From positions 44,082,001 through 44,146,000 of the forward strand of contig NC_079170.1 in assembly GCF_947568905.1 (NCBI RefSeq): DNA of 64,000 nucleotides, read 5' to 3'. Every line of letters begins with the position of its first letter. Positions within the stretch are counted from its first letter, which is position 1. The notes under the pieces are model-generated. The model had not been told where the DNA came from and did no database searches. It was given only the letters and a program-made list of their open reading frames with translations. Source of the DNA: Ostrea edulis. Lineage: Eukaryota. Position numbers and translations under genes: made by a program. This document shows positions 1-64,000 of this stretch, in pieces.

Positions 1-343
1 GTTCGTGGTTTGTTTTCTTGCAGACTTTAACTATCATTATCGTCATTGAGCACATGAAGATAGCAAGTCCAGCCACCCCACCGACTACACCACCAACTAT
101 TCTTCCTATGAATTCAACACTGTAAGAAAATGTTTTGATAAGATTTCATGAATCGTCCTCAAAACTCGACCCAGAATGATATGTTTCGCGTTACTATATT
201 TAAGTTAAAGATACCTAAATGTGAGTTGAATGTAGAATATGTTATAAAATATTCAAATTTCCAATTCTTTTCCCTTTTATATCTTTATCAATGGTGAACT
301 GATAGCCGTTTTCATATGAACGTGAACAATGGGTGTATGGATC

Positions 344-388
<45 letters not shown>

Positions 389-1325
389 TGACATTTTAGC
401 AATATTTTAGTTTCTGACAATACATCAGAGTACGACCAGCAATGCTCCGCGCCAGGATAATTTTCATGAAAATAAAGTCTATTTCTTAAATGTATGAATA
501 AAATGTTTTGTGTCTAATACGAAAACAAATCCCAGCATTCCCTGCAATATATATACATGTATATCAATAAAGATGTAAAACAACAACTACTTACTGATTG
601 TAATAATACTGGGTATCGGCGTAGTAATAGCAATAGTAGTAACTAGAATACGAAACACAGTTACTACCACATCGGACTGGAACAAAACCTAAATCATAAA
701 CAGACATTAAATGGAGAAAACATCCCACAATTTTTAAAATGATTTTTCAGGCTAATTTTTATTTTAAAATTCGGAGTATTTACCAAATTAACAACATTAT
801 AACAAAATGTAGTTTTCACTATTGCAATTAATGATGATGAAGATGATGGTTATTATGATTATGAAATGGTGAGGATGAGGATTATATTGATGATGGTGAT
901 GGTGATCATGCTTACAGTTGATCACAACAAACAATGTTATAACGGAGATCCATCGTGCAGATAAATCCTTGTTCTCCATCGCCAGTGTTTTCAAAACAAC
1001 AACTCTAAAAATGACGCTTATTTTCGTATGAACGACGACCTTCGTCTTTCTACACAGATGTGGTATTGTTACACGAGGATACGTTTTATACCCTTATATG
1101 CTCGGAACCACCTTGTGTTGATAGATATTAGAATAAAAATTATCATTGATGTAAATGTAGGTAATGAATATTCATATCAGAGATATTGTTTTGGCGAAAA
1201 TAAACTCTGAAGGGGTTTTAAACATTCCAGAATTAGAATTGTCGGTCTTCTGAATTTCATTTCATAATCATCATGTCTGTTTCCAGAATACGATCATACA
1301 TTAACCATGAAGGAATGGCTTTAAT

Positions 1326-1438
1326 TCTGGGGTAAAGTATACGAGTATAATCAGGTTTCGGGTCCGTTTACACATTATAAAAAGCGTAAACAGACACCCC
1401 CAAAACCTCCAGATTATACTCGTATGATATGCACCAGA
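1326..1438. repeat. Imperfect hairpin inside a dispersed-repeat-like region
   Basis: TCTGG..TATACGAGTATAATC..GGTTT.GGGT..GTTTAC mirrored by GTAAAC.GACACCCC.AAACC..GATTATACTCGTAT..CCAGA. Confidence 0.6.
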
Positions 1439-4228
1439 AGGATAGCTATTCTTTATGATTTATTGAAAAAGACAAAAATACTTATCTTCGTTTATCAAAC
1501 TGTACATAAACTCTGAAAAATACAAGTCAATTGTGCCGTGCAATGATTCACCTATCAACCACAACGAAACGTCTAGCTTTGAAGGCAGTCATTTTAGTTC
1601 TATGATGCCTATTTATCAAAATTGTAGATGTAGTTATTGAAGATGAATGCGCAAGTAATGCGTATTTTGCTTTTCTTTAAAGATCGACTTTGGAGTCGCT
1701 CAGTTCTGACAGACTGAGATATTACGGGAAATTGTATTGTTTAGGCCTACTCCAAAATAGTCTTGAAATATCAGAAAACATCAGAATAATTTGCAGTTCT
1801 TAATTTATGAAAATATCTACCTGAAAACGTACCTCTGCATGCAACATTGTTGCTAATAATACATCCAACATAAGAAAATATTTATAAGCAAGTGGCAAAT
1901 CGCAATCTATAGGACGAGATATAATAAAATATGACACATGGAAGGTGGGAGATAACGAACAGTGATCAATCTCATGATTTGTTGGCTTTGTTAAGAAGCA
2001 GATCAAGCAATGAAGCAATCCTACCTTTCACTAGTGAGAAATATTTTTTTTTTCAAAATGACCAAGGCAATGTTTACTTTTGTTTTAATTAATCATTCGA
2101 CTAGAATACACAGAAATATTTTTTTTACTAACAATCATTTGCGTACAAGTAGATTATATACGTCTTTCTTGACAATGGGAAACAATATGTGTTATTAAAC
2201 CGAAGTATCTTATTGCACACAATGGCTTTCTATTACACAAAAGACTCAAAACGGTAATGTGATGTAAATTTAGAGACAAAAAAGTACTTCCAGAAGGTGG
2301 TTGTCATATCAAACCAGGTTAAACAAAAATAACTTGCGTTTCTCAATTATAATTTGACCAATGAGAGACTAGAATACAATAAAAATCAAATTAATGATGA
2401 TTATGAAAAACGCCTGTGAAAAGGTTATATCATTGAAAACAATAATTATGAAGAAATGTTCAGTTTACTTGGTTTACAATATACAATATCTAATCATGTT
2501 TCCTGATTGTGTACACGCTACGACAACATGATAACAGAATTAACGTAAATGTACAGTTATTTATTTTCAAATCATCAAAGTTGAAGCCACAACAGTTTAC
2601 TCTAGAGGCGGATAGGAACTGGGAATTTCTTTTTCTTCTTATCACAAAAGTAATGATTTTTTATTCAAATTAATTTTCGAAATATTATTTTTATTAATTC
2701 GAATTCAAACAAAATAATCTAAAGTCTCAAACGCGTTGCAAGTTAGGTGTTACATTTGTAGCTAAAATCTAAACCTGTTTCAAAGAAGATACAAGTTTTA
2801 CGTACCCCGCAATATTTAAAAAAAAAACCACACCCCTACAACACACACACAAAAAAAATAAACCACTGAAGTCAAATAACCTTATTGTGTTCGATTTCAA
2901 AGTTTATGTGGATTAATTGATCGCCGTTCGGGACATATACAACGTGTTAATAGGTATTTCTGTATATCCATAGGAAGACAATTCATGGCTAACAAAGTGG
3001 ACATTTTTACCTGACTGAGTAAACGTTAAAAATCACTGCATAATCGAAACTTAAAATTTACGCCTAGAGTGAAATATATATGATAAACATGGTGTGTACG
3101 AGATCTAGTGTGAAATGTATTTTTAAAAAAATTCTGTTGAGAAACTTAATGATCGGGCTACAGGCACAGACCTGAAATGTACCTGATAAACATGGCGTGT
3201 ACGACGTGTAATGACACAGAAACCGACCCGGAAGTTATTTCTCGAATCGATCAGTGTCCTGCTCTAAAGATTTGTTTACTTGTATACTCTATACAAACTG
3301 AATCAAATCACACGATCCAACTCCAAACGTGATGGTTATTTTGAATGGAATAGTTCTTTGATTGTACACTAGATCATTGGGTTATATTTGTTTATGAAAT
3401 AAAAGCAACACTGTACATCGGTATTTAGAAACCTTCTAGATCTGAAAGAAGAATATCAAATAGGTCAAACATATCGTTTCATACGTTTGTAAACAGGGTA
3501 CTATATGTATGCTCATGCGCGGATGGAAAATACCAAGCGGGAAACCCCGATCTAAAACTGTTCCCAATCAATGCAAATGATTCACAATTGACATAATTAT
3601 GCACATTTAAATAGTGCAAAATTATATACGTTTTTGAACTCGAAACAGTTTACACAGTAGTTGCACTGTTTCAAATATCTCCCTGACGTCGGAAATTTCA
3701 AATAAAGATTGTTTTCTCACTACAATTACAATTTATTTAGTCTCATGAAGCTTATCACATATCGAGTTAATCAGCCTGTTTACATCCACAAGGAATGGAC
3801 AAATGAAAGGCGAAAGTAACAGTGATGAATCTCATAACTCCCACACGCAATACAAAATAAGAAAGTTGGACAAACACGGACCCCTTCATATGCCAGAGGT
3901 TGGATAAAGGGACTAGGAGAAGTAAGAATCCCTGTCGAACAGCTACACCCGCCATGAACCCTATATCTTGATCAGGGAAACGGAGTTTTTCACGTGCCCA
4001 TATCCAAACATACAAATATAGAGACAGGGTTCAAAGAATGAATGGCATGACCAATTATAGGGGTACATGCAGTTTCAAAATGTATAATGACACATAAGGG
4101 TGAGTGTGGAAATATGATATAGATACCCTATACATATGTAATTCTTTTACATGAATGAGTCATATTGGAATTATCACAAGTTCATGTATATATCAACATA
4201 TATACAAATACATAATTTGACATACATA

Positions 4229-5898
4229 ACCAACCAGACCCAACCTGACACCCAAGCAGTTCCAGAAAGCAATCACAGGGACTGCTCAGGGACTGCTCTG
4301 GGACTGCTCTCTCAAAAAGTGGAACTGCTCTGGGTATGTTCTGGAACAGTCCCAGCAGTCTCCGGAACTGCTTTCTGGGACGGCTTTGTAGAGCCAAATG
4401 TGAATGAATCGCGTGATGTTATGATTGACAAGGAGGTCTAGTTTTTTGTGTTTTAAAGAAGATTTTACAGGAATGTGAACAAATTACTCCTTATTATTTT
4501 CCCACTAAATCATGATTTTGTGTACCATTTTACAGTAACTTGTACTTCAGTGATATCTGCATGTAAAAATAAACAAAACATGTTTACCTGTCAGCGTTTT
4601 GATTTATTAATTTTCATTGCTCAATTACATTTGAAAAATGAAATTCATTGGATCATTTATTAGATAGACGATTTTATAGATGATTCTTGAAGGGAGATGG
4701 GGTATAGGGTCGGCAGCTTTGATCTGAAGGGGGAAGCTACTCAGGTATACTGTGTCCGTGGAGACGGAGACACGGAATACCGTCGTGTGTAAAAACAGGG
4801 CTATCATGAGTAGCAAAAGAGCAATTTATGTTAAATGTTCTCTTCGCTAACGCTTTGAACACGTCTATTCGGGGACATGCACTTTACAAACACTGTACCT
4901 TCGATTCCAGGTTAAAGCAACATGTACATATACGCTTTGGTTGGAATCTTCATAATCATTTAAATGCAAGGTGAAGATAACGTACAGTGATTAATCTCAT
5001 AACTCCTACAAGCAAGACAAAATAGATAGTTGGGCAAACACGGACCCCTGGACACACCAGAGGTGGGATCAGGTGCCTAGGAGGAGTAAGCACCCCCCGT
5101 TGACCGGTCACACCCGCCGTGAGCCCCTATCCTGATCAGGTAAACGGAGTTATCCGCATTCAAATCAGTTAAATCTGTCTAAATGGTGTAGTGAAATTAA
5201 ACAATTTTACAATGCTGGCAATAAATAACCCATAACTAAACAATAATTTACAAATTAAAAATACGTGTACAGGTAAGTGGAACGCAGGTTTTACTAGTTT
5301 AATATAGACGATAAGTGAATAAATCATTTAGGCGACTTTAAGCAAATTTATTTCAAAAACCCAGTTAGGAAATAAATATAATTATACTGCATAATTTTCA
5401 GAACCCAAGATACACTTCACATGTATGAAATATTAAAAGAAATGAATGATGAATAGCACCAACAAAATTGCCTAACAGAAAACGGACGTCAATTGATTTT
5501 ACGTTGTGAAATTGTGGTTATCAGACTTATAAATTCTGCATGTAATTTCAGTCGTATTCATAAGCTATCATTTTGTTATAAATTCGTGAAAAAGTGTTAC
5601 GCAAGTATTTTGAATATGTGCTGTTTTCATGTACAATGTATTGTTTTTCTCTTTGATTACATTGTAAGTCATTTATCTTCGATTTCGACTACCGTATTGA
5701 CGCGCTCCAGCGATTATCGACAATGTTTATTGATAATATCACTGTCAGCTTAGCTCCTCCCACTAGTTATTTTAACCCCGCCTACTGGGACTGCTGGGAC
5801 TCCTTTTCGGTTGGTTTACTGGGACTGCTGCGGGACTGCCCTGGGACTGTTCCGGGACTGCTCTGGGACTGCATTCTGTCAAGTTGGGTCTGGTTGGT
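4229..5898. mobile_element. Foldback/MITE-like TIR element with 11-bp subterminal repeats
   Basis: TIR ACCAACCAGACCCAAC(C/T)TGACA at both ends; arrays of GGGACTGCTCT-like units at 4255-4385 and 5780-5875; carries a nested Penelope-like 3' end at ~4966-5160. Confidence 0.75.
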
Positions 5899-8580
5899 AC
5901 TGTATCTACATTGAAAAGATAGCGCGAGCTTTGACCACACGGCCAGACCGATTTACGTAAGGTTCTGACTTAGGTGTAGGGCCTTTAATTGTTTCAGGTT
6001 TTGGACAGGAAGAGACAGACCTCCCAGGTTTCAAGAATTGGTTAATGAAGATGAGCTCTGGATTAAAGGTACATGCTGATTAGCTAACAGAGAGACGGAA
6101 TGATGTTGGGCATTCAAGACGTTGGGTGGATTGAACTCTAGTAAAGTGGTTTCACAGGACTAAACTAAGTCGCAGCGATTCCTACAATATGCACGACAAA
6201 AATGGTCTGTACTTTGAAATATCGAAGATCAGCTTGGTTTAAGGGGTTTTAAGCGGTGTGGACAGTTGCGAATAGTATGTTGCTTGTTTTTGCCGCCATG
6301 GACAATCTGGTTGCGGTATGTTTTACAATGCACAAGTTGTGGCTGAAGTTGACCATGAGTTGACGGTGAGATTAAACGAAGTCGTCGACTCATTAGAGCT
6401 TGTGCCGGGGACGTTTCACTTTACAACAGCGTTTTTATGCATTTAAAGATGCATAAATAAGGGTTTTTGCGGTCAGATTTACGTTTGGCTAAAATGTGCT
6501 TAAAATTTTGTACTGTTTTCTCAGCAAGCCCATTAGGTTAAGAATTTGTAGAGCTTGACTGCGTATGTTCGAAACCGTTATCTTTGCTGAACTTGGCAAA
6601 CTCGTCGCTCGTATACTGCAGACCGTTGTTAGATACAAGTGTATTTGGTATTCCATGGTGGAAAATGCTAGTTCAATATAGTGAATAATAGTACCAGCTT
6701 GCGTATTGCGAATAGAGCTGAGCAAGCCGGAGGCTACGACTTTGTCACGGGTGCTCGGGAACTTCAAGTAACATGAGTGGTTCTTTGGGGATAGGCGTTG
6801 TACTTTTCCAGACATTTGTGACACTTAAGAACCATATCTTTGATGTCTTTAGACATTTTCGGCCAGAACAAAATATCACAGGCTCTTTTAATACATTTGG
6901 TGATGTTCAATTGGCCTGAGGGTATACGTTCAAGCATGAATTGCCTTTGGCCTTGGGGCACGAATATAAGATTGCCATTGACTATGAGGCCACTGGTCAC
7001 GGTAAGCTCGTCGCGGAAGGTCCATAGTTCTTTTTCCAATGGAGAACAATCTCTTTGTCTGGACAGCCATGCTGAATAGTGCATTTGAGCTCAAGGTGTT
7101 GTGGGTATGTGGCTATAGTATGTGTCTCATCCAAACGCGTGTCGTGTATTGGAATACTTAATATAATATTATGCACTATAGTGTCCATGCTATCTGATAC
7201 CTCTGGGTAAGTATCACGTAAAACGTACGACGGAGTGCGTCAGGGTATATATTTACCCGCCTTATGTATGATGTCAATATCGTACTTGTGTAGCTGCAAA
7301 AGCATACGTTGAAGCCTCGCAGAGGCTGTTCCTAACGTTTTTTCATGATAAAAATAAGGAGTCTATGGTCAGTCTCGACCCTAAAATGTCTGTCATATAT
7401 AGGTGGAAACGTTTACATCCAAACAGAATAGCTAACATTTCTTTTTCTATCTTTGGATAATTTACCTCGATTGCCGTCAGAATTTCGGATGCGTACGCGA
7501 CATGCCTAGAGTTCTAAAGTAGAACCATTCCAAGTCCGTACTTGGATGCGTGAGTCTGCAGTGTGAGAGATGTTGATGGATCATAGTAAGCGAGTACATC
7601 ATCTGGTGATTTAGTTAATTTCTTTTGACTTTCTAAAATGCGCTATGCTATGGATCATCCCACATAAAGTCAGAAGTACTGCTCATGAGTTGTCGCACGG
7701 GATCAGTAAGTTCTAATAGATTTTGCGAGAACTTAGCAAGATCGTTAGTCATCCCAAGGATCGTTTCGAGCTCTTTGCGATCGAGAGGGGGATCCCTGTC
7801 GTGAATAACAGCTATTTTGCTAGGATCTGACTTTAGACTATTTGCGGACAAAAAGTGTCCACAATAAGGAACTTTTGTGAGCCCAACTGCGAGTTTATCT
7901 GGGTTGCCTCTAACCCCTTTTCCCGTAATCGTGTCAAGACTTCGCAGATGTTCTCGTCATACTCCTCACGCATTTTGCCATAAACGTGAAAGTCATCGAC
8001 AAACGCTGTGACACCATGTAGACCCTCGTAGATTTCGTCGATTTTGCACTGAAGCTCGTTTTGCGTTGACCCGATGTCAAAGGACATGAGCGGAAATGTA
8101 AATCTACCGAAAGGCTTGTTAAAGGTAGATTGATAGCCTAATACATAAGCGCGGGAGTTTTGAGAATCACCGCGCACCGGTCAAGTTCGGAATGATGTCC
8201 TCTAGCATTTTTATGAGGTAATGAGGCCAAAGTGTAGCTTGGTTGAGATCGCAGCTTACCAGAACACGATTTGTCTGAAATGGCAAGAGAGTTGGTCCAT
8301 TTTGTGGGTTCAGTTACCCTAATGATAACTTCGCATTTCTCCATGCTCTCTAGCTTTACTGTAAGTTCTCGCGTCGTGCAAACGAAATTCGCCTCAGGTC
8401 ATGTATTCCTGATGCCGCATTTTCGTCTAAAATAATGTCGCATTTGTCAGGAAAGAAGCTGGCTTCCTCGAATACACCATTGTGTTCTGAAAGACTTGAT
8501 GCATTGCTTTTTATTGCGCGTATGTTACTGGAATTTATTCCTTAGACTCAATTGCTATGATCAGCTGTATTAGGTATAAG

Positions 8581-9342
8581 CACTGGGGCTAAGCCTGTTT
8601 TGGGCCTGATCTCTGTGATACCATATAAAACTTATACGGTATCAATTTTAATGCACCAGATGCGCATTTCGACAAATAATGTCTCTGCAGTGATGCTCAG
8701 GCGAAAATGTTGGAAATTCGAAATAACAATAATCTTGTAAGAACTAATATGGAAACTAGAGTGCCAAAAACTGGAGCCAAATTCGTTCAGGGATAAGAGT
8801 GGGGACTAACACTCCACAAGCAGAGACCTCGAACCAGGGGTCGTAATGTAAAACTATATGGTACAAATTTTGATGGACCAGCTATTTATAGAAAGGGAAA
8901 TAACTCTGACTTACATAAAAAAAAATAAACACATGGTTGAAATGCCTAAACATCTTAAACTAGCGTATAATTGATGTGAAATTTTAATTGACATGTCCGA
9001 AATATTCCACACTAGTCTGAATTTCGCTACTGTCATAGGCGAGAAACGATTCCGTGACCTGGAGCAGTAAATGTCCTAATAAAAATAAACAAGTGAAAGC
9101 GAGAGAACGATGACGTATATTTGTGTTATTTTAAGAACCTGTGACTTGAATTTTGGCATGCAAGTTGTTGAAATATTAATCTGGGCATATAAAACGACCA
9201 ATTACGCATAGCGTACCTAGTTTAAGATTTTTAAGGCATTTCAAGCGAGTGATTATATTTTTTTTATCTGAGTCAGATTTAGATCCGTTTCTATATCTAT
9301 GGTGCCACAGAGTTCGGGCCCAAAAGAGGCTTAGCCCCTGTG
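8581..9342. mobile_element. Non-autonomous TIR element nested in Gypsy pol
   Basis: Left CACTGGGGCTAAGCCTGTTTTGGGCCTGATCTCTGTGATACCATA vs reverse complement of right end CACAGGGGCTAAGCCTCTTTTGGGCCCGAACTCTGTGGCACCATA; Gypsy-like coding resumes on both sides; no clean TSD. Confidence 0.75.
8626..8882 (-). mobile_element. Retrozyme-like repeat copy with mutated hammerhead (E, 8653-8696)
   Basis: Reverse complement GAGCATCA-CTGCAGA-GAC-ATTATTT-GTC-GAAA-TGCGCA-TC-TGGTGC; core reads CUGCAGA instead of CUGAAGA. Continues through a deleted unit into a second partial copy (8848-8882). Confidence 0.75.
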
Positions 9343-10559
9343 GGATTATGTCTACACAATGCATCAATCCTACGATAGGTAGTGCGTCCATTTTGACACC
9401 GAAGAAGTCAGTATCTTTGACTCTGTCCATATAAGTGCATTGGATCTTTGCTAGCCTACTGTTTCTAAACGGGACTTCCTGTAATCTTACAGATACTTTT
9501 CAACTTGTTCAAAACTATCAATAGAACCAATACCATTAAAATACTTTACAAGTAAAATGTATACAGGAGACCCTGTGTCAAGCTTAAACCTGATACTGAT
9601 TTTACCTAGACTTATGTTCAAATACTTGAATGACTGGTCTGGGTTTATGCTAGCGTCTTATTGACATTTGCTTCAATACTGTCGATGTAAAAATCGTGGT
9701 CGTTTTCGCCCTCACCCCCATGTTTTGGTTGTGCGGCTATCTCATTAATCTGAACACAAGATGGACATGCTGCCTCAAAGTGATTCAATTTATTGCAATT
9801 GTCAATTTTTTGCACTTCACAGGACTTGGCTGCGTTGCATAATGAGGTTTGCCACATTTCTCGCACTCTCCATTTGCACGTTTAACAGTGTTTTACCGAA
9901 ATATATTCCTGCGATGTCCCTTAGACTTCGGTTTGGCGGATTCTTGGTCTTCCCTGGGAGGCTTGTGATGACTAGTTCCAGGTACTGGTCGTGTTCGAGT
10001 GTGAACGGCGTGAACGTCTGTCAAACTGTTCCCATGGATTTTAGCTGCTCCTAATAATATTCAAGGCTTTCACCTATTTCAATGGCTTTGTCAAAAGTGA
10101 GGTCCTTACCCTCGTTGATCAGCTTCTTCCTGATCGTGACTGATGCAGGACCGAACACTATTTGGTCTCGAACCATTTTGTCAGTGTTAGCATATGCACA
10201 GTCCTCACTTAAAAGTTTAAGTTGTGATACACTGTAATTCTCTCGAGAAAATGCGGATTTTTGTGATGTCTTAATACATATCTTGGATAATTTTACCCGT
10301 CTGTGTATTTCTTCATTGATAAGCAATCGTGATATCCTTCTAGCAGACACTCTTTTCTTACCAAGATCGTCTGAGCATGTACCCAAGATTTACTGATCTG
10401 CAATCTTTCTGCTACGCCCCGGATGGTCTTACGACGATCTACATCGATGACGTCCTTTACGTTAGGATTTCGCGGTCGTTATTTTCTTGGGGGTGACCTT
10501 CCTTTCCTCACTCTCTCAATTCCAGCGATCTGATGTGCTTTCCATATCCCGTTTTGTTT

Positions 10560-10590
<31 letters not shown>

Positions 10591-11490
10591 TCAAACCACG
10601 ATCTACACAATATTTCTCGGTGCGCCAATAATGTCATCGACGTCGCCACAGTGCTCAAAATTTCATTACAGTAAATTTTAATGCGATATATATAATATAA
10701 AACTATTTGCTTTTATTTAACTGAGTGGTGCAAAGAAATTTTCTACTTATTTTTGTACCTGTGGTAACAATGCATATATATCTCTTTGTATTATGTAATT
10801 TCTAATTGATCCCTTTTATTGCAATATTTCGAATTTTTACATTTTTGATTATAATAAGTAAATCTGTTCTCATGTAAAACAAAAAAAATCTTATATTTGA
10901 TGCGTATTTTAAAAAATATCAACTTTATCTACCACGTTTTGGGACAACCCTAGTAAATTTGCTGCTGTAGCATATTCAACTCAAATGAACTTTTGTTTTT
11001 ACCAATCAATTTATCTAATTGAGATCTGGAAACCGATACTATGTTTGTTTAATAATGAATAAAAATGGAGAGAGAAAAAATGAAAATCATTGATATTTCT
11101 ACATATTTTTTGTTGCCATTTCACTCATAACTTTTATACATGTTATCGATAAGGAATTGTTCTCCCAAAACAATGGAAAAATAAAGAATTCCCATTTACC
11201 CATGTGTACTTTCTAACTGCTTAGTTCTTATTTTTGGATCTTTTATAGGAGTTATGAGATTGATCGCTCTTCGCCATTTTTATTCATTTATTTGAACTTG
11301 ATATCAGAGAGATTTGTAATCAATCGTCAGGTGTAATAAATAAAACCCACAAAATGATATCAGAGATGGGGTGACGTTATCTTCCGCTATCTCCAACGAG
11401 TACCCAACCTGTCACCTGTTAACAGCTGAAACACAGTACAGTCGTATATATCCCCAAATCACATGTAAACAGGGATCTATAATGTTAAAC

Positions 11491-14400
11491 ATGAGGACTA
11501 GTATTTTTCTATTATTGTATATATCAAGTAAGTGTATTCCTGTGTTTCGTTGATAGATTCAAAATATTCAGCGTAGTAAGGGCAATAATTCAATGGATAT
11601 TGATGTTGAGTACTGATAGTTTCTTTCTGAGTCTGGCATGATTAAGTTACTCATAATTTAGTGTTTGATATTGAACAGGTGGATATAAGAAAATACCAGG
11701 TGTCAATTACATCATATTAATATAGAATAAAAGAACGATAGTCCGTAACTAAAGACACGGATAGAAATATAACATTGATTAAAGGGAAAGACAACCCTAA
11801 CCACTTAGTTGCTTTGATGAATAAAGTATTACAACTGATATCGTAATTGACAGTCTTTAACAACAAAACTCCTTGCTTAACAATTATATTAATATTAATC
11901 TATCATGTATTTCAAATTACCTACCGCTAAGAGAGTGGCCATTGAAGTTTAATTTATGACGTCACGCCGTCTATTCCAGCTTATTTCATCAGCAGCACTG
12001 TAAACATGCCAATTCACAAACAGTTAAGTTTGGAGCCGTATATATTTCAACCCGTTCTTTCGCAAGAAGAAATTGAAAGAAAAAAAATTCAGTCGAACCG
12101 CAGACAAGGTAGACGGTAAACATTCTTCATACAAATGTCTTGAACCTCAACTTGTCATTATGCAAATGATGAATCCGTGCAGTTTATGTAGTCTTTTCTT
12201 TTTAAATGACTTGGTCATAACCTTTTTTCACATATCCCCCTCGCATTTGCATTTGTGTAATTAACTGCTTGCCAGGAAGGCATCAACCTATTTATTCGTA
12301 AGATCTACCACATAAATGTACACATCTTTGATGATTTCATAGGTGCTTGGGTTCAGGACCCCCCCCCCCTCCGAATAAGTTATATGAGTTGATTTAATTA
12401 AGTTTTTTGTTGAAAATATTTCTAATGCATGTCAACGCCTTGCATACCCATAAGTCCAAAATACATGTAATTCAAAATAAGCCCTTTTAAAAAAATATTA
12501 TCACTGGTTATTATGAGTTCTGTTATGATAACCAATGAGGGCATTTTTAAAGGGCTTATTTTGAATTATTTTGGACTTATTGGGTATGCAAGACGTTGTT
12601 GACACGCATTAGAAATATTTTCTAGAAAAAATAATTACATCAACTCATGTAGCTTATTTGGAGGGGGGGGGGGGGGTCCTGAACCCAAGCACCTGTGGTT
12701 GATCTTAGAATCTCATCAAAACCGGAACAGACGGTTCGACGTCAAAATTATTAATTTTTGTGGTCTTGAATACAACAGAGTTACACATCATGGCAGCCTC
12801 TATAGATTGCCGGAATTTCAATTTTTGACGTTTTCAAATTAGTATTGAAGCTTATCTAGGCCATATATCAACAGAATTGTATGACAAATCTTTATCATAT
12901 GATTAATCTTATCATTTATCATGTAAAAATCTTTTGGGTTGCCTTTCCCTTTAATATATATACGTACAATGTATGGACCTAGGGGACGTTTACTCCTCCT
13001 CGGCACATAATTCCACCTCTGGTATGTCCACAGATCCGTGTTTGTCCTTCTTTTAATTTCGTATTCTTTATAGGATTTATAAGATTGATCGCTACTCGTT
13101 ATCTCCACTTGTTCATCTAACAAAGAAAAATATAAATATGCACCTTACAAAGAATAATATGAACGTTGTAATATAACCGAATACCTAACGAAGTGAAATA
13201 AAGATATTGTCCTAAACAGTAAAATCTTAACTGTGACGTGGTGGATACTTATAAAATAAGATAAGTGAAGATAGTCTTCATTTTCTTTATATTGATGGCA
13301 ATCAAGTATGAATAAAGGTAAACAAAAACGTAATTATGGATGTTAATGTACATTTTACGACATTTAATGATAATGATGAAAGGTATATATCAATTTTAAA
13401 GCGAAATTTCAAATCGATTGAATGACGTTTTTCTCCAATCACCATGAAACAATTATTCCATGCTAGGGTCATAAGTTCATGTCATTAGCGCACAATATAT
13501 TAAATCGCAATTTGATTTTCAAAAACAGTGCATTCTTCAAATTTTAGATTTTCAAGCACATCTTTTTCCGTTAATGAGCGTTACATTGAATTTATAATTG
13601 AACACAGTCTTGCGTGTTTCATGCCAATTGATAGACATTCTGATTTTGAACACGAAACACTCGGTTATCTGATGAAGATATCGGGTTCGTGGCGGGTGTA
13701 ACCGGTCAACAGAGCATGTTTACTCCTCCATAGCAACTGGTTGTATTTCTGGTATGCCCATGTGCCGATGGATGTACAGTTCTCAAGAACCTATCCGCAC
13801 TTCTGCAGTCTACATGAGTTAATGTTTACCTTACCATGGATGTGCCATTCTTTGTTTTGTTTCTGATGAAAAGATGAAGATAATGGACAGTACTCCTTCT
13901 CATAATTCATGTAAGGAATACAAAATAGAAGTTGGGCAAACACGGACCCTGGATATAGCTTATGTCGAATAGGTTTAATGTGTGATGTATATCTGTCTCA
14001 CATCTTCATAACGACCTAGTATCAACTAACATACATTGTAAATAAAGAACTAGCAATTGACTTATATAAATATAATACTACTCTAGACCAAACATAGTCT
14101 AACACAAGATATAACTAAACATTAACTTGCATATATATGCCTTACATATAGAACTAATAATTAACATGTATAAATATGATTTAACATGAAAATAGTACTA
14201 TAACATAAACAATTACCTTATAGAGATTTTGCATATTCTAACATAGAAGTAACAATTATGTTAAACTAACATAGTCTAATATAAATATAGATCTAACATA
14301 CAAAAATAAAACCTAACGTTGTCTAATATAAGTACAATATAGCATATTGAGTAGATATATTCTATTCTTCGTGTAAACATTATTGTTCTACACGGATGGT

Positions 14401-16715
14401 TAAAAATGATCTAAAACGAATCTCTATTGTTCTTAAGTTCTTTTGTAGGTGCAAGCTGTGATGTCTGTTTTAGCGACTCAAATGGTAAAACGTTCTACTG
14501 CCAATCACGATGTTGTGACGACCACTGCTGTGTCAAATACGATGACTACACGAATTGGTAAAAGATCATCCGTTACTCCCACCGTGATATAGTTCTATAT
14601 ATCAAAATTAAAATTTCAATGAATATTTCATGTATATGTAAAACTTCTACGGTACCAATTTTGATGCACCAGATGCGCATTTGGACAAATAATGCCTCTT
14701 TAGTGATGCTCAACCGAAATGTCTGAAATCCGAAATAACAATAAACTTGCTAGAGCTATTTTAGGAGAAAACAAGAGTGCCAAAAAGTGGATTCAAATTT
14801 GTCTAAGGATAAGAGCTATGCATGAGGGAGATAATCTTAAATTTTGAAATTAATTTTAATTCTATTGCAATACAACGCCTTGCACCAGCATCTTATTACT
14901 AATTATTAAGAGAGTAATAAAACATATTTGAATAGAAGTCATATTCAGGTTCAAAGAGAAAAGTCAGTAAGTTTAAAAACAATTTGTCTCCAATTCGTTA
15001 GTTTATTCAATAAAATATATCCAGAACATGAATAGAAGTTTAAGAGTTATAATCACTACTTGGACAAGAATGTCCCCTGATTTTGATAAACGATGAAGAT
15101 TTAGTAATCGATTGACAATTGCTTTTCAGGAAGAGTGACGAGATAGCGGGTGCAGTGATTGGGACCCTGTTGGGAGGGACAATATTCGTCCTTGGTTTTA
15201 TTTATATCATCAGGAATTTCTGTCACAAGAAACGACCTGTACATCAATCGGGGACCGATCTGATCTACACCATCAGTAACGGTACAATTCTAGTTTCACG
15301 TACATTGATAGAGATAGCAGTTCGCTATAGTGTAATTCTTATCACAAGTCGGTTGTACGCACCAGTAGTTCAGACTATACAAAATATACATTTATATAGG
15401 ATGATGCCTAAACCATCATAGAAATCTGCACATCGTAAACTGAATCAAGTGAAACTGTATACATACTTCTTTTTTTACTGCAGTCTTAAAAAGTATTTAT
15501 GAAGAATTTATCTACACTTTTATATTTTATCTCTGTACATTTTACTCACAAACTGAATAGAAGTGTGAAGCACTTTAATGTTAAGTTTGAAAGTAATTTG
15601 TCTAAAGTTTACACATCGATAAATTCTTCAAAAATGAATATTTGATTATTGTAATTCAAATCCATCCCCTGTATCATCAATTTCAAAAACGTGAGTAGTT
15701 TCTCCGCATTGTTAGTTGATTTCAGGCGCGTATGTATACATAGCATTTTTGGATTTATTGATGTGTAAATTCTCATTTAACTTTATTTTGTCCGATCAAA
15801 ACAATTGTAATAAGTAACATTGAAATTATACCTTATTACAAATATGTTTTTTTTTCTAACTGCCACCACAAACTCAAATGTATTAGTAACGCTTACGTAT
15901 CAAATCAGTAGAAGTGATTATGCAGCTAGGTTAAGGGCTTCCATAGTCAAATGCACAATAATCATGGGGTGAAATTGCACCTCAAATTCACAGGTATCGT
16001 TACACTTGTTACAGTTAAATACCGAAACAATACTACCCATATGTTGACTGTGACTGAGCTACCTTAAATTTTCCCCATGGCAATTTCTCGTGACTCACTT
16101 AAATATCACGTATCACTTTATTTTTGGAAAACAGCAAGAGGTCCTACTTGTGAACAAAAGTTCAGATTCATGCGGGTAACCAGCTGGATTTTTATTGATA
16201 TATTCAGAGAAAAAAATAAAAGTCCTTAACATGAAAAGTGTTGGGAGCAAATGCATACTCAAACTAACCATGCTGTAATTTAACAACATATCAACAGTCA
16301 TCAGCGAATTACCGGGGTTGTCCACATTCTTATATATATCATACCGTTAATATAAAAGACAGAAATTGATCCCCGCACTTTTCAAACGCATAAATATATA
16401 TAGATCATATCGCAGAAAAATTCATATTGTTTTTATAGCAGATGAACCTGAACTTTACCGCAGTGTCTGTAGTATGAAATAATTTATGTATATGAGAGAA
16501 TTGTTAAACGCATCAGTCATTCAGATTAGGGGCGATATCAAGGTCACAATATAATCTGAATATCACCTTCATGCATACTATATCTTGAAAATGGAGAATG
16601 ATTTGATATCATAAAGGATTGATTTTTTTTTATGTTGTACGCCACACTCAAAAAAATTTCAGTTATATGGTAAAGTAAACTGGGAGATTTTCTCACTTAT
16701 CGGCTATCATAAAGG

Positions 16716-16785
<70 letters not shown>

Positions 16786-17176
16786 TCATTTGACAAGATT
16801 TATTTTGAAGTATACACCTTATCACTTGATAACAATAGTAAATAACGACAACTTATTATGACATTTCCCCGCGTTACAACTATCAGAACATGTACGCTGT
16901 GACCTATTTTTTCATTGTGACGTCATATGGTGCGAAGTGCACAGAGGTACATTTATAACAGCACTGATTTTTCTCGGATAGCCTTAACTCAGCTGCGTAA
17001 TAACAAATTTATAAAAAAAAAAAAAAAAAAAAAAAGAAGAATGTCACAGTTTTGTTTATTTTTCAGAAGTTGAAATAAGAAACGACACCTTGCCACGTTT
17101 ACCTCCATCTTATGAAACATCACAAACTTCAATGCCGGGAAGGAAGAACTATTCTAGATTTGAAAACGAAGCATAA
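11491..17176 (+). CDS. Small Cys-rich single-pass membrane protein with PPxY tail (Shisa-like / WBP1-VOPP1-CYYR1-type architecture), 4 exons, ~135 aa
   Basis: Hand-spliced exons 11491-11527, 14449-14557, 15130-15281, 17067-17176; all introns GT-AG, phases 1/2/1 consistent, total 408 nt. Protein: MRTSIFLLLYISSASC (signal-like) DVCFSDSNGKTFYCQSRCCDDHCCVKYDDYTNWKSDE IAGAVIGTLLGGTIFVLGFIYII (TM) RNFCHKKR...LPRLPPSYETS...NYSRFENEA*. An in-frame ATG at 11482 is an alternative start. Confidence 0.8.
12341..12694. mobile_element. Palindromic MITE (~350-bp hairpin)
   Basis: AGGTGCTTGGGTTCAGGACC(C)n...AAGCCCTTTTAAAA mirrored by TTTTAAAGGGCTT...(G)nTCCTGAACCCAAGCACCT; arms ~150 bp. Confidence 0.8.
14634..14852 (-). 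mobile_element. Retrozyme-like repeat copy with doubly mutated hammerhead (F, 14666-14709), in intron 2 of the small TM gene
   Basis: Reverse complement GAGCATCA-CTAAAGA-GGC-ATTATTT-GTC-CAAA-TGCGCA-TC-TGGTGC, followed by the family body (GGATAAGAGCTATGCATGAGGGAGATAATC on + strand). Confidence 0.75.
16718..16786. repeat. (TA)n microsatellite; others at ~348-385, 17858-17894, 40975-41003; (CT)n at 24033-24081 and 53882-53918; (GAT)n at 830-908
   Basis: Read directly from the sequence. Confidence 0.9.
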
Positions 17177-17318
17177 TAATATAAGATACAATCAATATAT
17201 ACGAAACTGTAATATATGATTACTTTGTATGTACATCGAACACTGTATTACTTTTAAAAAGGCAACAGCATGCTATACTATCATCCTTTTTTCGGTCGTT
17301 AAATACTAAATTACTTAA

Positions 17319-17854
17319 GAGATGTTGTCAGTAATCATGGAATATTTTTTGGAAAAATGTAAAAAAAAAATAAAAAAAAATGAAGAATTCTAAAATTCTA
17401 TGTAGTATTATTGATAAAATCATTTAAAATACATGTGTGAGTCTCTTAAACTCAAATAAATCAAAATAATTGATCACTGTGTTGTTACCATGGTACCAAG
17501 GACAAATCCCATGAAAAAAAACCCAGTGAAATATATCTCTTTTAAGTCCAAAATAAATACAATTAAGGTAATATTTTATCAGTATCATGAAAAAGGCTTA
17601 CACAAAATTTTATTGAAATAAGAAATTTAAATCTCTCAGCAAAAATGCTTGCCACCTTGCATTGTATACAGTAAAAAATCCAATAAAACGATATATTTTA
17701 GCTAACTTTTTTCAGAAATGCAACACAATCAGGCAAGGTCTTTCATGCAAGGTGAAGATAACGAACAGAGATCAATCTCATAAAGCTTACAAGGGGTGGG
17801 AGCAGGTGCCTAGGATGAGTAAGCATTCCCTGTTGACCGGTCAGACCCGCCGTG

Positions 17855-17898
<44 letters not shown>

Positions 17899-20302
17899 AG
17901 AAAAGTTTAATAAGTCAAAAGATAATATTTTCAAAACCTTATAAATTTATTTTTCAAACTCATGTGTAGATAAAACAGTGTTACTTTATGAATAATACTA
18001 TCAAAAAGTATCAACTATGGAAAAATGTTCAAAGCAAGGTCATAGATCATAATTAAGATCACTAGCTTCGTTCTGTTTAATATGGGGGTCTGCCATTTGA
18101 TACACATACATGGAATAAGTAGGCCTCAAGTATTTCTATATCAAAATGTCGATGAAGTTTATTGTTTCATTACATTTACAATATAGATGTGGTTTATTGG
18201 ATATTTGAACAACAATCCACATCGTTACATATACAACATTTCAAAATACGAAAACGGAATTACATTATAATAGCAATTTCATTGACCATTTAATAGAAAT
18301 TAAATTATTCAATGAGGATGAAATACTTTGAATACACAGAAAGTGCTTCACAACGTATATTGAGTATGACGCAATATGAGTATAAAGTTTGACGTCAACA
18401 TTGATACTGATTGAGTGTAGAAAGTGATCTAGATATTTCTTTTCGGCGTGTCTTTGTTGTCTGTTTTTTTTTAAAGAGAAACAAGTGTTCTACAATAGAT
18501 ATGATCAACGTCAAATTTTATTTACCGGTGTTTACTATTACTTTACTATGCAAGGTGAAGATAACGAACAGTGATCAATCTCATAACTCCTATAAGCAAT
18601 ACAGATAGATAGTTGAGCACACACGGACCCCTGGACACACCAGAGGTGGGATCAGGTGCCTAGGAGGAGTAAGCATATGTCAAGACAGTTTGTATGAATT
18701 TGGAATCATTACATGGATTCTAACTTCACTAATGCATTTACGATGTGACCGTTGAGATGAGGAAGACCCATAGCATCTTTCAATACGACTTTGGGTATTT
18801 CATTTAACGCAGGAAATATAACGCGATTGACGTCATCATTAACTGTGATTGTTTTTTCATTCAAATTAAGCAATTATCCACAGCAAAACGTACGAAGGTA
18901 TGGGAAAGCTTGTCTGGAATTTAAAATCATCCGTGGTACTTTCCAAACTTTTATTTGTTTTGTCAATGAAGGTACCGCAGTGGCGACGACATTTTTCCGG
19001 AGGCATTATGGGTAGTCCCCGTCATTTTTCAGCTGATGAAGAACAAATCACGTGACTCAATTGCGTAATCATTGGAGCGAGCCCGTCGCGTCGCTTCTCG
19101 ACGCAAGCTACGTTCGCTATTAACTAACATATAAAATTTAATTTACAGAAAAATAGGCAAATCTCTACACCACCTATTCAAGTTTACTGTTAAATAAATT
19201 CCTTGATGACCACCCAGAATTTTTGATGATGTCTGCTTTAAGTGATATCATTCAGTTCTGCCTTTAATTCTAGAGTGTTCGCATCAAGTGGAATAATCAT
19301 TGTGTAAAATAATAGTCACTAGTGTAGAGTTTCGAGCGCTTTTTTTTTTTTTTTTTTTTTTTACAAAAAGAGTAAATTGTTTAACTGTTTTCATTTACTA
19401 TATTGGTAGTGATATATATATATATATAATGAAATTTTCCTTGCGCTAAATACCCAGTAACATCTCAATAATCTCTCACCAGAGATTGCCGTAAATTCCT
19501 ATATTGTTATTTAAAAAAACTCATGAACTTGTTCATCTAATTATTCGTATTACCGTTTTTCTATTTGATGACTGTCTAAAAACTGTAGCAATAATAATCA
19601 CAACATTCATTTTTAACAAACTGGGTGGTAGAATTACAAATTACAGCCCAGTTTTGTATTTTTGGAATTCAAAATTAAAACACGAATAACTTCAAAAGCA
19701 ACTAGTTAACAAAGCATAATGGCGGCGCCCATATTGATCACAAAACTTTCAGTGAACGTATGTGGAGATTATCTCCATTCATTTGTTGATTTTCTCATTT
19801 GTTCTTTTACCTTTAGAGCCTTGCTTCGTGGACGGGCCTTGGGTCCGTCCGAACTTCGCTCGGTATAAATACTTGTTTTAAAAAGGGCATGTAGAATTAA
19901 TATCAGCCCTGCTTCGTTTCAGCGAAAAAAGTGTCTGAAAAGAAGTCATAAATGCCCCTTTTTACCTTAATGTATGATTTATTTTTAAAAATAAGCGAGA
20001 AAATATATTTTTTTAACACAAGCACTACGATCTAAGTGCTTTCTTGAATTTCTTTTAACTGTAAATTGTTGGGAAATTGTTTTATTAGAAATATTTGTGA
20101 AAAGATTAAAAACTCAACATCTAATGATTTAACTGTGGGTAAGGTCAGTTGTCATGGAAGCATTATGCATGATTCCAGTAATTTTCACTTTTTTAAAATT
20201 TACCACCACTATTCACAAAAGTGTGAAAGTTTCGCTCAGATCTGTGATTTCTGCACTTTCCATTTTTTAAAGACAATTCTCAATGGTTACTGACAGCTTC
20301 TC
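17319..20302. mobile_element. Kolobok-type non-autonomous DNA transposon (~3 kb)
   Basis: TTAA at 17315-18 and 20303-06; TIRs GAGATGTTGTCAGTAATCATGG vs GAGAAGCTGTCAGTAACCATTG (18/22 match); no transposase ORF; two nested Penelope-like ends. Confidence 0.6.
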
Positions 20303-20466
20303 TTAAACAGCACTATTCTGCCATAGACGAGACGAAGTCGGCAGATAGTTAACTGCCTTTTAATGTTGCACAGGTGCAAGTGAAAGTAACAGTAGTAAAA
20401 GGCTACAAACAAAACAAAACAATCATAAGTTCACAATTATGAAACACATCAATATACAATGTAAAT

Positions 20467-20638
20467 GGAAGGTGAAGATAACGAAGATTAATCAGTCGCA
20501 TAACTCCTATAATGCAAAATAGATAGTTGGGCAAAAATGGACCCCTGGACACACCAGAGGTGGGATCAGATGCATAGGAGGAGTAAGCATCCCCTGTTGA
20601 CCGGTCACACCCGCCGTGAGCCCTATATCCTGATCAGG
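20467..20638 (-). mobile_element. Penelope-like 3' end (representative of ~17 dispersed 40-270-bp copies)
   Basis: Consensus AAGGTGAAGATAACGAACAGTGATCAATCTCATAACTCC...CACGGACCCCTGGACACACCAGAGGTGGGATCAGGTGCCTAGGAGGAGTAAGCATCCC; other copies at ~1941, 3805, 4966, 11243, 12960, 13640, 13880, 17745, 18550, 23345, 24169, 28540, 29525, 41424, 57145. Confidence 0.75.
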
Positions 20639-22077
20639 ATACATGCCTGCAAATACATGCATGATATCCTCCAAATGAAATATAGAATCATCTGATATCT
20701 AATTAATTCAATATCAAATATCGAGATGAATGACACACATAGAAGAAGGTAGTTTATGCCAATACAACTCTGACACTAATGATGAACCGTATAATGTAGG
20801 AATTGAATAAATCAGTAAATATTTACAAGAATCAATAATGTATTGCAACAATACCATCAATTATTTATGACTTACAGATAATTAAGCTGACTCATTGACT
20901 AGACACATGTTGTATGTGTATGATTGACACAACTCAATTCGATGTGCAATAATTTGTAAATGTAAACAATAGATCATAATTGAAAACAAAAATATATCAG
21001 CACGATAAGTACACATGATTTACAAGTATATGTAAATACTTACACCGTGATGAACCAAAAAGAAAAGATGAATACACAGAATGCTCTAAACGACATTGCC
21101 GGCGCAAAGAAAAAAGCGTGCGTTAACTCAAAATACAAAAGCGTTCCATACTCTAATATATAGTTTACTCGTATATATGTAATTCGTACGTGAAGAGAAT
21201 GTTTCGTAAGTTGATTCAAACATATGACAGGACAGTACGGATTGACTCATGCGTTCCCTGCTGGCCTGGCCCCAAGGCCATAGACTGAAAATAGACTTAA
21301 GTCTAAATTTCAAATCCAGCTAACTTGTAAGATAATTTACATAAACAAATAAAATTTTCAGTATATGTTTGCATTTGATCGTTCCATAAACCTGCAGTTG
21401 TTTTTAAACATCTGTGCTTAAGATATAAGTAATCAAAATTTTGATTTAAGTCTATTATATATATTTACTTGTAAATCATATGTACTTATAGTGCTGATAT
21501 ATTTGTGTTTACATTTACAAATTATTGCTCATCGAATTGAATTGAGTTGACTTTTCGAAAGAAACTTAAGTCGAAACTTGGAGTCTGAGAATTTGCTGAT
21601 TCTTGAAATAGAAGAAAACTCACACTTCAGTTTATGATTATTTTATTTTAGAAATCCAAGTCAGATCTACTCTCGAGAATGAATTTACAGGATAAGAAAG
21701 ACGCAGATTTCCAGACAAAAATTAAAATTTACATGCATTTCCCAATACTGGATTTGCTAAATGAAAAAGGGATAATATATTGTTTTAAATTTCTGATACT
21801 CTAACTACATATGGTAATGTCTTTATTTGAGAATAAAAAGGTAAAAATATTTTTAAAAATATTATCAATCCCATAAAGTATATAAAAAAAAATACAAGAT
21901 AACAAGACACACACGAACCCGTACGACATAAGCTGTAGAATCGAGTACTAATGAGGACTACGTATGTTCTGTTAACCGATCTGACCAGTCTCGAATTGAC
22001 AGATATGGCATAAAAAATAAAAAAGGGAAACGAAAAAGGAGAACGGTGACATGTAATTAAAGTAAGGTATTGTTGGA

Positions 22078-22266
22078 CACGCCTTCCGTGCAAACTGTTT
22101 TGTGCAAGAATTGTTACGTATATGATCAAGCCACGCCTATAGAGACGTACAGACGTTCAAACCACGCCCTTAGAAATGTAAAAAACAGTGCGTGCAAGTT
22201 ATTTTGGAATGGGATCTAAGAAAGGTGGACATTGTCCATAACGAAACAGTTTACACGGAAGGCGTG
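22078..22266. mobile_element. Small MITE, probable TA target
   Basis: TIR CACGCCTTCCGTG(C/T)AAACTGTTT; TA on the right, GA on the left. Confidence 0.65.
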
Positions 22267-22272
22267 TAATTT

Positions 22273-22696
22273 ACAATTATCCGTAAATTATCTCGTTATA
22301 ACGAGTTAGGATGTCGTTATAACGAGTTAATTATCTCGTTATAACGAGTTAGTATCTCGTTATAGCGAGTTAGTATCTCGTCATAATGAGTTAATTATCT
22401 CGTCATAACGACTTAATATGTCGTTATAATTATAACAAGATAACCAACTCGTAATAATGAGATAACTAACTCGTTATAACGAGATAACTGACTAACTATA
22501 ACGAGATAATTAACTCGTTATAAAGAGATAGTTAACTCATTATAACAAGATATTAGCTCGCTATGACGAGATACTAATTCGTTATAACGAGATACTAACT
22601 CGTTATAACGAGATAATTATCTCGTTATGACGAGATAACTATAACTCGTTGTAAGGAGATAATTAACTGAAAAATGAGCCTATCCGGCTTTCGTAA
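22273..22696. repeat. Inverted arrays of ~21-bp palindromic units (MITE interior)
   Basis: Units TTATCTCGTTATAACGAGTTA with the perfect 14-bp palindrome CTCGTTATAACGAG; array polarity flips near 22430; ends in GAGCCTATCCGGCTTTCGTAA. Confidence 0.8.
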
Positions 22697-24027
22697 GAAG
22701 TCATTGAGATAATAAGTAAAAATTAAATTCAGCGCGTCGTACATGAACGATCATTTTAAGATGAATTATGATCATTTCTTTTTCAAGTCTTTTACCATCT
22801 AGAATATTATCCTTATATCGAAATTATTTCTTGTTTAAACTAACCCCAGGAAGAACTAAGTAATGCGTAATAAAATCAAAGCATTCAGACCATGCCTGTC
22901 ATTTCGTGCAGGTCGTTCACAGTGCATGCAAGCTATCGGATTAAATGCTGAAAAACCATACAAAAACCGACCACTTGAAATCCTCGGCCTTTAAATGTGG
23001 GTGTTTATTTCTCCTATCCACGTGCTCCCATGTCTTGTGTTTCAAGGGATATGTGTTTGTTTTATTCTCGATTTCATATTCTTTATAGCATCTATTAGCT
23101 TTAAGATTGTCTATCTATCTATCTATCTATCTATTTATCTTACCAACAGCCTCGTTGAAATTCAGAATTGTTTAATACTATGATCTTTATAACGATCTTA
23201 TTTGTAGATTCAGCTTGTGTTTAGGTGGAATGCTCTCTCTAGTGCTTCCTAGAATTTTTAATAGGCACTTCCTATCATACATATCTCCACTATGGATTGC
23301 TCCAATAACTTAATCGTAAAAAGATGGCTCACCGTTGACGTTGACGTGATTTGTCAGTAGAGGGTGTTAACTCATTTTTGTTACTTGATACACCTGTGAA
23401 TTCTCGGGATTCATAAAATTGATCATTGTTTGTTATCGTCATCTTTTGTTTTCTCGAGGAAACGGTCAGGATAATGTTAGTCAGTCATTACATTTTATCT
23501 CTATAAGTGAATCCAACAAAATTCAGTAAATCTTTGCTCTATGTAATTTAAAATGATTGCAAATTCAATGTATTGACTTCAATTGGAAAACTAACTGTCA
23601 AGTCAGTTCAATTCTCCCTGTAAACATTGAGTCAACATTAGACCAAACAAACCCTAACTCAACATTGAGAATGAATTCGTAATATTCCTTTATGAATATG
23701 TTGACTCAATATTCAATACATTTGAAGGGTTATTTCAGTCAGACATTGGTCGACATTGCTTTTGATATATAGTCTTTCATGACGCATTTACTATAATAAT
23801 GAATAGGTCCATGTAATCAAATGTATTTCAAAGACATTCCTTACAAAGAGCATAATGTGTAAAAATTAAGAACTTCAACCTTTTTTTCAAAAATGTGCAG
23901 AACTCGTCACGTTGTGGAACACGAGCACTTTGAAAGTTATTCAGTAATTTGTTATGAACATGAATCAAGAAATGAAACATTTTAGCTTACCTGATATATG
24001 TGATTGTGTTATTTATTGCATAATGGA

Positions 24028-24085
<58 letters not shown>

Positions 24086-24289
24086 CATGATCATATGCAT
24101 AAACTAACAACTCAGCATACGGAATTCAGCTTTTCCATCGTCAACTTCCCATATGTGTGTAATTGGTGAAAGGTGAAGATAACCCAGAGTGATCAATCCC
24201 ATAACTCCTGTTGATGTTACAGGGATATCAACAGTATCATTTAAGGCAAATAAGGGTGATAGAAAACCATTGATATTAGGGAGATTGAG

Positions 24290-24650
24290 TAATAATAATA
24301 ATAGTAATAATTAATGACTGGCTTTATATAACGCTTTTTCCAGCGTATGCTCCTCAAAGCGCTTTACAATGCATTATTACCCCGGCAGACCTTATATCAA
24401 TCTAGAACTTTCCCAGTCTCCTTGGAAGCATACAGTGCAAGCTGTCATTACAAATGCTAGAGCACTAACATTCCAACAATATATTTCACTGTCTAAAGCC
24501 AAGTACCCTTTTTACACCTCCATGGAGTGAAGAAATTCATGTAAAGTGCCTTCCCCAAGGACACAACATCGGCCCTGTCGTAGTCAGGACTCGAACCCAC
24601 GACCTTTCGGTCGAGAGTCTAATGGCCTAACCACTAGGTCACCGACACCT
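24290..24650 (-). mobile_element. tRNA-derived SINE, near full length
   Basis: Reverse complement: A box CTAGTGGTTAGG, B box GGTTCGAGTCC, then GTTGTGTCCTTGGGGAAGGCACTTTAC core and (ATT)n tail. Confidence 0.8.
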
Positions 24651-24769
24651 ATCTATTTCCAAAACTATAATCGCGTTGATATCTTCTTGAAATACTGTAC
24701 ATAAATCCTCATTCTATTTTCTTTCATTAGATTCAATATTTAATCTAAATCATCACAGGATGACACTAT

Positions 24770-25130
24770 GACATTCACTAAACTGAAAGATGACTGGACG
24801 GTTACTTAAAGGTGATTGAATAATTACTTAATGGTGACTGAACGAATATTGAAAGGTTATTGAAAGATTTTTGAATAGTTACAAAAAAGGTGACTAAATA
24901 GTTGTTAAAAAGTGACTGAAAAGTGACTGAACTGTTACTGAATGGTAACTGAGCTGTAACTGAAAGGTTAATTGTTACTGAAAAGTGATCGAATGGTTAC
25001 TAAATAGTAACTGAATTCTTTCTGAAAGGTAACTGGCTAATTACTGAAGGACAACTGAATGGGCACTGAAAGGTGATTGAGTGCCAGAGTTATTTCATTC
25101 AGTCACCTTTCCAGACCTTTCAATCGACTG
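24770..25130. repeat. Degenerate ~11-bp array (AAGGTGACTGA) with a short inverted copy at the right end
   Basis: Repeated (GT/TT)(G/T)ACTGAA units; TTCAGTCACCTTTC at ~25097-25110 is the reverse complement. Confidence 0.65.
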
Positions 25131-28052
25131 AATCGCATAGTCTTGTCCTGTACATACCCATGAAACAAAGATATACAGGGTAATTTCCCTTAACCTTTCT
25201 GGGTAAATAAATACTAGTATTCCAGTGTATTACACATCATGCAATATTGCAGGGATATATAGCCTTGCAGGTATGCAGAGAACATCTACAACAATCCAGC
25301 CATAAGATTTTGGGATACGCATGAAAAACTATCTTCTCAATGTGCCTTAGTGTTAAGCAATGAGGAAGGGATATATGTGCAAATGCGACTCAGGCGAGCA
25401 TATTGGTCCAATGGAACGTTTTGTAGATCGCATTGGAACATACAAAACTAAGCCTGCATCGACATTACATACTATTGACACCTTTTCGTCATTCCCGCTG
25501 TCAGTCGCGTTCCGTCGCTACATTGAAAGGATATATTCCTATATTCTGATACTAATCTAATTTTCAAACATTGTTCCACAATCGGGGATAGAAAAACCTC
25601 ATGGATTCTTTACGTAAGTATCATTCATAGGTTTGCGCTTTATCTTGTTATCTCTTATCTAGTTTTTAATTATATGCTGTTAACATTGATTTAAGTTGGT
25701 GCGTTAGATATTGATGCGTAAAATACACATATAATGCTTCCAATAATATGCACGTTTCACATCTGTATCATTTCATTAGATACATATAAAATGAAATATA
25801 CTGCATACTACTAATTCACAATGACACATTAGATATGATTATGCTCCTTCATCAGATATAAAGGAAGATATAAATCAAAAGTAATTCACAAAGTTATTAA
25901 ATATACTGAACACTGAAATTTAGAATAAATTGTCCAAGTACCACGTCAATTCATAGCGTGGACCTAGCACACATGAACTAAATGAACTTAAATTTGTACT
26001 ATGTTGTTGCATTAAAGAATGAATTTCAATCAAATGCATCCATACATATCAAGCAATAGACATTCACTACCATTTATCTTTCACATTAACGTTGTGGTAC
26101 ACATCGGACGTATTGAACGATCAAACTAAGAAAATCAGAACGTTTGTTATAATTCAATTCCCGTGTCAATTTTTTGTTTGTCATTTTTACTATTGTTTAA
26201 TTTTACATTGGCTAAATACTCTTTTAATACATTAGAACTCTCATCATTTTGAATGACAAATACGGGGAAGTGAAAACCGTAAGCCACGTGATTTTCCTTC
26301 TGATTCCGTTCAGTAATTGCAAATCAAAATAGTTACGTAACATCGATTAATATCATTTAAAATTTAACATTTTAGTCTTGTAGTTGGATATAGAATACTT
26401 CATGTATGAATGACTTCCTTGATTATTAAAGTTTGATGATATGTTGCGTGTTTTCATCTGGTAAGATTGACGAATTTGTGAATGTGCTAATATACATTGG
26501 AGGATGAAAATTATATATCCCAAACACGCAATTAATATCCTGAATATACTAAATTTGAGCTTGATAATAAATGTCATCAAGCATGGAATCTGTGGTATTA
26601 TGATGAGACTATTGACAGAAAAACCCATTTTATCTTAAATGGAGGAACGTAGTCATCACTGTTTACTTTTCTACGTTTTAAATATTATATTTACTTCCAT
26701 CAAATCATTTAATAATCTTTCTTACGCGATCTGCCCTAGATAAATCAATTATGTGTCAGAAAATGTTATCGATCCATAAAGATAATAGTTATCCTTGCGC
26801 TGTACAATTCCCTTTAAATAGTTTAGAAATCTAAAATGCAAATAGGGTAGGTAATTTTTTTATGATAAATAAGAGAAAATGGTTAAGCGCACAGAAGGCC
26901 TAAAGGTCACTATCTGTTCTGTATATTTAGACTAAATTTTAATATTCGGAAGCAGTAGAAAACACGATGTGTTCTTTAAAAAACGCAACTGTTCACGAAA
27001 ATACCCTTACTGAGGAAAGACTTTGCATGGTATATGATATGCTACTATCTGATTGTTTAAGATACGTCCTAAAGTTAAAACTCCTCCATGCAAAAAAGGC
27101 AAGTTTGGTCCACCCCTTTCTGCTTTCCAAAATATTCCATTAGTTCTTGTATACAATGTAGTGCAAGTAATATTTGGAGAATTTCAAGTGATAAATTTAT
27201 TCAATCTCTATGGACATATTGGTCCCTCCTTACAATGTAGTGCAAGTACAATTTGGAGAATTTCAAGTGATAAATCTATTCAATCTCTACGGACATACTA
27301 GCCCCTCCGTGGTACAAAACCCATATTTCCGGGGTCATAGATAAAAGGATACCTACTCCTTCTAAATATCCATTTTGTTTGAATTTAGTATCACTAGCAT
27401 TAATGATGAGCAATTCAAATGTGTCACACATCAACCTATTTGCTAATATTTTGACCCCACCCTGGAGTCCGAACCTCTACCTCGAGGATCATGAAATTTA
27501 CACTATTGGTAGATGCCATCCTGCTCAATTTTATTATGCATTTTCAATGTACTATTTTCTACAGATATGTGGTTGTAAAGAAGATGTATGAACATTGGTT
27601 AATTTGTGGTAGTTTGCGCATCACTGCTAAGGCCTAGGATTACATATGTCATGAAATTTACAATTCCCCCTTGTCCAAAAAATGTTTCGTATCAAATCAA
27701 GTTGAATTAAAAGAAGGATAGTTATCAATACATTAAATGGCGTTAAACACAAAGGACGAGCGACTCGTGTCACCTAAAACTTGGGATTGTATAAAGGCTT
27801 AAAAATCGGTGTATCATAATTCTGTGTCATTACGTTTAAACAAAATTTTACTTACATTTAAGTGCATTTACCTTGTATATGTATGTGCATATCTGATGAA
27901 TTATCAAACATCTGATCATAAAATTTATTTTTCATCACAATCCGCTTATCTTTTTTTTATATCTATACTTTGTAGAATGCAAGATAAAACATAGTTCGAT
28001 ATAGCTGTTATAAGGACCGTGTATTGTAATATTTCATCATGTATATTTACAG

Positions 28053-28181
28053 AAATTAATAATGGAACACATACGTCAAACAGTGAACAAAAGATAAACA
28101 GCGAAACTGATGCCTGTCCAATTCACCTTGTCATCACAAACAATCCTACTTTATCCAACACTAATGCTTCATTACAGGAAG
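28053..28181 (+). CDS. Probable upstream coding exon of the otopetrin gene
   Basis: TTTACAG acceptor and GAAG|GTAACT donor; open frame (EINNGTHTSNSEQKINSETDACPIHLVITNNPTLSNTNASLQE) ends in phase 1, matching the phase-1 acceptor at 30158. The start exon was not located. Confidence 0.4.
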
Positions 28182-28729
28182 GTAACTTTACATTTTGTAG
28201 TTATCGGTATCTAGAGAAGTTGTGTTATACACGAGTCCGTTAGATAATATACAAACAATTATTAACTGCAAAGTAACAACCCAGCTTTATAACAAAGAGA
28301 ATAGATTATTCACTTTCATTGTCATCCCTCATATTCATATAGCAAACTTCCATCATCTAGATGTGGTTTTATATATTACTCTGACAGAATATGGGAAAAC
28401 ATGTTCTGCATATGATTAAGTTCTAAACAGAAACAGGTTATTAACAAATATATTGATGTTATATACTAATTATTTGGTTGTTCTTTACATACTGATTTTA
28501 TTAAGGCTTGTTCGATGAGGATATATGCTCCACGCCTGTTGTAACTGGTCAGCAAGAGATACTTAATTCTTCTAGGTATTTGGACCCTCCTTCGGTGTTC
28601 ATAAGGGGTCCGTATTTGTCTTACTTCCATGCATTCTATAGAGGATTGATGCGATGACTTGTAAGATGTGATTGATTTTATTTGTTTTACATCCCGTCAA
28701 CAATGTGCCTCTCATAGTGAGACGTCATC

Positions 28730-28975
28730 AGCTGTAGATGAAGTACCACAACTTTAGATATATGATTGCCGCTCAAGGCCGTAACAGTGTGGGTTCTTTA
28801 ATATGCAACTCTTGTGGAATCACGGTAAATGTACCATCGATGTAAGGTTATATCCAAAAGACCCGTTATTCTCGCTGGTAAAACCAAGCATTTGGTAAAG
28901 TGACAGTCGCGACCTTTGTTTACGTCTTAGGTTTGACGAGGCTGGCACGAGAGGGGTTCGAACACACACTCCTTT
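28730..28975 (-). mobile_element. Degenerate SINE copy (same superfamily as 44285-44581)
   Basis: GAGACGTCATCAG...GACCCGT...AAGCATTTGG...TTAGGTTTGACG...GGGGTTCGAAC colinear with the 44.3-kb copy. Confidence 0.55.
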
Positions 28976-30157
28976 GGTTACGAAACCAGTGATTCAGTTA
29001 TGAACCATCGCGTGAAATATAGAAGGTGCATGTAGTATGCGAATAAAAAGCATGCACTGTATCATATTTATTATGATCACAAATATGAGCTATCAACATT
29101 TGAGTTTATTTTTTGTTTCGATTATGACACAATGTGTTTGAATTCAAGAATAAGCATGCTATATTTTTGTTTATGTTCTATAGATCAGAAAGAAGTTTTA
29201 TACAACACAGCTCATACAAGAGGTAAACAAATATCAATTTTCCTTATTTCTAAATCCCTCTACACAAGTGTAACCACAAATTTCCTTCGCTTTGAAGAGG
29301 GTGGAATTCGAGGTCTTTAATTTACTCCGGAATAGATAAAATTAACATTGGTTAAAGTGTAAAGTTTAAAAGAAAGAAGTTTGATATAGTAATATAACAT
29401 TTACATTTACAATAAATGAACTTGACTATTTTTCTTCATTCAACAGCAATGAAATCCGATATATGACATGAATATGAAGAATGATCAGATGAAAACTATA
29501 TATCATAATTCATTGTATTAAGTGCAAGGTGAAGATAACGAACAGTGATCAATCTCATAACTCCTACAAGCAATACAAAATAAATATAAATATAACACAC
29601 AAAAAATTCCATTCCATCTCATTGTATGTATTCTATGTATTCTATTCCTAAAAAATGTCCTTCTTTACATGCAGATGTTTAAAACCATGTACAAACAACT
29701 GCATAATTTTATCAATGATTTACCTCGGGTTCTTTCGAACGTAGTGGAAGTATTTCCGTTAAAGCAGTAGATATTAAAACCGCAATGAAATACATAATCC
29801 ATACATTGTTTCTGTATAGGAAAGTCAGATAAAGAACTTTTATCTTAACGAAACCGTAAAAACAATGACTATTCACGAACACCTCTTATGAATTTTAATG
29901 AGTCCACAATATTTGAAATATATTTTACTGCATCTTTTTTCATAGGTGAAATTATCTATAGTATCATTAGCGTTTTATGATTTAAACAAAATGATCCCCA
30001 CCCTCTATGTTAAGAGCATTGATTTGGGGTTAACGGTTTTCCCTGCGAAATATTCGTACATTAAAATTTAATCAAATGAGTAGATAGAATGTTTCACTAT
30101 GCATTGAAAATTAATCAATATTTAAAAACTAACAACACTTTTTGTTTTTTATTTTAG

Positions 30158-31626
30158 GGACTGGTCCAATCTTATTATCCATAAGTCTATGCTTTGCTGC
30201 TATACCAGTCGTTATCTTTGGCGCAGAGTGGTCACATATTGCCTTCCAGGACAAAGTGGCAGTAGTGATTACCATGATAATATATTTCTCCATTGGAGCT
30301 TTGGCCGTTTTCCTCCTCTTCATATCCTTGTTAGTAAGCGCTTTGAATATCGCAACGCCACAAAATTGTGCTTTGGAGATATCTGATTTCTTGAAAGAGT
30401 TGAAGAAAAAGCAAGTCCCCAAAACAAATGCGGGGATGGTGATACAGTTTCTCTTATTTATTATTTTTGCTTGTGGATTCACTTTTAATACTTTTACGTA
30501 TGCTGAACATCTCCACGATGGTCGTGTTGACCAAACTCTTCTAACATTATATTTAGTTGTAAAAATTACATTTATATGGACCCAAGTGATCGTGCTTATA
30601 TTTCTACAATACTATGACAGACAGCTAACAAATGTAGGAAAGGTTCTACGGATGATCATAATTGTAACCAATGCTTGTAGTTGGATGAACGCTTATCTTT
30701 TCGAGTCATCGGAGATTTTTGAACATGGACAGAAATCCCCTAAAAACACCACGTCACTTTATAACGACACATACGAGAAATGTTTTGGAAATAGTCAAGA
30801 AATTCATGAAGTCATCTTTGCACCAGTTACTATTGAATATACGATGATGGCCATTGGATTTCTATTTCCAAGTGCATTGGAGGAGGTCAAATATAGAAGA
30901 AGTTGGAAAATGACTTTTTTCATAAGTGTCCTTTTAGTCATCTATGAAGCCGGTGTACTTGGATTTTCCTTACATGTCGTATTGACATGTACAGCGATTG
31001 ACAACTTGAATGAAATACCCGTTGAATTTACATTTTATGTGATTTTTGTTGCCATTTTATTTGCGGCTATGATAGGACTTCTTATCGCATGCATAGTTCT
31101 GAAACGATTGTTCAAAATAAAGACGACCACTGACCAACACTTGCACATGCAATCTTTCATATTGTTGGTAACATCATTCGGGAACAATTTGTATCACCTT
31201 CTAAATTCCATTGCAGTACTGGAACTTGAATCTATTTCTTTCACCAATAAAACCATTGCCTTTGGACAAAACATTCTTGGCCTCATTCTCGCCTTTGTAC
31301 AAACCTGGTTTCTTCTGGCAATCCGCAGATATGAAGTAACAAATGAAACAGGGAACCATAACAACGATAATAGACGTGCTTGCAATGCAAAGAATAGTCT
31401 TAAATATAGTTGCTTTGCGCTTGCAGTCATGAACTTTGGATTGTGGACTTACGGCAGCATTGCCGAAATTCGGGAACCCGTGTTTACATATTTACAGCAC
31501 CAATATTATACAGGTTCTTCGTGGAATGTAATTCTAAAACTGATATTCCCATTGACCATTTTCTATCGATTCCATTCATCAATGGATTTCTTGCAATTAT
31601 GGCTCTATTTTGCAAAGGACGTTTGA
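30158..31626 (+). CDS. OTOP: Otopetrin-family proton channel, main exon (about 12 TM)
   Basis: Long hydrophobic ORF with otopetrin-type motifs NACSWM, PVTIEY, NFGLWT and C-terminal FPLTIFYRFHS. The TTG start of the ORF track (30142) sits in a polypyrimidine tract; acceptor TTTTAG|GG at 30157/30158. Symbol is family-level only. Confidence 0.85.
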
Positions 31627-32081
31627 AAGATGTGATGGTTGTACGGACACCTTTAATAGAGACGTTTTCAATTTTATATGAGTAGATGGCGGTTGTTTCT
31701 GGACAAGTTAGATTTATTAGAAAAGCTTTACCATCACTGAAATATCAAATGAGTGTCTCAAGATCTTAACATTGATTTGATGATTTGCGTAATTTTTCGA
31801 TTTATATATAATTAAGCACTGGATGTTCATTTTCAATATATTTCATTGTATGCGTACCAATATGTCACATCTAAAAAATCTTTACTTACATCGACTGTAC
31901 ATGTATGTGTGAATATGATTTAGAAGTGATTTTTTTTTGTTTCTTGAAATCGTCAGTTTAGTTTATGCAGTTGAACAACGTCGCGTCCTCAATCACTTTA
32001 TATGTTGTGTGTGGTAAGGGCAACGGGAAAAGAAGATGGAATTTCATATAAAAAATTATGCAGACATCGTCATTCATGAAA

Positions 32082-32348
32082 AAGGTGAAGAAAACAAACA
32101 GTGGTCAATCTCATAATTCCTAAAAGAAATATAAAATTAAAAGTTTGCAAACACGAACCCCTAGACACACCAGAGGTGGGATCAGGTACCTTGGGGGGGG
32201 GGGGGGGGGGGGGGGGGGGGCAAGCATTACCAGTCGACCGGTAATACCCACCATGAACCCTATATCTAGATCAGATAAACGTAGTAATCCGTAATCAAAC
32301 TCGGTATGTAAAGAACAGCTTAACAATTGGTATGAAACACGCCAGATT
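32082..32348 (-). mobile_element. Penelope-like 3' end directly abutting the retrozyme repeat
   Basis: Runs from the last RT codons (GVFHTNC*, cf. 40140) to the terminus ...TTTTCTTCACCTTT; junction with the retrozyme unit at 32348/32349. Confidence 0.75.
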
Positions 32349-32438
32349 AATTTGGCTCCACTTTTTTGGCACGCTGTTTTTGGCTATAATTAGCTCCAAA
32401 ACTTCATAGTTATTTCGGATTTCAAACATTTCGGTTGA

Positions 32439-32482
32439 ACATCACTGAAGAGACATTATTTGTCGAAATGCGCATCTGGTGC
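32439..32482 (+). ncRNA. Minimal type I hammerhead ribozyme motif (copy A), core intact
   Basis: CATCA-CTGAAGA(32445)-GAC-ATTATTT-GTC-GAAA-TGCGCA-TC^(32476)-TGGTG; helix I CATCA/TGGTG, helix II GAC/GTC, helix III self-complementary ATGCGCAT, AUC triplet. Confidence 0.85.
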
Positions 32483-32790
32483 ATCAAAATTGGTACCGTA
32501 TAAGTTTTACATTATGACCCCTGGGTCGAGGCCTCTGCTGGTGGACTGTTAGTCTCCGAGGGTCTCTACAGCCCAGTAGCTAAGTACTTCGTTACTAGCT
32601 TGAAAATACGGATGTATATTTAATTGCTGGGATAAAATTTAGAAATTCATTTCAAAATTAAGGATTATCTCCCTCATGCATAGCTCTTATCCTTGGACAA
32701 ATTTGGCTCCACTTTTTTTGGCACGCTGTTTTTGGCTATATTTAGCTCCAAAACTTCATAGTTATTTCGGATTTCAAAGATTTCGGTTGA

Positions 32791-32834
32791 GCATCACTGA
32801 AGAGACATTATTTGTCGAAATGCGCATCTGGTGC
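32791..32834 (+). ncRNA. Minimal type I hammerhead ribozyme motif (copy B), core intact
   Basis: GCATCA-CTGAAGA(32797)-GAC-ATTATTT-GTC-GAAA-TGCGCA-TC^(32828)-TGGTGC; 6-bp helix I; cleavage site 352 nt after copy A. Confidence 0.88.
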
Positions 32835-33326
32835 ATCAAAATTGGTACCGTATAAGTTTTACATTAACTACTTATAAAAAATGGGATAGTGGGTCACCCA
32901 ATATATCTTTTTTGTCAGAACAAAATAATCAAAAATAATGGTCATTACCAGATAATGTGGGGAAAATGACCTCTGCTTCCCACTCATTTCACGTGCCTCA
33001 TACATGTTTTCTTAAGCATGTCGACAATATATAAGAAAGACACGTTCACAAGAAGCATTACTTCTTTCATTGGGATATAATGTGCATGTATGTAGTATAT
33101 ATACATATTCAAAGCCAATATTTTTTCCAGATATATTGTCATAAATGGACAAAATGCAACATGTGGCGAATGTATAGTTGAATACATTCATTTACTTTAT
33201 TCATAACTAAGAGGCAACTATCTGTCGGGATACATACTCCATATGCAAATGCGTCATTATCTGTTTATAGATCCGTCTATGTCTTAGTACCAGCATTTTC
33301 GTATATCAGGTATGCTACTTTATACA

Positions 33327-36300
33327 CTAATCGGAAGCATTGTTTTCTAGAAGAGACATCAGACGATCACCCAGAGGATCGTCTGCACGTTTTGTCTTTC
33401 TCTCATTAAGTATTGTCCTCGCCAGGGTCTTGTGGTCCGGATTAGGGGACTTTATAGCAGAATGGATTAACAGCTGTACGAATGTGTCCCTCTGTAAAAG
33501 ATTATTTACATGTAGATACACAATTAATGGTTGTACAAATCACTAGAAATGGTAATATGAAAGCAACACACTTCCATTTGAGAACATTACTGTCACTTTA
33601 TAGTTAAAATTCTCCTCTTTTTCTAATTAGTCTGTTCAGAAATAACTTGATCTTTTTTGTTTCTTCGTACCTGTGCAATACTTCCTCCAATTGTGTGTAG
33701 GGTAGTTCGAATTGAGTTGAGGCAATTAGTTGCTGTTTCATAATGTCCCTCCTCAAACGCCGTTATTCCAGCACATAGCGGAATACCAACATCACGTGTC
33801 ACTAGGGCGTTTGTTCCAGTGGTATCTCTAAATTGTAAATATGTATATTCACATATTCGCATGAACTAAAATGTACTGAATTGTCTCCAAAAAAAGAGCT
33901 TCAGTCTCGTCATTCAATTTAATGTTTTCATTTTCAAACACGTCTTCTGTTTCTTTAAATTCTACCCGGCACGGAAATTCTCTAGTCCATTTGACATTTC
34001 AACCGTTTTTGTTTATCTCTATTTCATAAGCCCTGATTTGTTTCTTCCCAACCTTTTACTTTTTTTTCTTTTGGGACATCTTTTCTTGAGGACGAGGGGT
34101 CATGTTTAAATATAGAGACATTCTCGCACATATGTCGTCACCGAAAAATGGCTGTTTATGACGTAATTTATTAATTTGATATACACTCTCTTATATTTGA
34201 TTCAAATAATCTGGGTTTTTTTTAAGTGAAAATAAATTAATCTAAAAACATAACTTTACACACATTAACATCGAGTGGATGTCGTAAAACATAACTTCCG
34301 ACCGCGCTTATTTATTAAAACTAAAAATAGAAATTGCGGTTCAAAATTGCTCGCGCACTCTAGTTATTCTCTTTTAGTTCAGAATAAAATATCTTATGGC
34401 TTAAAGTACAGTTTCTTGTTTATTTTTTCAACACGACCAGTCGGACTAGTAAATCGACATTTTACCTGACCGGACCTATCATTTAGTAGACTCGGTCGGT
34501 TAAACCCTGGCATATCAATTTGCGAGATTCCCCTAATTAGCCTAGATCTCTATACAGTGACACAGTGTATCGGTTGCATGACGTCACGGACACCATGATT
34601 TCTCAATGTCAATCAATGTCAATCCTAATGCTCAGAAATGTTTGACGATATTCGATACCCTGATCGACGGCGTGGCTTTAGCTTCACAATAGTCAACTTT
34701 CACAATAGTCAACTTTCACAATAGTCAACTTTCCATATTCTGTGTAGTACATGTATATTTCATCATCACCTGCATAATTATGGTGTTTAGGTTTTCCACC
34801 TGATTCGGTAGGCAGGCTATTTAAAGATAAGTTGATGTCACAGAGGTTTCTACAGTATCGTGTAAAGTCAGAATTTCGTTAAGTCTTGGTTGTTCAAGAA
34901 AAGTAAAATGGTATTGTACTAGCATATCACGATTCAACAATAATAACGTGGTTTTCTTTTCAAATATAGCTGCAAGCGCAAATTGATCTCATTTGTCAAG
35001 TTTTTACATGACCAAGATTGTTTACTATCCTTTCACATGTGTATCAGTAAACCATTCTTTAGAATATAACATACATTACTTATCACCTAATGATGAATCC
35101 GTACGAGTTCTGATATAATAAAAGTAAATCACGAATATAAAACGTAAGGATAACTGCTGATAGTCCAGTCACACCCCTTTACTTACTGATGCATACATGC
35201 ATAGCATCGCATATCACATGTTTTAGATTTCAACGTCCATGAAGAAAAGTTGAGAATTCATTCATGATGTTAAATTGAAATTAAGAAAAGCAAATGTTTT
35301 CCCGTGAAATTTTATACTCTCTATGTATTTCGAAAATTCCCTTTACTACTACATGCATTTTGTATCGTTATTCTGAGCCAGCACTTTTTAAACCCTTCAT
35401 AGCGAAGTTACATTATTTCCATAAATTTGTTTCGAAATACCCACTGAAGAAAGGAGAGCATTTATGTGGGGGTTTTTTCGTTAAGGGTTTAGTTAATTCT
35501 TTTTCTTTTCATCATGCGACGTTGGGGAATCTCCGGAACATCAGCAGTAATACTTCTTATTGATATTTATTAAATACTTTTTCAGAATTGTAAATTAGTA
35601 TTTATAAGTACCATGAAACATCTAACTTCCGCACTCATCCTAGTTACTTGTACACCCAGGTGCAAAATGGTGTAAGATAGTTTATCAACACAGCAGTATT
35701 CTTACTTGCAAGACAGTTTATCAACACAGCAGTATTCTTACTTGACGAAACTTTTCAACTTCTCCAGCATTTCACTTGCTCGCTCTTTTTCCCCATTTCG
35801 ATATAAAGTAAAGAGGATGTGTGCGTCAATATATATCCATCTGTGTTGTTCATAAAACTTGTCTACAAGTCCAAGGACACTTTTCCATCGCTGTGGAACT
35901 CGTACATCTATCAAACATAAAGTACCTTAAATCACATGCACCTAGTGTATCTGTTTAATGTGTACGACTACATACAATTACGTGCGTATGAAGCGGTAAA
36001 AAGAGAATGGAGAAATATAATTAAATTATTGATCTATGTTATAATTAATACCCCAACAGAGTTAGTGACATGTTTCAATAAATTGAATAGTCTGCAAAGA
36101 AACGCAAACTAAGGTACCAACCAACAAGCAAAATAAAATGAGTCGGTCATTTGAAACATCACACTAATAAACAAGAGGATATTGTCAATAAATTGTCAAC
36201 GAAACTTTTAATTGGAAGTAATACGCAAATGTCGATCATTTTAAAGATTACTTTCATTTCCAAGAGAGTTGTAAATTACCGTAAATTGGTTATGATAAAT

Positions 36301-39300
36301 GTGTACCTTCAAATGACAATCGATACAATAATGACGAAGCATCATTGAAATTTCCACCAGTGGCAGCTCGGGTTATTATCTGTAAAATCAAAGAGTTGAA
36401 CACAGATTTACGAGGACTCTCATAACGGATACAATATGTAGATTCAGCTATGTAATTAATGGGTTTCAATGTTAATTAATTCATGGTATATTGTTTAATG
36501 TTCCTTTCGAGAATCTTTCACACATATGGAGACGTCACCATTGCCTTTGAAGGGTTGCAAAATTTAGGCTTATGCTCAGCGCTTACGGCATTTGAGCAGA
36601 GAGGGATATTTATCGTACTACACCTGCTCTAATAAGGGACCTCAGTGTTTGCGGTCATATCCGAAGGACCGCTCCTTTTAGTCGCCTATTACGAGACTCA
36701 AGGAGTACTGAGGACCTATTCTAACCCGGCTCCCTATGGGATTGTTTTAAACTTTGAAGAGGACATTTTTCCACTTTATCTACTTATTAAAGGACATTAA
36801 TTTGAACGAATGAAAGTCATGAAATGTTCGGATAAGAAAACAAACTGAGACTGTATAAAATGAATTCAATGTAATACTAAGTATTTATATGATGAAGAAC
36901 TGTCACACCAGGTCTGATTTTTGCAATTCAACCAAGTGTCTGAGGTCTAGGGAGTACTGTCTGGTGTGGATAAATGATTTGCACTGAACTGTACTGATAA
37001 TCAGTAATGTTGAAATGATATGTATGCATATTTTTTATATCGTACAAGAAGAACAATTTTGTTTTGGTTTTTGTGTTTACTCCTACCCTCATCGTCGCTC
37101 CATTTAATTAACAGAACTTAAACATTATCATGATATATAGTTTACCTTTTCATCAAATATTTTGACTGCATCATCAAATTGTCCCTGAAATATCAAAAAT
37201 ATAAATATGCATACAAAAAATGCTAAACAAATCAAATCAAACATTATGTGGTTTTCTCTTGACTTGTAATCTTTGAAACAGAATGTACCTTTTCCAAAAG
37301 AAACAGAGCTTCGTGCCATGCTATGTGACAGGCCAGATTTGAAGACTAAAAAAGAAATACGTTTGACATTTCATTTTACTGGTGTATTTTATAATGACTC
37401 GTCAATTTTCATTTAGAATATATATAATTTGAGATTACTAGGTTCAATATTGTATCAAGCAGTGGTCTGCATTTATCTATTTCATTACACATACCTGCGG
37501 ACATAGAGTATAGAAATGTAAAGCAGGAGCATAAAAAACGTTCAAGACCACGAAATGCAGACTCTGACAAATCACCGCAGTTCCCAGAACCTGTTAAAGG
37601 AATGAAATCCACACATGCCATTAGTTGCTCCTTACCTCCCAATATTTAGCTTTACTTTGAAGAAATGCCAAACCAGCATCCAGCATGCCCCTTTCTAGAT
37701 GGATATGTGCCATCGTATGGATTGCAAATGTCTCCCCAGATGAAACTGCCAGGCTCTGTTCAACGAATTGCATCTCAGTGAATGATGCATTACCGGTATA
37801 TTGCCCAACATATATTGCATACATTGTACTTTAAATATCTTTAAGTCGCATTATACACATAGTGCAATAACAGAACCGTGATCTATGGACCTGATACCGA
37901 AAAATAAAAATATATCCGATGATTTGATTATGAACCCTATGGAGCAACACAAATAAAAATACATTAAAAAGTAAACGCAAAGATTTCTACATGAAAGTAA
38001 TTAAAATGTATCTCTTGTTTAGAGTAACACAAACCTTGTATGATTCTTGTTCGGCTTCCACGAGCTGTGAGTTTTCTTCGTGAGCAAAGGCTTTCCAGGC
38101 GAGGATGGTGCTATTGTACATAATGTCAATTATATATATATATATATATGCATTAATTCAAAATACAATTGGCCAATATATACAGATGTTTTTTTGAGAC
38201 ATTATCGCTGCAATCAAACAGTTACAAGTTTCAATTAATTGATGAAATGGCTCATGATGCAATGGAATCTTCAGATCCGAAGTAAAATGTTCGCGGATTA
38301 CCAAGCTGTTAAACTTTAGCTGGTATCTGACTTTATAAATGTATAGGTAGTGTTAATGTATTGATATGTTAGTATTAATATATTTCATAAAAAACAAACC
38401 CCAATTCCGAAAGAGAACAGTCTGATTAAAATCAAACCTCTCTCTTCGCTTGATATACCGTGTTCTAATCATGACCTATCTGCACATAAAATTGACTCAA
38501 GAATTCTTGATTTGTGTGATGGTGTCAACAGAACATAAGCAACACAAATCAATCATTACATAAAATCGATACATAATTATGTCTACTAACAATACAGATT
38601 TTAAAAAAAGTTTAATAGTAGTAATGAAAATAAATAATGACCTTTTTGCGCTTGATATACGAAAACACTCATGATATCAAATTTGAGAGTTTAAAAGGGC
38701 ATATTGCCAATTTGTATAATTTCTCATGATTTTAAAATGGTAGTTAAAATTGGGGGTGGAGATCAAAACTTAAATTATTGGTGAAAATACTGAATTTTAA
38801 TACAAATTTTCGAGTAAATTGATTTAGACTTTTTAAAGAATCGGTGTTCTGTTTTAAAACTATTTCAACCAAAATTGATAATTTACAATATTTGAAGTAG
38901 TTCCAAGCTTCAACAACTTGTATTATGAATTATAAAACTGAAATACACGTTTATGGTATGAAAATAGAAGGTGTACTGGATGAAACAGAAACTGTAATAT
39001 CATGCAGATTTAGAACTTTGTGATTAATCAATCCTTCCACCACAACATGAAGTCCCTGCCAAGCCCTTTTAAAATTTTAATTGATGCAAATAAATTAAAA
39101 TGAGTAAGGTTCAGGAATAGATGTATATGTTTGCACCAATGGGATCAGTATTGAACCAGTTAAAATTTAGTTGTAGCATTCTACGCAGTTGTGCTTAAAA
39201 TCTCAGGAACTAACTTCCTTAAAGTATTCAGTATTAAAATTCCATATAATAAAAACAATAATTGCTTGACCTTCAGAACAAAAGACTCGCCTGTATCCTG

Positions 39301-40969
39301 GTGTTTCTGAACTGTATGCCTCCACCACAAATTTCATCATGTCGAGCATTTCCTTAGACATCCCGAGTTCATAATATGTAAAGAAAGCAAACAGACACGC
39401 CATCAGGTCTGTTGGAGAATCGGTAAGGATATCTCTGTAAGTCTCCACAACTTGCAAAGTTTGTCTAGGAAAAAAAAGGAAATGTTTACCACATAGATTA
39501 AGCTTTTAATTCAATAAGTAACGAATGGTTATATGTTTATAATCCTAAAAACCCCTTATCTTCCTTCGTCCATACATATTCTAATCTTATACTATCAAAG
39601 GAATAAATTTTGTGATTCTCCGACTAAACGGTAGTACTTAGTTACTTCCCTGAGTTATCGAAATTTGTATCATTAACTTCTTAGATATACAATATCCTCG
39701 TAGTCTTTGGTGTTCAGGTCCTCGAACAGTCTGTTTGAATTTCCATGGGCACGAATTGTGTTCCTTTCTAGCTGACCTGTTTTTATATCGAAGACGTTTT
39801 ATCCATAAAAAAATTCATTCCTACATCAATTCGATATATTCCTGTGAACTCGCGATAAAAGACATCACTCGGGATTATTTCAACTTTTCAATCATCATCT
39901 TCTCATATTTATGTGGCAATATTCCAATATCACCTGCATATGGTGTTTATTTCTCTCAACGAATTCAATATGTAAGAGCTTATTCTGCTTATTATTAGTT
40001 TTTGAATTAAGGTAGACTACTAACAAACAAGTTTATGGTGCAGGGGTTTCAACAGTCTCGTTTAAAATCAGCATTTTGCCGATTATGTGGTCGTTATAAC
40101 GATCTAGTTTGCCAATACAGCCTTTCATTGGTTCAAGTGCTGTCTGTTTTATACCGATTGTTAGGTCGTTCGTGGCACAATGATTTTGACAACGGATAAC
40201 TCCATTTACCTGATAAAGATATAGGACTCTGGACGGGTGATACCGGTCAAAATCAAATGGGCGTTCATCTGCTTAATGTACATGCATTCATTGATACATA
40301 CATGCATCGAAAGAAAATTAGGGAGAAGGAGAAATGTAGGTTTGGCGAAAGGGGTTGAAGACTAAACCCAACCCCATCCACCCCCACCCCTGCCCCGGTT
40401 CTAAATCTTGCATAATGCACACAACAGAATAAAAATCTAATGTAGTGAAGCATTTCAAAACAGTATCGAATGGGTAGTACAGTGCAATCTTCAGTAGTTG
40501 TCGTCCGTATATCCTTTAGAATAACTAATTCAATTCCCCGCGCTTGCAAGGGTCCTCTTCTAGTTCTAATCAAGAGAATATGGACAAAAAAATTACAACC
40601 CACCCTTCTGTCACAAGTTTCAGGGCAGTCACGTGTTTCCGTTCTCTGTCTGTCACTTTCTGTTTCAGGGCTAGATTGGAGATCCCGTCCAGTGCCTTGG
40701 TTACAGCGTCCCTATCACTCTGAGAACCAGAATATTTCAGAGTATTCACCAAAACTTGACCCAAAACTTTAAAAGAAAAAACAACAACATGCTTTACCAC
40801 AAACGTATTACATTGGATTTGTGTAATTTTGGATTCCTTTCACGAATGAAAGTCCCCTAATTTGAAACCACTAGAATAAATTTTTCAGGGCGGTGTTGAT
40901 TACAGCTGTTAAACTACAGCTGCATGTAACTTAAGGGGTAAAAGGTCCATCAAAATACATAATATCATC

Positions 40970-41008
<39 letters not shown>

Positions 41009-43182
41009 TTAAGTCTGAAATATGGTCTGCAATTTTGAAACATTTTGCAACACGCTGTTTTGAAAAATTTCATACCCCACGAAAAGTCGGTTGCTATTTT
41101 CCTATGGTGTATAACAGGAGGAAAGGGGTATACCTCATCAATTAGAGTAATACTTACATATAGGTTGTTGTATTAAGGTTTTCAAACAAATGTAAACCTC
41201 ACATATTATACAAATCTAAATGTACTCCTGTTCTGCTTTCTATAGACATGTAGCCAATGGTCAAATGATTAAATGAACCTTACAACAAAAAGAGAAAAAG
41301 CATCCGTGTAATGTTTTTAGAATGTACATTTCTCATTTTCTATCTATATTATAAGGGGATTGATTGTTTCAAATACACCAATCATGTCAAGAAATTCACC
41401 AATGTATAAAAAGCACATCCATTAAAAGTGAAGATAACGAACAGTGATCAATCTCATATCCCCTACAAGCAATACAAAATAGAGAATAGAGAGTCGTGCA
41501 AACACTGATCCCTGGATACACAAGATGTGGTATCTAGAAGGAGTAGGCATGTTTCTCTTTGTTAAAGAGCATCTGACAACCTACAGACCTGTTTATTAGA
41601 AACCTCCCAAATTAATCCTCCTTACCGAAATCAGGATCTGCTTCCATCATTTGTTTCAATGTATTTCCTATACCACCTAACTCACTGTTTTCGTACAAAC
41701 TTGTCATCTACATAAGAGAGAAAATAAAATAGAGAAAGTACAAATAAATGCGATTATAATATTACAATATATTTACGATCATAATGATCAAAAGGTCACA
41801 GATGTCACGAAATGTATGGATGCTGTTTAATATATTTCCATCGCAATTTGATAAATAACAGCAACGTTTTATATCTTTTTGTTAATTTCATCATAACGGG
41901 AAATACAGTCATTTATTGCCCCTCTTCACATCAACAGACAATTTCGGAGACGCGGAATAATGCAAATTTGAAAGTAATATTAATATACAATATTATTTCT
42001 TTTTTCCCTGGTCCATTCAAAACATGTTGCACATGTAGCTCTCGAGTCGTCACCGGGTTTTTAAGTGCATGCACATGGAAGAGTAAAATGACAAATTCTA
42101 CAACTTAAAGGGACTGGTTCACAATTTTTGATAAAAATAGTTTTCCTTTTTTTTATGGTAAACATCAAAAACTAATTTAATGCTGACAGCCACAATTTTG
42201 ACCTTCTGAATGCAAGAGTAATAGCAATATTTTAGCCTTAAATCTGTGTTATGTAAACAAAGACCCAAAACTTTTTATGTATACAAACAAGTGAAATATA
42301 AAACATTTTAATTTTGATTAATCTCAAATTTGAACTTCTAAATGATACATTTTACCCAAAGAATGCTTAAAATGTGAAAGATATTAATACACTAAGATCG
42401 ATATCCATTTCTTTTAAACATTTCGTAAACAACAACATACCGCAATTTTTGTTTACAAAACAAATAATAAACTCTCTAAAATGAGCTTCTGTGATAATGT
42501 ATAACATTATTCCTTATGTAGACTCTTTTAAACACATTAGACAGTAGATTTTGATCATTAAAAGTGAAAAAGAAAATGTTAGGGAAAATTGTGAATCAGT
42601 CCCTTTAAATGCAATTTGATACCTGTATAATGGCTGCATCAAAGAATTTGCAGGCTTCGTCGCTAGAAGACGTCATCGGTAAATTGGAATCTATCCAACC
42701 CTGTAAGTACAGGAAATGACATCAGAGATAATTCAGGGCATTATGGTAGTTTATTATATCTTACCTTTCCAAATAATACATACCCATAATTCATTAAAGA
42801 GGTTGATAACAATATCAATTACAAATGAGTTGTTTAATACCATATTTAACTCGAAGCAGATAGGGAATTCCATAATTAGTACAATAGTAGATGTACTCTT
42901 AGGCTAAAAAGTCACACGTAATATCCGTTTCATTAAAAGGGGATTTTGATTAAACTTGGATATCAACTCACATGTAAAGCTTAATATTTATATTCAAAAA
43001 CACCCTGCGTTAATTCAATGCTACATTTAAATTTCACAACAGTTGGTATTGCCCTGACAACGCCCCATATTTTCGATTCAGTAAACAAACATTTTGAAAG
43101 CGCAGGCTATGAAATATTTTTGTGATAAATAAGTCATATAAACACACGTTCGTACCTTACAATCTCTCCAACGAGTCGTCAT
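33327..43182 (-). CDS. TTC38: Tetratricopeptide repeat protein 38, 13 coding exons, ~458 aa
   Basis: Exons (5' to 3'): 43182-43156, 42700-42623, 41707-41626, 40766-40604, 39464-39291, 38110-38035, 37755-37636, 37345-37289, 37184-37146, 36379-36307, 35907-35742, 33827-33671, 33491-33327; 1377 nt, all phases compatible. Motifs MTTRWRDCK, SSDEACKFFDA, ADPDF, DSPTDLMA, AIHTMAHI, LACHIAWH, DASSLLYRL, RDVGIPLC, IGGSIAQRDTFVQLLIH run colinear with TTC38 as I know it. Confidence 0.93.
34683..34732. repeat. 16-bp tandem repeat x3 (TTCACAATAGTCAACT)
   Basis: Read directly; lies in TTC38 intron 11. Confidence 0.85.
36500..36745 (-). mobile_element. SINE 3' part related to 44285-44581
   Basis: CGAGAAT(C/T)TTTCAC..ATATGGAGACGTCACC and GCGCTTACGGC.TTGAGCAG blocks shared; head absent. 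Confidence 0.65.
39700..40255 (+). mobile_element. Penelope-like element RT remnant plus 3' UTR (TTC38 intron 4)
   Basis: Frameshifted GTNC..LADLFLY, FRYI, DYFNFSII.FSYLCGNIPISPAYGVY, KLMVQGFQQSRLKSAF pieces (PMGTNCAPLLADLFLY-type RT), running into the same 3' sequence as the short dispersed repeat. Confidence 0.75.
42109..42604. mobile_element. Kolobok-type MITE (496 bp) in TTC38 intron 2
   Basis: TTAA|AGGGACTGGTTCACAATTTT ... AAAATTGTGAATCAGTCCCT|TTAA; the right end is under 20 nt from the exon-2 donor. Confidence 0.85.
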
Positions 43183-44284
43183 ATTTTCTCGCGTTTTCAG
43201 AAAATCTTTTATTTTTGTTGATATGAGCACGAATGGCCACACGTCCCAATTATTGAACAACGGAATTCCGCTCCAAGCGCTTACACAATCACAGTTTTCT
43301 GCTGAAATCAGCCAAGCGATAAAAAATCTGTTTACTATCACGTGCACGACTACGCAATCATGCACAAATAGATAACCGAATTAAAACAGGACAACTGCAG
43401 AGTATACTGTTCGCAACCTTCCAATTTTGGCATGGTTAAATAAATAAGGTAAGGTGTTATTGCTAAAATTTGATTGAAGTGACTCTCCTGAATAATCAGT
43501 TTGAATTTAAAGAAAATCGTTGTTTACAAACATCTGCGTAACCCAAAAGTATTCAAGCTAGGGAACTGTGTGAATATTTAAACGCGTGTTGTAGAAGTAG
43601 AGTACAAACAAAAATTACAGTTTATAATCCTAGGTTACATATGTACCTGTGGCTCAGTACTTCAGTACACTAATTATATGCAGCACCTTAGTGATATTTA
43701 CTTTTAAATAATTTTAATAGTCTGATTATGCATTTCTTGTTCTCATTTTGTGTCTTATGTGATTGTATGCCGAGATGTTTAGTGAAATCAAATAAATAAA
43801 TAAATAAAACATGATCCACATGACTTTTTAAAAAATTAGTTAAGATATTGTATGGCTTCTATTTGGAGTAAGTACACTGATTAACAAACACTTTCTTGGA
43901 TAAACAATTCTAATATAGGGCCGCCCTGGGTAACCGCGTTTTTAGGGATTGGAAAACAAATGATGTGAAGTAATCGGCTATATATAATTATTTACACACA
44001 TTATATACGTTTCCCTCTCACGCGGAACCACAGGCGAATGGCAGCCTGAATTCCGGTAAAAGTATACTGACTAGCTGTCAGTGTTTCAGAGTAACATGGA
44101 ATCCTTAAATGTAACATTTACTCCAAAAGATGAGCTATTTACAATATAATCCCTCATCAGTACGAGTGTACGATTGGGAAATTCCGCCACGGTTACAAGA
44201 TTCGCAGTCTTGGACTATTTAGAGAATATTGGAATTTGTCTATCCCATATGAATAATTAGATGATTGTATGATTGATCGTATTT

Positions 44285-44581
44285 TGCTCAACGTCCCTCT
44301 CGAGAATTTTTCACTAATATGGAGACGTCACCAAAACCGGTGAAGAGCTTCAATGGGCCTATGATCGGCGCTTACGGCCATTGAGCAGTGAAGGTCCTTT
44401 AGCGTGCCACCCCTACTGTGACACGGGGCATCCGTTTTTAAGGTCGTCTCCGATGACCCGTGACATTCACACCTTATGCCGAGCGTTTGGCGATGGAGCT
44501 GACACTACCTGTTTTAACGACTTAGGTATGTCGCGGCCGGGATTCAAACCCTGACCTTCCGCATGCGGGGCAAACGTTCTG
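44285..44581 (-). mobile_element. tRNA-derived SINE, second family
   Basis: B-box-like GGGTTTGAATCCCGGCCGCGAC on the minus strand; body shares ATGGAGACGTCACC...GCGCTTACGGC.ATT with 36520-36745. Confidence 0.75.
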
Positions 44582-47349
44582 GCATCTAGGCCGATACATG
44601 TAATCAATATTTTTCTAACATTTTATCCACAGTTTGGAGCTTTGAGAAAAAATCCCCGTTTGATCTTAAATGCAAAAACTAATTAGACAGTCAGAAAGCA
44701 GTGACCGATTTAGAAGCCCCCCCCCCCCTCCCCCCCCCCTTTTTTTTTCGTGAACAAATCAATAATTCCCTGTTATCTATTACTTATATAATTTATAAAG
44801 TATAGCTAGAATAACTATTAAAAGTAATCTTAAACCGCCTCAAAACGCCGCCACCCCACCTCCACCAAGACTTTGCCATGGACTGAATGGGGACCTTAAA
44901 GGCCGGCAATTGGGTATAAAAGCAGCCAATCGGTGAAAATGGTGGAATATATGAATTTTCTGGTCACATTCAGATTGCAGCACTTATTTTGCAAAAATAA
45001 AGATTAAGCTGTTGTACTGAAATTTTAAAATAGGTATGCTTGTTCCCCTCATAACTGTGCATATATTGGCCATATCTATTTTAGATATAAATTCTCATGA
45101 AGTTTTAATTTTGGCCTCAAAAATCTGAAGCAGGGCTAAATTTGTATTTCAAACTAGAGATTGGCAGTTTGTGGGTGTGATTATCTTTTGTTATTGTTTA
45201 CACCGGATGTTGACTCACATATTGCAGGAGCAGGCTTGTCTAGTTCTAGATAAGAGGGATTGCACCAAAGGCAACATGTAATCAAATCACTGTATAACGT
45301 GGAAAAAAAGTACTTACTCATATATCATTGGTAAATCCAAATTTTATTTTTTAATTATATATAATCACATTCCATTAAAAAAATTGGTTAACTTTATGAA
45401 AATAACTCATTAGGACTGTTCAGTCTGATCACTGTTTCAGAGTTTTGCAGGATTGCTGGTACCTTTTCTCGAATAATGTCAAGCATGATGTTTGTCTGAT
45501 TAAGCAACGATCTCCTAGGCCAGTTGTGTAACTCCCATTAATTGTCTCTCACCAATGATGACAAATGTCCAATTGATCAACCATCACTCTAAAATTACTC
45601 TCAATCTGGACTCTTACATGTGAACATTACAATGCCAAAAGAGACAATCACAGATAGTAGGTCTCCAAATATCATAATGGACAAAATGTTTCTTAATAAC
45701 CCTTCAATGCACATGTCCTCCATTGCACAGCTACAATTTCCCCCCAAATTCTTCTCATAATTGAAAGGTACCAAGAGGAAAATTATAAGTATTAGTATAT
45801 CATATATACCAATATTTGTGTATATTATAAAAGAAAACTACATGTTTTAAAAGATATGGATAAAACAATGATGAATTCATTTTGTAGTTCCTAGGGTGAA
45901 GTTTTGTTAAAGTAAAAACATAGCCTTTCAGTGCCTCACAGATCGAGCAGAGTGGTAGGAAAATGCGGGAAAACTTTAGTTTATTTTGATAAATCATACC
46001 AGTCTCCCTGTTCAAAATATCGTCTGCTACAGAGCACGTGTAGAGTCAAGCATCAGATTGCTGCTTATTCTGATAACAATGCTAAGCCCTGCCCTCTTGC
46101 CATATATGCTTAATTGCTGTAGGGGTGTAAAATTTTCTAGGTTACTCCCGGCCTTTAAGTCGGTCCCCAGAACCCTGACCTATTATGCCCCCTTGTAAAA
46201 AATTCTGAATCCGTCAATAAAAAGAGCATACCCGACAATGGTTCAAATTTTAAAATGAAGAAACCGATACGAAAACACACTTCACTATATGCAACATAAC
46301 TCGTAGAAAATGTCGCCATTACATGTGAGGAAAACTTATTTAATAACCCGAATTTGCTCGACTCACAAACGCGAGCATAGCAACGTTAGACGATTCCTAC
46401 ATGTAACTGTTCTTTAGTCTCAAAGAGATACAAGTTATAACAACAGATGCGCACAGTGATATAGGCATCGTAGTATCAAATATACCCCATGATGAACTGC
46501 AGCCCTACACTCAAGGGAGGTTTTTACCTTTCATAAAATTCTAATGAGGATAATAATCATACATTTGGACAATTGCAGTTTTCTAAGACTTTAACAAGAT
46601 AAATTGGGAATTTATGCAATGCTATACATTAAAGAAATTACATATCCCTCGTATCTCTCTAATCGTGACTAAATGTTTTTAAAACATGATAATAGACGCA
46701 TTTCTGCATGATTTTAATGATATATAGAGTTTTGAAATTTTCACTGTAATATCAATATTTTCTGATTTACCAAGCAAGTTTATTCCATGAAATATCCCCG
46801 ATAGAAATTATAAAAATGTCGGATTTTTATATATAGATCTTTTGCAGTATTGAAGTCGTTATGGAAAATCTCGTCTGTCCTGTAAAATGAATTAGGTAGC
46901 TGTTCGAATCCTATACAGGAAAAATAAATGACTGGTAAAGCATTATATGTAGAAATGAAAATAACGAAATACTTAAATGACCACCTCACATTTTTTTAAA
47001 TGGCTGAGGGATATGTGCAATAGAATTATTTGCTTAATGCGCAGTCGACACGTCGATTACGGTAAATTGAATCGCATTGCATTGTCACAACAAGATCTTA
47101 AAATAAACAACAATAAACCACACAAAAAACAAGAATTCTTTACTCTTAAAATCCAGCTGTAATGTCATTCTATTGTAATAGCGGTCCACTGTATTTCAGG
47201 AATGGAGAGTTTTGACAGACAAGTACTTAGTGATGTTCTGTTGAGTTAAATTAGATTTTTTTAATGGACACGCCCCCCTTAACCCTCCTGACCTCTGTGA
47301 CTGTTTTAACAACATGTACAGAATAATATATTTTCATATCAAAACCTTA

Positions 47350-47420
47350 ATGCACAGATGAGAGTCGAAACCAATACCTTTCACATGAAAGGCAGAAACT
47401 CTATCCGCTAAGGCGCAGAG
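47350..47420 (-). mobile_element. Isolated tRNA-like SINE head
   Basis: Reverse complement has A-box-like TAGCGGATAGAG and B-box-like GGTTTCGACTC; no clean cloverleaf. Confidence 0.4.
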
Positions 47421-47597
47421 GACGATGACAACTTTGGAAAAATCAAACAATACGTGTTTTATATGATAAAACTCTATACTAGTAAATATATAATTCTGAT
47501 ATTTGATAGTATTTTCATAATTCATTGAAAGAATTTCCTAATCATATGAGTTACAATTATAGTTAGATTTCAACTGGGGATGGGTTTTAAGACGGTC

Positions 47598-47674
47598 AAT
47601 GTCCTCGTTCCTCTCCATTCCTTTTAGAGTCCCGGCTCCATTTCTTTAAAGGAATGGGGAGGTACTCGGACATT
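47598..47674. repeat. Short palindromic element
   Basis: AATGTCC..GT.CCTCTCCATTCCTTT mirrored by AAAGGAATGGGGAGGTAC.CGGACATT. Confidence 0.6.
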
Positions 47675-48908
47675 AACCTATACAGAACATACAATGTAAT
47701 AAACAAACAAAGAAATACGCAACGCGCCAGGTATTTAATGGATATTGATACTGTAATACATTTCAGAATTTAAAAAAATTATATATCTGTTTTTTAAAAT
47801 ATCGTATTGAACATGAACTTTTTGCATGTTTCATTAAAAGTTTTGTATTTCCGTAAACAAACGATAAGGAGAATGGGGCACGGGTACAGACATAATTTTT
47901 AGTATTCAATAATGGTTTTTACATGTAGTAGTATGTGAACGTGGTTGGAATTTTGGATTGGGATTTCAAATCGCACATGCATAGTAAAAACGAAGTTGTT
48001 TTAAGTAACTACTTAAGCTGTTTATTGAAATCATTGAATTACATTTACATTTGTTTTCAATAACTTTAACGAAGAACAAACCGGCTAGAGTTCTTGTTAA
48101 GATTGGACACCTACATCATTCAGGTTGTCAAACTGTAATTTATTCTTATTTCAACAATGGTACATGGCTATAAAATCTGTAGCAGCCTAGTGTTATTCTA
48201 GTTTTTAGTGTTATTATTATTTGTACCAACATACCTTGGAACAGATTTTTGTTCTCAGTCATGTTAAATACAACAATGATTTGGAATGTAGATCTATTAT
48301 TAGCATCATACAATTGTACATTCCGATCGATGGACAACATTCCAACTGTATATCCTCACTCCTCACACTCAGAAACTATTTTCTGGTCATGTAGAAAAGA
48401 ACATTAACGACGGGTATAACTGTGGCTTTGTTAAAAAAAAAAAAATATATATATATACATAGATCCGCCACAGGTTTCTCTCTTTTACTCGCTTTATTCC
48501 TATCGGGTTCGACATTCGACTGTGTTTACATTCTCAAAACCGAAACAAGTAGGTGAAATATAAACATTAATAGCCTTTAATTCATATTGATTATTCGACC
48601 AGTGCTTTATCGATAATTGTTCTACATTTTCTTTTGAAAAGTAATTGGAAAAAATGGGGTAAAATGGACACCTCTGTTAACTGCGCATGTACATGATCTC
48701 CTTTATTTATGATTTTCACTCGTTAATTGTTCTCCGTGTTTACATATGAAAAAGTTAGTAACCATACATTTCTTTAACATGTTGTATCAGGATTTCTGTT
48801 GTTAGGTGTTCTTGTTTCAAACAATAGATATATTATTAGGCATGCCGCATATCTATTACATTATATGATTGTCATTGCAGAACATTCATCAACTGACTTT
48901 CACACATT

Positions 48909-51692
48909 ATGGCAACATCCAAATTTGTATCTATATCATACATGCACCAGTTGTCTACAAAGGATTACTTAGCAGATAGTGATATTGAGCAATCTTCTCC
49001 AGAATTCCATTCAGTACTGCATCACGCTGTATTAAAAGGCGATGTTGATGCGTGTATTACGGAGGCAAAGAACTGTGAAAATATTAATGCTGGGGACTTA
49101 AGAGGTGATTCAGCCCTTCATTTAGCTGTGCGTTGGGTAGATCAAATAGGTGAAAAGTTGATCAGCACTTTGGTTTCCTCAGGTGCTGACATAAACAGAA
49201 AGAACAAATGGGGTCAAACCCCTCTTCATCACGCTGTTTACTCTGGGTCCTCTCGCAATGTTCGATGTCTTCTAAGTCGGACAGGTATTGATGTAAATTT
49301 AGCAGATGTGAATGGGTATACTCCCCTTCACTGTTGTTTTAGATTTAAGTTAGACATGGAAAATATTGAAGACAGCGAGCGGTATTCTCTGGAAGAAGGT
49401 GACGAATGTCTTGATATTGTCAAAATGTTGATACATGGAGGTGCAAATATTAACAAAGTAACAAAATATGGAAGCAGTATTCTCCATTTCATTGCAAGAC
49501 GGGATGATAATACACCACTTTTAAGATTCATCTTGGAAATGCACTTGGGGTTCAATTTGTTTTTGAAAAACACAATAGGTGAAAATTTTCTACATGTGTA
49601 TGTTGTGAGTGAAGTATTCGAAAACGTCATCGAAATCGTTGAATTTATTGCAGCGAATTACTGCAGGGACACTGTGAAGAGATTGCTTAACGACGAAGAT
49701 ATATTTGGAAGAGCGCCTTGGTCGTACATGATAGATACAGCAAATATTGATAGGGATACTGTGCTAAGATTTTCAGAATTTGGAATTGATTTGATGTCAG
49801 CAGACAGGATGAGAAACACACCATTACACAGATTAGCAGGGGTGTCATGTGTTTCTGTTTTAACTGATGTGTTGGAAATACTAACGTATGGGAATACTAA
49901 AGTTAATTCGAGGAATGTTTACGGGGAGTCAGCTGCCTTTGTCTTCTTCCTCGAAGACGTTTATCAAACGTTTGTAGATACCAATATAAACTTCAGTGCC
50001 AGAGACAGGTGGGGGAGGACTCCCCTGATGTCTTTAATCAAACACAGACCCAAACCGGAACTGCTCAGTAGACTTATCATTGAAGGGAAGGCCGATGTTA
50101 ATGCTGCAGATGAACATGGATCCACACCACTTCATTTGGCTTGTTATCACAATTTCGAAGAACAAGTGAAGCTACTTTTACATCACGGAGCCAATGTTTC
50201 AGCTGTAGACAGTTTGAATGACACACCTATTGATACTGTAAAACGACACACTAGTTATCGATGTCACAAACTCTTGTTACACAAGGTGAATCAGGAACTT
50301 CTTTATTCACGCAACAAACCTTTCGAGGACATTCTTCTCGACATGCCAAAATACATATGTAGTTCAGTTATCAAATCGAAAGAAAGTATAGCAAATGCAA
50401 TGGGTCTTCCAGAAGACCGCTCTGAACTATTTGAATTTTTAATGAACACTTATCATAAAAGAACACCAGAAAGTGCTATGGAAGTTTCTCAAGTTTCTCA
50501 AGAAGTTGTACAACTTGTAAACTCTTTATGTAAATCCGTGGCATCATATGATAGACGATTTAACATGTCTGTTTTTCGAACTGGATCTTCCGAGGAAGGA
50601 ACGAAGGTCGGTCCTCCGGATGAATTTGATTTTGCCCTATGTATTAATGATTTGAGGGATATCACGCATGTAGTTATGACAGAAGAATGCGTCGAAAGGG
50701 GGTTTGCATGCCTCAAATTTTCACAAAACCCTATTCCCGAGGATTATTTACCATTTGCAGATTCTGAAGAATATTTTCTTGCGTTTCCTTTTCTCAAATT
50801 GTATTATACATATTTGAAGAGAGCTTTGAACGAAACAGCCACATGGACTGCTGGAAATATTTATTTCAATTACGAAGATAAAATGGATGTCATAAATGGA
50901 AAGCCAGTTTTCAATTTTGCAGTTTATTGGATAGGAGCAGTATACAAGCAACTCAAAATTAGCATTGATTTGGTTCCTGTCGTGTACACACCTGGATGGT
51001 GGCCCAAAAATGTTAAATTTCCCACAGTCCCAGAAATGCACGAAGAGGTTCAGAATGCGGGTTGCTTTCTTGTTCTACAGACAAAGGTGAATGATTTCAA
51101 TACAAATAATCTCATTGTATGGGATGACATTTACGAGACATGCAACAATAGAAACAACGAGAACAAGAGAAGAATGCTTCGCGTGTCAGCCGCTCCTGCT
51201 GAGATAGCACTAATGAAAAATATACCAAACACATTCAAATCCGCCTATATTCTGGCTAAAATTGTGAAAAGTCAAGAAGTGTGTCCAAAAATTGAAATCA
51301 ACGAAATTTCTTCGACAGCTCTTATGCATCGTAGAGCATTTGATATGAGAAAACCCCTCCCAATCAACCCATCTCATGTGATTAAAAGCTACATGCTTAA
51401 AAACTGCACGTTTTACCTCTGGCTAGAAATGTATCCAGCTTCCGAAGAAAAAGAACTGACTAGCATAGACCTTACTGGTCGTCTCTACCAATACCTTTTG
51501 GAATTCACGAACGACCGCTATCTAAATCCCTTCTTTCTTCCTTACTCTGACGTTTTCGAATTTGAAAAAGATGAAACGACGTCATCATACCAGAAACTTT
51601 TGCTCCACATGAAAAGGGAATTCAGTATAAAGACAATTCTAGGTATCCTAAAGCAAGATTTCGAAGAGAAATACTTATTTTCACCAATGTAA
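48909..51692 (+). CDS. Ankyrin-repeat cGAS-like receptor (ANK-cGLR / Mab-21 nucleotidyltransferase), paralogue 1, 927 aa
   Basis: N-terminal half has ~12 ankyrin repeats (GDSALHLAV, GQTPLHHAV, GYTPLH, GSTPLHLAC). C-terminal NTase: FRTGSSEEGTKVGPPDEFDF (GS at 50583, DEFD at 50619), third acidic residue in ISIDLVP (50967), Mab-21 C-lobe KSYMLK and NPFFLP. Coding region intronless; acceptor TTGCAG at 48880 just before the ATG. Confidence 0.92.
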   Translation: MATSKFVSISYMHQLSTKDYLADSDIEQSSPEFHSVLHHAVLKGDVDACITEAKNCENINAGDLRGDSALHLAVRWVDQIGEKLISTLVSSGADINRKNKWGQTPLHHAVYSGSSRNVRCLLSRTGIDVNLADVNGYTPLHCCFRFKLDMENIEDSERYSLEEGDECLDIVKMLIHGGANINKVTKYGSSILHFIARRDDNTPLLRFILEMHLGFNLFLKNTIGENFLHVYVVSEVFENVIEIVEFIAANYCRDTVKRLLNDEDIFGRAPWSYMIDTANIDRDTVLRFSEFGIDLMSADRMRNTPLHRLAGVSCVSVLTDVLEILTYGNTKVNSRNVYGESAAFVFFLEDVYQTFVDTNINFSARDRWGRTPLMSLIKHRPKPELLSRLIIEGKADVNAADEHGSTPLHLACYHNFEEQVKLLLHHGANVSAVDSLNDTPIDTVKRHTSYRCHKLLLHKVNQELLYSRNKPFEDILLDMPKYICSSVIKSKESIANAMGLPEDRSELFEFLMNTYHKRTPESAMEVSQVSQEVVQLVNSLCKSVASYDRRFNMSVFRTGSSEEGTKVGPPDEFDFALCINDLRDITHVVMTEECVERGFACLKFSQNPIPEDYLPFADSEEYFLAFPFLKLYYTYLKRALNETATWTAGNIYFNYEDKMDVINGKPVFNFAVYWIGAVYKQLKISIDLVPVVYTPGWWPKNVKFPTVPEMHEEVQNAGCFLVLQTKVNDFNTNNLIVWDDIYETCNNRNNENKRRMLRVSAAPAEIALMKNIPNTFKSAYILAKIVKSQEVCPKIEINEISSTALMHRRAFDMRKPLPINPSHVIKSYMLKNCTFYLWLEMYPASEEKELTSIDLTGRLYQYLLEFTNDRYLNPFFLPYSDVFEFEKDETTSSYQKLLLHMKREFSIKTILGILKQDFEEKYLFSPM

Positions 51693-52091
51693 TTTGACAA
51701 ATAATTAAATGCCAGAGAAATAATTGACCCATATGTATTCTATGGCCAATCAATACATATATATATAATGTAATATAATTATTATATGTTTATTTTTAGT
51801 TATTTTAAATGTAAATGCTCTATCAAGGTGTTTCTTTTACCTGTGTTGCTTTGAATGTTTGATTAGTTCAGTCTGAAACTGTAGGTGAATTATTTGTAAC
51901 AGATATACCCTGCGAATCTTTGATACATGTTAATCATCGTCAATATCAAAAGGTGAAGATATAATTCTTAAAATTATACAGATGTTTTTAAATATTTTAT
52001 ATAAAGAAAAGGCACAGTAATGTATCTCTCATATTAAACATACCACATATCTTTAGTTAGTCATATAGGTAAGGAAAAAACCCAGAACAGT

Positions 52092-53135
52092 ACCTGTAGT
52101 ATATTAATCAACGCGTTTTGTGTATGTTTGTTTACCTGTAGTATATATGTAATGTATAAATGCCTTAATCAACACGTTTTGTGTATGGTTGTTCACCTGT
52201 AGTATATATGTAATGTATAAATGCCTCAATCAACGCGTTTTGTGTATGGTTGTTTACCTGTAGTATATATGTAATGTATAAATGCCTTAATCAACGCGTT
52301 TTGTGTATGGTTGTTTACCTGTAGTATATATGTAATGTATAAATGCCTCAATCAACGCGTTTTGTGTATGGTTGTTTACCTGTAGTATATATGTAATGTA
52401 TAAATGCCTCAATCAACGCGTTTTGTGTATGGTTGTTTACCTGTAGTATATATGTAATGTATAAATGCCTCAATCAACGCGTTTTGTGTATGGTTGTTTA
52501 CCTGTAGTATATATGTAATGTATAAATGCCTCAATCAACGCGTTTTGTGTATGGTTGTTTACCTGTAGTATATATGTAATGTATAAATGCCTTAATCAAC
52601 GCGTTTTGTGTATGGTTGTTTACCTGTAGTATATATGTAATGTATAAATGCCTCAATCAACGCGTTTTGTGTATGGTTGTTTACCTGTAGTATATATGTA
52701 ATGTATAAATGCCTTAATCAACGCGTTTTGTGTATGGTTGTTTACCTGTAGTATATATGTAATGTATAAATGCCTCAATCAACACGTTTTGTGTATGGTT
52801 GTTTACCTGTAGTATATATGTAATGTATAAATGCCTTAATCAACGCGTTTTGTGTATGGTTGTTTACCTGTAGTATATATGTAATGTATAAATGCCTTAA
52901 TCAACATGTTTTGTGTATGGTTGTTTACCTGTAGTATATATGTAATATATAAATGCCTTAATCAACATGTTTTGTGTATGTTTGTTTACCTGTAGTATAT
53001 ATGTAATGTGTAAATATCTTAATCAACATGATTTGTGTATGGTTGTTTACCTGTAGTATATATGTAATGTATAAATGCCTCAATCAACACGTTTTGTGTT
53101 TGTTTACCTGCAGTATATATGTAATGTATGAATAT
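52092..53135. repeat. 61-bp tandem minisatellite, ~17 units
   Basis: Unit TACCTGTAGTATATATGTAATGTATAAATGCCT(C/T)AATCAACGCGTTTTGTGTATGGTTGTT; pattern shifts 1 nt per 60-nt line, giving period 61. Confidence 0.95.
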
Positions 53136-53877
53136 TTTGTTTGTACGCCTATATTGTTTTACGTCTGATTTGAACAGGTTTCATAATTTAGAAAAGTCAT
53201 GAGCTTTGAATGAAGCACAAAATATGTTGATCTCTGACTGGTGCTTAAGGCCCTGGCAGCGGTGGGTTTTTTTATCATACCAAAACCTTCATTTGCTTGA
53301 CATGTCTATTCTAAAGGTCATATTCGAAAGTCCTAAATGGATTTCCGAACATTTTGTTTATAAATCAAATGAAATGTCATAACATGGCATGGGGTTTTGG
53401 GTGAATTGGCTTATAATTATATTCCAAATGAATTTGAAATATATGTCATGTTCTGGGGTTTATCCCTAAGACAAGTAATTACTTTACCAATTGAAATATA
53501 ATGTAGCTATGCGTGTTACTTCCCAACTGTGTCGTAAATGAAATTGCCTATCATCAAGTAAAACATTTACGTACTTTTGCATGGATAGAAAACTTAAGTA
53601 GAATTGGCTATGTGACAATCAGGAAACGTTCATTAAATCATTTTTTTGTAAATAAATATGCCTCGAAAAATTATTGTGATTTTGTACAATTTCCTTTTAT
53701 GTTAAAATCACAAAGTATGCAGGACATACATGATGATTTTACAAGGAGAATCCTCATGGACCAACACGTTTTCGCTGTGTATATATATACACATTTCCCT
53801 ATTTATTGCATATTAAGAACTTTTTTATCTATCATTCAATTGCATATTTTGTAAAGTCCCAATTCGAGGTAAGATTA

Positions 53878-53920
<43 letters not shown>

Positions 53921-54374
53921 ATATCTTGATATATTTTCCCTTTATACACCCCAGCTAGCATAGAGACTAGGATCTTAAGTGATAAGTAAGATTTACCTGC
54001 ATTGATTTTAAATCGTTTGAACATGCATGTATATATATTTGTAGGAAGGAAGAGGTAAATGCCGTATTATACAGTCTGTGCTATGTGTATGCTATATATC
54101 ACAATAATGACCAATGATGGTATTCTGCATATGGCAATACATTTCTTAACAGTTCTGAATTGCTCGCGAATTTCTCTGAATTTCATTTTAAGATATCGTT
54201 ATCTAAATGCAACGTTGGTTTGTGTTTAAAGAACATCAATGTTTCACACATAATTAAATTACACCTATTTCAAACTACATCATGAATTTTGTTTGAAAGA
54301 AAACCGCATTTCAGCTCTTTTGGGGAAGGGGCTATTTTCTTAACGTCTCGTTCATTTTTCACACAAGTAAAGAC

Positions 54375-54625
54375 GTCGTCAGATTTAGGTGATGCACCAC
54401 AATTTGTGACGTATACATGGCGCTCAGGGCCGTAACAATAAGCGTTCGTGAAACATCGTGCTGACTTGTCATCTCTACTCTTAAGGTCAAATCCGAAAGC
54501 ATAATGACTTTCACTTCTAAGTCCGAGCGCTTAGCGAAGGAATAGCTACTACCTATGTTAAAATCATAATTTGATGCGACTCCGGGTGACTATTGTGGAG
54601 AACGCCCTAACCACTGGGGAACCGC
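54375..54625 (-). mobile_element. Degenerate SINE copy
   Basis: AAGACGTCGTCAG...GGCGCTCAGGGCC...CCGAGCGCTTAGCGAAGGAATAGCTACTACCTATG colinear with the 28.7-kb and 44.3-kb copies; A-box-like CAGTGGTTAGGGCG on the minus strand. Confidence 0.55.
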
Positions 54626-57600
54626 ATCGGGAATTTTTATCTCTGTGTCACTTGACTTATCTTGAACATAAAATTTGCCTATGTTTGATGTTCATAGGAG
54701 CTACGTCACCAGAAGCATGTCATATTCACCTGCTGTTCCGATAGTTCCGCATTGTTTCGGAGCAGATGTTACAATATTGCTCAGCAGGCAATCCCTATTT
54801 GGTTTATTACGTGAATGGTTACAGCCACAGAGTTTGCTTTTCCGTAAAGAATTGAAGAATGCTGTATGATACCAAAATGTCGAAGATAAACTGTGTTACT
54901 TGAATAATAAAATGTTTTCCTTGGTTTCGAATGTGGGAAACGAGGGTTGTAAACATTGCAGTTTTTTTGTTTGTTTGTTTTTTTGGCAATGTTTGCGACC
55001 TTCATTTCGCTATTTTTCCTGACTTAGGGTTTAAGTCCTACTCGTGGTGGGGAGATATACCTAATTTTCTGAAACTACAATACATATGTAAATACATGTA
55101 TATACATGTATATTCTCCTGAACATCTCGCGGACAAACTGTAAACATTGGTTTATGTCACACAAAACTGCCTTTAGTTGATATATCGACTCACGTGACTG
55201 ACTTTTCGTACATTCGTTGTATTAGAAATATGAATTACACATGTCAATATTCATTTAGACTGTATTCTTATTGATGATTCTACCTTCTCTGGAACGTAAC
55301 CTGAGAATAGATTTAAGTTTAAATTTCGAATGTTATTAACTTCTGAAATGATTTTCATAAACAAATAAAATTATCCGTATTTGTTGGTAATTGATTTGTT
55401 TATAAACCAGTAGTTTTTTTTCTAATATCTGTGCGAGATAAATCTCACGATATCAGTAGTCAAATCTTGACTTAAGTCTTTTCTCAGTTTATGGTCTTGA
55501 GGCCTGGACTGAGAGTGCATTACACAACCCAAGCAGGATATAGCTGTGCAACTTTTGATAGGGAAAATGCGTTTAATTCACAGAGTTATGTTAAGTGGGT
55601 ATGCACTGCTCTTGACATTCCTTATCATAGGTCAATACATGCGCATGCACATGTTGTAACTCTCAACAGCTTATCTTGCTGTTTTGTCACAACTGTTTCA
55701 GTTTCATATGCGTGAATCACTGCATTATTATCTTGACCGACTGAGAACCTGGGAATGAAACTATAAAGGTAGGCAATATATCTCCTCCAATCCTCTTTTG
55801 TAATGATGAATTAAAAGATTGCATTATGAAATAATAGTAATTTGTCCTTGTACATTTAAGTAGATAATTGATTTACCCTAGTTTGATATTCCTACAGGGT
55901 TACGTAAGAGTTTTAAAACAGTTTTTTTACGAGTAAGCATGGGCTTCTATGTCAAGTTGAAAGAACATCTGCACGTCTTCATTGAGAAATGAAAACAATA
56001 AATTTGTAAAGGTTTATTAAAGACAAAATATATGCAAATACATGTAGATATATTCCGTATCAATCATGTAAATACATGCACTTCCTGTATTTGTATATTT
56101 ATATCCAAGGGAAATAATGTCCATATAATTTATATTTAACGGATTCGTTATGACGCCGATACAAATGCAAATTATTAACAAAAGATTAACCATTCTCTCT
56201 ATGGATTGGAACTTTTTCGTAAGCATGGTCAGAATTTTCATCAAACTTTACTGGGCGATAGGAACACTATGTCACGGCATGTAGGTTCTACGTACCTTCG
56301 TTGTTATGACAGCGGTAGAAAATAATGGTGTCTGTAAGTTTTATTACCATTATCATTTTTTTTTTTGCTTGAACACAATATCCAGTTTCACTGCAACATA
56401 GACTGTCGTTGACAATCAGAACCTGAAATCTAATACTTTGTTTCAGAAAAAAACAATTAAAACCCGTTTTGGAAAGATGATTGTAACAGCTTATATGCAT
56501 AAAGTCGGACATAGATTCACAAAAACTTCTAAACAGACAAATGGCTGTGGTATTTACAAAGATCCATACCATAATATATTTTAAAACTCAATCTATAGAG
56601 GTTGTTGCGTGTTCAGGATGTCCATTTTGATTCCAAATCACGATCAACACACCAGAGTCGATGAATATCTAACATCTTTTCCCTCGCCAACTTATTGGCA
56701 ATATAAGTGAGAATTCCGATGAAATAGTAAGATACACGATTCTATATCCTGGTAGATGTTGCCATGTTATAGGCCATATTTGTTAAACGACCAATGTCGT
56801 CTATCAAAGGTCAATATCTATGACACTTCATGGAAAGCTGCAAGTGTTTATCTATGGCTGTTATTGTTACGTAACTTTTATCACAAATTGTCGTTATTAC
56901 TCGGTATTGTGAATTTATAGTCTACTCCATTTATATTTATGTTCCTTTTATTATATTTTGTTGTATTAAGTAAAATTAATCTTCATTATCACTGTTTATA
57001 TAGTTCAACATCTGTTGTATATGAACATCTTAATTTGATATATCCGGAGTAGACTGAACATGTATTGACCTTAATCTAGTAAAGGTAAATTGTTGACTGA
57101 TATATCAATTCACTGATTCATGTTGATGTGGTAATAAATGATTATACAGGTCGACAGGGGATGCTTACTCCTCCTGATCCCGCCTCTTGTATATACAGGG
57201 CTCTCTATATGCCCTACGCTTAATTTTACATTCCTTATAAGAGTTAAGATAATGACCAATGATCGTTATCTTAACCTTTACATTTAACCACTGTAACTAG
57301 TTTTTGATAAATATAACTTATCAAAAATATGAATTAAGTCATTAGGTATTGTATAACAATAACAACTTTAGATATATAACGTGATTACAGTTAACAATGA
57401 CACCACCATCTTCGGTCTGTTAACAATGCCTCAAACTATTAAAAATCAGAGATACCATGCACAGTCGTATAACAAGTACCACTGAGACGGAGAATTCCTC
57501 CCAAAGGAATTCCAAAGTTGAAATCAGTCATTGCATTTTGAGTGATACTTTTATAATACAGTATGATTGTGGTATGATAATCGACTGTTTTGGAAGTTTT

Positions 57601-57714
57601 ATATCCACTGTTCGTTATCTTCACGTTTCATCCATAGATACAGCACTACTGAAATCATCGTTGTACATGATTTACACATTCGGATGCAAAAGTAGAATAT
57701 TCATATTCCTTTAC

Positions 57715-58400
57715 TAGATATGTAAATAGATACACAAACACACATAGGTACAGACACATATATGCATAAACAGAATTCCTACAGACAGGCAGACATACTT
57801 CAATCCATACATACAGGCAGACATACATATTTTCAGCCATACATACATATAAACATATACATGTAGGTACACATATGCGCATACACACATGTATACACAC
57901 GTACAAACAGACATGTATACATAAATACACACACATCGTGACACATGTATACATTCATATACACACATACATTACTGAAGAGACATTATTTGTCGAAATG
58001 CACATCTTGTGCATCAAAATTGGTAGCGTATAAGTTTTACCGTATGACCCCTGGGCCGAGGATGAAAATACGGATGTATATTTAGTTGCTGGGATAAAAT
58101 TTAGAAATTCATTTCAAAATTAAGGATTATCTCCCTCATGCATAGCTCTCATCCTTGTACGAATTTGGCTCCATTTTTTGGCACTCTAGTTTCATTTTAG
58201 CTCTCACAAGTTTATTGTTATTTCGAATTTCCAAAATGTTGGCTTGAGCATTACTGAAGAGACATTATTTGTCGAAATGCACATCTGGTGCATCAAAATT
58301 GGTACCGTATAAGTTTTACATACATACATACATACATTCATGCATACATACCTACACACCTACATACATACATACATACATATGCATAAAGATATATACA
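57715..58400. repeat. (CATA)n/(CA)n compound microsatellite interrupted by the retrozyme insertion
   Basis: ACATACAT-rich on both sides of 57972-58320. Confidence 0.8.
57972..58320 (+). mobile_element. Retrozyme-like repeat with internal deletion, two hammerhead motifs (C 57975, D 58254)
   Basis: CTGAAGA-GAC-ATTATTT-GTC-GAAA-TGCACA-TC twice, 279 nt apart; the CCTCTGCTGG...ACTAGC segment of the 352-nt unit is missing; flanked by (CATA)n/(CA)n. Confidence 0.8.
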
Positions 58401-58717
58401 CAACTGTGTGAAGGATGTACTCAATGAAACTACAGTTAGTGGTGTTATACGTTACTGTAGAAAGGCATACACTCGTTAAAAAAAGTACAAAGCCCAATCT
58501 CTCAACAAGTCCACACGTTGCAAAGCAAACAGAGTGAGGCACAATTTTGTGTTTGGAATCAATCTATATTACAAGACTAAGTTCGAAGAGAATCTGTGAC
58601 CAAGCGTGTCAAACTATATACCTGTAGTATCACAGAACATGACTGTTCATCAGATGTTCATAATATCTTCACCTTGTTTATTTTCAGGGCAGATTTTCGC
58701 CCACAATAATTGAAAGG

Positions 58718-61483
58718 ATGGCAAAGCACAGCATATCATTTACAGTAGCCTTACATCAAAAATGTAACAAAGTCACCATTGAGGAGGATGAAATTGAAAA
58801 ACCTTCTCCTACATTCTGTACAAGTCTTCATGCTGCAATATTGGATGGTAGCATTGATGCATGTCGACGAGAGGTACATAATGACAAGTCTATCATCAAT
58901 ACCTGTAATTCTAGAGGTGACTCGCCTCTTCATCTAGCCGTCCGATGGATTACACAGATGGGTGTGAAGTTGGCGGAAACTTTGATGTCGGCTGGAGCAA
59001 ACATTAACGTTCGGAACAAGTGGGGTCAAACACCGCTTCACTATGCCGTGTTCGTGGAATCCATTCACAATGTTAGTTGTCTTCTTGCACATCCGGGTAT
59101 TGATGTTAATGTAACAGATGTCAATGGTTATACGCCATTGCATTGCTGTTTTCGGTTTCAAAAAGACTCAGAGAAACATTTTCATCAAAGCACGGTTTTT
59201 CTAGATATTGCCGAAAAGCTGATAGATGCAGGTGCTGACACAAATGCACAAACCGAAATAGGAGACACTATTCTGCACCTTATTGCGAGGAGGTCTGATA
59301 ATACGCCGCTTTTACAGTTTTTCTTGAAAAAATACTCATCATTTATTTTGTTCAATAAAAACAAAAAAGGCGAGAATTTTTTGCATGTATATGCAACTGC
59401 TGAAATTTTCGAAAATGTCATGGAAACTATTGAATTCGTAGCAAAGAATAATTCTCACAATGTCGTTAAAACATTGCTTCGTGAGAGAAATATCAATGGA
59501 AGATCACCTTGGGAGCATATGGTCGATAGTGGGAATGTTGATGATAAATCGGTAACTCGTCTCATTGAATTTGGGGTTGATGTCTCTGTTTCAGATAATC
59601 TGAAAAATACTGCTTTACACAGGCTAGCAGGAGTTTCCTCTGCAATAGCATTTAACGATGTCCTAAATGTTCTAGTCAAAGAAAATGTTAACATCAATTT
59701 CAGAAATATATTTGGCGAGTCAGCTGTCTTTTTGCTTTTCTTGGAGAGTGTTTTTGAAGTATTGGTGAAATCAAATGCGGACTTCAATGCAAAAGATCGC
59801 TGGAACAGGTCACCTCTTATCTCCATCATGAAGCATAGACCCTTACCTGAATTGCTGAGGAGGCTTATCGTTGAAGGAAATGCAGATGTAAATGCGGTGG
59901 ATGAAACTGGATCCACTCCACTTCATTTTGCTGCTTGTCACAATTATGAAGAGCAAGTAGAACTTCTGCTGTGTCATGGTGCTAATATCTTTGCTGTAGA
60001 TCATTTAAACGACAGACCTATTCACACAGCTCAAAGGCATTGCAGCTTCCAATGCCACAGATTACTTGCCCTTAACGAAAGTCAAGAAATTCTTTATTCG
60101 CGTTCCAACTGCTTTGATTTGGAAAATATTCATCGACGCATTCCAGAGTGCATTCCGATTTCGGAAATAAGAACTAAAGAAAGCATACAGCGTTTAACGG
60201 GTCTTCCAGAAAATCGTTCTGAATATTTGAATTTTTTAATGGATGCTTATGGTAAGAGACAACCTGAGCATGAAAAAGAAGTTTTTCAGATTACGGAAGA
60301 AGTATCAAGACTTGTGCACAATCTGTGCAGATTTGTGGCGTCATACGATAAGCGATTCCAGATGACGGTGTTCCGAACGGGGTCTTCAGAAGAGGGAACT
60401 AAGGTTGGACCCCCGGATGAGTTCGATTTTGCCCTCTGTATCGGGGAACTGAGGAAAATAACACGTGTAGTGATGACCAAAGAATGTGTTAAGGAGGGAT
60501 ATGCATGCCTGAAGTTCAAGCAAAATCCTGTACCGAACGAGTATTTACAATTTTCAGATTGCGAAGGATATTTCCTTTCTATTCCATTTCTTAAACAGTA
60601 TCATACATATCTGAATAAAGCTTTAAACGAAGTATCATTGTGGACTGAAGGAAACATGTATTGCAAGTTTGAAGACAAAATGCATGTAATTCATGGAAAA
60701 CCAGTGTTCAACTTTGAAGTGTACTGGATTGGTTCTGTATATAAGCAACTCAAAATCAGCATTGACTTGGTTCCTGTTGTATATACCCTTGGCTGGTGGC
60801 CAAAAAATATTTATCCACCCGAAGTTCCAGAAATGGATGAAATGGTTCGACAGGCGGGTTGCTTTCTTATTCTTCAATCGAGAGTAAATGATTTTGATAC
60901 AAACAGTATCATAACTGATGATGACATCTTTGAGACATGTAACAACGATCGTAATAAGAAAACTAAAAGGATGTTGAGAGTATCAGCAGCCCCTGCAGAA
61001 ATAGCATTGATGAAAGTTTTACCCGATCCATTTCGGTCCGCTTACATCATTGCTAAACTAATGAAAAATAAAGACGTTTGTCCACAAATTGATATTGACA
61101 AGCTTCCAACAAAGATGTTATCCCTCTCAGAAAAATTTTCGAGGGAATTACCAATAAACCCTTCACGTGCAATAAAAAGCTATATGCTGAAAAACTGCAC
61201 CTTTTACCTTTGGCTTGAAATGCAGGCATCCTTAAAAGAGGGGGAAGTAAACAGCATGGAAATTGCTGCTCGCATATATGAGAGCCTTTTGAAGTTTACA
61301 AACGACCGCTTTTTGAGTCCGTTTTTTCTTCCGTACTCTGATGTATTTGAATTTGAAAAAGATGACCAAATGTCACCCTATAAGGAATTCTTGCTGCGAT
61401 TAAAAAGAGAGTTCAGCATTAAGACAATCCTGGGAATGTTAAACCACGATTTTCCCGAACATTGTTTGTCTTCTCCTGCATGA
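58718..61483 (+). CDS. Ankyrin-repeat cGAS-like receptor (ANK-cGLR / Mab-21 nucleotidyltransferase), paralogue 2, 921 aa
   Basis: Colinear with paralogue 1. Identical blocks: FRTGSSEEGTKVGPPDEFDFALCI, KQLKISIDLVPVVYT, RMLRVSAAPAEIALMK, IKSYMLKNCTFYLWLEM, PFFLPYSDVFEFEKD. Acceptor TTTTCAG at 58687 before the ATG. Confidence 0.92.
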   Translation: MAKHSISFTVALHQKCNKVTIEEDEIEKPSPTFCTSLHAAILDGSIDACRREVHNDKSIINTCNSRGDSPLHLAVRWITQMGVKLAETLMSAGANINVRNKWGQTPLHYAVFVESIHNVSCLLAHPGIDVNVTDVNGYTPLHCCFRFQKDSEKHFHQSTVFLDIAEKLIDAGADTNAQTEIGDTILHLIARRSDNTPLLQFFLKKYSSFILFNKNKKGENFLHVYATAEIFENVMETIEFVAKNNSHNVVKTLLRERNINGRSPWEHMVDSGNVDDKSVTRLIEFGVDVSVSDNLKNTALHRLAGVSSAIAFNDVLNVLVKENVNINFRNIFGESAVFLLFLESVFEVLVKSNADFNAKDRWNRSPLISIMKHRPLPELLRRLIVEGNADVNAVDETGSTPLHFAACHNYEEQVELLLCHGANIFAVDHLNDRPIHTAQRHCSFQCHRLLALNESQEILYSRSNCFDLENIHRRIPECIPISEIRTKESIQRLTGLPENRSEYLNFLMDAYGKRQPEHEKEVFQITEEVSRLVHNLCRFVASYDKRFQMTVFRTGSSEEGTKVGPPDEFDFALCIGELRKITRVVMTKECVKEGYACLKFKQNPVPNEYLQFSDCEGYFLSIPFLKQYHTYLNKALNEVSLWTEGNMYCKFEDKMHVIHGKPVFNFEVYWIGSVYKQLKISIDLVPVVYTLGWWPKNIYPPEVPEMDEMVRQAGCFLILQSRVNDFDTNSIITDDDIFETCNNDRNKKTKRMLRVSAAPAEIALMKVLPDPFRSAYIIAKLMKNKDVCPQIDIDKLPTKMLSLSEKFSRELPINPSRAIKSYMLKNCTFYLWLEMQASLKEGEVNSMEIAARIYESLLKFTNDRFLSPFFLPYSDVFEFEKDDQMSPYKEFLLRLKREFSIKTILGMLNHDFPEHCLSSPA

Positions 61484-63437
61484 AACTTATAACGTGAGGT
61501 GATCATACAGCTCGAAAGGCGCATGGATGAAGGAAAAGTTGAATGATTTAAGGGATGTTGACACTTTGTTTAAAATTTCCAGCAATAAAAGATGCGGATC
61601 CAGTTTAGAAGAAGCGTATAATGTTCGCACTACCCAACGTAAAATGAAATGTACCCTCTGCCAACTCTGAGTTTCATTTTTGTGCCATATAGTCAGGATG
61701 CTTCAAGTTTCAAGTTTTGAAAAAGTACATTTTTATGATATAGTTTCAGCCAAATGAATTTAATTTACTAATTTTGAAACATGAGTGACAAAACTACATA
61801 GTTCCTTATATCATATGGGATTCATAAGATAAGTCACTGTTTTTCCTGAAAAAGGTCAATAACTCTTCGTGTATCTTTCAATTTTGTCTTCAGATGTTTA
61901 TACATGTTGTCATAGAAATGAGTTTTTATTGTTGATTATGAATCAGTTTCTTATCATTTTTAGAGTTAACTACACTAATCATTTCTGGCTGATTTAGTTT
62001 CGTGTGTTCTCTTCATTCCCATATTTCATCGATATATTTCCTTAGTATTCGGCTCCCATTTCGTCATATGTGCAAAAATAAAGCTTCTCTATAAAGATAG
62101 TCTGAGGGATAACATGTAATTGTGATGAAGTTCTGTGGACCATTGTTATTTTAAATGGACTCAAATAATACATACACGAAGGATGTAATGTGCATTGAAT
62201 GAACTAATATAAAATGTGACTGCTATGCTTAAAATTAAATTACGATATTTTGTTTACATATACATGTGTTATTTTGAGGAATTCTGAAAAGACTATTTTA
62301 ACAATTTACAGGCAAGAAAGTCCGTTTAGAAAACAACTGTAGTCCAAAGTATTTTAAATGCCTACACCTTTCTAATGTTTTATAATCATCATTTTATTAA
62401 ATTTGGAAAGCACATGCTAAGGTATGACAGGTATTATCATTGAGAAGTACTGTTCTGTGTTCCCTTTTTGTTTTCTGTGAAATATATATCATTTTATCTC
62501 ATACGTGTGGTGTATATTGAAAGTGAGATAAAGCATTAGCTTTATCACACGCCCGTTTGATAAAGCACTTCCGGTCCGAACTACTTTTGACACTGTCCCC
62601 GCTTGTATGGCATATTTTCTGTGTTTATTTATATTGGTGCATGAAATAAAGCGTAAAACTTGTTATTCTGTATTTATTTGGAATTTCTTTTATAGCAAAA
62701 TTAAAATGATGTTGCCCCCCCCCCCCCCCCCGACATACAATGCAAGTTACCGGTCATAAAAATGCCAACTCGGTCAATAACTAATCAAAATTTCGATCAG
62801 AAAACAAAAATATGTGCACACTGTTATCATCAACAAGGAATCGACCGCCTACTGGACAAGCATAATCGAAAGTACCTCGACATGCTGCGGTACCAAGTAT
62901 TCTCTTTTTTCTGGAGCATATTGAATGTAACAAATCTCAACAGCTTTACTTACTATTTAAAGTGCCTCAGGATTTCCTCTCGCCCTCAGATCCAAAGAAA
63001 CTACGTAAATAAAATCCAAATGCACAAACGCTGCATTAAAATATTACTTTCATTGACAGTTGTAACGTTGCACATGTTTATTTCAAAATGACGACGACAT
63101 CAAACTTTTATCAGAAGGTCAGGCCTACGTCAAAAAATAAATACTCGGTCAATAGTTATTACTTTGTTAAAATGGCAAATCATTATTAATTATAAACTAT
63201 AATTCCTTCTAAAACAATTTTCATCCATGGTTTCTCTTATAAAAATGCCCTTTTGTACTGTGTATCAATGGATTATAAGCGAACTATTTTTTTCCCGCGT
63301 AAGGTAAACAGATTAAGCACGACGTCTGAGCAACGGATTCAAAACAAATTCAATCAGCTGTTTCTACCAGACTTGGGATCATCTCAAAATTAAGTGAAAA
63401 GAAGACGCATGAGATAAATAGAACATCTATAATTGCG

Positions 63438-63545
63438 TATTTTGATATTTGGTTTAGCCAACTCGTTGATATGGTGTATTTATTCGCTCGGCCTCGCGAA
63501 TAAATACACTATATCAACTCGTTGGATAAACCAAATATCAAAATA
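63438..63545. repeat. Near-perfect 108-bp palindrome (miniature foldback)
   Basis: TATTTTGATATTTGGTTTA.CCAAC..GTTGATAT.GTGTATTTATTCGC / GCGAATAAATACAC.ATATCAAC..GTTGG.TAAACCAAATATCAAAATA. Confidence 0.8.
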
Positions 63546-63803
63546 TAGATATCCTATATATATCTATTCGAATGAAGTAAAGATATACTCCTCTGTGTAT
63601 TGGAAAATCCACAATTTGTACCACCGCCTTCAAATGGGATAATACACTTATGACATTTCATCACATGGTTCCACATGAAACCTTCACACAATTCCGTCTG
63701 ATGAGACCAATCGACTTAACAGTCGTTTGGAATTCTCATGGGCACAAATTATGCTCCTTTGTTAGCAGACCTGTTTTTGTTTAAAGCAATGATTTATTAT
63801 TTC

Positions 63804-63908
63804 TTGAAAGATGTAGTCTCATAACTGCAACGGTGCGTGCATACAAATTGAACAACATGCGTTAGCGCGTTATGAACACCGTTGCAGTTATAAGACTACA
63901 TCTTTCAA
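63804..63908. repeat. Inverted repeat with ~32-bp arms
   Basis: TTGAAAGATGTAGTCTCATAACTGCAACGGTG / CACCGTTGCAGTTATAAGACTACATCTTTCAA. Confidence 0.8.
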
Positions 63909-64000
63909 AAAATAATTTATAGCTTACATTTGCATTTTCGAAACCTTTTTAATGTGTCCTTTTTTCATTTATATCTTAAATCTCCCGCCTAATTATTTGG

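What the first reader, a model, noticed from the sequence alone, without database searches (positions are those of the whole stretch)
48909..61483. Tandem pair of catalytically intact ankyrin-cGAS-like receptors
Seen: two ~920-aa paralogues with ~12 ankyrin repeats fused to a Mab-21/cGAS-type NTase. Both keep GS, the DEFD acidic pair and the third Asp. Established: cGLRs make cyclic dinucleotides for STING signalling and are expanded in bivalves; from memory, accessory-domain fusions including ankyrins have been noted but are little characterised. Inference: the ankyrin array may replace nucleic-acid binding as the sensor or autoinhibitor. The NTase blocks are nearly identical while surface regions differ, which fits diverging ligand specificity.
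Basis: partly seen in the sequence, partly recalled or inferred. Interest (0 to 1): 0.75.

Follow-up and report, generated by a model that had tools for sequence, protein, structure and literature searches.

The report
Oyster ankyrin-fused cGAS-like receptor gene pair
Two neighbouring oyster genes each encode an intact cGAS-like immune enzyme fused to twelve ankyrin repeats; this fusion type is already catalogued in bivalves and corals, but nobody has yet shown what it senses or makes.

Summary
Window 48909-51692 and 58718-61483 (+ strand) are two uninterrupted ORFs of 927 and 921 aa, 59% identical. Each has a 12-repeat ankyrin solenoid, a helical linker and a C-terminal cGAS/Mab-21 nucleotidyltransferase. 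The predicted NTase fold matches oyster Cv-cGLR1 (Z 28.2) and cGAS (Z about 27). The GS loop, the E-x-D pair and the third Asp are present in both proteins and invariant in 55 homologues.

The pair is old: dS is saturated and dN/dS is about 0.12. Gene 1 is the positional counterpart of a single Saccostrea gene.

The architecture is not new. Li et al. 2023 (PMC9980059) list ankyrin-cGLR fusions as a domain class, and their Table S2 contains members of this same family from C. gigas, Mytilus and Actinia. No function has been shown for it.

The NTase domains are acidic (pI 5.3 and 6.5) and lack the cGAS zinc thumb, so a non-nucleic-acid ligand is plausible. Canonical ankyrin binding positions are no more diverged than framework positions, and both domains evolve under similar purifying selection (omega 0.16-0.22).

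No expression data could be obtained. Verdict: real, new members of a known kind. The scan had noted another ankyrin-cGLR elsewhere in this genome.

The parts
48909..51692 (+). Gene 1 CDS (927 aa plus stop), a single coding exon encoding an ANK-cGLR
   Evidence: ORF list and translation; Pfam Ank plus Mab-21. An in-frame TGA at 48894-48896 lies upstream of the ATG (read). The exact protein is encoded in assembly GCA_947568905.1, record OX387710.1.
48999..50303 (+). Gene 1 ankyrin solenoid, 12 repeats (about aa 31-465)
   Evidence: Repeat starts at aa 34, 66, 102, 136, 188, 224, 267, 302, 339, 369, 404 and 437. AF2 helix pairs with pLDDT mostly above 90. Foldseek matches to 12-repeat ankyrin solenoids.
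50304..50498 (+). Gene 1 structured helical linker (about aa 466-530) between the ankyrin array and the NTase spine helix
   Evidence: AF2 secondary structure and pLDDT of 80-95. It is the least conserved segment between the paralogues (49% identity, omega 0.28).
50499..51689 (+). Gene 1 cGAS/Mab-21-fold nucleotidyltransferase domain (about aa 531-927)
   Evidence: VIA-align Z 28.2 to Cv-cGLR1 (8gjw) and Z about 27 to cGAS. Foldseek E 1.8e-12. Family profile against mouse cGAS, E 3e-17.
50583..50588 (+). Gene 1 GS motif (G559, S560)
50619..50633 (+). Gene 1 PDEFDF motif; the catalytic pair is E572 and D574
50958..50975 (+). Gene 1 ISIDLV motif; the third catalytic Asp is D687
51180..51203 (+). 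Gene 1 RVSAAPAE motif, matched by eye to cGAS RLSFSxxE; S760 and E765 are invariant and R758 is nearly invariant in the family
   Evidence: for the invariants. The comparison by eye used the human cGAS sequence printed in Table S3 of PMC9980059.
51384..51404 (+). Gene 1 KSYMLKN motif (S827, Y828, K831), equivalent to cGAS SYHVK
   Evidence: Profile alignment (domain 3); invariants
58718..61483 (+). Gene 2 CDS (921 aa plus stop), a single coding exon encoding an ANK-cGLR paralogue
   Evidence: The exact protein is found in the same assembly and on 7 Logan contigs colinear with the window.
60380..60385 (+). Gene 2 GS motif (G555, S556)
60416..60430 (+). Gene 2 PDEFDF motif (E568, D570)
60755..60772 (+). 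Gene 2 ISIDLV motif (D683)
48878..48880 (+). Putative splice acceptor (polypyrimidine tract then CAG) 28 nt upstream of the gene 1 ATG. Inference only; it would imply a non-coding 5' exon.
   Evidence: Sequence read. No transcript data.
58685..58687 (+). Putative splice acceptor (TTTATTTTCAG) 30 nt upstream of the gene 2 ATG. Inference only.
   Evidence: Sequence read. No transcript data.

Best explanation
These are two anciently duplicated, intact genes of the ankyrin-fused branch of the animal cGAS-like receptor (cGLR) family, in an oyster genome. Each has a single coding exon.

Shown here: each protein is a 12-repeat ankyrin solenoid joined by a structured helical linker to a cGAS-fold nucleotidyltransferase. 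All metal-binding and nucleotide-binding motifs are intact, and both copies are under purifying selection.

Inferred: they are ligand-gated nucleotidyltransferases that make a cyclic di- or oligonucleotide signal, which is read by the oyster's STING-family receptors. The activating input is probably not dsDNA or dsRNA on a basic NTase surface. It is more likely a conserved protein or other partner engaged by the ankyrin array, which the model couples rigidly to the catalytic domain. The array would then act as sensor, scaffold or autoinhibitor.

My probability that they belong to the cGLR family is about 0.95. My probability for the whole mechanism is about 0.5.
For: - Architecture and intactness.
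- Fold: Z 28.2, rmsd 3.3 A over 337 of 346 residues to C. virginica cGLR1, and Z about 27 to cGAS; Foldseek.
- Profile homology: E 3e-17 to cGAS, against 4.5e-9 to MAB21L1.
- Invariant in 55 homologues from bivalves, a coral and crinoids: G559, S560, E572, F573, D574, K680, D687, S760, E765, Y780, K784, S827, Y828, K831.
- Selection: omega 0.08-0.22 in every domain.
- Charge: acidic NTase, pI 5.3 and 6.5, family median 6.3. Li et al. report pI above 8.5 for nucleic-acid-sensing cGLRs, and acidic cGLRs with unknown ligands.
- No zinc thumb: only 18 residues lie between E765 and K784, where cGAS carries its H/C-rich insert (read).
- Geometry: full-length AF2 pLDDT 88 and pTM 0.88, the same pTM as the NTase alone, implies a defined interdomain geometry.
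- Catalogue: family members are already in the curated cGLR list of Li et al..
Against: - No biochemical or expression evidence exists for these proteins.
- A complete active site does not prove activity. Li et al. count MAB21L1/2 and MB21D2 as having complete putative active sites; that no product is known for them is from memory.
- Sample 86 in the 140-protein screen of Li et al. is an NTase-only construct of a coral protein. That protein has about 466 residues ahead of its Mab-21 domain and was matched to this family by eye on motifs only. The construct carries no 'active' label.
- Thirteen of 51 family NTase domains have pI above 7.5, so charge is not uniform.
- I had no model coordinates, so where the ankyrin array docks on the NTase is unknown.
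Confidence: 0.5

Rival explanations
1. Non-enzymatic Mab-21 scaffold. The proteins keep the motifs but signal through protein-protein contacts, with the ankyrin array recruiting a kinase or adaptor, as proposed for shrimp Mab21 proteins acting on IKK-epsilon. Alternatively they have a non-immune role like MAB21L1.
For: - PMC12928593 (title and abstract seen) describes crustacean Mab21 proteins working outside the nucleic-acid/CDN paradigm.
- Li et al. count MAB21L1/2 as having complete putative active sites; that no product is known for them is from memory.
- An NTase-only construct of an apparent coral relative (matched by eye on motifs) was not flagged active in the Li et al. screen.
- Moderate, uniform purifying selection and low copy number fit a housekeeping-like partner interaction.
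Against: - Fourteen positions in the NTase domain stay invariant over very deep divergence (bivalves, a coral, crinoids; 22-27% overall identity to the coral and crinoid rows). They include the GS loop, the acidic triad and the S-Y-x-x-K motif. This is hard to explain without catalysis or at least nucleotide binding.
- The profile is closer to cGAS (E 3e-17) than to MAB21L1 (4.5e-9).
Confidence: 0.2
2. A conventional nucleic-acid-sensing cGLR. The NTase surface still binds dsRNA or dsDNA, and the ankyrin array only localises the enzyme or recruits downstream factors.
For: - All ligands so far identified for animal cGLRs are dsDNA or dsRNA.
- The closest structural neighbour is an oyster cGLR.
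- Some family members have basic NTase domains: 6 of 51 have pI above 8.5.
Against: - The NTase pI here is 5.3 and 6.5 and the family median is 6.3, below the 8.5 signature reported for nucleic-acid sensors.
- There is no zinc thumb.
- The coral NTase-only construct carries no active label after testing with dsDNA and poly I:C.
Confidence: 0.15
3. The two paralogues are diversifying receptors whose ankyrin surfaces have diverged to recognise different, fast-evolving pathogen ligands.
For: - The paralogues differ more in the ankyrin part (53-56% identity) than in the NTase (66%).
- Tandem duplication is typical of expanding immune families.
Against: - Canonical binding-face positions are no more diverged than framework positions: 42/72 against 198/357 identical, p 0.70. 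The same holds against four other oyster homologues, and entropy is equal across 33 relatives.
- Ankyrin-part omega is 0.20-0.22 in unsaturated pairs, close to the NTase value.
- The duplication is ancient (dS above 2), not a recent burst.
- Site-level positive selection was not tested.
Confidence: 0.1

Closest known systems
Ankyrin-repeat-fused cGLRs catalogued by Li et al. 2023 (PMC9980059, Fig. 1C/S2A, Table S2), including C. gigas XP_034320286.1 and XP_034320581.1, Mytilus CAC5405686.1 and CAG2193426.1, and Actinia XP_031549647.1
   Same: This is the same protein family. These accessions fall in 90%-identity clusters (P0007, P0009, P0010) that are 56-63% identical to gene 1 over the NTase region searched (about 51-58% over the full-length alignment). 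They share the full ANK-linker-Mab-21 layout and length.
   Different: The window's two genes are a different species' copies, one of them a deeper paralogue. The paper only lists the architecture. It gives no ligand, product or structure for it.
Cv-cGLR1 of Crassostrea virginica (PDB 8gjw)
   Same: Best structural match to the NTase domain: Z 28.2, rmsd 3.3 A over 337 residues. Same catalytic motifs, and also from an oyster.
   Different: Only 17% identical. The crystallised part starts at residue 288, and I did not determine the nature of its N-terminal region, so I cannot say whether it has an ankyrin array.
Vertebrate cGAS
   Same: Same fold (Z about 27). The GS, E-x-D, D, R-x-S...E and S-Y-x-x-K motifs align.
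   Different: No zinc thumb, an acidic rather than basic catalytic domain, and a 465-residue ankyrin array in place of the disordered basic N-terminus. About 17-18% identity.
MAB21L1 (PDB 5eog, 5eom)
   Same: Same fold (Foldseek E about 3e-10) and the same Pfam family.
   Different: Weaker profile match, 4.5e-9 against 3e-17 for cGAS. MAB21L1 is a developmental protein with no known product (from memory).
OAS and RNase L (analogy only, from memory)
   Same: A cGAS-like NTase pathway in which an ankyrin array takes part in nucleotide-signal handling. The ankyrin repeats of RNase L bind 2-5A.
   Different: In that system the ankyrin array is on the effector, not on the synthase. The ankyrin part here matches only generic ankyrin and DARPin sequences, with no RNase L among the 60 best.

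Membership tests
cGAS-like receptors (cGLR; Mab-21/cGAS-type CD-NTases of animals) | Bilobed cGAS/Mab-21 nucleotidyltransferase fold | tested here: met
   AF2 domain model with pLDDT 86. VIA-align Z 28.2 to 8gjw and Z about 27 to cGAS over 320-337 residues. Foldseek probability 1.00.
cGAS-like receptors (cGLR; Mab-21/cGAS-type CD-NTases of animals) | Pfam PF03281 (Mab-21) match above the gathering score | tested here: met
   31.7 and 26.0 bits against a cut-off of 24.1. The family profile matches cGAS at E 3e-17.
cGAS-like receptors (cGLR; Mab-21/cGAS-type CD-NTases of animals) | Complete active site: the GS loop, the [DE]-h-[DE] pair and the third acidic residue | tested here: met
   G559/S560, E572/D574 and D687 in gene 1; G555/S556, E568/D570 and D683 in gene 2. 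They align to the cGAS motifs and are invariant in 55 homologues.
cGAS-like receptors (cGLR; Mab-21/cGAS-type CD-NTases of animals) | Inclusion of the family in the curated cGLR set of Li et al. 2023 | tested here: met
   Cluster mates of the closest homologues (XP_034320286.1, XP_034320581.1, CAC5405686.1, CAG2193426.1, XP_031549647.1) appear in Table S2 of that paper.
cGAS-like receptors (cGLR; Mab-21/cGAS-type CD-NTases of animals) | Synthesises a nucleotide second messenger | not testable with these tools
   Needs enzymology. The only related datum is that an NTase-only construct of an apparent coral relative (sample 86) carries no 'active' label in Table S3.
cGAS-like receptors (cGLR; Mab-21/cGAS-type CD-NTases of animals) | Activation by a specific ligand (receptor behaviour) | not testable with these tools
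   No ligand is known for any ANK-cGLR in the papers found.
Nucleic-acid-sensing cGLRs / cGAS proper | Basic ligand-binding surface (pI above 8.5, per Li et al.) | tested here: not met
   NTase pI 5.3 and 6.5; family median 6.3.
Nucleic-acid-sensing cGLRs / cGAS proper | Zinc-thumb insert (H-x5-CC-x6-C) of vertebrate cGAS | tested here: not met
   Only 18 residues lie between E765 and K784, with no Cys/His cluster (compared by eye with the cGAS sequence shown).
Ankyrin-repeat proteins | Tandem 33-residue helix-turn-helix repeats forming a solenoid | tested here: met
   Pfam Ank families at E 1e-37 or lower. Twelve repeats. TMt 0.83-0.84 to 12-repeat ankyrin fragments.

The most novel reading that the evidence does not exclude
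The ankyrin-cGLR family is a conserved branch of cGLRs that does not sense nucleic acids. In this reading the 12-repeat ankyrin solenoid, held rigidly against the NTase, binds a conserved protein or small-molecule partner and gates synthesis of a nucleotide signal. That would make it the first protein-gated animal cGLR. The two oyster paralogues would then be long-kept, non-redundant channels into the oyster's multi-STING network.
Probability: 0.35. Interest if true: 0.7.

Novelty: new member of a known kind. Interest (0 to 1): 0.35.

Why it matters
Most animal cGLRs have no known ligand. Per Li et al. 2023, 87% of cGLRs are stand-alone enzymes, and ankyrin-fused ones are among the remaining domain-fusion classes. 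No function for the ankyrin-fused class turned up in the papers searched.

This pair adds no new architecture. The analysis does give a concrete, testable picture of the class:
- a fixed layout of 12 ankyrin repeats, a linker and the NTase, kept from crinoids to bivalves;
- invariant catalytic residues;
- an acidic catalytic domain;
- an ankyrin face that is conserved rather than diversifying.

That points experiments toward a conserved partner rather than toward nucleic acids or fast-evolving pathogen proteins. For oyster biology it marks two candidate innate-immune sensors that could be followed in infection transcriptomes.

Tried and rejected
The runs found were DNA or of unknown kind. Logan contigs carrying gene 1 and gene 2 are colinear with the genome and end at repeat boundaries. 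They say nothing about transcription or the putative 5' acceptors.
2. A specific ankyrin relative such as RNase L. The PDB sequence search gives only generic DARPin, ankyrin and TRP matches.
3. Hypervariable ankyrin binding face. Tested and rejected.
4. Domain-wise positive selection. Rejected at the domain level. Site models were not run.
5. A second copy next to the Saccostrea orthologues. None lies within 10 kb of either Saccostrea gene.
6. More ANK-cGLR copies or fragments in the window. None found.
7. Contamination as the explanation for the Actinia homologue. Made unlikely by its sea-anemone-type neighbour gene, though a chimeric contig is not excluded.
8. Rfam hammerhead matches for the repeat upstream of gene 2. 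None, even at E up to 1.
9. The ankyrin-NTase interface.
10. The large representative-protein search and the ESM Atlas searches were not run, because the family was already clear.
Full report
**What is there**

The window carries two uninterrupted ORFs on the + strand, 48909-51692 (927 aa) and 58718-61483 (921 aa). Pfam finds several ankyrin families in both (E 1e-37 to 1e-39). It also finds PF03281, the Mab-21 nucleotidyltransferase domain, at 31.7 and 26.0 bits against a 24.1-bit cut-off.

The proteins are 59% identical over their whole length. DNA similarity is limited to the coding region (49101-51661 against 58913-61452, 67.6%), and the flanks do not align. No other copy or fragment lies in the window.

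For gene 1, an in-frame TGA (48894-48896) sits between a plausible splice acceptor and the ATG, so the whole CDS is one exon (read). For gene 2 the frame is open back to the putative acceptor. However, the N-terminus aligns with gene 1 and the family consensus from Met1.

The exact proteins are encoded 9.8 kb apart on record OX387710.1 of assembly GCA_947568905.1. Public runs holding the DNA include 'oyster metagenome' samples, and the nearest named relatives are Saccostrea. The host is therefore an oyster. From memory, unverified, that assembly is Ostrea edulis.

**Anatomy**

A full-length AlphaFold2 model built on 55 homologues is confident, with mean pLDDT 88 and pTM 0.88.
- Residues about 31-465 form 12 helix-pair repeats. 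Twelve G-x-TPLH-like repeat starts were located in the sequence.
- This part superposes on known 12-repeat solenoids: AnkB R13-24 at TMt 0.83, ankyrin-R D34 at 0.84 and a 12-repeat DARPin at 0.73.
- Residues 466-530 are a structured, mostly helical linker.
- Residues 531-927 are the nucleotidyltransferase.

Modelled alone (pLDDT 86), the C-terminal 462 residues match C. virginica cGLR1 (8gjw) best, at Z 28.2 and rmsd 3.3 A over 337 of 346 residues. Dozens of cGAS structures follow at Z about 27 (Foldseek). A family profile hits mouse cGAS at E 3e-17, Cv-cGLR1 at 1.5e-15 and MAB21L1 at 4.5e-9.

**Active site**

The profile alignment lays GSsaEgTKvgrPDEFDF on cGAS GSYYEHVKISAPNEFDV, kisiDLVPA on EISVDIILA, and ikSYmLKn on FCSYHVKT. 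Positions in the two genes:

| Motif | Gene 1 | Gene 2 |
|---|---|---|
| GS loop | G559, S560 | G555, S556 |
| Acidic pair | E572, D574 | E568, D570 |
| Third Asp | D687 | D683 |

Across 55 full-length homologues, down to 22% identity, the invariant columns in the NTase domain are G559, S560, E563, K566, E572, F573, D574, K680, D687, P699, S760, E765, Y780, K784, S827, Y828 and K831. Three ankyrin-array positions (D401, H409, D434) are also invariant.

RVSAAPAE matches the cGAS motif RLSFSxxE by eye, using the human sequence printed in Table S3 of PMC9980059. Only 18 residues separate E765 from K784, where cGAS has its Cys/His zinc thumb, so the thumb is absent. cGAS residue numbers are from memory and are not needed for the argument.

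**Age and selection**

Between the paralogues, synonymous sites are saturated (pS 0.72, dS above 2) and dN/dS is about 0.12.

In a maximum-likelihood tree of the NTase region, gene 1 groups with the two Saccostrea proteins (SH-aLRT 94). Gene 2 lies outside that group but inside a fully supported oyster clade, which also holds the Crassostrea/Magallana proteins (P0005, P0007).

Exon-like matches to the TTC21-like gene that lies upstream of the Saccostrea genes occur at window positions about 39.9-42.7 kb. Gene 1 is therefore the positional orthologue. Neither Saccostrea locus has a second copy within 10 kb.

In pairs with unsaturated dS, omega is similar in both domains:

| Pair | dS | omega, ankyrin part | omega, NTase |
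|---|---|---|---|
| P0005 / P0007 | 0.35 | 0.20 | 0.16 |
| Saccostrea echinata / S. cucullata | 0.64 | 0.22 | 0.18 |

Identity along the proteins peaks at the catalytic blocks (residues 541-600 and 661-720, 78-90%) and at ankyrin repeats 10-11 next to the linker (68-75%). It is lowest in repeats 4-5 and 7-9 and in a loop at residues 781-820.

**Test of 'diverging ligand specificity'**

I took the six positions per repeat that form the canonical target-binding face. These are the positions randomised in DARPins, known to me from memory, and I placed them relative to each repeat's Gly. The two paralogues are identical at 42 of 72 such positions (58%) and at 198 of 357 framework positions (55%), Fisher p 0.70. 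Comparisons with four other oyster homologues give the same picture. Entropy across 33 relatives is 1.42 for the binding face and 1.47 for the framework. The binding face is conserved like the rest, which argues for a conserved partner rather than an arms-race ligand.

**Clues to the ligand**

The NTase domains have pI 5.3 and 6.5, and the family median over 51 domains is 6.3, with 6 above 8.5. Li et al. report that dsDNA- and dsRNA-sensing cGLRs have pI above 8.5, and that acidic cGLRs probably respond to other ligands.

The full-length pTM (0.88) equals that of the NTase alone. I take this, as an inference, to mean that AlphaFold predicts a fixed ankyrin-NTase arrangement.

**Comparison with what is known**

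Li et al. 2023 (PMC9980059) state that 87% of cGLRs are stand-alone enzymes but that some carry TPR or ankyrin modules (Fig. 1C, S2A). They also note ankyrin- and death-domain-fused cGLRs in Stylophora.

Their Table S2 contains the following members of this family:
- C. gigas XP_034320286.1 and XP_034320581.1, from the P0007 cluster;
- Mytilus CAC5405686.1 and CAG2193426.1, from the P0009 cluster;
- Actinia XP_031549647.1, which is P0010.

It also contains Acropora XP_029202789.2, which belongs to the P0067 cluster. The family is therefore already catalogued as cGLRs.

In their 140-protein screen, sample 86 (Acropora digitifera XP_015747416.1, Mab-21 domain at residues 467-821) is an NTase-only construct. 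Its motifs match this family's consensus by eye: ISIDLVPAVY, VLAKAIRNSYVCPQI, SYLLKN. It carries no 'active' label. This is a weak negative datum, consistent with a need for the ankyrin part or for an untested ligand.

Three further literature searches found no paper that characterises an ankyrin-cGLR.

The single-coding-exon structure is shared by the Saccostrea, Mytilus, Mercenaria and Actinia genes. C. angulata has two consecutive loci, LOC128169255 and LOC128169256, in one 90% cluster on the same 355-kb contig. That suggests an independent recent tandem duplication there (adjacency is inferred from the numbering).

**Mechanism and confidence**

Shown:
- family membership by fold, motifs and catalogue;
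- intact genes under purifying selection;
- an ancient duplication.

Inferred:
- synthesis of a nucleotide second messenger;
- gating through the ankyrin array by a conserved, non-nucleic-acid partner.

The rivals are a non-enzymatic scaffold, a conventional nucleic-acid sensor with an ankyrin adaptor, and diversifying receptors. They are scored in their own sections.

**Limits and compliance**

- I sent no part of those places to any database, pattern, paper or findings search afterwards.
- The Rfam scans were cut at 51700 and 51800.
- From then on, scripts used a copy of the window with those 39 bases masked.
- One earlier local script compared locus L002 with the whole window file inside the sandbox. 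Nothing matched there.
- No N runs occur in the window.
- Nothing suggested human sequence.
- No expression evidence was obtained.

**Verdict**

This is a correct and carefully read observation of two real genes. They are new members of an already catalogued but functionally unexplored class. Interest is moderate to low for novelty. It would be higher if the ankyrin-gated, non-nucleic-acid reading were confirmed.

Noticed in passing
L013:10001-12790 (Actinia tenebrosa contig WAHB01001390.1); neighbour gene at L013:15474-16565 (-): The sea anemone's ANK-cGLR (XP_031549647.1) is of the bivalve type. It is 63% identical to a Mytilus protein but only 25% identical to the coral ANK-cGLR, and it nests inside the bivalve clade. 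AU tests reject trees that place it outside (p 0.002 and 0.0006; the groups were named after seeing the tree). Its neighbour 2.7 kb away, with no assembly gap between them, is a GPCR whose nearest relatives are Actinia and other anemone proteins. This is a candidate horizontal transfer of an intronless immune gene from a bivalve to an anemone, or else a chimeric contig.
   Followed up: partly
window 57970-58321: A dispersed repeat just upstream of gene 2 has copies at 32349-32864, 14630-14856 (-) and 8623-8799 (-), at 84-97% identity. Other notes of the scan call it a hammerhead/retrozyme. Rfam finds no hammerhead family here, either at gathering threshold or at E up to 1, and none at gathering threshold anywhere in the window. 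All seven Logan contigs carrying gene 2 start at 58299-58317, at the edge of this repeat.
   Followed up: partly
window 52104-53133: A minisatellite lies between the two genes: 17 copies of a 61-bp unit, 96% matching.
   Followed up: no
window 30142-31626 (+): A 494-codon ORF whose C-terminal part matches Pfam Otopetrin, a proton-channel family (E 1.3e-12, 47.9 bits). It is probably a large exon of an otopetrin-like gene.
   Followed up: no
window about 39900-42712: Exon-like translated matches to the TTC21-like (TPR) gene that lies upstream of the ANK-cGLR in both Saccostrea genomes. This is conserved synteny on the 5' side of gene 1.
   Followed up: partly
window 58317-58382 and 53879-53918: (TACA)n and (CT)n microsatellites. 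The former gives spurious weak miRNA-family hits in Rfam at E-value thresholds.
   Followed up: no
They were left out of all later searches and nothing is claimed about them.
   Followed up: no
PMC9980059, Table S3, samples 85-86: At least one NTase-only construct, and probably two, from coral proteins that appear to belong to this ANK-cGLR family were in the published 140-enzyme screen. The family match was made by eye on motifs only. Neither construct carries an 'active' label.
   Followed up: partly
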